This document shows positions 1 to 42,456 of a stretch of 42,456 nt of DNA, in pieces. This DNA comes from Dehalococcoidia bacterium (GTDB lineage: Bacteria > Chloroflexota > Dehalococcoidia > GIF9 > UBA5629), in assembly GCA_011170325.1 (NCBI GenBank), contig DUEX01000003.1, positions 16,661 through 59,116 of the forward strand, read 5' to 3'. The notes beneath the pieces are model-generated. The model ran no database searches. It was not told the DNA's origin and saw nothing but the letters and a program-made list of their open reading frames with translations. Positions within the stretch are counted from its first letter, which is position 1, and each line of letters starts with the position of its first letter. The position numbers and the translations under genes are program-made.

Positions 1-337
1 TACCTATTGGGTCGACTACGCGTCCTATGAGCTCATCACCTACAGGTACCTCAACTACTCTTCCAGTGCAGCGGACTTCATCTCCTTCTTTAATATGGCT
101 ACAGTCACCGAGAATAACAGCAGCGACATTATCCTCCTCTAAGTTGAGAGCTAACCCCATAATGCCATTGGGAAATTCCACTAGTTCATTGTACCTGGCA
201 CTGCGGAGTCCGTGAATTCGGGCAACGCCATCGCCTACCTCGACTACTGTTCCCACGTCTATCATGGTGACAGTGGCACCGAAATGTTCTATTTGCTCTT
301 TAATTACTGAAACTATATCTCGTTTCTCAGTTGTCAC
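1..337 (-). CDS. atpA: F0F1 ATP synthase subunit alpha, N-terminal part (runs off the window start)
   Basis: Manual minus-strand translation from GTG at 337: [19 protein letters not shown]...[18 protein letters not shown]...[17 protein letters not shown]; purine-rich SD upstream; follows atpH. Confidence 0.96.
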
Positions 338-361
338 GCTGCTCACCCCCTTTGTGAGTAG

Positions 362-901
362 TTATCTTCTGGTTTCAACCAGGCTTTTCTTCATTATCTC
401 TAATTTGTTATGAATGCTGCCATCAATAAGGCTATCGTTAATTCTAGCGACAACGCCACCTAGAATATTAGGGTCGACTTGAAGGCTAACGCTGACTTTC
501 TTTCCGACTATTGCTTCAAGATGGTGGCTGAGCCTTTCCTTATCCGCGTCATCAAGCGGAATGGCAGTAATTACTTCGGCATGTCTAATTCCGTAGTAAT
601 CGTCTAGTAAATGTTCATATTCATCAGCAATCTGGCCAGCGCTTTTTAGCCTACCTTTGGCGATGAGAAGGTAAGCAAGATTCAAAGCCAACGGATTTAT
701 TTTACCTAATCTTTCTTGCGCAAGCTTTGCTTTCAGTTCAAATGGTAATTTAGGATTTTCCACCAAGGCTGCAAATTCGAGGTCTTGCATTAACTCAGCA
801 ATTTCTCTCAGGTCAGGCCGCCATTCTTGTAGCTCATTCTTTTCTTGAGCTATCCTGAAAGCAGCCTGAGCATAACGCTTAGCAAAAGTTGTTGTTGGCA
901 T
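362..901 (-). CDS. atpH: ATP synthase subunit delta
   Basis: AKRYAQA N-terminus, VDPNILGGVVARINDSLIDGS C-terminal motif, operon position. Confidence 0.96.
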   Translation of the reverse strand: MPTTTFAKRYAQAAFRIAQEKNELQEWRPDLREIAELMQDLEFAALVENPKLPFELKAKLAQERLGKINPLALNLAYLLIAKGRLKSAGQIADEYEHLLDDYYGIRHAEVITAIPLDDADKERLSHHLEAIVGKKVSVSLQVDPNILGGVVARINDSLIDGSIHNKLEIMKKSLVETRR

Positions 902-915
902 TGACCGTTAACCTT

Positions 916-1416
916 CTAACTTTGCTTAAATGTGGTGTTCTCTTCTAGCACTTCACCAATAAGCTTGCGATGTTTTTCTCTGTCTAACGTTTCGTTAATC
1001 ACCTTTTCTGCAGCCAAAATGGCTATATCTACGAATTCTTGGCGTAGCTCCTCAATGGTTTTGTCCCGGTCTCGCTGTATTTCGGTGCGTGCCTTGGCCA
1101 TCAAGGACTCAGCTTCTTGGCGTGCTCCTTCCTTGGCTTCTTCTTTTAGCCTTTCTCCTATTTGAGTTGCCTGAGCTATTATGGCTTGCCCCTCTTTGCG
1201 GGCCGTTTCCAAATGGGCTTTAATTTGCTCCTCGCTGTGTGCCGCCTGTTCTTTGATCTGTTCGGCTTGTTCCATACTGTCTTTTATCTTAGCCTGCCTC
1301 TCATCGAGCATCTTAAGCACCGGTTTATATAGGAATATGCCCAGTAAAGTAAATAGAATGACGAAGTTTATGACAAATGCCAATAACAACGGTAGATTGA
1401 TTCCAATACCTTCCAT
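916..1416 (-). CDS. atpF: ATP synthase F0 subunit b
   Basis: N-terminal TM helix (INFVILF...LYKPVLKMLDER) followed by charged coiled coil. Confidence 0.96.
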   Translation of the reverse strand: MEGIGINLPLLLAFVINFVILFTLLGIFLYKPVLKMLDERQAKIKDSMEQAEQIKEQAAHSEEQIKAHLETARKEGQAIIAQATQIGERLKEEAKEGARQEAESLMAKARTEIQRDRDKTIEELRQEFVDIAILAAEKVINETLDREKHRKLIGEVLEENTTFKQS

Positions 1417-1448
1417 ATCACCTCGTTAGTTTTATTGTAGTGTTAACT

Positions 1449-1580
1449 TCAGGCTGCTGTCGATAATATAAATAGACCAATAATAAAGGCGGTGACAATA
1501 AGCCCGGCGAATACAATACCGCCAATTATAATTGCCCCGACAATGAAGCTTAGTGAAGTTGGTAGGTTACCATTTTCCAT
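1449..1580 (-). CDS. Small hydrophobic membrane protein (43 aa) inside the atp operon
   Basis: Manual translation MENGNLPTSLSFIVGAIIIGGIVFAGLIVTAFIIGLFILSTAA*; AGGAAGGA upstream of the ATG; fills the atpE-atpF gap on the same strand. Confidence 0.75.
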   Translation of the reverse strand: MENGNLPTSLSFIVGAIIIGGIVFAGLIVTAFIIGLFILSTAA

Positions 1581-1605
1581 CGATCATTCCTTCCTATAAT
1601 GCTAT

Positions 1606-1836
<231 letters not shown>

Positions 1837-1850
1837 TTACCTTCCTCCTT

Positions 1851-2813
1851 TCAAGTCGTTTGTTCTTCTTCAGCATGAGGAGCTAAAGCGATAATGCCAA
1901 ATACTAGTGTTAATCCAGCAAAGATGAGAGCCTGGATAAAACCGATGAGCAGTTCTAACCCGTAGAAGGGGATGGTGGCTATTAGTGGAACTAAGAAGCA
2001 GACAACCAGTAGCAGTATTTCACCAGCAGTCATGTTGCCAAAGAGACGGAAAGTGAAGCTAACAATTCGTATAAGGTGGCTGAATACCTCTAGCGTGCCT
2101 ACAAACAGGTTGATGAATCCGAGCATGAGCCCGCTGATAGCAGGGCGAATCTTTCCTTTAGCCAAGCTTGTGATGCCATCACGCAATTGACCAAAGTTAA
2201 AAAAGGTATTGAGGTAACGGAGAAAGCCTAATGAGCGTAGCCCCCAATATTCAACGAAGATGAAGGACATTAAGGCAATAGAGAGTGGTAGATTGATATC
2301 AGTATTTGCTGCTCGGAATAGCGGTACAAAAGTACCATCATTCTCGGCAATGCCTATGGTGCCATAAAAAGGCAAAAGAGCTAGGTAAGCATTGATTAAA
2401 ACATAAAGAAAGATAGTGGCCACTACTGGGAAAAGGGTGCGAGCCTGTTTCTTGCCGGCTGCACCTTCAACAAAGTTTAGCAGCATCTCTACGACCATCT
2501 CAGCTAAACCTTGGAGACGTCCTGGGATAAGCTTCATCTTGCGAGTACAGGCGTAAAACAAGGTGACTAATACAATTATAGTAAGCCAGGAAGCAATAAG
2601 GGTATTGGTGATGGTAAAGCCAGCAATATGGAATATACCTTCGGGAGGGAGTTCGACGTGAGGTTTGGGAAGCTGAAGGATGCTAGGCGCTTCAATGTTT
2701 AGCAGAGCTGAGCCCAATGGTCCGCTGATTAAGCCGATAACGAGGAGAGTGAGAAGGAAAATAGAAGATAAGATTAGAATTTTGGTGGAGCAACCACAGC
2801 CCATTCTTTGCAT
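1851..2813 (-). CDS. atpB: ATP synthase F0 subunit a
   Basis: SFTFRLFGNMTAGE and IQALIF motifs; multiple TM helices; start may be a few codons downstream. Confidence 0.96.
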   Translation of the reverse strand: MQRMGCGCSTKILILSSIFLLTLLVIGLISGPLGSALLNIEAPSILQLPKPHVELPPEGIFHIAGFTITNTLIASWLTIIVLVTLFYACTRKMKLIPGRLQGLAEMVVEMLLNFVEGAAGKKQARTLFPVVATIFLYVLINAYLALLPFYGTIGIAENDGTFVPLFRAANTDINLPLSIALMSFIFVEYWGLRSLGFLRYLNTFFNFGQLRDGITSLAKGKIRPAISGLMLGFINLFVGTLEVFSHLIRIVSFTFRLFGNMTAGEILLLVVCFLVPLIATIPFYGLELLIGFIQALIFAGLTLVFGIIALAPHAEEEQTT

Positions 2814-2818
2814 GGAGT

Positions 2819-3115
2819 TTATTTTTTATCCTTTTGTGTCTCTTTTTGCTCAGTGTAGAATCGGTGAAGCATACGATAAAGACCATAAAAGGCAGCCACT
2901 GTTCCCACGCCGAATCCAACAAGGGTAAATAGGGGGTGGCTATCAAATTTATCTGGGCGGTCAAGCCAATAGCCAATCCCAGTTGGTATTACTATGCTTA
3001 AAGCTACATACCAACCAACATTAAAGAGAAACCAGAGAGGCTTTACCCATTCTCTTGATGTTGGTTTTTTGGTCTTAATCTGTTGTACCGTGTCGTGTGT
3101 TTTCTTTTGACTCAA
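2819..3115 (-). CDS. AtpZ/AtpI-family (ATP synthase gene 1) membrane protein
   Basis: Two TM helices with GIGYWLD...P.FTLVG pattern directly upstream of atpB; start uncertain (TTG at 3115 chosen because the ORF-track start overlaps the upstream gene). Confidence 0.75.
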   Translation of the reverse strand: MSQKKTHDTVQQIKTKKPTSREWVKPLWFLFNVGWYVALSIVIPTGIGYWLDRPDKFDSHPLFTLVGFGVGTVAAFYGLYRMLHRFYTEQKETQKDKK

Positions 3116-3215
3116 GGTTGTGTACCAATTCGGTAATCCGTCTTCTTTAAGAATTACGGCTTTCGGAGCGAGACCATTTTTAAAACCGATAAACAGGTAC
3201 TTTCTGTCTTCCCAC

Positions 3216-3542
3216 TCACTTCTGACTGAAAAGCTTAGCGAAATCTCCATCGAAGTCATTAAGGAAACCATGCAAATCTAGTATGTCGTCAGCGCTGATT
3301 ATGCTGGCTTGAGCAAATTTAACTAACTCTGCTTTGGTAAGGTCAGTGACGATCTCTGGTGGTTTACCTTCCTTGATAACAGCAGCAACTAAAGCTTGGC
3401 TGTGGCAAGCTGGGCAGGAGACATTTAGAAACCACATATCATCGCGGTGCCCCAGAACCTTAATGTTATTTATATCGTAATGTTCTCCGCAAACGCCGCA
3501 CTTCATTGTGGACATTAACTTCTTGATAAAACGCTCATTCAT
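3216..3542 (-). CDS. Hypothetical zinc-ribbon protein
   Basis: CGVC...CPAC pair and acidic C-terminal domain; tightly packed behind the DUF151 gene. Confidence 0.75.
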   Translation of the reverse strand: MNERFIKKLMSTMKCGVCGEHYDINNIKVLGHRDDMWFLNVSCPACHSQALVAAVIKEGKPPEIVTDLTKAELVKFAQASIISADDILDLHGFLNDFDGDFAKLFSQK

Positions 3543-3559
3543 AGTATTAGCATGCTTAT

Positions 3560-4111
3560 TTAAGATTTGTGCTTACCAAGGTCATCCAAGTCAAGGGTAT
3601 TAATAAAATCATAGAAAGCTGACAGTTTTTTCAATTCTTGTTCATCAACCTTGCCCTTGGCTCCTGGTTTATCAGCATCTTTATCTTGAGGGACAGGTTT
3701 TCCTGTTTCTCGGTCAAGTATAATGCCAGCTTTATCCAAAACTGATTCCTCAACATATATTGGTGCTGTTACTCTTACTGCTAAGGCAATCGCATCACTG
3801 GGACGGGAGTCAATCTCTACTTGCTTGCTATCAACATTAAGGATGATTTTAGCGTAGAAGGTATCATTGTGAAGCTCGTTGACTACAATACGATTAACTG
3901 AAGCCCCCAAAGTGATAATTACAGAATCTAGCAAGTCATGAGTCAAAGGGCGGGCTATAGCCACATTTTGCAGCTTTACTGATATAGCATCTGCCTCTGC
4001 TGGACCGATCCAGATAGGTAAGTAACGGTCTGACTCTTTCTCTTTTAAGATCACCACATGCTGATAATTCATCAGGCTTACTCGAATGCTGTCAATCGTC
4101 ATCTCTATCAT
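3560..4111 (-). CDS. Bifunctional nuclease (DUF151) family protein
   Basis: LPIWIGPAEA, RPLTHDL and DSRPSDAIALA motifs. Confidence 0.93.
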   Translation of the reverse strand: MIEMTIDSIRVSLMNYQHVVILKEKESDRYLPIWIGPAEADAISVKLQNVAIARPLTHDLLDSVIITLGASVNRIVVNELHNDTFYAKIILNVDSKQVEIDSRPSDAIALAVRVTAPIYVEESVLDKAGIILDRETGKPVPQDKDADKPGAKGKVDEQELKKLSAFYDFINTLDLDDLGKHKS

Positions 4112-4144
4112 GATTGTCCCTCCCCATTTGTTGCCACAAAAATC

Positions 4145-4173
4145 ATTGTACTCTATCAGATTTTAGCTGTCAA
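4145..4173 (-). promoter_or_regulatory. Sigma70-type promoter for the DUF151/Zn-ribbon (possibly atp) transcript
   Basis: Minus strand TTGACA-17 nt-TACAAT. Confidence 0.75.
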
Positions 4174-4246
4174 TTTGTTTTAATGAGGCTCTTTTCATAA
4201 AATATCGGGAGGGCTTGCTTAAGCACGGTGAAAGATTGGAGATGTT

Positions 4247-4699
4247 TTGAAAGCGTTATTGCAGCGGGTCACTGAAGCTTCGGTAAGCGTAGGTAACGAG
4301 GTAGTTGGGAGAATTGGCCAGGGGCTGGTTGTCTTTGTTGGCATAGCTCAGGAAGATACGGAGAGGGATGCTAATTATTTAGCTGATAAAATAGTTAATC
4401 TTCGTATCTTTGCTGATGAAGCCAGTAAATTTAATCTTTCAGCGCTAGAAACCGGGGGCGAGATTCTAATTGTCAGCCAGTTTACTCTTCTAGCTGATGC
4501 ACGGAAGGGGCGACGGCCTAGTTTTGCTGAGGCAGCATCACCGGAGCAGGCTGAAGTTTTGTTCACCCTTTTTGTTGACCGCGTGCGTGATACTGGGCTC
4601 AAGGTGGAGACGGGACGCTTTCAACAGCATATGTCGGTGGAAATCCACAATGATGGGCCGGTTACTATAGCATTGGATAGTAAGGAAAAGCTTGCTTGA
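4247..4699 (+). CDS. dtd: D-aminoacyl-tRNA deacylase
   Basis: QRV..ASV, SQFTL, GRRPSF and NDGPVT motifs. Confidence 0.96.
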   Translation: MKALLQRVTEASVSVGNEVVGRIGQGLVVFVGIAQEDTERDANYLADKIVNLRIFADEASKFNLSALETGGEILIVSQFTLLADARKGRRPSFAEAASPEQAEVLFTLFVDRVRDTGLKVETGRFQQHMSVEIHNDGPVTIALDSKEKLA

Positions 4700-4710
4700 T
4701 TTTCAATCAA

Positions 4711-4732
4711 TTGCGTTCGCAACCTATTGCAA
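4711..4732. promoter_or_regulatory. Candidate Fur-family operator overlapping the -35 (TTGCAA) of the regulator's own promoter
   Basis: TTGCGT-TCGCAA-CCTA-TTGCAA; a similar hexamer arrangement lies at 5243-5264; TATATT -10 at 4751-4756. Confidence 0.5.
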
Positions 4733-4765
4733 CTTTTACCTAATTTGTGTTATATTTTGTTTGGA

Positions 4766-5176
4766 ATGAGTTGTGGTCAGGCACTTCAGGAAAAGGGGTA
4801 TCGGTTAACACCACAGCGGATGATGGTGGTTGAGGCTCTGCATGGTGCTGATAAGCATGTTAGCGCTGAGGAGATTTATGCTCAGGTTCGGGCTAAGTAT
4901 CCTTATGCTAATATTTCCACGATTTATCGAACGCTGGAATTATTAAAGGATCTTGGTCTAGTTAGCGAGATTGCTTTAGGAGATGGGCGTGTCCGTTATC
5001 ATCCGGCAGAAAAGGGGCATCACCATCATCTTGTGTGTCAGAAGTGCGGCAAGATAACTGATTTGCCTGAGTCTATGTTGTCTCCTTTAGAAGAAAGGTT
5101 ACTTCATGATTACCAGTTCAAGGCTGATTTGAGACATCTGGCTATTTTTGGTCTATGTGCTGAGTGTCACAAGTAG
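4766..5176 (+). CDS. Fur-family metalloregulator (probably nickel-related by context)
   Basis: GYRLTPQR, STIYRTL, HHHHLVCxxC and C-terminal CxxC; ATG at 4766 preferred over the TTG at 4727. Confidence 0.92.
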   Translation: MSCGQALQEKGYRLTPQRMMVVEALHGADKHVSAEEIYAQVRAKYPYANISTIYRTLELLKDLGLVSEIALGDGRVRYHPAEKGHHHHLVCQKCGKITDLPESMLSPLEERLLHDYQFKADLRHLAIFGLCAECHK

Positions 5177-5242
5177 GTTAGAGGAGCTATGCATGATGGT
5201 TTAGTAAAGAAATATTCTAGCAGCTTTTATTTTTAGTCAGTA

Positions 5243-5264
5243 ATGCAGTTAGTTGCAGTTGCGC
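5243..5264. promoter_or_regulatory. Candidate Fur-family operator upstream of nikM
   Basis: ATGCAG-TTAG-TTGCAG-TTGCGC, same architecture as the reverse complement of 4711-4732. Confidence 0.5.
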
Positions 5265-5299
5265 TTTGTTGATGAAAATTTGGTTTAAAGGAGGGTTTG

Positions 5300-5938
5300 A
5301 TGCATATTCCTGATGGTTTTGTTAGTACACCGGTAGCAGCGGTTGGTTGTGTTGTCGCTGCTGGTTGTATAGCCTATGCTGTCAAGGCAACGAATAAAAA
5401 GATGGGGGAGAGACAAATCCCGCTAATGGGAGTATTGGCTGCCTTTATTTTTGCTGCTCAGATGCTTAATTTCCCTATAGCTGGCGGCACATCGGGGCAT
5501 CTTATTGGGGCTACTTTGGCTGCTATCTTGCTAGGCCCCTGGGCGGGAGTGCTGATAATGACCTGTGTGCTGGGCGTGCAGTGCCTAGTTTTTCAGGATG
5601 GAGGGCTTTTCGCCTTAGGGGCTAATATCTTTAATATGGGTATTGTCGCTAGCTTTATCGGTTATTATGTTTATCGAGGTGGTGCTTCGCTTTTCGGTGG
5701 CCGGAGGCCAGGAAAACTGGTCGGCGGGGGTTTAGCTGCTTGGTCCTCAGTGTTGATAGCGTCTATTGCCTGTGCCTTTGAGCTAGGAGTCTCAGGCACT
5801 GTGCCACTGGGCGTCGCTTTGCCAGCGATGGTAGGTGTTCATGCCCTAATTGGTATCGGTGAGGGTTTGATAACTGCAGCAGTGCTCGGCTTAGTGCTGG
5901 CTACTAGAGCTGACCTGCTGGAATTGCAAAAGGCTTAA
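5300..5938 (+). CDS. nikM: ECF Ni/Co transporter substrate component (NikM/CbiM)
   Basis: N-terminal MHIPDG metal-binding motif, GTSGH and DGG motifs; MHIPDG without a signal peptide is typical of NikM. Confidence 0.9.
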   Translation: MHIPDGFVSTPVAAVGCVVAAGCIAYAVKATNKKMGERQIPLMGVLAAFIFAAQMLNFPIAGGTSGHLIGATLAAILLGPWAGVLIMTCVLGVQCLVFQDGGLFALGANIFNMGIVASFIGYYVYRGGASLFGGRRPGKLVGGGLAAWSSVLIASIACAFELGVSGTVPLGVALPAMVGVHALIGIGEGLITAAVLGLVLATRADLLELQKA

Positions 5939-5949
5939 AGGAGGTCAGA

Positions 5950-6240
5950 TTGGAAATGAAGTTTAAATGGTGGCATGGCGCTTTGACCTTAGCCTTATTT
6001 TTGGCTATATTATCTCCTTTGGCATCCTCATCTCCCGATGGCCTGGAGAGGGTGGCTGAGGATAAAGGGTTTATTGAGACAGCCCTTGATGCTCCCTATG
6101 AAATTATTCCCGACTATGTGATGCCAGGGGTAGTGAGTGAGGCTGTGGCAACAATTCTGGCGGGGATAGTAGGTGCTCTTATACTTTTTGGTATTGGTTA
6201 TGGATTAGCGCGGCTATTGAAGGCAAAAGGTGAAGCATAG
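5950..6240 (+). CDS. nikN: ECF transporter PDGLE-domain component (NikN-like)
   Basis: ASSSPDGLERVAE motif between two TM helices. Confidence 0.88.
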   Translation: MEMKFKWWHGALTLALFLAILSPLASSSPDGLERVAEDKGFIETALDAPYEIIPDYVMPGVVSEAVATILAGIVGALILFGIGYGLARLLKAKGEA

Positions 6241-7000
6241 CTTTATTGACCAATATAGTGGCTTAGACAGCCTTATCCATAGGCTTGACCCGCGAACCAA
6301 GTTTATTACTAGCCTGGCTTTCATCGTGGCTGTGGTGCTGACGCCGGCCAGCAATTGGCGAGTTTTTGCCTTTTACTTCTGTCTTATTGCTGTCTTACTC
6401 GTCATTTCCAAGTTGCCACCTCTTTATGTTTTGAAGAGGTCTTTAGTAATTTTTCCCTTTGTTTTGATGATTGCCATTTTCATTCCCTTTTTCAAGCAGG
6501 GTGAGGTAGCTGGTAGCTATAACATCTGGTTATGGCAGGTCTCGGTAACTTACAGTGGCTTGCTCATTCTGGCAAACGTAGTGGTGAAAGCCTGGCTTTG
6601 TATTTTAAGTCTGATTTTGCTGTCATCGGCAACGAAGCTTGCTGACCTGTTAAAAGGCTTGAAGCAATTGGGTGTACCACGGGTGATAATATTGATTCTT
6701 TCTTTTATGTACCGCTATGTTTTTGTTCTGGTAGACGAGGTGATGCGAATGCGGCAGGCACGGGATAGCCGCAACTTTGGTGGTAATCGGTTATATCAGT
6801 TAAGAACCATCGGCAATATGGTTGGCACTTTGTTTATTCGGAGTTATGAGCGGGGTGAAAGGGTTTATGTTGCCATGTTATCGCGGGGTTTTGATGGTGA
6901 GGTTCGCACATTGCACAAATTGAGTTTTAGACAAGTTGACGCCTATTTCAGCACAACTTTTTGTCTTATACTCATTTTACCTGGTATTGTTTGGTGGTAG
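6230..7000 (+). CDS. nikQ: ECF transporter T component (NikQ/CbiQ)
   Basis: LDPRTK, MYRY, ARDSR and AMLSRGF motifs. Confidence 0.92.
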   Translation: MKHSFIDQYSGLDSLIHRLDPRTKFITSLAFIVAVVLTPASNWRVFAFYFCLIAVLLVISKLPPLYVLKRSLVIFPFVLMIAIFIPFFKQGEVAGSYNIWLWQVSVTYSGLLILANVVVKAWLCILSLILLSSATKLADLLKGLKQLGVPRVIILILSFMYRYVFVLVDEVMRMRQARDSRNFGGNRLYQLRTIGNMVGTLFIRSYERGERVYVAMLSRGFDGEVRTLHKLSFRQVDAYFSTTFCLILILPGIVWW

Positions 7001-7011
7001 CTCAAGAGATT

Positions 7012-7728
7012 ATGGATAAAGCTGTAGATATTGAAGGTCTTTCCTTTACCTATCCAGATGGACATCAGGGACTCAAGAATATCGATTTGGTTGTCTATCG
7101 TGGTGAGGCGGTAGCGGTGATTGGTCCCAATGGTGCTGGTAAGTCAACGCTTTTACTTCATCTTAATGGAATCCTCCGTGGTAATAGTGTAGTGAAAGTT
7201 TTCGGGTTGCCTGTTGAAGAAAAAAACTTGAAGGAAATAAGAAGAAAAGTCGGTCTGATATTTCAGGATCCAGAAGACCAGCTTTTCTCCCTGACTGTAT
7301 TTGATGATGTTGCCTTTGGTCCTATAAATATGGGCTATTCTGAGCCAGAAGTGAAGCAGCGTGTGACTCAAGCTCTGGAGTGGGTGGGGATGAATGGCTA
7401 TGAGCAGCGCTCGCCCCACCATCTCAGTATTGGTGAGAAGAAACGGATTGCCATCGCTACTGTCCTGTCCCTAAATCCGGAGCTTTTGGTTCTTGATGAA
7501 CCTACCAGTAATCTTGACCCGAGGAGCAAGTGGTCTTTATTCGAACTGTTAAGGCAACTTCCGGTGACTAAAATCGTTGCTGCTCATGACTTGGAGTTGG
7601 TAAGGGCTCTATGCCAGCGAACTGTGGTGATGGATGAAGGAAAGATAGTGGCTGGCGGTAGCACTGAAAGCATTTTGAGTGATGTTCCCTTACTCAGGGC
7701 TCACGGTCTGGCACCATGCCTAGATTGA
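7012..7728 (+). CDS. nikO: ECF transporter ATPase (NikO/CbiO)
   Basis: Walker [29 protein letters not shown]; ATG at 7012 preferred. Confidence 0.92.
7659..7705 (+). repeat. Copy 1 of a ~45-bp repeat (3' end of nikO)
   Basis: TAGCACTGAAAGCATTTTGAGTGATGT matches the sequence starting at 8119 at 26/27 nt, with similarity continuing ~20 nt. Confidence 0.85.
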
Positions 7729-7809
7729 GCTTCGTTGGGTTCCTTCACTTTGTTTGGGCCAGGTCTCGCAAAGGTGGTTCTTGTCATCGCAAGCGAAGCG
7801 GAGCAATCT
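7722..7809. repeat. Degenerate REP-like palindromic element
   Basis: AGATTG/CAATCT and GCTTCG/CGAAGC arms; right arm GTCATCGCAAGCGAAGCGGAGCAATCT resembles an intergenic palindromic repeat type recalled from other bacteria. Confidence 0.5.
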
Positions 7810-7888
7810 GATTGAAAATCTGGAGTTTATGTGGTTAACTGTAGAATCCTTGGATTGAGGTTGAAAGTCATGTGAGGGAGTATATGCG

Positions 7889-8098
7889 ATGGACGAAGCT
7901 GAGAAGGAGAAACTTAGAATATTATTAGGCTATTGGATTGAACATAATAGAGAGCACGGTGAGGAATTCAAGGAGTGGGCGGAGAAATCCAGGGACCTTG
8001 GGGAGGCTATGGTTTGCGAAGATTTGTTGGATGCAGTTCAACATATGGACAAAGCTAATGAATTCCTGCTGAGAGCCTTGAGGAGACTAAGAGGATAG
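7889..8098 (+). CDS. Small helical protein with WIEHNxEH motif; possible metal-binding accessory protein
   Basis: GAGGGAG SD, 69-aa amphipathic helical sequence, directly downstream of nikMNQO. Confidence 0.8.
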   Translation: MDEAEKEKLRILLGYWIEHNREHGEEFKEWAEKSRDLGEAMVCEDLLDAVQHMDKANEFLLRALRRLRG

Positions 8099-8118
8099 AA
8101 ACTTTAAAGTCGTTGTGA

Positions 8119-8280
8119 TAGCACCGAAAGCATTTTGAGTGATGTCCTTTGCTTGGGGCCCATGCCGACGTATGGATAGCCCCGGAGGTTTCACCATTTC
8201 TGATCCTTGGTGCTATTGTTTCGGGAAGCATTGGGACACTGATAGCACATGGGGCTACCCAAATAATAAAAGCAGACTAG
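8119..8280 (+). pseudogene. Remnant of a second nikO 3' end, followed by a possible permease fragment
   Basis: Reads STESILSD-(1-nt deletion)-PLLGAH versus [15 protein letters not shown] in nikO, then WIAPEVSPFLILGAIVSGSI; no convincing start or SD. Confidence 0.6.
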
Positions 8281-8292
8281 TCTAGTTAGAAT

Positions 8293-9144
8293 TCAAGCAG
8301 TAAGCTCCAAGCTGATATCTAGGGCTTTTGAGGAATGGGTAAGAGCTCCTATTGAGATAAGGTCAACGCCAGTTTCAGCGATGGCTCGAACTTTACCTAA
8401 AGTGATACCGCCAGAAGCTTCGATTAGAGCTCGACCTTTGATTAACTGGACAGCCTGACGCATGTTATCAAGGTCCATATTATCCAGCATGATGATATCA
8501 GCTTCGGCTTCAGCAGCTTCAACAGCTTCCTGTGGAGTTTTAACCTCCACCTCGATTTTTAGCTTAGGGGAGGCTTTGTGGCGGGCTCTAACTATAATTT
8601 CCTTTAGATTTAGTCCTTGGCTACGAAGTGCTGCTAGGTGGTTATCCTTAATCAGAACAGCTTCTCCTAGGTGCATGCGGTGATTTTTGCCTCCACCAAC
8701 TCGAACAGCATATTTTTCTAATGCTCTTGAGCCTGGTATAGTCTTTCTAGTATCAGTGATTTGGGTAGGTAGTCCTTTGACAGCTCTTACATAGCAGGCT
8801 GTCTCTGATGCGATACCACTAAGGTGCTGTAAGAAATTCAAGGCTACTCGCTCGGCTTTTAGTATGCTGGCAACCTTCCCTTCTGCTTTAGCTATTATAT
8901 CCCCAGGCTTGATATTAGCTCCATCCTCGATAAGTATGTCTATCTTTAATTCGGGGTCGACTTTGAGGAAAACTTGCTTGGCGGCTTCGGTTCCAGCTAT
9001 GATTCCTTTTGCCTTAGCTAGGATCGAGGCCTTCCCTCTCTGATCGTCAGGTATCAGTGCCTCAGTAGTAACATCTCCCTGGCCGAGGTCTTCAGCTAGA
9101 GCTTGGTCGATAAGCTGTTCAGTTTGCCTGTTCGATAGTTTCAT
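8293..9144 (-). CDS. nadC: Nicotinate-nucleotide pyrophosphorylase (carboxylating)
   Basis: EDLG.GDVT, DTRKT, HR, IKDNH, MLDN, EASGG, ISIGALTHS. Confidence 0.97.
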   Translation of the reverse strand: MKLSNRQTEQLIDQALAEDLGQGDVTTEALIPDDQRGKASILAKAKGIIAGTEAAKQVFLKVDPELKIDILIEDGANIKPGDIIAKAEGKVASILKAERVALNFLQHLSGIASETACYVRAVKGLPTQITDTRKTIPGSRALEKYAVRVGGGKNHRMHLGEAVLIKDNHLAALRSQGLNLKEIIVRARHKASPKLKIEVEVKTPQEAVEAAEAEADIIMLDNMDLDNMRQAVQLIKGRALIEASGGITLGKVRAIAETGVDLISIGALTHSSKALDISLELTA

Positions 9145-9463
9145 CTCCTTACCCTGATTCTACCAGACATTAGGCAAATTACAAATAATTTCCCAGCGTT
9201 TCTGTATCTAGTATGAGCCTTTGAGACAAGGCTTCACGGGAACTTATTGGAATAGCCGGGCTCACTTCCAGTGAGTAACATATATAAACGATCAGTATTG
9301 TCAGTTGCCTGAATAAGTACCAATGATGTGCCAAACCCTCTCGGAACTCATTTAAGAGTCTGCCATATTCTATGTGGCATTCCATCTCATTTTAGCTAGA
9401 TGTATAATTTTCCTACAGTTTATCTTATACTACGGAGGTATAGCGAAATCTGGAGGTTTCGAT

Positions 9464-9814
9464 ATGAAAATATCCAGTCTAGATAGAGTCAAAAAGGTGG
9501 ATCCGAGTATGGAAGGTGCGGAAGGCATCTATAAGCAGGTTCCTATATCAAAAAATGATGGCTCTCCATCATTTTGCTTTCGTGTATTTACTTTTGAGCC
9601 CGGCGGCCATACCCCCTTTCACCGACATCCAAGTGAACATCTGAATTATATAATTGAAGGTAATGGTACCATAGTTACGGAAAGTGGTGAAGAGCGTGCA
9701 ATCAAAAAAGGCGATTTCGCTCTTATCTTCCCTGACGAAAAACACCAGTTTAAGAACAAATCGACAAGCGAGCCCATGATCATGATTTGCGCAGTTCCCA
9801 AGGAGTACGAATGA
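9464..9814 (+). CDS. Cupin-domain protein
   Basis: PGGHTPFHRHPSEH...P.EKHQF cupin motifs; GGAGG SD before the ATG at 9464. Confidence 0.9.
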   Translation: MKISSLDRVKKVDPSMEGAEGIYKQVPISKNDGSPSFCFRVFTFEPGGHTPFHRHPSEHLNYIIEGNGTIVTESGEERAIKKGDFALIFPDEKHQFKNKSTSEPMIMICAVPKEYE

Positions 9815-9889
9815 ACCTGGACTTGATTGACAACCCCCTCTCTAAAGCCGTAGTTAAATTCTGCAACCACAAGGGTTTAGCTGCTGTGA

Positions 9890-10195
9890 CTATTTAAACT
9901 CATTCTTAGATAGCATTGTAAGCATGACAGCTGCTATCCCCATGACCTGCCCTCCCAAATTAAGGACTGCAAAAAGAGACCCAGCGAGTGCTAACCCCCA
10001 CTTTTTCCTCTGCGCTGCATAGGCGCCGCCCACTATAGCCAATATCCCGGCAATAACTAATAGGACTACAACTGATGGCCCAAATAGTGACCACCAACTT
10101 GGCTCCAACCTGATTATTAAACCTTGAATCAAACCGGAAGCGCCAGAAACTATGTCCAGAATTGCAGCAGCTGTCGGCTTCCACGTTCTTTCCAC
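9890..10195 (-). CDS. Small membrane protein (3-4 TM helices), function unknown
   Basis: AAGGAGGT SD before a GTG; hydrophobic helices; KKWGLALAGS motif. Confidence 0.8.
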   Translation of the reverse strand: MERTWKPTAAAILDIVSGASGLIQGLIIRLEPSWWSLFGPSVVVLLVIAGILAIVGGAYAAQRKKWGLALAGSLFAVLNLGGQVMGIAAVMLTMLSKNEFK

Positions 10196-10349
10196 TTGTT
10201 ACCTCCTTACTCTAATTCTTCTAGGTTTAGCCAATTATGTGTGGTCAAGTATCTCCCAGTTTTTCCCATGGTAAACGTATGAAGCATTGTTTGTCTAGTG
10301 AGCTAGTTCCTAGCCAAGTTAGTTTATAGTTCTTAAACCATGTTGTACA

Positions 10350-10490
10350 CTTGGAGAAGTGCTTCAAATGCATTTCTACTGCATCTTAGTGTTTCACTAG
10401 CCTAGAATTGCAAACCTCTTAACAAGCTTAGCCTGTTCCTACGAAATTTATTATTAACTTCGCTGTCAGTTGTGCACTTCAACAACGCAT
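10350..10490. repeat. Diverged ~140-bp intergenic element, copy B
   Basis: CAAATGCATTTC (10365) and TTGTGCACTTC (10470) in the same order and near-equal spacing as copy A. Confidence 0.6.
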
Positions 10491-10640
10491 GCGAAAAAAT
10501 CAGACCTGTGTTTCATACTATCGCCAATTATCGTTGACCATCGCCTAAACAGGCAATGCAATCAAACCCAGTCATAAGCAACAAGTCTAATAGCCTCAAT
10601 ATAGTCACACTGTCGGGGGGGGCAGCGGTTGGCAATGTCA

Positions 10641-11225
10641 CTACTCTTTGCTCTTACCAGTAGTTACCTGGAGCTCTTTCAGCCTGTACCGGTTTCTAAA
10701 CCCTACAAATACAATAATAGCTAGTGAGTAGAAGATTAGCATTGCTGACCCCTCGAATAGCCAGATAAGCAGGGGCAGGAAAGGAGCGACAATGCAGATC
10801 ATTGAGAAGATACGGCGGGTAAAGAACAAAGCAATACCCATTAGCCCTAAGATGATAGCCATTGCCTCAGGTGCTAGAACAAAAAAAATACCCATGATGG
10901 TGGCTACGCCTTGACCGCCTCTGAAGCCAATGTAGATGGGAAAGCAATGGCCAAGTATAGCGGCAAAGCCAGCTCCCAACAACCAGGGTTGGGAAACGCC
11001 CAGAGTCTGGGCAATAAGTATAGCGGCGACTCCTTTTGCCATATCCGCTAGCGAGACAACAGTGCCTTCCAAAAGGCCAATTTGCCGAAAGACACTGCCA
11101 GCCCCCATGTTGCCTGTGTCAACCTCACGGATGTCTATGCCTCTTCTGAGCTTGGCTACAATGTAAGCTGAGGGGATGGAACCCAGCAGGTAGCCGATGA
11201 GTATGACTGACAGCTCTAATAGCAT
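10641..11225 (-). CDS. plsY: PlsY-family glycerol-3-phosphate acyltransferase, atypical motifs
   Basis: GYLLGSIP, D.AKG and GHCFP...FRGGQGVAT; motif 1 reads DTGNMGAGS and the C-terminal HxxN motif is not evident. Confidence 0.85.
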   Translation of the reverse strand: MLLELSVILIGYLLGSIPSAYIVAKLRRGIDIREVDTGNMGAGSVFRQIGLLEGTVVSLADMAKGVAAILIAQTLGVSQPWLLGAGFAAILGHCFPIYIGFRGGQGVATIMGIFFVLAPEAMAIILGLMGIALFFTRRIFSMICIVAPFLPLLIWLFEGSAMLIFYSLAIIVFVGFRNRYRLKELQVTTGKSKE

Positions 11226-11549
11226 GTCTTCATTCTTTTAGCTATTATATCAAAATTATATAAGGACTAGGTCTACATCCCCCTTTTAGCAGAATATGGG
11301 GTGCTTAGGGTCTAGTTAGGGCTTCATCAGCTTCTAATTAGGGTTGGCTAAAGGTGGGCGAGATTCTTTTACAGTGTCTGACCAGGGCCTGTGGCTACAG
11401 GTATGGTGGAGGTTGACAGAATAAATTTTGCCTGCCAAAAATGTGGAGACAAATATTCGGGCTATGAGCATGATGAGCTACTGCTGCTTCAACCTGCCAA
11501 CTCATTTTGGTAAACAAGCCCGCCTTAATCTAAGAGCCATTAATAACAA

Positions 11550-11698
11550 CTTATGAGGCACTGCAAATGCATTTCCGTTTTATCTAGCGTTTTGTTAGAT
11601 TGCGCTGTGTCCTTTACATTGGTGGCTAAACCTAATTTGTTGCATATTCCATTACCAATCTTGCTACCAATTGTGCACTTCTGTAAATCATTTCGCAT
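11550..11698. repeat. Diverged ~140-bp intergenic element, copy A (also spans a possible 52-aa minus-strand ORF, 11540-11698)
   Basis: CAAATGCATTTC (11564) and TTGTGCACTTC (11671). Confidence 0.6.
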
Positions 11699-11831
11699 GT
11701 TTCCTTCCTTGACCTCCCAAGGTATTAGATGAATAAACTCCGTTGTTTTAACAAATCTGGCTGTGCTACAATTCGGCCAGGGCTAGTCTGCAATCCCCTT
11801 GATTTACGGCTAGCCCTTTAGGTATTTGGGG

Positions 11832-14800
11832 ATGAATCTGTCCTGTCTTCTTTCCTTAATCAAACAAGTTCCTGATTACCAGCAGTTGAAAGGCGAACTG
11901 GTTGAGCCGCAAAAGACTGAAAATAAACTGGTGGTGCCTGATGCCGCCAAGCCTTATCTTATGGCCGCTCTCTACCAGGAACTAGACTTGCCTATATTAG
12001 TAGTAACTGCCCAACCTGAGAATGCGAAGAGACTCTACGATGAGCTTCAAGCTTGGTGTTCTAGCTCAGCCTCATTACATTTTTTCCCTGAAATCGATTT
12101 TTTGGCTGGTGAATATTCTACAGTCGACCCCATTACCACAATCGAAAGGTTACAAACACTGTCCACTCTTATTCTTTACCGGAGTGCATCACCGGATAGA
12201 CGGAATCTTCCTTTGATAGTGAGTCCTGCCTTGGCCGTGGCCAGTAAGACTATGCCCCAGACTGACTTCACCGCAGCTTGTCACACCTTGGAGGTAGGAA
12301 TACACATCGACCCACTCCAGCTTATAGAAAGATGGCAAGCTATAGGTTATGAGTTAGAAAGCATCGTAGAAGTGCCGGGAACAATAAGCCGGCGAGGTGG
12401 TATCGTTGATATTTTTCCCCCAAATAATGAGCTACCTGCCCGAATAGAGTTCCTTGGCAACCAGATAGACAGCATCAGGCTCTTCGACCCGAAAACACAG
12501 CGTTCGTCAAAGTTAGTAACCTCAGTAATGATAACTCCAGCTGAAGAAGGCCAACTGTGCCTTGATACTGACACTATTCTAGATTATCTCCCTGAAAAGA
12601 CATTTTTGATTACGGATGACCTTGGTGAAATTGAAGCTGTCATTGACAAAGTAAGCAGCCAAGCTGAAGAGTTCCGACAGGTAAAGATAGAACGTGGCGA
12701 ACTAGCACCAGATTCGCCTCCTCCTTATTTACCTTGGGCAGAATTTGAGACGAAGATTAAGAAAGTTAAGCAACACTTAACATTATGCTCCTGGAATATC
12801 GATAACACTGGTGGATCCTGTCTTCAGTCTTTACCTTTGACTTCAGTGCCAAGCTACGGAGGCAGGCTTGAAGCCTTCTCTAAAGGATTGAAACAAATGC
12901 TTGAAGAAAATCGTCGCATCGTTATAGTTAGCCAGCAAACAAATCGTCTCTCCGAGCTCCTTCAGGAACAAGATATCCTGGCTCATCCAGCTTTGCAGAT
13001 AGAGCAGGTGCCTCTTCCAAGGTCAGTTACCTTGGTTCAAGGGTCAATGGCTGAAGGCTGGGCGATGAAAGATATTATCACTCTGGTTACCGATAATGAG
13101 GTATTTGGCTTCGTTAAGCAGCGGCGCTTATTCAAGAAGAGATCAATGCACCACCGCTGGTTCATCTCCGAATTAACACCAGGTGATTACATAGTCCACA
13201 TTGAACATGGTATTGCCAAATTTGCTGGGCTAACTAGAATGCTTGCCGAGGGTATCGAACGGGAATATCTTATTCTAGAATATGCCGCCGGTGACACACT
13301 TTATGTGCCTAGTGACCAGATTGACCGTGTCAGCCGCCATATTGGTGCCAGCGACCAACCGCCAATGCTAAGTCGGTTGGGTACTCAGGAATGGGCACGA
13401 ACCAAGCAACGTATTAGAGAATCTGTATCTGATATCGCCCAGGAGCTTCTAAATCTCTATGCTGCCAGAGAGATAGTCTCTGGCTTTACCTTTTCCCCGG
13501 ATAGCTTATGGCAACAGGAATTAGAGTCCTCCTTCCCTTATGTGGAAACCCCTGACCAGTTGGAAGCTGTTCATGATGTCAAGAGTGACATGGAAAAACC
13601 AAGGCCAATGGACCGACTTGTTTGCGGAGATGTCGGTTACGGTAAGACCGAAGTTGCCCTCCGGGCTGTCTTCAAGACAGTGATGGACAACAAGCAGGCA
13701 GCCTTGCTAGTTCCGACTACGGTGCTAGCCCAGCAACACTTCGCTACTTTTCGTGAAAGGCTACAAGCTTTCCCAGTGAGGGTCGAAATGTTGAGCCGCT
13801 TTTGCTCAGAAAGAGAACAAGCCAATATAATCGAAGGTATAGCTAGAGGTACAGTGGATATCTGTATCGGCACTCACCGCTTGTTGCAAAGGGATGTCAT
13901 GTTTAAAGACTTAGGGCTGATAATCATCGATGAAGAACAACGCTTTGGGGTAGCGCACAAAGAACACTTTAAGAAACTGAGGCAAGGGATAGATGTTCTC
14001 ACTCTAAGTGCCACTCCTATTCCACGTACTCTTCACATGTCGCTGGCTGGAATAAGAGATATTAGCACTATGGAAACACCACCGGAGGAGCGTTTACCAA
14101 TTAAAACTTATGTTGGTACTTATGATGATAGGCTGGTTCGTGAGTCAATACTGCGTGAGTTAGAGCGGAACGGCCAAGTCTTTTTCGTTCATAACCGAGT
14201 TCAGAGCATTGCCTCAGTTGCTAGCAGACTAGGTAGTTTAGTTCCGGAAGCTAGAATATCCATCGCCCATGGGCAAATGCCCGAAGGGGAACTGGAAAAA
14301 ATAATGGCAGAGTTTACTAGCCGCAAGAGTGATGTTTTGGTTACCACTACTATTATCGAGTCTGGCTTGGATATGCCTAATGTCAATACCTTAATTGTTG
14401 ACCAAGCAGACAAGCTGGGCTTAACCCAACTTTATCAATTGCGGGGTCGCGTTGGGCGTGGCAGCAACCATGCCTATGCTTATTTTTTCCTTGACACGGG
14501 GAAACAACTAACTCCTCAAGCTCGGAAACGGCTCAGAACTATCTCTGAGGCCACAGAACTAGGTGCTGGATTTGCCATTGCCATGAAAGACTTGGAGATT
14601 CGAGGGGCTGGTAACCTCTTAGGAGTAGAGCAGAGTGGCTATATAGCTGCTGTGGGCTTTAACCTTTATTGCCGCTTGCTAGCTGAGGCAGTGGAGGAGC
14701 TAAAGCAAAAACGGATGGGGGATGGCAGGAGAAAGACACCCCAACTGCCAGCTCCCACTATAGCTTTACCTGTGACCGCTTATATTCCTGAGGAATATGT

Positions 14801-15176
14801 CTCTGCTCCAAGCACTAGGCTAACCTTCTATCAACGATTAGCTACTATAAAGCGAGATGAAGAAATAAAAGACATAGCTCGGGAACTGCGTGATAGATTC
14901 GGAGCAGCGCCACAGCCAGTGAAGAACCTCCTTTATATAGTAGAAATAAAACAGCTTGCTGCTGAAGCAGAGGTAGAATCTATTTTCACAGAAGATAAGC
15001 AGATTGTGTTGCGCTTTGATAGTGCAAAGGAATTGGGCAGACTACCTTTATTAGAAGATTATAAAGATGTAGTAAAAATAGGTACCAGACAAATAAAATT
15101 AGACATAAAGCGCCTTAGAAATAGCTGGCAAGAAGTATTAAAGAAGGTACTCCAAAGAATAGCTACAAATACTTAG
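11832..15176 (+). CDS. mfd: Transcription-repair coupling factor
   Basis: UvrB-homology region (RGGIVDIFP), RID (HIEHGI), [35 protein letters not shown]. Confidence 0.98.
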
Positions 15177-15209
15177 CTACTTAGGTAAACTCGTAGCCGC
15201 GGGCAATCC

Positions 15210-15467
15210 CTAGTCCTCTATGCCATAATCGCGAAGATAATCAATAACATCTTGGACTGCAACAATTTTCTCCGTATCTTCGTCTGATATTTCTAACTTT
15301 TGTTCTGGGGTGCTGAACTCCTCCTCTATTGCTGTAATAAGCTCTGCCAGATCAGAAGGACCAACGTTAAGGTCATCAATAAAGGATGCTGAGGGTACTA
15401 CTGATTCCTCATCAGCACCAAGTTGTTCCACAATTACCTTCTTAAGCCGCTCTAAAATGGTTGCCAC
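15210..15467 (-). CDS. Acyl carrier protein homolog lacking the DSL attachment motif
   Basis: AcpP-like throughout ([12 protein letters not shown]...ASFIDDL...EEEF...EISDED.EKI..VQD), but the GADSLD segment reads NVGPSD. Confidence 0.85.
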
Positions 15468-15485
15468 TCTTCATTCCTCTAGGTG

Positions 15486-15950
15486 TCAGACTCGTTTGGT
15501 CCTCTCAATCAGTTCCTGACCTCTTCCTTGCTGTACACAATCAGCGACTACTGAGCCTAAAACTCCGTTAACAAATTTTTGGGAGGTATCACTGCCGAAA
15601 CTCTTAGCTAACTCGACAGCTTCATTAATAGCTGCTTTAACTGGGGTTCTATTATCTAACAAAATCTCAAATATGGCAAGGCGGAGAATATTTCTGTCGA
15701 TAGTAGCTATTTGTTCCACAGGAAAAGCAGGAGCGAATCTTCGAATCGTATCATCAATATCCTCCTTATTCTGAAGAATCCCGGTAACTAGTTCCCGAGT
15801 AAAGTCAGCCGCCTCCTCCGGCAAAGCTTTCTCTTGTAGCAAGCGAGCTAAAACCTCCTCCGGTCCATGAGCGGAACAGTCAATCTCATAAAGTGTCTGT
15901 AAAGCAGCAATTCTGGCTTTGCGTCTGAATCCAGTCACTCTAATACTCAT
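15486..15950 (-). CDS. nusB: Transcription antitermination factor NusB
   Basis: RRKAR.AALQ.LY, DRNILRLA, INEAVELAK.F, FVNGVL. Confidence 0.97.
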   Translation of the reverse strand: MSIRVTGFRRKARIAALQTLYEIDCSAHGPEEVLARLLQEKALPEEAADFTRELVTGILQNKEDIDDTIRRFAPAFPVEQIATIDRNILRLAIFEILLDNRTPVKAAINEAVELAKSFGSDTSQKFVNGVLGSVVADCVQQGRGQELIERTKRV

Positions 15951-17076
15951 CCCCGAACAAGTGAATATTTCCTAGCCGCATACGGTATAATCCAGCCTCT
16001 TTAGCTACTTTTAGGCACCGCTCAGCGTGCTGGAGCGAAGTAGTTGGCAAATCTGTCATCAAGAAATCAGGATGGAAGCCAAGGAGAACATAAGGTATAT
16101 TTGGGTCTAAAGAGGCGATGAATGTAGCAATATTAAAAATTTCCTCTTCGTCTATGTAGCCAGGAATAAGCAAAGTACTAGCTACGAGGAAAGGCGGCGA
16201 AGGTCTCCTCTTAATATAATCAGCCAGAAGGTGGAAATTCTCGAGGGTTCTTTTGTTACTTACTCCGCAAAGGGCAATATGTAACTCCTCACTCCAAGCT
16301 TTAAGGTCGAACTTGATACAACCACCAGAGTTGAGAGAAAGCTCAGCAACTTGCTTAAGTAAAGCTGGATGCATCGAACCATTAGTCTCCCAGCAGATGC
16401 GGAGGATACGCCCTTTACTTTTATCTATAGCTAAGCGGGAGGCACGCAAGGCATGAGGCAATTGCGGTGTTGGGTCACCACCAAAATAACAAATGCAGGA
16501 AGTGTGATCATCAACGGCGTCAGCTAGTTCCGTGGGACTGGCCCAATTCTGTTGCCCTGCTGCCAATCGGTAGTGCCAATTTTGACAGAAGAGGCAGTCA
16601 AAAGAGCAGGCTTGATAAAAAACAGCTAGATTTTTATAACCATGCTCAGGTCCTGGACGGTAAGCAAAGTCGGGATAGCCTGAACCTATGCCACCAGGAC
16701 AAACCCAATCAGCAACGCAGTTCGTAGGTAGCGGGTCATAATACCAGCTTACATTACCTTTCTTAGTAGTAGCACCAGTGAGTTTGCCTGCTATGGATAG
16801 GCGTAAGCCGCAATAACTTCTCTCGCCATCCGAAAGTTGGCATTCATTAAAGCACAGGTGGCAAGCTATACTGCCTTCTGCCTTCGGCGGTTGTGGTGGC
16901 AAGTTGAAAGACTGTCTCGATTCTCGATGAGCTTTTTGGATGAGAGGCGCAACTTTTTCAAAATTCTGGCGGATACAATCAAGACATAAACCCAGGATTT
17001 GAGAAATAAGGACGGATCCCTTGTTGCAATGCATACACCTGGTAGCAGTTTTAAGAGGTAAGTTATGTTTTAGCAT
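15940..17076 (-). CDS. Radical SAM protein (PFL-activase-like/AmmeMemoRadiSam-like) with extra N-terminal Cys clusters
   Basis: CSFDCLFC, FGGDP, ETNG, DLKA motifs; N-terminal CxxC and CxxCxxxC; exact start uncertain. Confidence 0.88.
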   Translation of the reverse strand: MLKHNLPLKTATRCMHCNKGSVLISQILGLCLDCIRQNFEKVAPLIQKAHRESRQSFNLPPQPPKAEGSIACHLCFNECQLSDGERSYCGLRLSIAGKLTGATTKKGNVSWYYDPLPTNCVADWVCPGGIGSGYPDFAYRPGPEHGYKNLAVFYQACSFDCLFCQNWHYRLAAGQQNWASPTELADAVDDHTSCICYFGGDPTPQLPHALRASRLAIDKSKGRILRICWETNGSMHPALLKQVAELSLNSGGCIKFDLKAWSEELHIALCGVSNKRTLENFHLLADYIKRRPSPPFLVASTLLIPGYIDEEEIFNIATFIASLDPNIPYVLLGFHPDFLMTDLPTTSLQHAERCLKVAKEAGLYRMRLGNIHLFGDEY

Positions 17077-17196
17077 TTTTGACTATGGCTCTAGCTTGAA
17101 ATTTAGCCAGTCTGGTGAAGCACAGCTATTACTTGTAGACTGACAAATCTGTTTGCAATTTCGGCAGGCTTTGCCTATGGTCTAAGCAGTGGGCAA

Positions 17197-18141
17197 TCAT
17201 CCCTTACGCCAGCTTGTTACTTCGCTAACAGTTTGAGCATTGCTGACGTTGAAAGTCTGCACTCCTGGACTGATTCGCTTAATCAACCCGGTGAGCACCT
17301 CCCCAGGACCTATCTCAAAGAAAGTAGTTACACCCCTGGCTATCATGTTCTCGACGGATTGCTGCCACTGGACGCAGTGAGCGAGCTGGTTAACGAGTTC
17401 CCCCCTTATTGCTTCAACATCTGTCAGCGGTTGGGCGGTAACATTAGCCACAACCGGAACTGATGGTTTTTGGAAAGTGAATCCTGAGATAGCGTTCTTA
17501 AAACCATCCAAGATTGGTTCCATCAGCACGGAGTGGAAAGCACCGCTTACCTTTAAGGGAATAACTCGGCGGGCACCCTTTATCTGCGCTAGCCTCCTGG
17601 CTTTAACCAGGCTGTCTTGAGCGCCACTGATGACGATTTGACCTGGAGAATTGATATTAGAAATTTCAGTGCCTACAGAGAGACAGATGTCCTTAATGGC
17701 TTCTTCGTCTAGACCAATTATGGCCAGCATCCCACCAGGCTCCCTGCGCCCCGCTTCGTTCATTAATCGTCCTCTCTCGCGAACCAGACGCACCGCGTCA
17801 GGTAGGCTAAGCGCGCCGGCAACCACCAACGCTGTATATTCACCTAAGCTATGCCCAGCAACGAAGGTAGGAGGTGGCAAGTTATCGCCGCTAACCTCTT
17901 GAGCCGCTTTCAGACAAGCAATGCTTGTAGTTAATACTGCTGGCTGAACAGCGATAGTCTGTGTAAGGTCCTCCTCAGGGCCTTCAAAACATAAACGAGA
18001 CAGAGAAAAGCCTAAAGTTTTATCCACTTCATCAAAAACTTCCCTGGCTGAAGAATAGTGAACATAAAGGTCTAAACCCATGCCTACTGCTTGAGACCCT
18101 TGCCCAGGAAAGACATAAGCGACTTTTATCTCTTCGACCAT
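17197..18141 (-). CDS. fabD: Malonyl-CoA:ACP transacylase
   Basis: FPGQGSQ, GHSLGEY, VSGAFHS, EIGPG. Confidence 0.97.
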   Translation of the reverse strand: MVEEIKVAYVFPGQGSQAVGMGLDLYVHYSSAREVFDEVDKTLGFSLSRLCFEGPEEDLTQTIAVQPAVLTTSIACLKAAQEVSGDNLPPPTFVAGHSLGEYTALVVAGALSLPDAVRLVRERGRLMNEAGRREPGGMLAIIGLDEEAIKDICLSVGTEISNINSPGQIVISGAQDSLVKARRLAQIKGARRVIPLKVSGAFHSVLMEPILDGFKNAISGFTFQKPSVPVVANVTAQPLTDVEAIRGELVNQLAHCVQWQQSVENMIARGVTTFFEIGPGEVLTGLIKRISPGVQTFNVSNAQTVSEVTSWRKG

Positions 18142-19100
18142 GTTTCCTCCTCCTTTAATTTGAGTTTACCCAGAGTGCCAATCGTTTTCTCAGCTTCAGA
18201 CATAATATCCTCAATAATTATCTTGACAGGTTTTATTTCTTTTATTAGACCAGCTATCTGACCTGCCATAAGCGAACCATCTTCTATATTACCCTGAATA
18301 ACTCCAGAAAACAACCTTCCACTACCAAATTCCTCCAACTCTGCCTTAGATGCACCAGCTTTCTCCATAGCCATAAATTGGCGTGTCAGCTTATTCTCTA
18401 AACAACGTACTGGGTGTCCTGTCGACTCCCCCGTAACTACTGTAGCTCGATCTTGTGCGGCAAGAATCTGCTCTTTGAATTTTGGATGAGCAATGCACTC
18501 ATCCGAGCAAATAAAGCGCGTCCCCATCTGCACACCTTGAGCTCCAAGAGCTAAAGCTGCTACTAGCCCCTGCCCATTAGCAATCCCACCAGCAGCTATC
18601 ACTGGCACCTTAACACTGTTCACCACTTGAGGCAGCAACGCCATGGTGGCTGTTTCACCAATATGCCCACCTGATTCCATGCCTTCAGCAATAACAGCAT
18701 CTATGCCCAGTCTCTCCAGACGTCGAGCCAAAGCTACACTGGAAATAACTGGCATAACCTTAACCCCGGCTTCTTTCAAGGCAGGAACATGAGCGCCAGG
18801 ATTGCCACCGCCAAAAGTGACAATGTCCACCTTCTCATCCAAAACCACCTTGAGGTTTTCTTTAAGGAAAGGGGACATCAGTAAGATATTAACGGCAAAT
18901 GGTTTATCAGTCCTCTCTCTAGTCAATCTGATTTGGTCTCTTAACCAACTTGAAGGGGCGTCTCCGCTGCCAATTACCCCTAAACCTCCAGCATTGGATA
19001 CCGCTGATACTAACTCAGCTGTCCCAAGCCAGGCCATCCCACCTTGAATAATGGGATATTTAATGTCTAATAACTTACAAAGAGCAAAGTTAGACAGCAT
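18126..19100 (-). CDS. fabK: Enoyl-ACP reductase II (FMN-dependent)
   Basis: YPIIQGGMAW, EG.ESGGHIG, AAGGI, QMGTRF, GSLMAGQ; fab context. Confidence 0.92.
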   Translation of the reverse strand: MLSNFALCKLLDIKYPIIQGGMAWLGTAELVSAVSNAGGLGVIGSGDAPSSWLRDQIRLTRERTDKPFAVNILLMSPFLKENLKVVLDEKVDIVTFGGGNPGAHVPALKEAGVKVMPVISSVALARRLERLGIDAVIAEGMESGGHIGETATMALLPQVVNSVKVPVIAAGGIANGQGLVAALALGAQGVQMGTRFICSDECIAHPKFKEQILAAQDRATVVTGESTGHPVRCLENKLTRQFMAMEKAGASKAELEEFGSGRLFSGVIQGNIEDGSLMAGQIAGLIKEIKPVKIIIEDIMSEAEKTIGTLGKLKLKEEETWSKR

Positions 19101-19461
19101 CACCAATTACAAAGGCAACAGCATATTGTTTACTGTGAGATATAGTGACAGAGAATTCATTTATCCCAATCTCTTTGGCTTTATTCTGGGCTCGGCCATG
19201 AAGCTGAACCAGAGGGACGCCGTCACTATTTGAAAGAATCTCAATATCTCGCCAATTTAAACCCTTGGTACCAGTGCCAAGAGTTTTCATCACAGCTTCC
19301 TTGGCAGCGAAATGGGCGGCTAAACTTGAGGCTACATTATGGCAGTCTTGCAGCTCAGCCTCAGTATAAATACGTTTGAGGAAAGAATTCTGCCAGCTGG
19401 ATATAGCCTGCTCGATACGATTTATCTCTATAATATCAATGCCGACATGTATTCTAGGCAA
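19090..19461 (-). CDS. acpS: Holo-ACP synthase
   Basis: GIDIIE, FAAKEA, ISHS motifs. Confidence 0.95.
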   Translation of the reverse strand: MPRIHVGIDIIEINRIEQAISSWQNSFLKRIYTEAELQDCHNVASSLAAHFAAKEAVMKTLGTGTKGLNWRDIEILSNSDGVPLVQLHGRAQNKAKEIGINEFSVTISHSKQYAVAFVIGDAV

Positions 19462-19479
19462 CTTCGCTAATAATTCCCC

Positions 19480-20715
19480 CTAGCACTCAGAATATCTACG
19501 AATAACGAGAACCGAGTTGTGACCACCGAAACCAAAAGAATTAGAAACAGCTATACGAACATCACTAGCCCTAGCCACATTTGGCACGTAATCCAAGTCA
19601 CATTCTGGGTCAAAATTTTCAAGATTTATCGTTGGTGGTATGATACTGTCATTTATTACTTTACAGCAGACAATTGCCTCAAGTGCTCCAGCAGCGCCAA
19701 GCATATGACCGACCATTGATTTTATTGAGCTAATCGGAATTTCGTATGCCTTGTTGCCAAAAACCTTCTTAATAGCTCTGGTCTCACTTATGTCATTTAG
19801 CGGTGTTGATGTCCCGTGAGCGTTAATATAGTCGACCTTATCACTGTTTACATCGGCTAAAGCAAACTCAATTGCCTTAACCGCTCCCTCACCGCTTTCC
19901 AGTGGTTGAGTGATGTGGTAAGCATCCGATGTGGCTCCATAACCAACAATCTCAGCTAGAATATCAGCGCCTCTTGACCTAGCATAATCGAGACTCTCTA
20001 CAACTAAAACCGCTGCACCCTCACCAATAACAAAGCCATCACGCTTGGCATCGAAAGGTCTCGATGCCTTTTCAGGGTCAGTGCTTCTTGATAATGCGCC
20101 GGCTTGTGAGAAGCCAGCAATACCGATGGGAGTAACAGCAGCATCAGCACCACCCGCAATCATTAGCTTAATCTCACCATATTTAATCATTTTATAGGCT
20201 ATCCCTAAAGTATCCGTCCCTGTTGAGCAAGATGAAACCAAGCTAAAATTTGGCCCCCTAATTCCTGTTTTTATTGATACTTGGCTTGGGGCATTGTCAG
20301 CTATCATCATTGGAACAATATAAGGGCTAACCCTGACTGGTCCTCTTGTATTCAATACCTCAAGCTGTCGTGATAGAGAACTTAAACCGCCAACGCCACT
20401 GCCTATTAGGATGCCAGCATCATATCTATTAGTGTCATCTATTTTGAGCTTAGCGTCCTCAATAGCTTGCAAACTGGCTGCAACAGAAAATTGTGTAAAT
20501 CTATCTGTGTATCGAGCAGTTGTTGGGTCTAAGTAATCAAGTGGGTTGAAGTTCTTTACTTGGGCAGCTATTTTAACATTGAAATCGGTAGCATCGAATA
20601 GACTGATATAGTCCACGCCGGATACACCAGCTACTAACCTTTGCCAAGTGTCTTCAACATTTAAGCCAAGTGGCGTGATAGCTCCGTAGCCAGTAACCAC
20701 AACCCGATTGAACAT
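19480..20715 (-). CDS. fabF: Beta-ketoacyl-ACP synthase II (canonical copy)
   Basis: RVVVTG, GSGVGG, SSCSTG, NAHGTST, GHMLGAAG, SNSFGFGGHN. Confidence 0.96.
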   Translation of the reverse strand: MFNRVVVTGYGAITPLGLNVEDTWQRLVAGVSGVDYISLFDATDFNVKIAAQVKNFNPLDYLDPTTARYTDRFTQFSVAASLQAIEDAKLKIDDTNRYDAGILIGSGVGGLSSLSRQLEVLNTRGPVRVSPYIVPMMIADNAPSQVSIKTGIRGPNFSLVSSCSTGTDTLGIAYKMIKYGEIKLMIAGGADAAVTPIGIAGFSQAGALSRSTDPEKASRPFDAKRDGFVIGEGAAVLVVESLDYARSRGADILAEIVGYGATSDAYHITQPLESGEGAVKAIEFALADVNSDKVDYINAHGTSTPLNDISETRAIKKVFGNKAYEIPISSIKSMVGHMLGAAGALEAIVCCKVINDSIIPPTINLENFDPECDLDYVPNVARASDVRIAVSNSFGFGGHNSVLVIRRYSEC

Positions 20716-20716
20716 C

Positions 20717-20956
20717 TTAGGTTTTTAACTTTGAGTTAATTACAGAGACTATGTCACCAACAGTAGTGATACCCTCTAATTCCTCATCTGGTAGATAGAA
20801 GCCAAAGGCGTCTTCAAGCGCTAATGCAAGCTCTACCATGCCTAGCGAATCTACCTCCAAATCATCATCCAGCAAAGCGCTCAAGACTATTTTACTTTCA
20901 TCAACCCCTGGCTGCACTTTGCAGATAGCCTTCTTGACTTGATCGAATACGTCCAT
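20717..20956 (-). CDS. acpP: Acyl carrier protein
   Basis: DDLEVDSLGMVEL with intact Ser; GAGGAG SD; 1 nt from fabF. Confidence 0.9.
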   Translation of the reverse strand: MDVFDQVKKAICKVQPGVDESKIVLSALLDDDLEVDSLGMVELALALEDAFGFYLPDEELEGITTVGDIVSVINSKLKT

Positions 20957-21053
20957 CTTTGTCTCCTCTGCTTCTTACATGACGTATATAATAAAATACT
21001 TGCAATCTAATAGATTCGTAATAGAGTAGTTCCAAGTCAGAATTATTATTCCT

Positions 21054-21251
21054 CTAGCCAGGCTTTTTCTTCGGGCTCTTAATCTCAATCACTTCCCTGC
21101 CAGCATAACTACCACAAGTAGGACAAACATGATGAGCTAATTTCGGGCTATGACATTGAGGGCAATCAACTAGTGTAGGAATGCTTAGAGCTAGATGACT
21201 GCGCCTTTTGCCTTGACGCGCTTTAGCATACTTTCTCTTTGGTAATGCCAT
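21054..21251 (-). CDS. rpmF: 50S ribosomal protein L32
   Basis: MALPKRK...RRSH...CPQC...HHVCPTCG.Y. Confidence 0.97.
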   Translation of the reverse strand: MALPKRKYAKARQGKRRSHLALSIPTLVDCPQCHSPKLAHHVCPTCGSYAGREVIEIKSPKKKPG

Positions 21252-21762
21252 TTAGACTGCGCTCTCCTTTCTTAAGAAGGACTAATTTTGACCAACGCTG
21301 ATCATGAACTTGAGGTGGACATTGACAGGGGCCTTGGTTAAGATTATGCCCGCAAGATGGACAAATCCCAGCACAATCTGGACGACAAAGCAGCTTCGTA
21401 GGCATAGCTAATAAAGTATATTGGCGTATCACTTCGCTTAAATCTAGCACATGATTACTATCAATGGCAAAGCTATCAGGCTCTTTAGGCAAAGATAAAC
21501 CCTTGGATGTGTCCATGCTAGGAAGGAATTCATCCTCCAGGTCAAAGTTAACTGAACAATCAGCGGAATTAAGGCATCGACTGCAGACCCCTGTGACATT
21601 GGCAGTCATTGTACCTTTGACCAAAATGCCTCGATTGGTATGAGTTAAGGTCACCTCACCTTTAATGGAATTTGTGCCTTCTTTACCAACGAGCTCATTT
21701 ATTTGATAACTACGAGTTGAGCCTACTGGCTCTTTAAGTAATTGGGCAACATTAATACGCAT
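21223..21762 (-). CDS. yceD: YceD/DUF177 family protein
   Basis: CSRCL, LC.PDC.GICP.CG.NLN, D.RW; upstream of rpmF; start moved to ATG 21762 because the ORF-track TTG is the -35 box. Confidence 0.92.
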   Translation of the reverse strand: MRINVAQLLKEPVGSTRSYQINELVGKEGTNSIKGEVTLTHTNRGILVKGTMTANVTGVCSRCLNSADCSVNFDLEDEFLPSMDTSKGLSLPKEPDSFAIDSNHVLDLSEVIRQYTLLAMPTKLLCRPDCAGICPSCGHNLNQGPCQCPPQVHDQRWSKLVLLKKGERSLNGITKEKVC

Positions 21763-21781
21763 TTCATTACAAAGTTGGCTT

Positions 21782-21810
21782 ATTATAGGTTGAGTTGCCT
21801 GTGGTGTCAA
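21782..21810 (-). promoter_or_regulatory. Perfect-consensus sigma70 promoter for yceD-rpmF(-fab)
   Basis: Minus strand TTGACA-17 nt-TATAAT. Confidence 0.88.
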
Positions 21811-21871
21811 GTGGCTGTGCTAGCCTAATGGCTATGCAACCGCCTGCTGAAATAGGAGGTGCATCTCAGGC

Positions 21872-22711
21872 TCAGACTTGTTCCACCAGCGCTACACCTA
21901 TAGCATGAGGACCGGTATGGGCACCAACTACTGGCCCGAAGACAAACCGACGTATATTCTCCATCGGGAATATAGAGCTCAGGCGCTGAGCAAACGCCTC
22001 GGCCTTGTCAGGGGTAGTGGCCTGTTCCACTGCTAATGCTCTGATGTTGTCAAATCCTTTGACGAAGTTATACAGCCAGTCAAGTGCTTTCTCACGGCTG
22101 CGTGTCCGGGCAATGCCCTCGACTAAGCCATCGATAATTCCGATGATAGGGTTTATCTTGAGCACTGAGCCCATGAACGCCTGAGCGGTACCGATGCGCC
22201 CACCTTGATGCAGATACTCCAGCGTGTCAAAACAGATACGGGTGTGAGTCTTGGGTATGAATTTCCGTATCACATCCATTATCTGGTCTAGGCTGGCTCC
22301 CAGTTTAGCTTCCTCAGCGGCTATCATAACCAGAAGCGCCTGACCGGCTATTGTGGTCAGGGTATCAATTACCTCCACTCGGCAGTCCTTTCGCTTCCTT
22401 AGTTCCAGGCCCTCGATTGCCGATTCATAAGTGGCGCTTAACTTTGCTGAGATTGTTAGTGCCAACACCTCACTGGTCTCTTCAGCTAGCTTATCGTAAG
22501 CCTCGGCAAAAGCCCCGGCTGGCGGAGCACCGGTAGTGGGAAACACCTTGTCCTTTGCTAGCCTATAGAAGAGTTCTGCTGGCTGTATGTCGAGCCTATC
22601 GCGGTACGACTCGCCTCCAAAATTGACCCACAGAGGTGCCACCGTGACGCCCAGTTCACGGGCCATCTCGGGTGTAATATCGGAAGTGCTGTCTGTTACT
22701 ATCTTGACCAT
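21872..22711 (-). CDS. DegV/FakB fatty-acid-binding protein
   Basis: IVTDSTSD, IS.KLSATY, L..GGRIG, GAHTGP. Confidence 0.95.
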   Translation of the reverse strand: MVKIVTDSTSDITPEMARELGVTVAPLWVNFGGESYRDRLDIQPAELFYRLAKDKVFPTTGAPPAGAFAEAYDKLAEETSEVLALTISAKLSATYESAIEGLELRKRKDCRVEVIDTLTTIAGQALLVMIAAEEAKLGASLDQIMDVIRKFIPKTHTRICFDTLEYLHQGGRIGTAQAFMGSVLKINPIIGIIDGLVEGIARTRSREKALDWLYNFVKGFDNIRALAVEQATTPDKAEAFAQRLSSIFPMENIRRFVFGPVVGAHTGPHAIGVALVEQV

Positions 22712-22730
22712 GATACCTCCGTTTATATTG

Positions 22731-23162
22731 CTAATCCGTAGCTTTTGATCTCCTCACTACGTACCATAGAGATGAACTCTTAGCTATAATTGTGCTGTCT
22801 TTTAGGGAGAGGGTGGCTTCAGTCTCAACCAGCCTTGATGTCTTTTTGGTAATCTGAGCTGAAACTTGAATTGGCTCATCAATAGGTGCTAGGTTGGCAA
22901 ATCTAACCTCACTCTTAACGGTAATGCAATTCAATCCTGCGTAGATAACAGCATAACCGGCTGCCTCATCAAGAAGAGTACATAGAATGCCGCCATGGGT
23001 TATTCCTGGCCAGCCTTGATGAAATTTCCCTGGGGTAAATTCTCCCTTGACTATCCCTCCGTCATCAGTAAATTGCAGCTTTAACCCTATGGGATTATCT
23101 TTGCCGCAGGCAAAGCAGAGACTACCAGTGGCGTCGCCGATTTTCGGCTGCGGAATTTGCAT
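22731..23162 (-). CDS. PaaI-family hotdog thioesterase
   Basis: CFACG..NP.GL and HQGWPGITHGG...LLDE. Confidence 0.9.
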   Translation of the reverse strand: MQIPQPKIGDATGSLCFACGKDNPIGLKLQFTDDGGIVKGEFTPGKFHQGWPGITHGGILCTLLDEAAGYAVIYAGLNCITVKSEVRFANLAPIDEPIQVSAQITKKTSRLVETEATLSLKDSTIIAKSSSLWYVVRRSKATD

Positions 23163-23261
23163 CTCATCCTCTCTCTAATGTTTTCTCTGACATCGTTATA
23201 CTATGTATTTGTCTAAGTGCAATACTCCCCCATTAGTATTTCTATAGCTCATAGCCTGATT

Positions 23262-24014
23262 CTAGGTTATTACACCACCGTCTACATTAATGACCTGCCC
23301 GGTGATATAATTAGCGCGGTCACTGGCAAGAAAGGCCACTACTTCCGCCACATCTTCAGACGTGCCGAAGCGCTGTAGTGGTATTTGAGATAATATAGAC
23401 TCCTTTAACTCAGAGGACAACTTGGCTGTCATTTCTGTGGTTATGAAGCCCGGGGCTACAGCATTCACGGTTATGTTACGGGAACCTAATTCCCGAGCCA
23501 AGCTTTTAGTGAAAGCGATGAGTCCGCCTTTAGAAGCTGCGTAGTTGCTCTGCCCCACATTACCGGTTAATCCGGCAACAGAAGCGATATTGATAATGCG
23601 CCCCCACTGTTGGTTCATCATGGAGCGTAAGGCAAACTTAGTGCAAAGATAGGCACCACGCAGGTTAGTATCAATCACGCTATCCCAGGCTTCATCGGGC
23701 ATTCTCAGCAGCAGATTGTCCATGGTGATGCCGGCATTATTTACTAAGATGTCGATCTTGCTCCATTTGTCAGTTATTTGATGCACCATGGCCCTGACTA
23801 GATCGCTATCTCGAACATCCGCTGGCGTTAGTATGGCTTCACCGCCTTGGCTTATGATAGATGACATTACATCCTTGGCTTCAGCCTCTCGGTTTAGGTA
23901 ATTAATAGCTACTTTGGAACCCATGCCAGACAACTTTAAAGCAATAACCCTGCCCAAGCCACGGGATGCGCCGGTGACCAGTGATACCTTGGCCGAAAGT
24001 TCCAAAGAAGACAT
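23262..24014 (-). CDS. fabG: 3-oxoacyl-ACP reductase
   Basis: TGASRGLG, NNAGIT.D, GQSNYAASK, VAPGFI.T.MT. Confidence 0.96.
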   Translation of the reverse strand: MSSLELSAKVSLVTGASRGLGRVIALKLSGMGSKVAINYLNREAEAKDVMSSIISQGGEAILTPADVRDSDLVRAMVHQITDKWSKIDILVNNAGITMDNLLLRMPDEAWDSVIDTNLRGAYLCTKFALRSMMNQQWGRIINIASVAGLTGNVGQSNYAASKGGLIAFTKSLARELGSRNITVNAVAPGFITTEMTAKLSSELKESILSQIPLQRFGTSEDVAEVVAFLASDRANYITGQVINVDGGVIT

Positions 24015-24018
24015 TTTA

Positions 24019-25251
24019 TTACCCGGTGAAGCGTTTTAAGACCAGACAGCAGTTTTGGCCACCCATGCCAAATGAGTTGGAGAGACAAACATTTACTTCA
24101 GCCCGGCGCGCCACATTGGGGACATAGTCTAAATCACACTCAGGATCGGGGATCTCGTAATTCACCGTTGGTGGAATAATTGCGGAGTTTATGGTTAAGA
24201 TTGAGGCGATAGCTTCGATAGCGCCAGCCGCAGTTATTATATGTCCAATCATAGATTTATTAGAGCTGACGGGGATTTTGTAGGCATGCTTGCCGAAGAC
24301 GGTTTTAATAGCCTTAGTTTCGCTAGCATCATTGAGCTTAGTGCTGGTGCCATGAGTGTTTATATAATCAACATCCTCAGGTGCTATCCCAGCGCCCTTA
24401 AGAGCGCCACTCATGGCTATAGCTTCTACTTCGGGGTCAGGAGCGGCTTCATTGTAAGCGTCAAAGGAGCGAGAGGCTCCAGCAAGTTCAGCCAAAATGG
24501 GTGCTCCCCGGCTCATAGCATGTTCTAAGGTTTCTAAGATCAATATAGCGGCACCTTCGCCATAAACAAAGCCATTACGGTTAAGGTCAAAGGGGCGAGA
24601 AGCCTTGGCTGGGTCCGCCTCCCGAGATAAAGCGCCAACAAGCCCCATACCGGCTATAGGTAGCTCAGCTATAGCGGCGTCGGTTCCTCCAGCTAACATG
24701 ACATCGGCATAGCCTAACTGAATGTAATCGTTGGCGGTGGCCAAGGCATCGGCGCCGCTGGCACAGGCGGTGTTTACACTCGAATTAGGCCCCTTAGCCC
24801 CGAACAATATACCTACTTGCACCGATGCCATATGAGGTCCTATCCTGGTAATAAATAGAGGGCTTATCCTCTTTGGGCCACGGCTCTTAAGCACTTCATG
24901 CTCCTCAACGATTCCACGGATGTCGATACTGGTAGCAATGGAAACGCCTATGCGCTCGGAACTTTCTGTTGAGAAATCTAGCTTGGCTGACTCAACTGCC
25001 ATCTTGGTTGCGGCGATGGCAAACTGGGTGAACCTAGCGGTTCGGTCGACCATTTTTGTATCCATGTATTTTGCTGGCTCAAAGTTGGGCACTTCAGCAG
25101 CTATCTTCACTGGGAAATTAGTGGCATCAAATTGAGTGATGTAACCAATGCCTGACTTTCCGGCAGTCAACCCAGCCCAGAATTCATCTACGGTCATGCC
25201 TAAAGGCGTGACCGCTCCCATACCGGTGACAACAACTCGACGCTTAGGGAT
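24019..25251 (-). CDS. fabF: Second, divergent FabF-type ketosynthase; apparent ATC start
   Basis: TACASG, THGTST, GHIITAAG and SNSFG motifs; conserved PKRRVVVTG lies upstream of the first ATG (25221), after an AAGGAG SD. Confidence 0.9.
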   Translation of the reverse strand: MPKRRVVVTGMGAVTPLGMTVDEFWAGLTAGKSGIGYITQFDATNFPVKIAAEVPNFEPAKYMDTKMVDRTARFTQFAIAATKMAVESAKLDFSTESSERIGVSIATSIDIRGIVEEHEVLKSRGPKRISPLFITRIGPHMASVQVGILFGAKGPNSSVNTACASGADALATANDYIQLGYADVMLAGGTDAAIAELPIAGMGLVGALSREADPAKASRPFDLNRNGFVYGEGAAILILETLEHAMSRGAPILAELAGASRSFDAYNEAAPDPEVEAIAMSGALKGAGIAPEDVDYINTHGTSTKLNDASETKAIKTVFGKHAYKIPVSSNKSMIGHIITAAGAIEAIASILTINSAIIPPTVNYEIPDPECDLDYVPNVARRAEVNVCLSNSFGMGGQNCCLVLKRFTG

Positions 25252-25288
25252 GATATCTCCTTTTATTTACCGTTTATACTCCTAAGAA

Positions 25289-26056
25289 TCAGTAAGCGGT
25301 TTGAGAAGGTGCCAGAGATAGTCCACCATCGATGATAATAGTCTGTCCTCGTATCATATAAGCCTGGTCACTGCAGAGGAAAGCTACTATATTAGCCACG
25401 TCGGCAGCAGTTACCATTCTACCGGCCGGGGTCATTTGCCATCTGGCGCCTGCTCCTGCCTGCTCATCAGCATAGAGTTTTAGTGCCTCTGTCTGCACTG
25501 CAGCTGCGGCTACTGAATTGACGCTGATGCCTTTTGGAGCTAATTCTATGGCTAAATACCGGGTTAGTGCCTCCAGAGCAGCCTTAGATATGCCAACGGC
25601 AGCATAACTGGGCCAGACGAGGGAAGAGCCTAAGCTTGAGATAGCAACTATTTTGCCGTCTCTACCTTCCATAAGCTTAGCCGCTCGTTGGGCACAAAAT
25701 AGAAAGGCTTTGGCATTGATATCCATTGTCCAATCCCAAGCTTGGCTATCTAGCTCTAAAACGGAGCGGGCGACGCCTGAGGCAGCATTGTTGATAAGTA
25801 TGTCAAGCCGTCCAAAATCGTTGCTTATGGTCTCAAACATGCTATCGATTTTTTCAATTTCACCAACATGAGCTTTAATAATTCGGGCAGTGCCCCCTTT
25901 GCTTGCTGCCTCTGCGGCAGTTTGCTCCGCTGCCTGGCGATGGCGGAAAAAATTGATTATAACATCAGCTCCTTCTTCAGCCAGTCTAAGCACTATTGCC
26001 CGACCAATGCCCCGAGAGCCGCCAGTTACTAGAGCTACTTTGCCCTTAAGAGACAT
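25289..26056 (-). CDS. fabL: Enoyl-ACP reductase III (FabL-type SDR)
   Basis: NNAASGV, WDWTM.INAKA.LFCAQ.AAKLM, ISSLGS, Y-x6-K (YAAVGISK), AALEALTRYLA.EL, matching Bacillus FabL as recalled. Confidence 0.88.
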   Translation of the reverse strand: MSLKGKVALVTGGSRGIGRAIVLRLAEEGADVIINFFRHRQAAEQTAAEAASKGGTARIIKAHVGEIEKIDSMFETISNDFGRLDILINNAASGVARSVLELDSQAWDWTMDINAKAFLFCAQRAAKLMEGRDGKIVAISSLGSSLVWPSYAAVGISKAALEALTRYLAIELAPKGISVNSVAAAAVQTEALKLYADEQAGAGARWQMTPAGRMVTAADVANIVAFLCSDQAYMIRGQTIIIDGGLSLAPSQTAY

Positions 26057-26068
26057 CTCTTAGCCACC

Positions 26069-26314
26069 TTAACTAGCTTGACGTCGGTCAATATAATTCA
26101 GCATATCACCAAAATTGGTGAGCGTTTCTGCATCCTCATCCGAGATTTCAATCCCGAAGGCGTCTTCTAGAGCAACCAATATCTGCACTAGGTCAAGCGA
26201 ATCAGCATCTAAATCCTTCCAGGTAGTTTGAGGAGTCAGGTTGTCCTCATTACAATGCACTATTCCGGTAATGATGCCTTTTATAGTTTGCTCGATAGAC
26301 TTAGTCCTTTCCAT
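26069..26314 (-). CDS. Acyl carrier protein
   Basis: DLDADSLDLVQI with intact Ser; overlaps the plsX stop. Confidence 0.92.
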   Translation of the reverse strand: MERTKSIEQTIKGIITGIVHCNEDNLTPQTTWKDLDADSLDLVQILVALEDAFGIEISDEDAETLTNFGDMLNYIDRRQAS

Positions 26315-27311
26315 TGTGTAGCTGCCTCCTAATCCTTATTAACTCCGAGTTTAGACTATTTACCAGACCAGATTCGACCATGGTCTTCGCTTGAGCTATA
26401 GCCCTGGTAAACTGTAAAGCTTGGCTACGCCCGTGCATTACCATAGCCACACCATTGACCCCTAGCAAAGGTCCACCACCAAATATATCAGCAGTATTGG
26501 TTAGAGCAAGTAAATCATTGCTCACCCTATCGATTTCAGTATTTGATAACTTCCCACTCAGGCTGGTTTTCAGCCACTTGGCAATAGTGGCTCCTAAACC
26601 CTCGCAGAATTTTACCAAGATATTGCCTACAAAGCCATCACAGACAATCACATTAGCTCGACCGGTGACAATATCATTTCCTTCTACATTGCCAATAAAA
26701 TTTAAGCCACTTCTTTGAAAAAGGGGATAACTTTCCTTAACCAGTTCGTTTCCCTTACCTTCCTCAGCGCCGACACTGAGCAATGCCACAGTGGGGTTTG
26801 GGATATTTAATAATTTCTGGGCATAAACACAACCTACAATAGCAAAGTTTAAAAGGTGATAAGGCTTGCAGTCAACATTACCTCCGTTATCCAACACAAT
26901 TGTATTTGGGCTAAAGCCCAGGAAGTTACCACCAATCACTGGGCGGTCTATACCTTCAGGGGTACCTAAAATCATCAGAGCACTAGCGACTACCGTTCCT
27001 GTGGGACCAGCACTGATTATGGCATCAGCCTCTCCATTTTTCACCAGCTTTGTTGCCACGATTACCGAGGCGTTACGCTTCTGACGCAGTACCAGAGCCG
27101 GTGGTTCACCTTCTTTAACAGACTCATCTGCATTAATACAGTTGATAGCCAGATGAGAAACATCATACTTGACTAGCTCTGCCTGCAATGTGGGCAGTGG
27201 ACCGACCAAAATAACTTCTAATCCTTTCTCTTGAACGGCTGAAACTGCACCCTTGATTACCTCATTAGGTGCATAGTCGCCACCCATGGCGTCTACAGCT
27301 ATCCTGACCAT
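26301..27311 (-). CDS. plsX: Phosphate acyltransferase PlsX
   Basis: IAVDAMGGDYAP, EEGKGN, FIGNVEG, DGFVGN, HGRS. Confidence 0.97.
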   Translation of the reverse strand: MVRIAVDAMGGDYAPNEVIKGAVSAVQEKGLEVILVGPLPTLQAELVKYDVSHLAINCINADESVKEGEPPALVLRQKRNASVIVATKLVKNGEADAIISAGPTGTVVASALMILGTPEGIDRPVIGGNFLGFSPNTIVLDNGGNVDCKPYHLLNFAIVGCVYAQKLLNIPNPTVALLSVGAEEGKGNELVKESYPLFQRSGLNFIGNVEGNDIVTGRANVIVCDGFVGNILVKFCEGLGATIAKWLKTSLSGKLSNTEIDRVSNDLLALTNTADIFGGGPLLGVNGVAMVMHGRSQALQFTRAIAQAKTMVESGLVNSLNSELIRIRRQLHNGKD

Positions 27312-27314
27312 TTT

Positions 27315-27779
27315 TTATCTACTGGCATCTTCTAATGCCACCTCGCTATTTAGCGGTGTTTTAACCATTGCTTCTCCGGTCACTATCGTCTCTTGATTCT
27401 GATTGTGACAGCTTACACTGCAACTAAAATTAAGACTGTTATTCTCTACCGCGACAGAGTTAACCTTCCCAGTGACACTGATGGTATCTTTAGACCGAGC
27501 CGGCGCCTTAAATCGAACTGCCAACTTACCTGCTGAAGACCAGCTTTCCCCAAAGGCTAGCGTCATCATTTCCGATACATAGGCTAAAATGAGCATGCCA
27601 TGGGCAATAGTGCCACCAAAGGCAGTCTGAGCAGCAAATGACTCGTTGACATGGATTGGGTTAAAGTCAGCAGAAGCTTCGGCATAAAGATTTATCTTCT
27701 CCTGGCTAAGATGCTTCACTATTTCAGGTAGGGCATCCCCGGGGTGTAATTTCGGAAGCTTAGAGCCGGATAAAGTCAT
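27315..27779 (-). CDS. MaoC-family (R)-specific dehydratase, catalytic subunit (HadB-like)
   Basis: Hydratase-2 motif YAEASADFNPIH...FGGTIAHGML. Confidence 0.9.
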   Translation of the reverse strand: MTLSGSKLPKLHPGDALPEIVKHLSQEKINLYAEASADFNPIHVNESFAAQTAFGGTIAHGMLILAYVSEMMTLAFGESWSSAGKLAVRFKAPARSKDTISVTGKVNSVAVENNSLNFSCSVSCHNQNQETIVTGEAMVKTPLNSEVALEDASR

Positions 27780-27791
27780 TTTGGATTACCT

Positions 27792-28175
27792 TCAGTTGGG
27801 TAAGATTAAAGTTGTCTTCCCAGAAAGAACTAATTCCTCATCTTGGTCAAAGGTGGTAAGCTCGATTACCAGCATACTTAATTTGGTGCGGCTTAGCTTC
27901 TGTACAACTCGGGACTGACAACATATGCGTGAGCCAACAGTTACTGGCTTGAAGAACTCTAATTCCTGTGAGGCGTGAACTGAGCCAGGCGGCATATTAA
28001 TGGACTGGGAGACCGCTTTCATGGTATAAGCGGCAATCGCAAAGGGTGGGGCGAAGCTGGCAACTGGTGAATGAGCCTCTACCGCTTCTTCATACTTGGA
28101 AATAATCGAAGGGGTGAGCTCATAGTTAACAGGCGGCAACTCATAGCCCACTTTTAATTCTTCATACCTTATCAT
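27792..28175 (-). CDS. MaoC-like hotdog protein, non-catalytic partner (HadA-like)
   Basis: APP...VHASQELEFFKPV.VG pattern; no D-x-NPIH motif. Confidence 0.8.
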   Translation of the reverse strand: MIRYEELKVGYELPPVNYELTPSIISKYEEAVEAHSPVASFAPPFAIAAYTMKAVSQSINMPPGSVHASQELEFFKPVTVGSRICCQSRVVQKLSRTKLSMLVIELTTFDQDEELVLSGKTTLILPN

Positions 28176-28194
28176 CAGTAAATTTGAGGAATTT

Positions 28195-28223
28195 AGTATA
28201 AGATTACCTCAAGATTAAGTCAA
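28195..28223 (-). promoter_or_regulatory. Sigma70 promoter of the maoC-plsX-acp-fabL-fabF2-fabG operon
   Basis: Minus strand TTGACT-17 nt-TATACT. Confidence 0.75.
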
Positions 28224-28395
28224 GAGGAGTGGCTATTAGTATACCTCGAATAACTATGCTCATAGTAGCCTAATGGCTCTACTCTTGTCAAGTTTAGCAA
28301 CACTTTTTGGACTTAGATTAACTCTCATTTGAACACTCCTAGAACATCCTCGGCTCTTGGAGTATAATCACTACTTACAGTGGAGAGTGTCAAAA

Positions 28396-29601
28396 GTGGT
28401 GAAAAAGGCTTTGGCGAAGGATGAATTAAAGGCAGAGGTAAATAAGCAAGTAGAGTTTCACCGCCACGAACTTATTGAATTAAGCCTTAGGATTCATGCC
28501 AATCCTGAGCTAGGATTCAAGGAGGAGAAGGCATCGGCTTGGTTAACCGGTTATCTCGAGAAAAATGGGTTCCAGGTGGAAAAAGGTACAGGAGGTTTGC
28601 CCACATCTTTCAAAGCAGTCTACAGCAAAGGCAAACCGGTTATTGCTTTGCTGGCTGAGTACGATGCCTTGCCTGAAGTCGGACATGCCTGTGGGCACAA
28701 TATAATAGCTGCCTCAGCAGTAGGAGCCGGTGTGGCTAGTAGATGTATTGTTGATAACTATGGTGGGACAGTTGCCGTTTTTGGTACTCCTGCAGAGGAG
28801 CTTTTTGGTGGTAAAGTAACCATGTTGCAAGCTGGAGCTTTTGATGGACTGGATGTAGCCATGATAGTACATCCTGGAGTGCGAAATATGGCAACTACTG
28901 AAGCACTTGCTTGTATTAGCTTGGAGATTGAATTTATTGGTAAAGCAGCTCATGCTGCTGCTCATCCTGAGCAGGGAATCAATGCTCTGGAAGCTGTGGT
29001 TTTAGCTTTTAATGCCGTAAACTCACTTCGCCAACATATTAAAGACAAAGCCCGTATCCATGGTATAATTACCTCTGGTGGTGAAGCCGCTAACATAGTG
29101 CCAGCTTACTCCTCAGCTAAATTACTAGTCCGTGCTTCAGACAACGCCTATCTTGACGAACTAAAGCAAAAGGTTCTAAACTGTTTTAGTGGAGCCTCAC
29201 TAGCTACTGGAGCTCGGTTGGACTACAAATGGGGGGAAATAATCTACGCTCCGATGAACAATAACTTGTTCCTAGCCCAGCTCTTCTCCCAAAATCTCAA
29301 ATCTTTAGGCCGCAAGATAGAACCTTTTGAGCCTCGCTTTGGTTTTGGCAGCACCGATATGGGTAATGTTAGCCAAGTTATACCTGCCATTCACCCTTCA
29401 GTTGCTATTGCCTCTCCCGGCATATCGCTGCACTCAACGGATTTTGCCCTAGCTGCTGCCTCTGAAGCAGGACATAAGGGGCTGCTAGATGCTGCTAAAG
29501 TTCTGGCTATGACAGTCGTCGACCTTCTCAGTGAACCTGAGACGTTGGCTAAGGTCAAGGATGAATTTTCTCACAGCCATGACAAAAGTTGGTATTCCTA
29601 G
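28396..29601 (+). CDS. M20 family amidohydrolase (ACY1L2/AbgB-like)
   Basis: IH.NPELG, EYDALP, HACGHN, GTPAEE, HP, GSTDMGNVS; start approximate. Confidence 0.93.
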   Translation: MVKKALAKDELKAEVNKQVEFHRHELIELSLRIHANPELGFKEEKASAWLTGYLEKNGFQVEKGTGGLPTSFKAVYSKGKPVIALLAEYDALPEVGHACGHNIIAASAVGAGVASRCIVDNYGGTVAVFGTPAEELFGGKVTMLQAGAFDGLDVAMIVHPGVRNMATTEALACISLEIEFIGKAAHAAAHPEQGINALEAVVLAFNAVNSLRQHIKDKARIHGIITSGGEAANIVPAYSSAKLLVRASDNAYLDELKQKVLNCFSGASLATGARLDYKWGEIIYAPMNNNLFLAQLFSQNLKSLGRKIEPFEPRFGFGSTDMGNVSQVIPAIHPSVAIASPGISLHSTDFALAAASEAGHKGLLDAAKVLAMTVVDLLSEPETLAKVKDEFSHSHDKSWYS

Positions 29602-30577
29602 AGCTTTACTCTACTACCAATATTATCCCATGTGGAGAACCTTCTTCGAGGAGTTGGGAGTTGAGACAGTCTTATCAACTCCAACTACGAAAGCTATGGT
29701 CAATTCAGGGTGCTCAAGGATGGTAGCTGAAACCTGCTTACCAGTGAAAGTTTTCTGCGGGCACGCTCTTTCTTTAGTGGATAAATGTGACTATATGTTT
29801 ATCCCGGCTATCCGTAGTATGGGGAAAAGAGCCTATAATTGTTCTAAATTCTTAGGTTTGCCTGATATGATGAAGGCGGTGATACCAGAATGCCCGCTAA
29901 TTCTTGATATGGATATAGATGTCACCAATGGAAAACGCACCCTGTATCAGAATATTTATAGCTTAGGCCGTCATTTCACCTGGAATCCAGCTAAAGTTAA
30001 AAAGGCGGCAGAGAAAGCCTGGGAGTGTCATTTGGCTTATTACCAGCAAATGTTTAGCCAAGGGCTTACACCAACTCAGGCGATAGATGAAATATTCAGT
30101 GAAAAGGGGGTAGGGGTAGACCAAGAAACAGCTAATTCGTCTTTAACACTGACCGTTGCTGTTGTCGGACATCCTTATCTCATATATGACGATTATATCA
30201 ATCACCGCCTCATCCACCGGCTACAAACCATGGGTGCCAGAGTCCTAACCCCAGAGATGGTAGACGAGGAAGTGCTTGATGTGGCCATGACTAAATTGGT
30301 AGGCAACCCTCGCTGGACTTATGAAGTTGATGTAATCGGTGCCGGTGGTTATTACCTTGAGGTGAAAGTCGATGGTGTAATCGGTGTGATCGCCTTCGGC
30401 TGCGGTCCTGACTCAGTAATGATGGACATGGTGTATCGTAAAGCTAAGCGACTTAAGGCGATTCCCTTTATGTGTCTTACACTTGATGAGCATACTGCTG
30501 ATGCTGGATTAGTTACTCGTCTTGAGGCTTTTCTCGATATGGTTAAAAGGCGGAGGAGAGAGCAGACATGCGTGTAG
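29579..30577 (+). CDS. DUF2229-type Fe-S reductase/dehydratase subunit (activase-related)
   Basis: KVGIPRAL, ETCLPVK, NCSK, GHPY, FGCGPD, DEH...G..TRLEAFLD; ATG at 29579 overlaps the M20 gene end. Confidence 0.85.
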   Translation: MTKVGIPRALLYYQYYPMWRTFFEELGVETVLSTPTTKAMVNSGCSRMVAETCLPVKVFCGHALSLVDKCDYMFIPAIRSMGKRAYNCSKFLGLPDMMKAVIPECPLILDMDIDVTNGKRTLYQNIYSLGRHFTWNPAKVKKAAEKAWECHLAYYQQMFSQGLTPTQAIDEIFSEKGVGVDQETANSSLTLTVAVVGHPYLIYDDYINHRLIHRLQTMGARVLTPEMVDEEVLDVAMTKLVGNPRWTYEVDVIGAGGYYLEVKVDGVIGVIAFGCGPDSVMMDMVYRKAKRLKAIPFMCLTLDEHTADAGLVTRLEAFLDMVKRRRREQTCV

Positions 30578-31668
30578 GCATACCTCATGCTGGTAACATT
30601 TATATCCCTTTCAGGACGCTATTTAGAGAATTAGGCACTGAGCTTGTGGTACCACCACCCAATAACCAGCGGGCACTGGACTTAGGGGTCAAGTATGCTC
30701 CTGAGGGAGTCTGTATCCCTTTCAAGCTAACTTTGGGCAATTTAATCGAGGCTTGTGAGCTAGGCGCTGATACTGTTCTTCAAGCTGGCGGTTTTGGTAT
30801 CTGCCGATTAAGCTACTATGCTAAGACGCAGAAGGAAATTCTTCATGACCTAGGCTATGATGCCGAAATGCTTACCTTCGATGTATCACAGAACAAACTT
30901 CGAGGGATCCTTCAGCTCATTAAACATGTATCCGATAATGCACCTTGGTCTAAGGTTATCCCAGCTTTCCGCTTTGGCTTAGCTAAGGTAGCTGCCGTGG
31001 ATGATATAGAGAAAATAGTACACAAGATGCGAGCCGTAGAGTTAGAAAAAGGAACAGCTAACAGAATCTATCGAGAGGCTATAACAGCTATCGATGAGGT
31101 TGCTGACCATGGCACTTTGAAACGGGTGGTTAAAGACTATAGTGAAAAGCTATACCAGATATCCAGAAACCCTGATGCCGACTCGCTCAAAGTTGGCATA
31201 GTCGGTGAAATTTTTGTAGTCTTGGACCCCTTTTCCAATTTAGACCTGGAAGTAGAACTAGGTAAATTAGGAGTGGAAGTAAAGCGCGCTATTTTCTTCT
31301 CCCGCTGGACCAAATTCAGCCTTTTTCTTAACCCTTTGGGTGTGGATGAGTGGAAAAAGGTGCATGAGGCAGCTATGCCTTATCTTAAGCGCGATGTCGG
31401 TGGCGATGGCTGGGAATCAGTAGGTGAGAAAGTATTTCATGCTCACCAGTACGATGGCATAGTTCATGTAGCACCTTTCACCTGCATGCCAGAGGTAGTG
31501 GCTCAAAATATTATGCCTTCAACTAAGGAGGACATCCCGGTACTCACTCTCCTTTGTGATGAGCAAACAGCCAAACCAGGAATGCTAACCAGACTCGAAG
31601 CTTTCGTCGACATGCTGAATTTCAGACGAAAGAGGATTGGGAATCTAAAACCGGGAGTTATAAAATAG
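30568..31668 (+). CDS. Second 2-hydroxyacyl-CoA-dehydratase-like Fe-S subunit
   Basis: CIPFK, G.CR..YY, VGIVGEI, PFTCMPE, DEQT...G..TRLEAFVD. Confidence 0.85.
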   Translation: MRVGIPHAGNIYIPFRTLFRELGTELVVPPPNNQRALDLGVKYAPEGVCIPFKLTLGNLIEACELGADTVLQAGGFGICRLSYYAKTQKEILHDLGYDAEMLTFDVSQNKLRGILQLIKHVSDNAPWSKVIPAFRFGLAKVAAVDDIEKIVHKMRAVELEKGTANRIYREAITAIDEVADHGTLKRVVKDYSEKLYQISRNPDADSLKVGIVGEIFVVLDPFSNLDLEVELGKLGVEVKRAIFFSRWTKFSLFLNPLGVDEWKKVHEAAMPYLKRDVGGDGWESVGEKVFHAHQYDGIVHVAPFTCMPEVVAQNIMPSTKEDIPVLTLLCDEQTAKPGMLTRLEAFVDMLNFRRKRIGNLKPGVIK

Positions 31669-31672
31669 GGCT

Positions 31673-32638
31673 ATGAAAACCTATCTTGGTATCGATGTTG
31701 GTTCACTAACTACTAAGTTAGCTCTGCTTGACCAAGACAACCGGCTTCTTACAGCAGTTTATTTACGTACTCAAGGTAAACCAGTTGCCATGATTCAAGA
31801 AGGGTTAGAACAAATTAGAGACCAGATGCCCTATGGAGCTGACATCTGTGGGGTGGCTACCACAGGTAGTGCTCGTTACTTAGCTGGTGTGGTAACTGAT
31901 GCTGACCTGGTAAAGAATGAGATTACCAGCCAAGCCTTTGGCGCCATACATTATGTTCCTGATGCCCAGACTGTAATCGAAATTGGCGGTCAAGATAGCA
32001 AAATTATAATTATTCGCGATGGCGTAGTCATCGACTTTGGCATGAACACAGTATGTGCTGCTGGCACTGGCAGCTTTCTTGACCACCAAGCCTCACGGTT
32101 AAATATTAATATTGAGGACTTCGGACAGCAGGCCTTGCAAAGCAAAACACCAGTGCGCATTGCTGGGCGATGCACTGTCTTCGCTGAGTCAGATATGATT
32201 CATAAGCAGCAGATGGGGCACAAAACTGATGATATCCTCTACGGTTTGTGTCAAGCCCTGGTACGTAATTTTATCAATAATGTTGCTTTGGGTAAGGAAA
32301 TCCTGCCTCCAGTAGTCTTTCAGGGTGGGGTGGCATTCAATGCGGGGATTGTCAAAGCATTTGAGGAAAGCTTAAGTACTCAGGTTATTGTGCCTCCTCA
32401 TCACGAGGTTCTAGGAGCTATCGGCGTTGCCCTTGTAGCACGTGAGGAAATAGAAGCCAGTGGTAACATGACCAAATTTAGAGGTTTCAGCATCAGTCAG
32501 GCAAATTACCATACTTCATCTTTTGAGTGCAAAGCTTGCCCCAACGTGTGCGAAATTGCCCAGCTTTCCCTTGATGGTAAAGTTCTGGCTAGGTGGGGAG
32601 GTCGCTGTGACCTATGGGAAAGAGCGTCGACTGGTTGA
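31673..32638 (+). CDS. ATP-dependent activase (HgdC/BadFG/BcrAD ASKHA ATPase) with C-terminal Cys domain
   Basis: GIDVGS.TTK, EIGGQDSK, CAAGTG.FL, RCTVFAESD, QGGV; tail FECKACPNVC...GGRC. Confidence 0.93.
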   Translation: MKTYLGIDVGSLTTKLALLDQDNRLLTAVYLRTQGKPVAMIQEGLEQIRDQMPYGADICGVATTGSARYLAGVVTDADLVKNEITSQAFGAIHYVPDAQTVIEIGGQDSKIIIIRDGVVIDFGMNTVCAAGTGSFLDHQASRLNINIEDFGQQALQSKTPVRIAGRCTVFAESDMIHKQQMGHKTDDILYGLCQALVRNFINNVALGKEILPPVVFQGGVAFNAGIVKAFEESLSTQVIVPPHHEVLGAIGVALVAREEIEASGNMTKFRGFSISQANYHTSSFECKACPNVCEIAQLSLDGKVLARWGGRCDLWERASTG

Positions 32639-32650
32639 GGCAGATGTGAA

Positions 32651-33112
32651 ATGAAGGTTATTTTTCTAAAGGACGTATCAGCTAAAGGGGGAAAAGGGGA
32701 TATAAAAGAAGTAGCTGATGGCTATGCAAGGAACTTCCTTTTCCCCCAAGGTTTAGCTTTGCTAGCAACACCAGCAGCCATTAAAGCAGCTAAAGCCCAG
32801 TCCGAAGAGAGAGTACAACGCCGAACTCGTCAGCAAGAAGAATTAGCTGAGCTAATTCAGCGTCTGGAGGGGAAAGAGCTGCATTTCAAGGCTCGAGTGG
32901 GTGCTAGAGGTCGCCTTCATGGTGCCGTTACTAGTGCTGACATAGCTGGTGAGCTTTCTCAGCTTATCAGCTTTGAGATTGACAAGAAAAAGGTTGAGCT
33001 AGATGAACCATTGCGTCATCTAGGTAGCTACGAAGTAGCCATCAGCTTAGCTAAAGGTTCAGAAGCTAAGATCAAAGTAGTTGTTGAGGAAGAGAAGATC
33101 CAAAGTGATTAG
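32651..33112 (+). CDS. rplI: 50S ribosomal protein L9
   Basis: MKVIFLKDV...[11 protein letters not shown]+L.G.VT..DI. Confidence 0.97.
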
Positions 33113-34475
33113 TGAGAACTTGCCTCCACACGATGTTGAAGCTGAAGAAGCAGTAATTGGCTCCCTTCTTGTTGACAGCGAAGCCATATTCAAAGTTGCC
33201 ACCTTTCTTAGACCTGAGGACTTCTTCACACAGCAAAATCAATGGATTTATGATGCTTGCCTCTGTCTTTACCAGCGTAATGAGGGTATAAATCAGATAA
33301 CTGTAGCTCATGAATTAGCTCAGCAAGGTAAACTGGAAGAGGTTGGTGGGGCTGCTTATTTAAGCCACCTGGTCTCCATTGTCCCTACGTCTCTCCATAT
33401 TGAATATTATGCACAGATTGTGTCTAGGCTATCTGTGATGCGCCGATTGATCAGCGCTGCTAACCAGATTGCTGCTATCGGCTATCAAGCTGATGCGGAT
33501 GTTGATGCTGCTCTCAGTAAGGCAGAGGACACTCTTTTTAGAGTAAGACAGCGGCAGAGTCACAGGGATTTCGTTCTTATCCGTCATGTTCTCGGTCAGT
33601 ATTTTGAGGAAACTGGACCAGCTCAACCTCGGGAAGAAGAGATCCCGCATATTCTCACCAACTTTACCGCCTTGGATAGTTTCTTAGGCGGGTTGCAGCG
33701 TTCTGACTTGATTGTTTTAGCTGCCAGGCCAAGCTTAGGCAAAACTAGCTTAGCCCTTAATATTGCTAGAAACACAGCTATCAACCAAAAGGCCTGCGTT
33801 GCTCTATTCAGCTTAGAAATGTCTCAGCAAGCAGTTGTCCAACGCCTGCTAGCTAACGAGGCTAATGTAGATTCTAGGCATGTTCGCCTGGGAATCTATA
33901 CTGAAGAAGAAGAGAGAAAGATTATGGAAGCTAGCGGCGTTCTTTCGGAAGCCTCCATCTATATTGATGACTCGCCTCAACTGCGGATAGTAGAGGTGCG
34001 AAGCAAGGCACGACGCCTTCACTTCGAGCGCACTATTGACCTAGTCATTGTTGATTATCTGCAACTAATACAGGGAGAGGCTAGAGGCGACAGTCGGGTG
34101 CAGGAGGTCAGTGAGATAACACGCTCGCTAAAGGCACTTGCTCGGGAGATAGATACACCGGTATTAGCTGTATCACAACTTAGCCGAGCTGTAGAGTGGC
34201 GGGCATCTCACAGACCCCAGCTTGCTGATCTTAGGGAGAGCGGTAGTATTGAACAAGATGCTGATGTAGTTCTCTTTATCTATCGGGATGAAATGTATTA
34301 TAACGAAGATGAATGGAGAAAACTCCATGATATTGAGGGCGAGCCATATCCTAAAGGCATCGCCGATATCATTATAGCTAAACATCGCAACGGTCCCACA
34401 GGTGAGGTCAAATTACGCTTTCTCCCTAGAACTGCCAGATTCAAAGATTTAGAGACTGAGCTAAGCCCAGCTTGA
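33105..34475 (+). CDS. dnaB: Replicative DNA helicase
   Basis: [50 protein letters not shown]; no intein; GTG at 33105 preferred. Confidence 0.98.
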
Positions 34476-34497
34476 GGAATATTGAGGCTAAAGAGGC

Positions 34498-35220
34498 ATG
34501 ACTAAGAAACCCTTCCTTGGTTTCCCAGCAAGAACGGAGGTTACCCCGATACCTAATCTGTTCTTCACTGCGTTAGTGCCACAGATTGAAGATATCGCTG
34601 AGCTCAAGACGGCATTGCATATTTTCTGGCTACTCAGCCGCCGACAAGGCTATCCTCAGTTCGTAACTTATAGCGAGCTCCTGTCTGACCCTGTCCTCAT
34701 GAGTGGCATAAAGGAAGGAACCAAGCCTGTAGATGAGATACTTCGTCACACGCTACATTTAGTTGTCCAACATGGCATTATGCTTCACCTAAGGCTTGAC
34801 AGAGACGGAGAGTTCGAAGATGCTTATTTTATCAACACCGAAATTGGGAAGAGAATAATCGATGAAATTCAACAAGGTAAACTCATGTTACCAGATCTGA
34901 TGCCTAATAAATATGAGGAATTGGGAGCCGCACTGCCATCGGGCATTTTTAGTCTCTATGAACAAAACATAGGTATGCTTACACCAATAATCGCGGAAGA
35001 ACTTCAGGAGGCTGAGAAACTTTACCCGGCAGATTGGATTGAGAGTGCTTTTAAAGAGGCAGTTGCTTTAAATAAGCGTAGCTGGAAGTATATCGCGCGT
35101 ATCTTAGAGCGGTGGGCTATTGAGGGTAAAGATAATGGAAAGCCTGGGAGAGATTTTAAAAAAGAAAGCGATTCCGGCAAATACATCAGGGGCAAATACG
35201 GACATATGGTTAAGCGCTGA
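34498..35220 (+). CDS. DnaD-domain replication protein
   Basis: IF.LYEQNIG.LTP...W...A..EAV..NKRSWKYI..IL.RW, typical of the DnaD/DnaB_2 domain. Confidence 0.85.
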   Translation: MTKKPFLGFPARTEVTPIPNLFFTALVPQIEDIAELKTALHIFWLLSRRQGYPQFVTYSELLSDPVLMSGIKEGTKPVDEILRHTLHLVVQHGIMLHLRLDRDGEFEDAYFINTEIGKRIIDEIQQGKLMLPDLMPNKYEELGAALPSGIFSLYEQNIGMLTPIIAEELQEAEKLYPADWIESAFKEAVALNKRSWKYIARILERWAIEGKDNGKPGRDFKKESDSGKYIRGKYGHMVKR

Positions 35221-36556
35221 GGCAGGGGAAGAAAGCTCGCCTGATTCCACTTGTCCCCTGTGTAAAGGAGCTGGCTTCGTATATCCTCTATTAGCTTCGG
35301 GGCGTCCTGATTTCAGTCGAGTTGTCCCCTGCAAATGCACCCATGGAGGGCTGCAAAAAGAGAAACTAGCTCAGCTTCAGCAATACAGTAATCTGGGCGC
35401 TTTATCTCGACTGACTTTTGACAACCTTCTACAGGCTGGAAGACATAGCGAAGCTACATCGCAGCAGTATTTCACACAGGCTTATGAAGCAGCCAAAGCT
35501 TTTGCTGCTGATCCCAAAGGATGGTTGGTCTTAATCGGCCCCGGTGGCTGTGGCAAAACACACTTGGCTTGCGCCATTGCTAATCATCGTCTAAGCCTAG
35601 CTCAGCCTGCCTTTTACATAGGAGTCGCTGATTTACTAGACCATCTTCGCTCTACCTTCAGCCCTAGCAGCGACATCGCCTACGATGAGCTGTTTGAACG
35701 AGTGAAAAATACCCCGCTTTTAGTCTTGGATGACTTAACCATGGCGGTTACTACCGCTTGGGCAAAGGGAAAGCTAAAACAGTTGCTTGACCACCGTTTC
35801 AATACTCAGTTACCTACAGTAATCACTAGCGATGTGCCAATTGAAGAGTTTGAGGAGGATTTACGAGGCCGCCTAACTGCCCCTGAGTTCTGTCAGATAT
35901 GTGTGATTCAAGGAAAATCCTCACCGTCTTTAGAGCACCTCGGAGGCCTAGAATTAGAGTTATTACGAAAAATGTCCTTCAAAAATTTTGATTGTAAGCG
36001 ATTGAACCTCCCAGCCGAACATCGTCAGAACTTGGAGCAGGCGTTCCGTATCGCCTTCAATTTTGCTCAATCTCCCCAAGGCTGGCTAGTCTTCCAGGGG
36101 GTTAATGGCTGTGGCAAAACACATTTGGCAGCCGCCATTGCCAATCATCTGCATCAAGAAGGCAAATCAGTCTTGTTTATCGTGGTTCCTGACCTCCTTG
36201 ACTATTTGCGTTCTACTTTTAGTCCAGAAAGCAGAGTCTCCTATGATGAGCTCTTTGAGAAAGTTAAAAAGGCTCCAGTACTTATTCTTGATGATTTTGG
36301 TGAACAGTCAGCTACACCATGGGCTCAAGAAAAGCTCTATCAGCTGATTAACTACCGCTATAATGCCAGGTTAGCCACAGTAATTACTACCTGTTTTTCC
36401 TTAGACGAGATTGAAAGTCGCATCAGCTCTCGAATGGTAGACCCTAGCCTTAGCCTAGTCTTTAACATCATGGCTCCTGATTATCGGGGCGATATACAGG
36501 CAGCTCGGGAGGCTAGGTTACAGCAGCGATATTCTCGGCGAGGTCGCCAGTCTTAG
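35135..36556 (+). CDS. DnaC/IstB-like helicase loader with two tandem AAA+ domains
   Basis: N-terminal CxxC...CxC; two Walker A (GPGGCGKT, GVNGCGKT) and two Walker B (LVLDD, LILDD). Confidence 0.88.
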   Translation: MESLGEILKKKAIPANTSGANTDIWLSAEAGEESSPDSTCPLCKGAGFVYPLLASGRPDFSRVVPCKCTHGGLQKEKLAQLQQYSNLGALSRLTFDNLLQAGRHSEATSQQYFTQAYEAAKAFAADPKGWLVLIGPGGCGKTHLACAIANHRLSLAQPAFYIGVADLLDHLRSTFSPSSDIAYDELFERVKNTPLLVLDDLTMAVTTAWAKGKLKQLLDHRFNTQLPTVITSDVPIEEFEEDLRGRLTAPEFCQICVIQGKSSPSLEHLGGLELELLRKMSFKNFDCKRLNLPAEHRQNLEQAFRIAFNFAQSPQGWLVFQGVNGCGKTHLAAAIANHLHQEGKSVLFIVVPDLLDYLRSTFSPESRVSYDELFEKVKKAPVLILDDFGEQSATPWAQEKLYQLINYRYNARLATVITTCFSLDEIESRISSRMVDPSLSLVFNIMAPDYRGDIQAAREARLQQRYSRRGRQS

Positions 36557-36685
36557 AGAGCGTTTAGCAATCCTGCCTATCATTCTTCGCTCCGCTCAGG
36601 TGGCAACTAAACGGTCGTTAGGCTGATGGTGTTGCAGGCCGAAAGCTTTCCTGCTAAAATGGTCTAGATTACAAAGGATAAAATT

Positions 36686-37189
36686 GTGGTAAACGCGCCA
36701 GTTTTGGTACTCAATCAGAGCTACGAGCCGCTCAATATCTGCCAAGTGCGCCGAGCTATAGTCTTGCTTCTTCGTGGCAGAGCTGAGGTTCTAGAGAATG
36801 GGCGAGGTAATCTCCATTCCGTTGACAATGTCTTCGATGTCCCTTTGGTGATTCGCCTTGTTTACTTCATTAGGCGACCCCGCCGGCAGCGAAGAATGAC
36901 CAAGCTCGAGATTTTCAACCGTGACCGGTATATCTGTCAATATTGTGGTCGGGAAAACAAGGAGCTCACTCTGGATCATGTCATACCTAGACGGCGTGGT
37001 GGGGAGCATAGCTGGGAAAATGTAGTCAGTGCTTGCATACCCTGCAATCGTCGAAAGGCTGGACGCACACCAGCCGAAGCTGGGATGCACCTTCTCCGCC
37101 AGCCCCGACCACCAAGCAACGATGGTTTCTATGTGCCTTACCACTACCTTCGTATGTATACTGAGTGGCAAAAATATCTCCCTCAATAG
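36686..37189 (+). CDS. HNH endonuclease (McrA-like, stand-alone)
   Basis: VLVLN.SYEP, RD...CQYCG, DHVIP..RGG..SWEN.V.AC..CN..K. Confidence 0.92.
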   Translation: MVNAPVLVLNQSYEPLNICQVRRAIVLLLRGRAEVLENGRGNLHSVDNVFDVPLVIRLVYFIRRPRRQRRMTKLEIFNRDRYICQYCGRENKELTLDHVIPRRRGGEHSWENVVSACIPCNRRKAGRTPAEAGMHLLRQPRPPSNDGFYVPYHYLRMYTEWQKYLPQ

Positions 37190-37226
37190 CTGCCTTTCTC
37201 CCGTTGCTCATCAATTATTACAATTA

Positions 37227-38030
37227 TTATCCTTTACGCCAAGTTATCTGGTTAAGAGGCATTTCTACAGTGGCTCCGGTCTCTAATTCCACCGATACTG
37301 CTTCTTTCAGTGGGTTGTTGCCGACTACTTTAGCTCTGCCTAGAGATGTGGATACTTCCTGACCTAACTCAGGCAACCTTTCCTTCATAGCTTGGTATTG
37401 GTCATATTCATACCCCAAACAGCAAAGGAGACGACCACAAATACCCGATGTTTTCATTGGGTTGAGCGCAATATCTTGCTCCTTCGCCATCTTGATAGAA
37501 ACTGGGGCAAATTCACCGAGAAAGGTGATACAGCATAAAGGAAAACCACATTTACCTAAGCCACCGACTAATTTGGCCTCGTCTCTGGCTCCGACTTGCC
37601 TTAACTCAACACGAGTTCTTAGGCTGCGACTTAATTCCCGAACTAGCTCACGAAAATCAACTCTCTTCTCAGAGCTGAAAAAGATGGTAAGATGACTTCC
37701 GTCAAGATTATATTGAGCCGAAAGCAGTTTCATACGAAGGTTGAGCTTTTCATTCAACTCTCGGCACTTAGCCAGGGCTTTCACCGCCTTTTCCTGCTGT
37801 TGTTGAGCTTGCTCTATATCCTCAGCCTGTGCCTTGCGAACTACTGACTTTAACGGCTCAGTGATGTCACTGGATAAAACTTGTTTTGGGGAAATGACTA
37901 CTTTGCCTAATTCTTGGCCATGACTGGTCTCAACTACCACATAGTCATTTACTTCTACAGTGATACCCGCCGCATCGAAATAGTAGATCTTACCAACTTG
38001 TTGAAAACGAACCCCAACTATCTCAGACAT
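37227..38030 (-). CDS. ricT: PSP1/RicT (YaaT) family protein
   Basis: GKIYYF, RVDFRELV, RQVGARDEA, G.CG..LCC, CGRLLCCL.YE; follows holB. Confidence 0.92.
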   Translation of the reverse strand: MSEIVGVRFQQVGKIYYFDAAGITVEVNDYVVVETSHGQELGKVVISPKQVLSSDITEPLKSVVRKAQAEDIEQAQQQQEKAVKALAKCRELNEKLNLRMKLLSAQYNLDGSHLTIFFSSEKRVDFRELVRELSRSLRTRVELRQVGARDEAKLVGGLGKCGFPLCCITFLGEFAPVSIKMAKEQDIALNPMKTSGICGRLLCCLGYEYDQYQAMKERLPELGQEVSTSLGRAKVVGNNPLKEAVSVELETGATVEMPLNQITWRKG

Positions 38031-38057
38031 TATAAGGTGACGAGCATAGATAATATT

Positions 38058-39074
38058 TTATGCCCTGATTTTCCCCTCCTTTCTAGGCATATCGAGCATC
38101 AAAATCTCAAACACTAAGCGTAGATTAGCGTTTCTGGAAATCTGGCCTAACGATTTCTGTAAACTGTGGATGAAATACTTGACCTCCGGCAAAGTTAGTG
38201 TCTGTCCCCACTCCTCAAGAGCTAAGGCATAATCAACATTAGTAATAGCTTGTCTACAGCCGCATTTAGTTAACATCACATCACGCCACCAAGCAAGCCA
38301 AAGCTTTATCACCTCTTCAGCTGGTTTCCGGTCACTTCCAAACTGGGCAGCATAGACGAAGCGTTCCTCCCAGCCAGCGTTGGGCAAAGAGGACAATTCG
38401 GACAACCTTCGAGTCCGCTGCTGAAGATAACTATCATCAACTGAAGCCGCTATTGCCCAGCCAAGACAACCCTGAGACAGTCGAGCCAAAAGCCTAGCTT
38501 TATCACCATCAATCCCATGAGACTTAACAAGCACACTCTCTACTTCTCCACTAGGCATAGGCTTTAATTCCACCCGCTGGCAGCGAGAAATCACTGTGGG
38601 TAAAAGCCATGTCTCCTCAGCAGTCAGGAGAAGCACAATCGCTCTAGGTGGTGGCTCTTCTAGGGTCTTGAGCAAGCAGTTAGCCGCTTCGCTGGATAAG
38701 TATTCGGCGCCATCGATAATAAATACTTTATACTTGCCCTCGTAAGGGGGCAAACTGGCACTTCTCTGAAGCCCCCTGATGTCCTCAATGCTGATTTCAA
38801 CCTGTGGTTTCACCTCCTTCAAACCTTTGGCTGAGTTTAGACCTATAACTATAACATCAGCATGCTTGCCATCGAGGATTCTACGACAAGCCTGACATTC
38901 ACCACAGGGTGGCTCAGCCCCTTGACAATTTAGCACTTGAGCCAAGTCGGTAGCCAGGGTGGTCTTACCCACATGGGGTGGTCCTACAAGGAGGTAAGCA
39001 TGAGCCAAATTGCCTACTTTGAGGCTATGTTCAAGCAAAGCTAAAACTTTAGATTGACCAATCGTTTGCCACAT
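38058..39074 (-). CDS. holB: DNA polymerase III subunit delta'
   Basis: HAYLLVGP..VGK, C..PCG.C..C, AAN.LLKTLEEPP, TVISRC. Confidence 0.93.
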   Translation of the reverse strand: MWQTIGQSKVLALLEHSLKVGNLAHAYLLVGPPHVGKTTLATDLAQVLNCQGAEPPCGECQACRRILDGKHADVIVIGLNSAKGLKEVKPQVEISIEDIRGLQRSASLPPYEGKYKVFIIDGAEYLSSEAANCLLKTLEEPPPRAIVLLLTAEETWLLPTVISRCQRVELKPMPSGEVESVLVKSHGIDGDKARLLARLSQGCLGWAIAASVDDSYLQQRTRRLSELSSLPNAGWEERFVYAAQFGSDRKPAEEVIKLWLAWWRDVMLTKCGCRQAITNVDYALALEEWGQTLTLPEVKYFIHSLQKSLGQISRNANLRLVFEILMLDMPRKEGKIRA

Positions 39075-39081
39075 ATCACCT

Positions 39082-40407
39082 CTAAATTACATCTAAGCTC
39101 ATCAAATCCTGATAGCTCTCTCGCCTTCGGATGGGGTGAGCTTTGCCATCTCTAACCATCACAATAGCTGGTTTGGGGACCATGTTGTAATTATTTGCCA
39201 TAGGGATAGAATAAGCGCCGCTGACTGGTATAGCAATAATATCTCCAGGTAAAACCGGTGACAGAGCCACATCTCTGACTAAAATATCACCTGACTCACA
39301 ATATCTACCAGCGATGGTGACTTTTGTTGACTCCTTCTCGCTAACCTTGTTAGCTACCAAAGCCTCATATCTTGCTTCATAAAAAGCCGGTCTGACATTA
39401 TCGCCTATACCACCATCAACACAAACATAGTTCCTTATTCTAGGTATCTCCTTTATAGTACCAGCGGTGTATAAAGCTACTCCTGCCTGACCTACAATTG
39501 CTCTCCCCGGCTCGACGATAAGCTGAGGATAGGCTAACCTCAGCTCATCAGCTGTGCTTATCAGCTTGGAGACTATGGCTTCAGCATAATTAGCTATACT
39601 TGGCGTTGAAGAATCTAGCGTATATTTGACAGCAAAGCCGCCACCAGGGCTAAGTTCCTCAAGATGAAAGTCACGCTTGCCTTTCATTTCCTTGGCAAAA
39701 CGGAGGGCGAGGTCTATAGCTAGCTGATAAGGAGACACCTCAGGAATCGGGGAGCCAAGGTGAAAGTGAAACCCCAAAAGGTTAAGGTTAGAAGCTGACA
39801 TAGCTTGAGCTACCGCTATATCAGCCTGCCCGGTAGTTAACGGGAAACCAAATTTGCTATCCAGTATCCCAGTGGTAGTATGGCGGTGAGTATGGGGGTC
39901 AACCCCCGGAGTAAGACGAAGCAAAATATTCTGGACGATTTCCATCTCTTCAGCCAGCCTGTTAACCAAGTCAAGCTCATAAAAGTTGTCAACCACAATC
40001 CGGCTGACCCTCCAGTTTAAAGCCAGCTTTAGCTCATCCGTTGTCTTATTATTGCCGTGAAAGTAAACCTTATTTGGAGGAAAACCCACTGATTGAGCCA
40101 CGCTCAACTCTCCACCAGAGACAACATCTAGCCCCAGCCCTTCTTCTTTGAAGATAAGGGCTAAAGCTCGATTCAGGAAAGCCTTTGATGCGTAGATAAT
40201 CAATGTCTCCGGATAGCGCTTGGTGAACTCAGCCTGGAACTCTCGGCATTTAGAGCGAAGAGTAAACTCGTCAAAAACATAAAGGGGTGTGCCATATTCC
40301 CTAACCAGCTCAACGCTATCGTAGCCACCGATGTAAAGGTGGCCGCGGTTATCTACTTCTGTTGTCAACGGAAACAGGGAAAGCTTGGGCAAACTATTCT
40401 GGCTCAT
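39082..40407 (-). CDS. lysA: Diaminopimelate decarboxylase
   Basis: YASKA, HGNNK, SKFG, HLGS, EPGR, CESGD, GAY. Confidence 0.96.
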   Translation of the reverse strand: MSQNSLPKLSLFPLTTEVDNRGHLYIGGYDSVELVREYGTPLYVFDEFTLRSKCREFQAEFTKRYPETLIIYASKAFLNRALALIFKEEGLGLDVVSGGELSVAQSVGFPPNKVYFHGNNKTTDELKLALNWRVSRIVVDNFYELDLVNRLAEEMEIVQNILLRLTPGVDPHTHRHTTTGILDSKFGFPLTTGQADIAVAQAMSASNLNLLGFHFHLGSPIPEVSPYQLAIDLALRFAKEMKGKRDFHLEELSPGGGFAVKYTLDSSTPSIANYAEAIVSKLISTADELRLAYPQLIVEPGRAIVGQAGVALYTAGTIKEIPRIRNYVCVDGGIGDNVRPAFYEARYEALVANKVSEKESTKVTIAGRYCESGDILVRDVALSPVLPGDIIAIPVSGAYSIPMANNYNMVPKPAIVMVRDGKAHPIRRRESYQDLMSLDVI

Positions 40408-40443
40408 TTAGACAAATACCACTGATATCGGCAGACTGCAGTC

Positions 40444-40473
40444 ATTATACTACCCTCACATCCAATCTGTCAC
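40444..40473 (-). promoter_or_regulatory. Putative lysA promoter
   Basis: Minus strand GTGACA-18 nt-TATAAT. Confidence 0.55.
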
Positions 40474-40658
40474 CCCAGTGGTAGGAGCTGTTTGAGGCAT
40501 TCACAAAACGAGGGGATAGCATAGGTAGCAAGACTTCTTCTTGATTGGGGTGGGGCTATCAAGGCAACTATCTTAGAGGCTTGTGGAAAGCTGCTAGCGC
40601 TTTTATCCAGAAGCAGATGGCACCTAATGAATGCCTCTCTTTCATTGCCATAATCACA

Positions 40659-40688
40659 TTGACGCCAGACCTCAACGGCGAGTAAAAT
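40659..40688 (+). promoter_or_regulatory. Putative promoter of the M16 peptidase gene
   Basis: TTGACG-18 nt-TAAAAT, ending 9 nt before the GTG. Confidence 0.55.
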
Positions 40689-40697
40689 TCTGATATC

Positions 40698-41960
40698 GTG
40701 TACCATAAAGTGACCCTCGGTAACGGATTGCGTCTTATTACCAGCAGCATGCCTCATATTCCTTCAGTCTCTGTGGTTTTCTTCATAGGTGTCGGAGCGT
40801 GCTATGAGATTGAGGCTGAAGTTGGCATTTCCCATTTTATCGAGCATCTCTGCTTTAAGGGCACCCAAAGGTACCGGACTTCTAGGGAAATCAGTGAAGC
40901 TATTGAAGGCGTTGGTGGCATAATCAATGGTAGTACTGATAAGGAAATAAGCAGCTTCTGGTGTAAGGTAGCTAGCCAGCATTCTCTTTTAGCTGTGGAT
41001 GTGCTTGTTGACCTGTTACGTAATTCTCGCTTCGATGCCAAAGATATCGACCGAGAACGCCAGATAATCATTGAGGAAATAAATATGAACCTTGATTTCC
41101 CACAGCAGCGAGTGGGCATGCTAATCGATGAGCTTCTATGGCCAGGGCAGCCATTGGGGCGTGACGTAGCTGGGAATAAAGAAACGGTAGCTGCTTTAAC
41201 TCGCCAACAAATGCTCAACTTCTTTTCCCACCATTATTTACCAAACAATACTGTGGTTAGCATTGCTGGTGATATTGAACAGGAACAAGTGCAAGACATC
41301 ATCAACCAAGCTCTCGGTGACTGGATCCCTAACAAGGTATCGGCCCGTTTTTCAAACGGCGGTAAACAAGAAGCACCTAGGTTACATATCGAGTTTCGAG
41401 ATACTGAACAAGCTCACCTTTGTCTTGGTGTTCCTGGGCTATCTCTTCTTCATCCTGACCGTTTTACTATTGACCTACTTAGCGTAGTATTGGGCGAGGG
41501 GATGAGCAGTCGTCTATTCACTGAGGTCAGAGAACGACAGGGGCTTGCCTATGATATTCACAGCTATGTTGATCATTTTACGGATTCAGGAGCAGCCATT
41601 ATTTATGCTGGAGTTGACCCTGAGCGAGTTGACAGTGCACTAAAGGCTATCCTTAGCCAGCTTTATCAGCTCAAGGAAGGCATCTCTGAAATCGAACTCA
41701 ATAAGGCCAAAGAATTAGCCAAAGGGCGGCTGCTATTGAGCCTAGAAAATAGTCGAAATGTTGCCGTTTGGTTAGGGGCTCAGGAGATGCTTACTAACCG
41801 CATCCTCACTGTAGATGAAATCATATCCTTGGTCGAAGCTGTTACCACTGATGACTTAAGGCGAGTCGCTCAGCAACTTCTGACTAGTGAAAAGCTGAAT
41901 TTGGCTATCGTCGGACCTGTTAAGGAAGAGGAAGCGTTAGCAGACCTGCTCAAGCTCTAA
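40698..41960 (+). CDS. M16 (pitrilysin) family zinc peptidase
   Basis: HFIEH inverted zincin motif, FKGT, SSRLF.EVRE..GLAY. Confidence 0.95.
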   Translation: MYHKVTLGNGLRLITSSMPHIPSVSVVFFIGVGACYEIEAEVGISHFIEHLCFKGTQRYRTSREISEAIEGVGGIINGSTDKEISSFWCKVASQHSLLAVDVLVDLLRNSRFDAKDIDRERQIIIEEINMNLDFPQQRVGMLIDELLWPGQPLGRDVAGNKETVAALTRQQMLNFFSHHYLPNNTVVSIAGDIEQEQVQDIINQALGDWIPNKVSARFSNGGKQEAPRLHIEFRDTEQAHLCLGVPGLSLLHPDRFTIDLLSVVLGEGMSSRLFTEVRERQGLAYDIHSYVDHFTDSGAAIIYAGVDPERVDSALKAILSQLYQLKEGISEIELNKAKELAKGRLLLSLENSRNVAVWLGAQEMLTNRILTVDEIISLVEAVTTDDLRRVAQQLLTSEKLNLAIVGPVKEEEALADLLKL

Positions 41961-41974
41961 AGCCCTGCCAGTAA

Positions 41975-42008
41975 AGGATAGAGCTACCCATTTGGTCGGC
42001 TCTATCCT
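41975..42008. terminator. Hairpin between convergent M16 and groEL genes; likely bidirectional terminator
   Basis: AGGATAGAGC...GCTCTATCCT 10-bp stem, with outer AAAGCC/GGCTTT arms. Confidence 0.65.
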
Positions 42009-42027
42009 ACAAGGCTTTTGTGTCCCT

Positions 42028-42456
42028 CTAATACTCCGGCATAGGTGGCATTGGTGCCTTCTCTTTCTCTGGAATGTCGGTCACCAGAGATTCGGTGGTC
42101 AGAATCATATTGGCAATGCTGGAAGCATTCTCCAAGCCGGTCCTAGTAACCTTAAGCGGGTCGATAATGCCCTTGGCCACCATATCGCCGAAATCACCTT
42201 TCACCGCATCATAGCCAGTACCTTTCTTGCTGCGCTTAACTTTATCCACAACCACCGAGCCCTCCTGCCCAGCGTTTATAACAATCCAGCGAAGTGGCTC
42301 CTCTAAAGCCCGCTTAAGGATAGCAACGCCGGTAGCTTCATCACCTTCCACCTTAACCTTATCTAGAACCGGGCTGGTATTAAGTAAGGCAACACCACCA
42401 CCAGGCAGAATCCCTTCCTCAACTGCAGACCTGGTCGCCGATAGGGCATCCTCAAC
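42028..42456 (-). CDS. groL: Chaperonin GroEL, C-terminal part (runs off the window end)
   Basis: [21 protein letters not shown]...GIIDP.KVTR..L.NA.S.A.M.LTTE. Confidence 0.97.

Follow-up and report, generated by a model that had tools for sequence, protein, structure and literature searches.

The window analysed here, a stretch of 42,456 nucleotides from the genome of a Dehalococcoidia bacterium (G000; 1.82 Mb, 92.16% complete, 135 contigs), raises the question of why three acyl carrier protein (ACP) genes, two FabF ketosynthases and two enoyl-ACP reductases lie together, and whether they represent two parallel acyl lines, as a preliminary description of the sequence had proposed. [quoted passage not shown] All 19 genes named in that description were recovered in place on the minus strand with Pfam and NCBIfam profiles (Table 1).

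Table 1. Genes and promoter-like sites of the FAS-II region (positions in the window; bit scores are given with the cut-off of the model).
Feature	Position	Strand	Evidence
Promoter-like site upstream of hadA	28195..28223	-	TTGACT-17-TATACT, 10/12; consensus match only
HadA-like MaoC, predicted non-catalytic single hot-dog subunit, 127 aa	27792..28175	-	Pfam FAS1_DH_region
HadB-like MaoC dehydratase subunit, 154 aa	27315..27779	-	PF01575, E 4.8e-21; DFNPIH motif
PlsX phosphate acyltransferase	26301..27311	-	TIGR00182, 284 bits (243.4)
ACP1, cassette carrier protein, canonical DSL	26069..26314	-	Pfam, NCBIfam
FabL-type enoyl-ACP reductase	25289..26056	-	NF005975, 344.1 bits (328)
FabF2, divergent KAS II	24019..25251	-	TIGR03150, 499.4 bits (493.75)
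FabG 3-oxoacyl-ACP reductase	23262..24014	-	TIGR01830, 339 bits (297.75)
Hot-dog (4HBT) thioesterase, THEM4/5-like	22731..23162	-	Pfam
DegV/FakB-like fatty-acid-binding protein	21872..22711	-	PF02645, TIGR00762
Sigma-70 consensus, perfect 12/12	21782..21810	-	TTGACA-17-TATAAT, 20 nt upstream of probable yceD start
YceD (DUF177)	21223..21762	-	PF02620
Ribosomal protein L32 (rpmF)	21054..21251	-	TIGR01031
ACP2, family-specific carrier (predicted working), DSL	20717..20956	-	Pfam, NCBIfam
FabF1, canonical housekeeping KAS II	19480..20715	-	TIGR03150, 581.9 bits (493.75)
AcpS	19090..19461	-	Pfam, NCBIfam
FabK, FMN-dependent enoyl-ACP reductase	18126..19106	-	TIGR03151, 457 bits (453.1)
FabD malonyl-CoA:ACP transacylase	17197..18141	-	TIGR00128, 341 bits (261)
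Radical SAM protein, CxxxCxxC, Cys-rich N-terminus	15940..17076	-	Pfam, NCBIfam
NusB	15486..15950	-	TIGR01951
ACP3 (AcpP ortholog, attachment serine replaced)	15210..15467	-	
PlsY acyl-phosphate:glycerol-3-phosphate acyltransferase, downstream user of PlsX product	10641..11225	-	PF02660

FabF2 starts at 25221 or further upstream, with the ATC at 25251 as its probable start, and the ATG at 21762 is probably the real start of yceD, the G057 ortholog having a stop codon within the upstream extension. The two promoters described earlier exist as consensus matches, and the 25 promoter-like sites of the region are not above the number in shuffles (21.4 +/- 4.5). The junction between the two proposed modules is bridged by metagenome contigs from three public DNA runs of three studies, one of which may be the source sample (X1 21073-25206, X2 21073-24240, X3 20859-22609); in addition, X1 (16301-20941) spans the radical SAM gene to acp2, and X2 (15030-18411) spans mfd-acp3-nusB-radical SAM-fabD. 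Between the window and each of the four records there are 0-18 letter differences.

The conservation of gene order does not bear out a two-module layout. The first layer is a core operon, yceD-rpmF-fabD-(radical SAM)-nusB-acpP, that is class-wide and was found in seven genomes of five other families as well as in four family mates. Between its rpmF and fabD lies the second layer, acp2-fabF1-acpS-fabK, which is family-specific; the order rpmF-acp2-fabF1-acpS-fabK-fabD-nusB-acp3 is identical in G190 and G206. What had been called module 2 is thus the class-wide operon with a family block inserted, and not a single unit. The third layer, hadA-hadB-plsX-acp1-fabL-fabF2-fabG(-thioesterase-degV), is a cassette found throughout the order, and G090, G105 and G180 have it too. 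Most cassettes have a DegV gene after fabG; the thioesterase occurs only in those of G000 and L043. The linkage of FAS-II genes to yceD-rpmF and to plsX is shared with the Bacillota and Deltaproteobacteria loci L056-L059, and plsX beside fab genes is itself the canonical arrangement. Neither line is self-sufficient: only the cassette encodes FabG and the dehydratase, and only the other unit FabD and AcpS. A tblastn search of the genome with the window proteins found no second FabD, AcpS, FabF or ACP1/2/3. FabG is the sole close copy: identity does not exceed 38-44% for the nearest FabG/FabL-like SDRs (38% for FabG paralogs) or 34% for the nearest paralogs of the MaoC proteins. Profile searches of G000 likewise gave one PPTase match (PF01648), which is AcpS, and for PF00109 the two FabF plus thiolase-like matches, with nothing else.

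The cassette is complete in nine of the 13 contigs that hold FabF2 orthologs, with contig ends cutting two more, and at least 12 genomes or contigs keep its gene order. Together with the sequence signature of FabF2, kept in 18 of 18 clade members, and the DSL motif of the cassette ACP, kept in all orthologs read, this argues for a selected, distinct function, and against the possibility that the two ACP/ketosynthase/enoyl reductase sets are redundant, share out no tasks and came to lie side by side when the cassette moved. We regard such redundancy as rather unlikely, despite the variable location of the cassette (a different contig in G090, a distance of about 20 kb in G105, adjoining only in G000), the patchy gain and loss of FAS-II genes within the family and within genera, and the precedent of Bacillus subtilis, in which the duplicate enoyl reductases FabI and FabL are redundant.

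Canonical FAS-II, as in E. coli or Bacillus, comprises FabD, FabH, FabG, FabZ, FabI, FabF, AcpP and AcpS, and G000 shares with it discrete FabD, FabG, KAS II, enoyl reductases, ACP and AcpS, all of the shared enzymes scoring over curated model cut-offs. By contrast, G000 has a MaoC-type dehydratase pair, two predicted working ACPs besides a serine-less AcpP, and two paralogous KAS II, one of them gate-altered; FabH, FabZ/FabA and biotin carboxylase were not found in its genome. The absence of fabH and fabZ noted earlier for the window thus extends to the whole genome, where the best FabH match reached 35.5 bits against a cut-off of 292 and PF07977 (FabA/FabZ) gave no match. It is also typical of the class, since FabH exceeds its cut-off in only 36 and FabZ is present in only 64 of 151 sampled Dehalococcoidia genomes. 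It is scarcely credible that both genes sit in the unassembled 8% of this fragmented genome, incomplete as it is: nine genomes from the same order, 97-100% complete, all lack a FabZ match and an over-cut-off FabH match, and both genes are missing also among closed one-contig genomes of another Dehalococcoidia family. Given these absences from the genome and from most of the class, priming that bypasses FabH and a dehydratase other than FabZ can reasonably be expected.

For the dehydratase, the adjacent MaoC genes may reasonably be taken, from sequence, to fill the role of FabZ in G000. Across the class the distribution of HadB-like proteins (55/151 genomes) is largely complementary to that of FabZ, only six genomes having both. 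Replacement of FabZ by MaoC is not class-wide, because 34 of the 38 genomes with neither a FabZ nor a HadB-like match (E<=1e-20; 151 searched) have FabF. In mycobacteria, HadAB/HadBC, a (3R)-hydroxyacyl-ACP dehydratase, is the partner of FAS-I in mycolate elongation, whereas the G000 pair would be the sole dehydratase of a membrane-lipid FAS-II. In both organisms (PDB 4RLJ, 5ZY8 for the mycobacterial proteins) the FAS-II system includes a pair of neighbouring genes, each for a single hot-dog subunit, with the hydratase-2 Asp/His motif (D-x-N-P-x-H) in the second subunit and absent from the first. However, the G000 proteins fall far under the mycobacterial HadA and HadB equivalog cut-offs (28.6 vs 180 and 48 vs 203 bits, respectively), the HadA-like subunit has a weak PDB match (4rv2_A, E 0.054), and the HadB-like subunit, which matches PhaJ (1iq6), human HTD2 (3ir3) and HadB (4rlj_B), is as close to PhaJ and HTD2 as to mycobacterial HadB.

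Three ACP genes are indeed present, as described earlier, but the third lacks the canonical attachment serine. ACP2 orthologs (59-78% identity) are confined to the same family and keep the DSL motif in all cases. ACP3 is orthologous to the housekeeping AcpP of the whole class, found in 151 of 151 class genomes, and its attachment site is altered where the class reads NADSLDLVEL: outside the family the canonical ADSLD was present in 28 of 28 orthologs read, and within it 32 of 34 genomes read have P, A or G in the serine column. ACP3 is thus the ancestral AcpP, which with this replacement very probably no longer acts as an acyl carrier. In G000 a serine lies one position past the canonical site (GPSD) and could in principle be modified; in five FabF-positive family genomes ACP3 has no serine at the canonical or the next position. 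The Plasmodium falciparum mitochondrial ACP is reported as a comparable protein without phosphopantetheine, an ortholog kept without the cofactor serine in a lineage where FAS-II was lost or is dispensable (PMC8547962). By contrast, ACP3 is bacterial, shares a ribosomal/transcription operon with the genes fabD and nusB, and in G000 coexists with a FAS-II predicted to work through replacement ACPs. FAS-II is patchy in the family (FabF in 32 of 76 relatives), and four of four FAS-less relatives read hold a catalytically dead FabD adjoining a serine-less ACP. In the alignment FabD of G000 is intact (GHSLGE, PGQGSQ), and no PPTase was found in four of four FAS-less mates.

The two ketosynthases have different histories. 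FabF1, with canonical GSGIGG and GFGG motifs, falls in a clade (99% SH-aLRT) with the single FabF of f35 genomes and of other Dehalococcoidia families, and by tree and motifs it is a vertically inherited housekeeping ketosynthase. FabF2 orthologs form a separate clade of 18 rows (100%), in which the usual GFGG gate is GMGG (15/18, including G000) or GLGG (3/18), the GSGIGG loop is shortened (18/18; remodelled in G000) and the catalytic Cys/His/His and Lys are kept. These motif changes and the gene neighbourhood are the basis on which FabF2 plausibly serves a distinct line. The altered gate and pocket loop beside an intact triad, and the lack of over-cut-off FabH in the cassette genomes of the class sample (G000, G090, G105), would also suit a dedicated initiating ketosynthase, analogous to FabH or FabY, with FabF1 only elongating. 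Such a role for FabF2 appears unlikely, as just one FabF is present in 20 of the 115 FabH-negative genomes, of FabF1 type where placed on the tree, and the FabF-positive family genomes G159, G154, G213 and G210 have FabF1 and a third paralog, FabF3, but no FabF2. Mean FabF copy number is moreover equal with FabH (2.25, n=36) and without (2.30, n=115), and the split into initiation and elongation offered in the preliminary description is not required.

In the composite system that we propose, the core layer would contribute a still active FabD. The family block would provide a working carrier, the sole PPTase, the canonical ketosynthase and one enoyl reductase, and the cassette the sole ketoreductase, the HadAB-like MaoC heterodimer, a second carrier and enoyl reductase, and FabF2 with its remodelled gate and pocket. 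Both carriers would be served by FabD and AcpS, and both ketosynthases by FabG and HadAB. For priming without FabH, which this analysis supports by inference, a FabF-type enzyme would decarboxylate malonyl-ACP to acetyl-ACP and then condense it. The most likely candidate is FabF1, since other FabH-less Dehalococcoidia have a FabF1 ortholog as their only ketosynthase. Published precedents are the self-priming of a KAS I/II enzyme, FabB of P. putida (PMC10869286), and MadA/YiiD, reported as a malonyl-ACP decarboxylase for FabH-independent initiation (PMC8666670). These organisms also have FabH, which is missing in most Dehalococcoidia, and the cluster thioesterase, unlike MadA/YiiD, has no YiiD_C match. 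Searches for the biotin carboxylase domain (PF02785) gave no match in G000 or in another 11 FabF-positive genomes of the family, so that malonyl-CoA has no evident source and de novo fatty-acid synthesis is not secured.

The FabF2/ACP1/PlsX/DegV cassette would serve as a second line for entry and elongation, differing in acyl specificity. FakA/FakB together with reversible PlsX could plausibly supply it with salvaged fatty acids, a route that may charge ACP1 for FabF2. As in the Firmicutes FakA/FakB (DegV) and PlsX route, G000 has FakA beside a DegV, about 12 DegV in all (about 11 beyond the one that closes the cassette; tblastn), two PlsX and several PlsY-like genes; two PlsC-type genes are also present. 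In E. faecalis, loss of FabH can reportedly be bypassed by exogenous fatty acids (PMC13372179). Products would leave through PlsX, PlsY and PlsC.

It is very doubtful that one set instead makes a non-membrane product, such as octanoyl-ACP for lipoate synthesis, a precursor of biotin or a specialised lipid made with the radical SAM enzyme. The radical SAM gene does lie within the operon, and adjoins nusB-acpP in 12 of the 14 other genomes having it, but occupancy of the fabD-nusB slot varies: only 15 of the 151 class genomes have the gene, G190 and G206 lack it in this operon, and in G057 it is reduced to a 56-aa remnant. LipA was not found in G000, and plsX in the cassette, with plsY nearby, ties the products to phospholipid synthesis.

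The cluster is filled by 19 genes, all on the minus strand, and profile searches with Pfam and NCBIfam returned for all 19 the names given in the preliminary description. PlsX, FabL, both FabF proteins, FabG, FabK, and FabD score above their NCBIfam equivalog or subfamily cut-offs; these include FabD (TIGR00128, 341 bits vs. a cut-off of 261), the ketoreductase FabG (TIGR01830), the enoyl-ACP reductases FabL (NF005975) and FabK (TIGR03151), and the two ketosynthases (TIGR03150), each with its Cys-His-His triad. The alignment of FabD shows an intact catalytic-serine motif (GHSLGE) and an intact PGQGSQ motif. Both promoters proposed earlier are real consensus matches, but such sites are no more numerous in the region than expected by chance; the one ahead of yceD is a perfect TTGACA-17-TATAAT, 20 nt before the probable start codon.

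Features of the cluster, its flanks, and related loci elsewhere in the same genome (C, contig)
Feature	Location	Strand	Content
Whole cluster	window 15210-28175	minus	19 genes
Upstream part		minus	HadA-like, HadB-like MaoC, PlsX, ACP1, FabL, FabF2, FabG, 4HBT thioesterase, DegV
Downstream part		minus	YceD, L32, ACP2, FabF1, AcpS, FabK, FabD, radical SAM, NusB, ACP3
Promoter site	window 21810-21782		TTGACA-17-TATAAT
Probable yceD start	window 21762		ATG
fabF2, in-frame stop	window 25269-25267	minus	
fabF2, ATC codon	window 25251	minus	AAAGGAG 5 nt upstream
fabF2, first ATG	window 25221	minus	within VVVTG-M-G
Loose ends	window 16347-16599		inside radical SAM gene
Flanking genes	window 29531-32638	plus	two DUF2229 "CoA enzyme activase" genes, BcrAD/BadFG-type ATPase
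Second radical SAM copy	C132:272-1405		alone on 3.3-kb contig
HMGCS/KAS III-like + DUF35 zinc-ribbon/OB fusion	C92:16876-18318		~480 aa (Pfam)
HMGCS/KAS III-like + DUF35 zinc-ribbon/OB fusion	C114:12665-14092		~480 aa (Pfam)
Weak PP-binding match	C14:2841-3017	minus	30.6 bits, 111-aa open frame

A chimeric join of two modules was ruled out by independent contigs that bridge the junctions. The degV/yceD junction is bridged by contigs from three public DNA runs belonging to three studies (one run may be the source sample), and further contigs of public DNA runs span the stretch from the radical SAM gene through fabD, fabK, acpS, and fabF1 to acp2. The public runs listed for the window included no RNA run. 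Mis-binning of the contig, which is C59 of a 1.82-Mb genome estimated to be 92% complete, was also ruled out: the contig's Mfd shares 70% identity with Mfd of a family mate (G057), and synteny extends over its flanks in four family mates. Among named sequences, FabF2 is closest to proteins from Dehalococcoidia and Dehalococcoidales MAGs. The second radical SAM copy is 70% identical to the one in the cluster, in which loose ends occur in all four public runs mapped; both observations are compatible with a shared segment or strain variants. For fabF2, no ATG, GTG, or TTG lies between the in-frame stop and the first ATG, which itself falls within a conserved motif, and the FabF profile and orthologs align farther upstream. 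Given the Shine-Dalgarno sequence before the ATC and the lack of a usual start codon, fabF2 probably begins at this rare codon, or else carries a base error.

Comparison of gene order across the family (77 genomes including that of the window), the order, and the class replaces the two-module scheme of the preliminary description with a composite of three layers that share enzymes. The first is a core operon, yceD-rpmF-fabD-nusB-acpP, which was also seen in seven genomes from five other families (with fabG inside it in G038 and a radical SAM gene in G120) and is present in all four family mates examined. In order mates, rpmF is directly followed by fabD, whereas in the window the second layer, the block acp2-fabF1-acpS-fabK, lies between them. 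The block has the same placement in two other family members (G190 and G206) and sits elsewhere, with its own copy of fabD, in five genomes (G157, G159, G154, G213, and G210). The third layer is the cassette hadA-hadB-plsX-acp1-fabL-fabF2(-fabG), which is complete in 9 of 13 public contigs holding FabF2 orthologs (58-73% identity); two of the remaining contigs are cut by their ends, and loci L045 and L053 differ. The cassette was also found in G090, G105, and G180, and it abuts the core operon only in the genome of the window. FabG and the dehydratase are encoded in the cassette only, FabD and AcpS in the other unit only, and no closer paralogs of these enzymes were found elsewhere in the genome. 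Thus, neither of the supposed modules would be able to run a cycle alone.

Whole-genome profile searches found neither fabH nor fabZ, whose absence had been noted for the window alone. In this 92% complete genome, the best match to the FabH model (TIGR00747) reaches only 35.5 bits vs. a cut-off of 292, FabA/FabZ (PF07977) has no match, and the two FabF proteins are the only KAS I/II enzymes. PF07977 is likewise missing from four genomes of the same family and five of the same order; neither FabZ nor a FabH match above cut-off is present in any of the nine genomes of the order. Among 151 evenly sampled Dehalococcoidia genomes of ≥90% completeness, FabH scores above cut-off in 36 and FabA/FabZ is present in 64, while 71 have neither, and 67 of these 71 encode at least one FabF. 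Closed one-contig genomes of another family, f35, contain no FabH, no FabZ, and exactly one FabF. Together with the nine genomes of the order, these closed genomes indicate that assembly gaps are not the cause. The absences at the level of both genome and lineage support FabH-independent priming and a non-FabZ dehydratase, as had been suggested. By contrast, two counts from the class sample argue against a simple split in which one line initiates and the other elongates: the mean number of FabF copies is similar with FabH (2.25) and without it (2.30), and 20 FabH-negative genomes have a single FabF.

Several other candidates for the priming step were considered. The best FabH-model match in the genome is an HMGCS-like/DUF35 fusion, and the two ACP_syn_III_C matches, on C92 and C114, are both fusions of this type and are not classed as FabH. 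It is possible that they are a source of acetoacetyl units. On C114 the fusion is followed by a thiolase-like gene (a 400-aa frame with a weak KAS III-model match), and the arrangement resembles archaeal thiolase/HMGCS/DUF35 complexes. A preprint on an archaeal DUF35 fatty-acid synthase names Chloroflexi in one place, where they form a sister group in its trees. Weak matches to the KAS III model, in frames of ~480 aa, are found repeatedly across the class, where Pfam identity was read for C92 and C114 only, and family mates lacking FabF also give weak FabH-model matches (seven in G010 and three in G057; the fusion type was read only in the window's genome). The cluster thioesterase was rejected as a Mad-type decarboxylase (MadA/YiiD), as it has no YiiD_C domain (its only matches at E ≤ 10 are 4HBT and 4HBT_3) and its nearest solved relatives are THEM4 and THEM5. 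Apart from priming, the hypothesis that one set makes a lipoate precursor was also rejected, as no LipA was found in the genome.

The two ketosynthases are 50% identical and fall into different clades of a 51-row FabF tree (IQ-TREE quick search, SH-aLRT support only) that resolves three clades. FabF1 and eight family orthologs group with Thermogemmatispora, an Mfd-linked FabF of G004, and the single FabF of f35 (99%); judged by this placement, FabF1 is the vertically inherited housekeeping ketosynthase. Its orthologs were collected from the family, since a class search at E ≤ 1e-170 was too strict and returned G132 only. FabF2 belongs to a separate clade of 18 rows (100%), 16 of which have readable flanks, all in a full or partial cassette except as noted for L045 and L053. 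The clades also differ in their active-site loops, namely GSGIGG, which we take to be the pocket loop, and GFGG, presumably the gating loop. FabF1 and ten outgroup FabF proteins carry both in canonical form, whereas FabF2 has a GMGG gate and reads ATS-I with a one-residue deletion relative to GSGIGG. The shortened loop (A-T/S-S/T) is found in all 18 members of the FabF2 clade, and the gate is GMGG in 15 and GLGG in 3. The changed gate and shortened loop suggest that FabF2 differs in its specificity for acyl chains or ACPs.

The third clade (99%), FabF3, is not represented in the window's genome; in other members of the family and order it adjoins a second plsX (loci L187-L190 and L194, in G157, G159, G154, G213, and G210; also L023 and L024). 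FabF3 keeps GFGG and has GTAVG and GHMWG motifs. In G159, a crotonase-family enoyl-CoA hydratase gene lies between fabD and plsX, and its product may be the dehydratase or isomerase of the FabF3 variant.

In the cassette, the candidate dehydratase is encoded by two genes 12 nt apart. The second product, of 154 aa, carries the hydratase-2 motif DFNPIH (D-x-N-P-x-H), and the solved structures related to it are those of PhaJ, human mitochondrial HTD2, and mycobacterial HadB. The upstream protein, of 127 aa, is a hot-dog protein without this motif and is weakly similar to HadA. The pair thus resembles HadAB in that neighboring genes encode two single hot-dog subunits, the first without the catalytic motif and the second with it, although both scores are far below the HadA and HadB equivalog cut-offs (HadA model of the NF040624/NF010246 pair, 28.6 bits vs. 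180; HadB, 48 vs. 203). We would say that the pair works like HadAB, without formal membership in that family. HadB-like proteins (E ≤ 1e-20) occur in 55 of the 151 class genomes and FabZ in 64, with both together in only 6, as would be expected if the two were alternatives for a single step. Both are missing from a further 38 genomes, of which 34 encode FabF; therefore, the class must hold at least one additional solution for dehydration.

The three carriers are not equivalent. ACP1, of the cassette, reads DADSLD at the attachment site and ACP2, of the block, reads EVDSLG; Asp-Ser-Leu is thus present in both, as it is in all of their orthologs that were read. ACP2 was found within the family only, as no ortholog was detected in the class sample except a 49% match in G060. 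ACP3, the core-operon protein encoded after nusB, reads VGPSDL, with Pro in the canonical serine column, and still passes NF002148 (80.1 bits vs. a cut-off of 71). By sequence and synteny, ACP3 is an AcpP ortholog that fails the defining Asp-Ser-Leu site. Orthologs of 85 aa with the same five-residue insert are present in all 151 class genomes, beside nusB where examined, and the 28 read from outside the family all have NADSLDLVEL. Among 34 family genomes, the serine column holds Pro (24), Ala (6), Gly (2), or Ser (2; G190 and G206), and the next position holds Ser (18, including the window's GPSD), Pro (6), Ala (4), Glu (3), Asp (2), or Asn (1). Neither position is serine in 14 of the 34, and five of these 14 are FabF-positive, so that ACP3 cannot be the FAS carrier there. 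In the window's genome, too, a carrier role for ACP3 is very improbable, with a small doubt left by the serine immediately beside the canonical column. Even so, an intact copy of the gene is found in 71 of 77 family genomes, including all 32 high-quality ones. Overall, FabH-less priming and a non-FabZ dehydratase survive from the preliminary interpretation, whereas the two modules do not, and the third ACP is now read as a degenerate AcpP whose serine is replaced in 32 of 34 family genomes. A fourth, weak PP-binding match, on C14, is 37% identical to ACP2 over 59 residues.

FAS-II itself is patchily distributed within the family. A FabF-type enzyme (E ≤ 1e-80) was found in 32 of the 76 other family genomes, 29 of which have a FabF1 ortholog (64-80% identity). 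It is also patchy within genera (7 of 14 genomes in g3, 1 of 17 in g2, and 1 of 6 in g4) and present in 14 of 32 high-quality genomes. The four FabF-lacking mates examined have no acp2, fabF1, acpS, fabK, or cassette, and no phosphopantetheinyl transferase (PPTase) was found in them; a 56-aa radical SAM remnant in G057 is a sign of deletion. Their FabD proteins are 65-72% identical to that of the window, with the catalytic serine changed to Asp or Gly and PGQGSQ altered. The sites read GHDVGT, GHGCGE, GHGAGE, and GHGSGE (loci L038 in G057, L040 in G010, L041 in G074, and L042 in G149), and at all four loci the dead FabD adjoins a serine-less ACP and NusB.

AcpP and FabD are both encoded in the ribosome/transcription operon yceD-rpmF...nusB. 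The loss of serine across the family, the dead FabD in the four FAS-less mates, the conservation of both proteins, and the lack of a PPTase there give about an even chance that the family's ancestral AcpP and FabD were recruited to a job other than acyl carriage. On its gene content, the window's genome is an informative intermediate, with a dead AcpP, a FabD predicted to be still active, and a complete FAS-II on ACP2 and ACP1 with its own AcpS. If recruitment did occur, it would parallel, in bacteria, the case of malaria parasites, whose mitochondrial ACP lacks the cofactor, and the retained serine-less AcpP would offer a natural system for finding long-suspected functions of ACP beyond acyl carriage.

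The dispensability of FAS-II in the family is likely explained by fatty-acid scavenging, given the FakA, DegV, PlsX, and PlsY-like genes. In the window's genome, FakA adjoins DegV on C44, and there are ~11 extra DegV/FakB paralogs, ~9 extra PlsY-like matches, and a second PlsX with PlsY and DegV on C97 (contigs of the whole set: C44, C97, C70, C18, C118, C4, C24, C103, C2, C58, C133, C135, C48, C73, and C96). With this set, the genome invests heavily in binding fatty acids and in using acyl phosphates.

From the parts, their motifs and distribution, and the mutual dependence of the enzymes, we infer that the pathway could work as follows. AcpS would activate ACP1 and ACP2, and FabD would load malonate. 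A FabF-type enzyme might then prime by decarboxylation of malonyl-ACP, as shown for P. putida FabB (PMC10869286). FabF1 would be the best candidate for priming because its orthologs are the sole ketosynthase in other FabH-less families. Each cycle would be completed by FabG, the HadAB-like pair, and FabK or FabL, and the products would be used by PlsX, PlsY, and two PlsC-type enzymes. The cassette, in which plsX and a DegV gene accompany the altered FabF2 and a dedicated ACP, may constitute a second line. In the weakest step of this explanation, that line would possibly be primed by salvaged fatty acids via FakA/FakB and a reversible PlsX; PlsX reversibility is known from work on Firmicutes.

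As for malonyl-CoA supply, the genome has five carboxyltransferase genes, and no biotin carboxylase domain (Biotin_carb_C, PF02785) was found in it at 92% completeness, nor in 11 further FabF-positive genomes of the family, of which several exceed 90% completeness. Across the family, PF02785 is present in 21 of 33 FabF-positive and 36 of 44 FabF-negative genomes. At the carboxyltransferase loci, the neighbors examined include no biotin carrier or carboxylase and give no pointer to an acetyl-CoA carboxylase or transcarboxylase.

Few bacterial pathways are held to be as uniform as FAS-II, which is also a target of antibiotics. Here, across a whole class, the textbook starter FabH is largely missing and the textbook dehydratase FabZ is often missing too, and one order has a HadAB-like pair along with a ketosynthase whose gate is changed. 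The results also give concrete candidates for FabH-independent priming. Calls of "incomplete FAS-II" in metabolic reconstructions of Dehalococcoidia are, on these results, systematic rather than assembly gaps. In addition, the polymorphism of FAS-II and the many FakB and PlsY genes suggest that marine-sediment bacteria span a gradient between making their own lipids and scavenging them. No published description was found in the literature on Dehalococcoidia fatty-acid synthesis and serine-less ACPs, within a scope of non-subscription journals.

Two DUF2229 genes and a BcrAD/BadFG-type ATPase gene adjoin the FAS genes in the window. BcrAD-like genes also adjoin the cassette or the core operon at six more Dehalococcoidia loci (L048, L049, L055, L156, L158, and L195), and a DUF2229 homolog is present at three of the six.

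Follow-up and report, generated by a model that had tools for sequence, protein, structure and literature searches.

The window analyzed here is a stretch of 42,456 nucleotides from a Dehalococcoidia bacterium (GCA_011170325.1, DUEX01000003.1:16661-59116), and all positions are counted from its first letter. In this uncultured sediment bacterium, three genuine and tightly packed plus-strand open reading frames (ORFs), called A, B, and Act below, lie between a gene for a peptidase-like protein and the ribosomal protein gene rplI. The features of the locus are as follows.

21872 to 28175, minus strand: fab operon, consisting of hadA, maoC, plsX, acp, fabG, fabF, SDR, 4HBT thioesterase, and degV (Pfam; context only)
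26301 to 27311, minus strand: plsX (Pfam)
27315 to 27779, minus strand: maoC (Pfam)
27792 to 28175, minus strand: hadA (Pfam)
28176 to 28395, no strand: divergent intergenic region separating hadA (minus) from the M20D gene (plus), read from the sequence
28357 to 29601, plus strand: M20D amidohydrolase (HmrA/Xaa-Arg dipeptidase-like), first gene of the operon; ORF of 414 amino acids with Peptidase_M20, M20_dimer, and TIGR01891 matches
29579 to 30577, plus strand: subunit A, DUF2229-type reductase subunit, counterpart of Red1 in the fused enzymes; 332 amino acids from ATG (PF09989)
30568 to 31668, plus strand: subunit B, paralogue of A, counterpart of Red2/PlsR; 366 amino acids (N-terminal part of PF09989)
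31673 to 32638, plus strand: Act, lone ATPase (activase) of the HgdC type with four cysteines in a C-terminal tail; 321 amino acids (BcrAD_BadFG, TIGR00241)
32651 to 33112, plus strand: rplI (ribosomal protein L9; Ribosomal_L9_N and Ribosomal_L9_C), followed by dnaB (context)

The reading frames of A and B overlap by 10 nt, B and Act are spaced by 4 nt, and rplI begins 12 nt past Act on the same strand, with no terminator-like site found between the two. The head of the operon is the M20D gene and not the trio, which starts 1.4 kb from hadA; the M20D frame runs 23 nt into A. A first-pass annotation of this DNA had described three coupled genes for two cysteine-bearing subunits and one activase with a CxxCxxxC...GGRC tail, and the ORFs, domains, and tail are all as described. 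It had also drawn the operon of the trio as diverging from the fab operon across about 220 bp. The divergence holds, as does the distance if the M20D gene starts at GTG 28396, but the trio is not first, and the M20D gene, which that annotation did not mention, intervenes.

The M20D ORF scores 220 bits against TIGR01891 (cut-off 153.75), and its closest solved structures are HmrA (3RAM, 4.9e-81) and the Xaa-Arg dipeptidase (7YH4, 1e-63). The gap between hadA and this gene is 181 bp if translation starts at TTG 28357 and about 220 bp if it starts at the in-frame GTG 28396. Translation more probably begins at the GTG near 28396, since relatives align to 371–378 of the 414 residues, the PDB and NCBIfam matches start at residues 27–40, and a 1-nt insertion at 28380, present in the contigs of three of four runs, would break the longer frame. 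The intergenic region carries TATAAT at 28363–28368, GGAG at 28382–28385, and in-frame GTG codons at 28387, 28396, and 28399, as well as three promoter-like sites on the minus strand (the scan gave 18 sites in total, against a mean of 13 for shuffled sequence, which is not much fewer). Contigs of all four public runs, which come from four studies and of which one is possibly the source sample, bridge the junction from 28175 to 28357, so the arrangement of hadA and the M20D gene is not an assembly artefact.

DUF2229 (PF09989; Pfam cut-off 29.4) spans the whole of A at 184.3 bits, and in B it covers only the N-terminal 70 residues at 45.9 bits. The two subunits are 25% identical (E 2e-20). All 60 sequences compared for A keep the cysteines C53, C88, and C275; in B, C49 and C306 are kept in 54 of 54 and C79 in 53 of 54. 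These conserved residues would be ligands of iron-sulfur clusters. Structures modelled with AlphaFold2 (AF2), at pLDDT 93.8 for A and 86.5 for B, were compared with solved structures by Foldseek at E<=0.001. All matches listed for A, from a total of 22, are DCCP, HadBC, BzdNO, or MbdON chains except the one at rank 21, which is unrelated, and all those listed for B, from a total of 19, belong to the same four groups.

Act carries one BcrAD_BadFG domain (163.6 bits, Pfam), which A and B do not have, and matches the acyl-CoA dehydratase activase model TIGR00241 at 196.7 bits (NCBIfam, cut-off 125.4). All 49 sequences compared keep its C128 and C167, which we take to be the equivalents of the HgdC cluster ligands, and also C286, C289, C293, and C312 of the tail motif C-x2-C-x3-C...G-G-R-C. 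A lone activase that keeps both cluster cysteines fits a homodimer, in line with the homodimeric activase that had been suggested earlier. Thus, the trio has the subunit fold, the conserved cysteines, and the ASKHA-type ATPase with two cysteines that characterize the 2-hydroxyacyl-CoA dehydratase/benzoyl-CoA reductase superfamily (HgdAB/HadBC, BcrBC/BzdNO, and DCCP), whose DUF2229 branch also holds PlsA/PlsR and Ger. It very probably encodes an ATP-driven iron-sulfur reductase.

The shared superfamily, the HgdC-like activase, and the peptidase gene upstream could together be read as a classical 2-hydroxyacyl-CoA dehydratase of amino-acid fermentation, supplied by the dipeptidase. The closest solved example is the (R)-2-hydroxyisocaproyl-CoA dehydratase HadBC with its activator HadI (PDB 3O3M/3O3N and 4EHT), also a heterodimer of paralogues, whose fold A and B are predicted to have in common at query-normalised TM-scores of 0.56–0.60 (3o3m_B/D, 3o3n_B). 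However, identity to the 3O3M/3O3N/3O3O chains is only 10%–17% in the Foldseek alignments, and Act has the additional four-cysteine tail. The HGD-D domain (PF06050) of such dehydratases is sub-threshold in A (26.4 bits against a cut-off of 28.4, C-terminal last 60 residues only) and has no Pfam match in B, and all members of the split clade among those listed are DUF2229 proteins. The pathway context is also different, with no CoA-transferase or 2-hydroxyacid dehydrogenase gene among the Pfam-scanned genes from 15210 to 40407. Four true HGD-D loci lie elsewhere in the genome, three of them (C87, C103, and C92) with their own activase on the same contig and one (C71) without. A fermentative dehydratase is therefore a very improbable identity for the trio, and the grouping with such enzymes that the first-pass annotation had named as evidence against its own reading is not seen.

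The same genome also encodes a fused protein of 1386 amino acids in which two ATPase domains are joined to a DUF2229 domain, as published for PlsA/PlsR and Ger. Act with its cysteine tail aligns to residues 307–625 of this protein (37% identity, E 8e-66), which correspond to the second ATPase domain plus a linker that shares the C-x2-C-x3-C...C motif of the tail; A aligns to residues 654–961 (28%, E 1e-30) and B to residues 1007–1256 (28%, E 2e-20). The ATPase domain of the fused protein in turn matches HadI (4EHT) at 6e-25. The trio matches the activation domain with its cysteine linker, Red1, and Red2 in order, in a comparison made with the fused protein of its own genome only, and this agrees with the earlier proposal that the domain set of PlsA/PlsR/Ger is present here as separate proteins. 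The trio is thus a split paralogue of the fused form and not its replacement. Among 251 genomes, 13 have both forms, 17 the split form only, 52 the fused form only, and 169 neither, so that the two occur together in 13 of 30 split-bearing genomes and are not complementary. With a fused form already in the genome and such co-occurrence, the trio is not simply the Ger or PlsA of the organism. A quick tree places the fused D-domains in a clade of their own (SH-aLRT 100) and the fused C-terminus with the B clade (support 88). Each of the 120 longer proteins among the matches listed for A is a fusion of A with B, about 700 amino acids in length.

The anaerobic plasmalogen synthase PlsA/PlsR is encoded by two genes in Clostridium perfringens (CPE1194-CPE1195) and has single-gene forms in Enterococcus and Lactococcus; its parts are named Act1, Act2, Red1, and Red2 (PMC12838417). 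The parts are the same as in the trio, namely, an HgdC-type activation domain, a DUF2229 Red1 (A), and a Red2 (B); the fused protein encoded here has the same cysteine-rich linker behind its activation domain, and the module is likewise without dedicated partner genes. The trio differs in being encoded by three genes in the order A-B-Act and not as Act1-Act2-Red1 (+Red2), and in having one activation domain in place of two fused ones. The identity of 28%–37% was measured to the fused-type paralogue of this genome and not to proven PlsA/PlsR sequences, and this modest value counts against a lipid substrate.

The glycerol ester reductase Ger, known from Thermotoga maritima (Tmari_0479) and Desulfatibacillum alkenivorans (SHJ90043), has DUF2229 and BcrAD_BadFG domains in common with the trio. 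Its arrangement, in which two ATPase domains accompany a DUF2229 domain, is called conserved in all alkyl-ether producers in PMC13159169, where Ger was screened for by DIAMOND against the T. maritima protein (e<=1e-50, coverage of at least 30%). The trio does not have this fused layout, and even against the fused paralogue from its own genome the match of A reaches no better than E 1e-30. In E. coli, Ger is described as producing 1-alkyl glycerol monoethers only under anaerobic conditions (PMC13159169); the enzyme encoded by the trio is predicted to be oxygen-sensitive as well. The only members of the PlsA/PlsR/Ger architecture known to us to have a tested function reduce glycerolipid esters (PMC13159169 for Ger; PMC12838417, PMC9702350, and a 2026 bioRxiv preprint for PlsA/PlsR), and one 2026 paper describes the role of such split homologues as unclear.

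The location beside a fab operon was part of the original case for a lipid role. This link is peculiar to the source genome: neither hadA nor maoC lies beside the trio in any of 80 related Dehalococcoidia loci, and in one genome (G041) the same fab operon is located elsewhere on the chromosome, so the linkage to fab genes is not conserved in relatives. Other lipid genes do recur within Dehalococcoidia. For example, in 40 of 62 loci Act is directly followed by a second plsX paralogue (plsX2), and a divergent yceD...fabK-fabD cluster lies 5' of the trio in 16 of 80. Act and rplI keep the same order in related loci, with or without an intervening plsX2 or TrxB-like gene, and these lipid neighbours could be an inherited local gene order near rplI-dnaB and yceD-rpmF. 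None recurs in 69 loci of other lineages, where plsX, plsY, hadA, maoC, and fabF were each found at 0 of 69 loci by tblastn with Dehalococcoidia queries (E<=1e-8, coverage of at least 50%), and no lipid enzyme is seen among 30 Pfam-scanned proteins representing the recurrent neighbour groups of those lineages. Of the 69 loci, 48 preserve the order A-B-Act, as do 9 of the 11 Dehalococcoidia-like loci from metagenomes. B-like genes also stand alone in other Chloroflexota, where they adjoin a Mur-type ligase gene in 5 of 9 loci and a FemAB gene in 4 of 9.

The most constant partner of the trio in Dehalococcoidia is the dipeptidase-like M20D gene, which points away from lipids. It is directly 5' of A in 58 of 70 related loci with enough upstream DNA, and also in one other Chloroflexota genome (G087, locus L117). 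An enzyme of the same class may thus act on a non-lipid substrate, in which case the peptidase would either liberate or use up an N-acyl or amino-acid-derived compound, the carbonyl of which A/B would reduce or dehydrate. The overlapping frames and the relationship to HmrA and the Xaa-Arg dipeptidase suit such a pairing, and the Mur-type ligase and FemAB neighbours of the B-like genes are amide-bond enzymes too. Yet M20D is found at 0 of 69 trio-keeping loci of other lineages and is thus not an obligate partner, and it is missing or non-adjacent in 12 of the 70 Dehalococcoidia loci. We also know of no reaction in the superfamily that takes a peptidase product directly. Taken together, a substrate linked to the peptidase appears rather unlikely.

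Outside Dehalococcoidia, the module sits amid unrelated housekeeping genes that differ by lineage, with no dedicated partner. In 13 of 43 eligible loci of these lineages, spoVAC, spoVAD, spoVAE, and a GerA-family gene (SpoVAF-like) come before it and lysA comes after it, and in the source genome it stands 12 nt ahead of rplI-dnaB. A self-contained module with such variable neighbours could encode a housekeeping or developmental reductase for another common cell component or a small molecule, similar to DCCP and internal to the forespore in spore formers. DCCP with its reductase DCCP-R (PDB 6ENO, 7YYL) gives the top Foldseek E-values for both A and B. By sequence, however, the nearest characterized group is the PlsA/Ger type and not DCCP, to which there is a weak C-terminal match; the NCBIfam double-cubane equivalog NF040772 gives 23 bits where its cut-off is 350, over the C-terminal 60 residues only. 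In addition, A would pair with B in a heteromer, and each has three invariant cysteines, whereas DCCP has six on one chain. No natural substrate of DCCP is known to us. This kind of reductase is an improbable but still credible candidate.

The absence of dedicated partner genes outside Dehalococcoidia would also suit an enzyme for a universal cell component such as a membrane lipid. The explanation favoured here, offered tentatively when taken as a whole, is that A, B, and Act are the three subunits of an oxygen-sensitive, ATP-driven iron-sulfur reductase of the DUF2229 branch with a lipid ester as its substrate; the choice of substrate, taken separately, is just as tentative. We infer the cluster types, subunit composition, and electron path of the enzyme as follows. 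In the Act homodimer, C128 and C167 would carry a bridging [4Fe-4S] cluster, and ferredoxin or flavodoxin would supply the homodimer with electrons. Hydrolysis of ATP by Act would then drive a low-potential electron into the clusters of the A/B heterodimer, in which three cysteines per subunit may leave one iron site open, and the heterodimer would reduce the carbonyl group of the substrate. The likeliest substrate would be a membrane glycerolipid, the acyl ester of which would become an alkyl or alk-1-enyl ether, with the trio acting alongside the fused paralogue that this genome also encodes, perhaps at a different position or on a different lipid class.

The observation that opened this analysis is confirmed, and the interpretation first placed on it is partly supported. 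For the biology of this sediment bacterium, and judging from its sequence, the trio is a candidate relative of the enzymes that turn ester lipids into ether lipids, encoded as separate pieces.

The genome from which the window comes is 1.8 Mb in size and 92% complete (the window is its contig C59), and nearly all of its closest relatives among public genomes are metagenome-assembled genomes of Dehalococcoidia or Dehalococcoidales. On the plus strand of the window, four genes are packed head to tail: an M20D amidohydrolase gene, which is absent from the first-pass annotation, and a trio coding for two subunits, A and B, and an activase, Act. Next to the M20D gene lies a minus-strand fatty-acid (fab) operon.

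Features of the locus (coordinates, strand, description)
28357-29601, plus strand: M20D amidohydrolase open reading frame (ORF), 414 aa (TIGR01891, 220 bits)
29579-30577, plus strand: A, overlapping the M20D stop by 23 nt
30568-31668, plus strand: B, overlapping A by 10 nt
31673-32638, plus strand: Act, after a gap of 4 nt
12 nt past Act: rplI, then dnaB, a DnaD-like gene and a DnaC-like gene
Minus strand: fab operon, hadA-maoC-plsX-acp-fabG-fabF-SDR-thioesterase-degV
Beyond degV: yceD, a 65-aa ORF (taken to be rpmF), second acp, second KAS, acpS, fabK, fabD, a radical SAM gene, nusB

No terminator-like site was found between Act and rplI. In its translated sequence, the DnaC-like protein (35120-36556, 478 aa) apparently consists of two tandem helicase-loader-like halves, each with a Walker A motif of its own (GxxGxGKTHL). 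The radical SAM gene (15940-17076) has homologues in several related loci. The nearest solved structures to the M20D protein are HmrA (3RAM, 4.9e-81) and an Xaa-Arg dipeptidase (7YH4, 1e-63). Translation probably starts from an in-frame GTG near 28396 rather than from the TTG at 28357, since alignments of relatives span 371-378 of the 414 residues, its matches in the PDB and NCBIfam set in at residues 27-40, and contigs from three of four public runs have a 1-nt insertion at 28380. With this start, the intergenic region of about 220 bp reported in the first-pass annotation is reproduced.

The trio has the make-up of an activase-dependent enzyme. DUF2229 covers the full length of A (184 bits) and is confined to the N-terminus in B; the two are paralogous (25% identity, E 2e-20), and Act is a BcrAD_BadFG/TIGR00241 activase. 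When each protein was aligned with homologues from 69 metagenome loci of lineages outside Dehalococcoidia, C53, C88 and C275 of A were kept in 60/60 sequences, C49 and C306 of B in 54/54 and C79 in 53/54, and C128, C167 and the tail cysteines C286, C289, C293 and C312 of Act in 49/49. AlphaFold models are confident (pLDDT 93.8 for A, 86.5 for B), and Foldseek gave 22 PDB matches for A and 19 for B at E<=0.001; those listed are all DCCP, HadBC, BzdNO or MbdON chains, bar one unrelated chain (rank 21, for A). No solved DUF2229 structure was found in the PDB, and an ESM Atlas search with B returned DUF2229 clusters only, none with a function.

The same domains occur in fused form elsewhere in the genome. 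A 1386-aa protein on contig C13 carries two BcrAD_BadFG domains and a DUF2229 domain, the layout published for Ger, and for PlsA once PlsR is added (PMC13159169, PMC12838417, and a 2026 bioRxiv preprint). Residues 307-625 of this protein align with Act and its Cys tail (37% identity, 8e-66), residues 654-961 with A (28%, 1e-30) and residues 1007-1256 with B (28%, 2e-20). Since the parts align in order, the earlier description of the trio as the same domain set in separate proteins stands, and the trio is a paralogue coexisting with the fused form in one genome.

Among 251 Dehalococcoidia genomes, which are related and thus not independent, the split form is found in 30 (two with stop codons) and the fused form in 65: 13 have both, 17 split only, 52 fused only and 169 neither. 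Replacement of the fused form by the split one was rejected, because it would predict mutual exclusion, and the two forms are not complementary. In a quick maximum-likelihood tree, the fused D-domains form a separate long-branch clade (SH-aLRT 100), the window's A is placed among Chloroflexota split and A-B fused forms, and the fused C-terminus groups with the B clade (support 88); where the fused clade stands among the split forms is a provisional placement (support 89, not starred). Matches to A that are broken by stop codons or fragmented (G029:C5:43001-43952, G385:C26:30559-31506, G040:C1:49935-50270) suggest that the split system was recently lost in some lineages.

The split family is large. 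A search with A over 1.84 billion representatives gave 2857 clusters at E<=0.001, and 512 (clustered at 50% identity) at E<=1e-30. The best 150 are 175-770 aa long, none of the fused size of about 1400 aa, and all 120 of the longer homologues listed are A-B fusions of about 700 aa, which supports a predicted A/B heterodimer. One of the 10 cluster representatives looked up comes from a named organism, Anaeromonas frigoriresistens. The order A-B-Act is kept in 48 of the 69 loci of other lineages; ten lie on contigs that stop no more than 1.1 kb past B, and three are short contigs without a B match. The eight that deviate comprise five without an adjacent Act, one B-A-Act, one with a second A copy and one short B-A fragment. 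In locus L118 (8978-13055, G320), two B copies stand in tandem between A and Act (62% and 54% identity to B); plsX2, a DUF1462-like gene and a TrxB-like gene come next, and the locus is transcribed divergently from rplI-dnaB instead of preceding it. In other Chloroflexota classes, stand-alone genes 42-46% identical to B occur with no A or Act nearby (L106, L108, L110, L112, L114); a Mur-type ligase gene adjoins in 5/5 of these loci and a FemAB-family gene in 4/5 (not L106).

The assignment of the trio to activase-driven, ATP-coupled Fe-S reductases is well supported. In the proposed mechanism, a low-potential donor would charge a dimer of the activase; the dimer would inject electrons, coupled to ATP, into an A/B Fe-S heterodimer, which would then attack a carbonyl. 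At one locus only (L117:2534-11778, G087), M20D-A-B-Act is preceded by genes for EtfB, an EtfA carrying a ferredoxin domain, and a flavoprotein similar to FixC/ETF-QO; these could be a low-potential electron source. That the trio is instead a classical 2-hydroxyacyl-CoA dehydratase is very improbable: its HGD-D scores fall under the cut-off, no CoA-transferase gene was seen among the window genes scanned in Pfam from 15210 to 40407, and four true HGD-D loci exist elsewhere in the genome (contigs C87, C103, C71 and C92), all but the one on C71 with activases of their own on the contig. Counting the trio and the fused protein as well, the 1.8-Mb genome has six systems of the superfamily.

Contigs of 4/4 public runs bridge the hadA/M20D junction, so the arrangement of fab operon and trio is real, yet it is peculiar to this genome. 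hadA and maoC were found in 0/80 related Dehalococcoidia loci, and the linkage to the fab operon was dropped as functional evidence. In a complete Dehalococcoidales chromosome (L105:7853-11865, G041), the genes directly ahead of hadA-maoC-plsX-fab, on its strand, code for two true HGD-D proteins and two BcrAD_BadFG ATPases, of which one has a ferredoxin domain; thus another member of the superfamily likewise adjoins fab genes.

Other neighbours do recur in Dehalococcoidia. Of the 70 related loci with enough upstream DNA, 58 have M20D immediately before A. Downstream, 62 loci extend far enough to show what follows Act: a plsX homologue in 40, a thioredoxin-reductase-like flavoprotein gene in 16, rplI in four and another gene in two. 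The yceD...fabK-fabD cluster is the divergent upstream neighbour in 16/80. The plsX paralogue adjoining the trio in these relatives, PlsX2, is 50-64% identical to a copy beside plsY on contig C97 of the window's genome and only 40-44% identical to the plsX product of the window's fab operon. On C97 (L104:1466-8578), PlsX2 (345 aa) and plsY are accompanied by a geranylgeranyl-reductase-like FAD protein, a SAM methyltransferase, a DeoC-type aldolase and a Zn-dependent alcohol dehydrogenase, which could be a small lipid-backbone cluster. In many Dehalococcoidia, rplI is separated from the trio (or from plsX2) by the gene of a thioredoxin-reductase-like flavoprotein (about 305 aa; e.g., L083:13176-14431, L024:11180-12100). 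A 110-aa protein with a weak DUF1462 match (24.5 bits, cut-off 25) is often encoded ahead of it; the window lacks the flavoprotein gene.

A membrane-lipid ester as the substrate is a tentative reading, held at somewhat less than even chances. It agrees with the only characterised DUF2229 enzymes, which act on membrane-lipid esters, with the self-contained A-B-Act module, and with the recurrence of lipid genes beside the trio in three different arrangements. However, this recurrence stops at Dehalococcoidia: plsX, plsY, hadA, maoC, fabF and M20D are each found in 0/69 loci of other lineages, and the lipid neighbours may reflect an order of genes near rplI-dnaB and yceD-rpmF that was simply inherited. 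The genome also already has a fused paralogue. The most faithful local partner is the dipeptidase-like M20D, and a non-lipid substrate linked to it is a rather unlikely alternative. Another housekeeping or forespore substrate is equally unlikely. The split form occurs in many spore formers, and in 13 of 43 eligible loci of other lineages spoIIAA-spoIIAB-sigF-spoVAC/AD/AE and a SpoVAF-like gene of the GerA family precede the trio, with a PLP enzyme and lysA after it. Elsewhere the trio has unrelated housekeeping genes beside it (class II aldolase, FeoB, SIMPL, a TetR regulator in three loci, CCA-adding enzyme, tRNA synthetase, ScpA and others). Of the split PlsA/Ger-like lipid system first proposed, the gene arrangement is confirmed, and the interpretation is supported in part.

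Non-isoprenoid ether-linked lipids are widespread in anoxic sediments and serve as biomarkers, and their producers are partly known. To our knowledge, the large fused PlsA/PlsR and Ger are the only anaerobic enzymes proven to make them. In the accessible parts of PMC13159169, PMC12838417 and the 2026 bioRxiv preprint, these are described in fused or two-gene forms only. According to PMC13274423, Bacillota genomes hold extra PlsA homologues without an activation domain, whose role it calls unclear; these are probably the split family. A literature search on COG3580/COG3581 found nothing on that family, though Table S7 of PMC13274423 and table S21 of PMC13159169 may list split homologues. No report of ether lipids in Dehalococcoidia was found among the papers listed; in one of them the class appears as a 16S rRNA result only. 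To this the window adds a coexisting fused paralogue, M20D coupling with counts, two PlsX paralogues, and a fab adjacency that is real but genome-specific.

One could consider, as a doubtful but consequential possibility, that split A-B-Act is a second, independent ether-bond-forming lipid reductase, possibly differing from fused Ger/PlsA in glycerol position, lipid class or product type, with non-isoprenoid ether lipids made by abundant sediment Dehalococcoidia and by the forespores of many Clostridia. If true, published screens that start from the fused protein in full length may miss the split form, and some of the orphan alkyl-glycerol ethers in anoxic sediments would thus be given a source. 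The locus is a convenient test case, because the fused paralogue in the same genome permits a side-by-side comparison. Identification of the substrate of the split form would either add to the known ether-lipid producers or reveal a new reaction of this radical-enzyme family.
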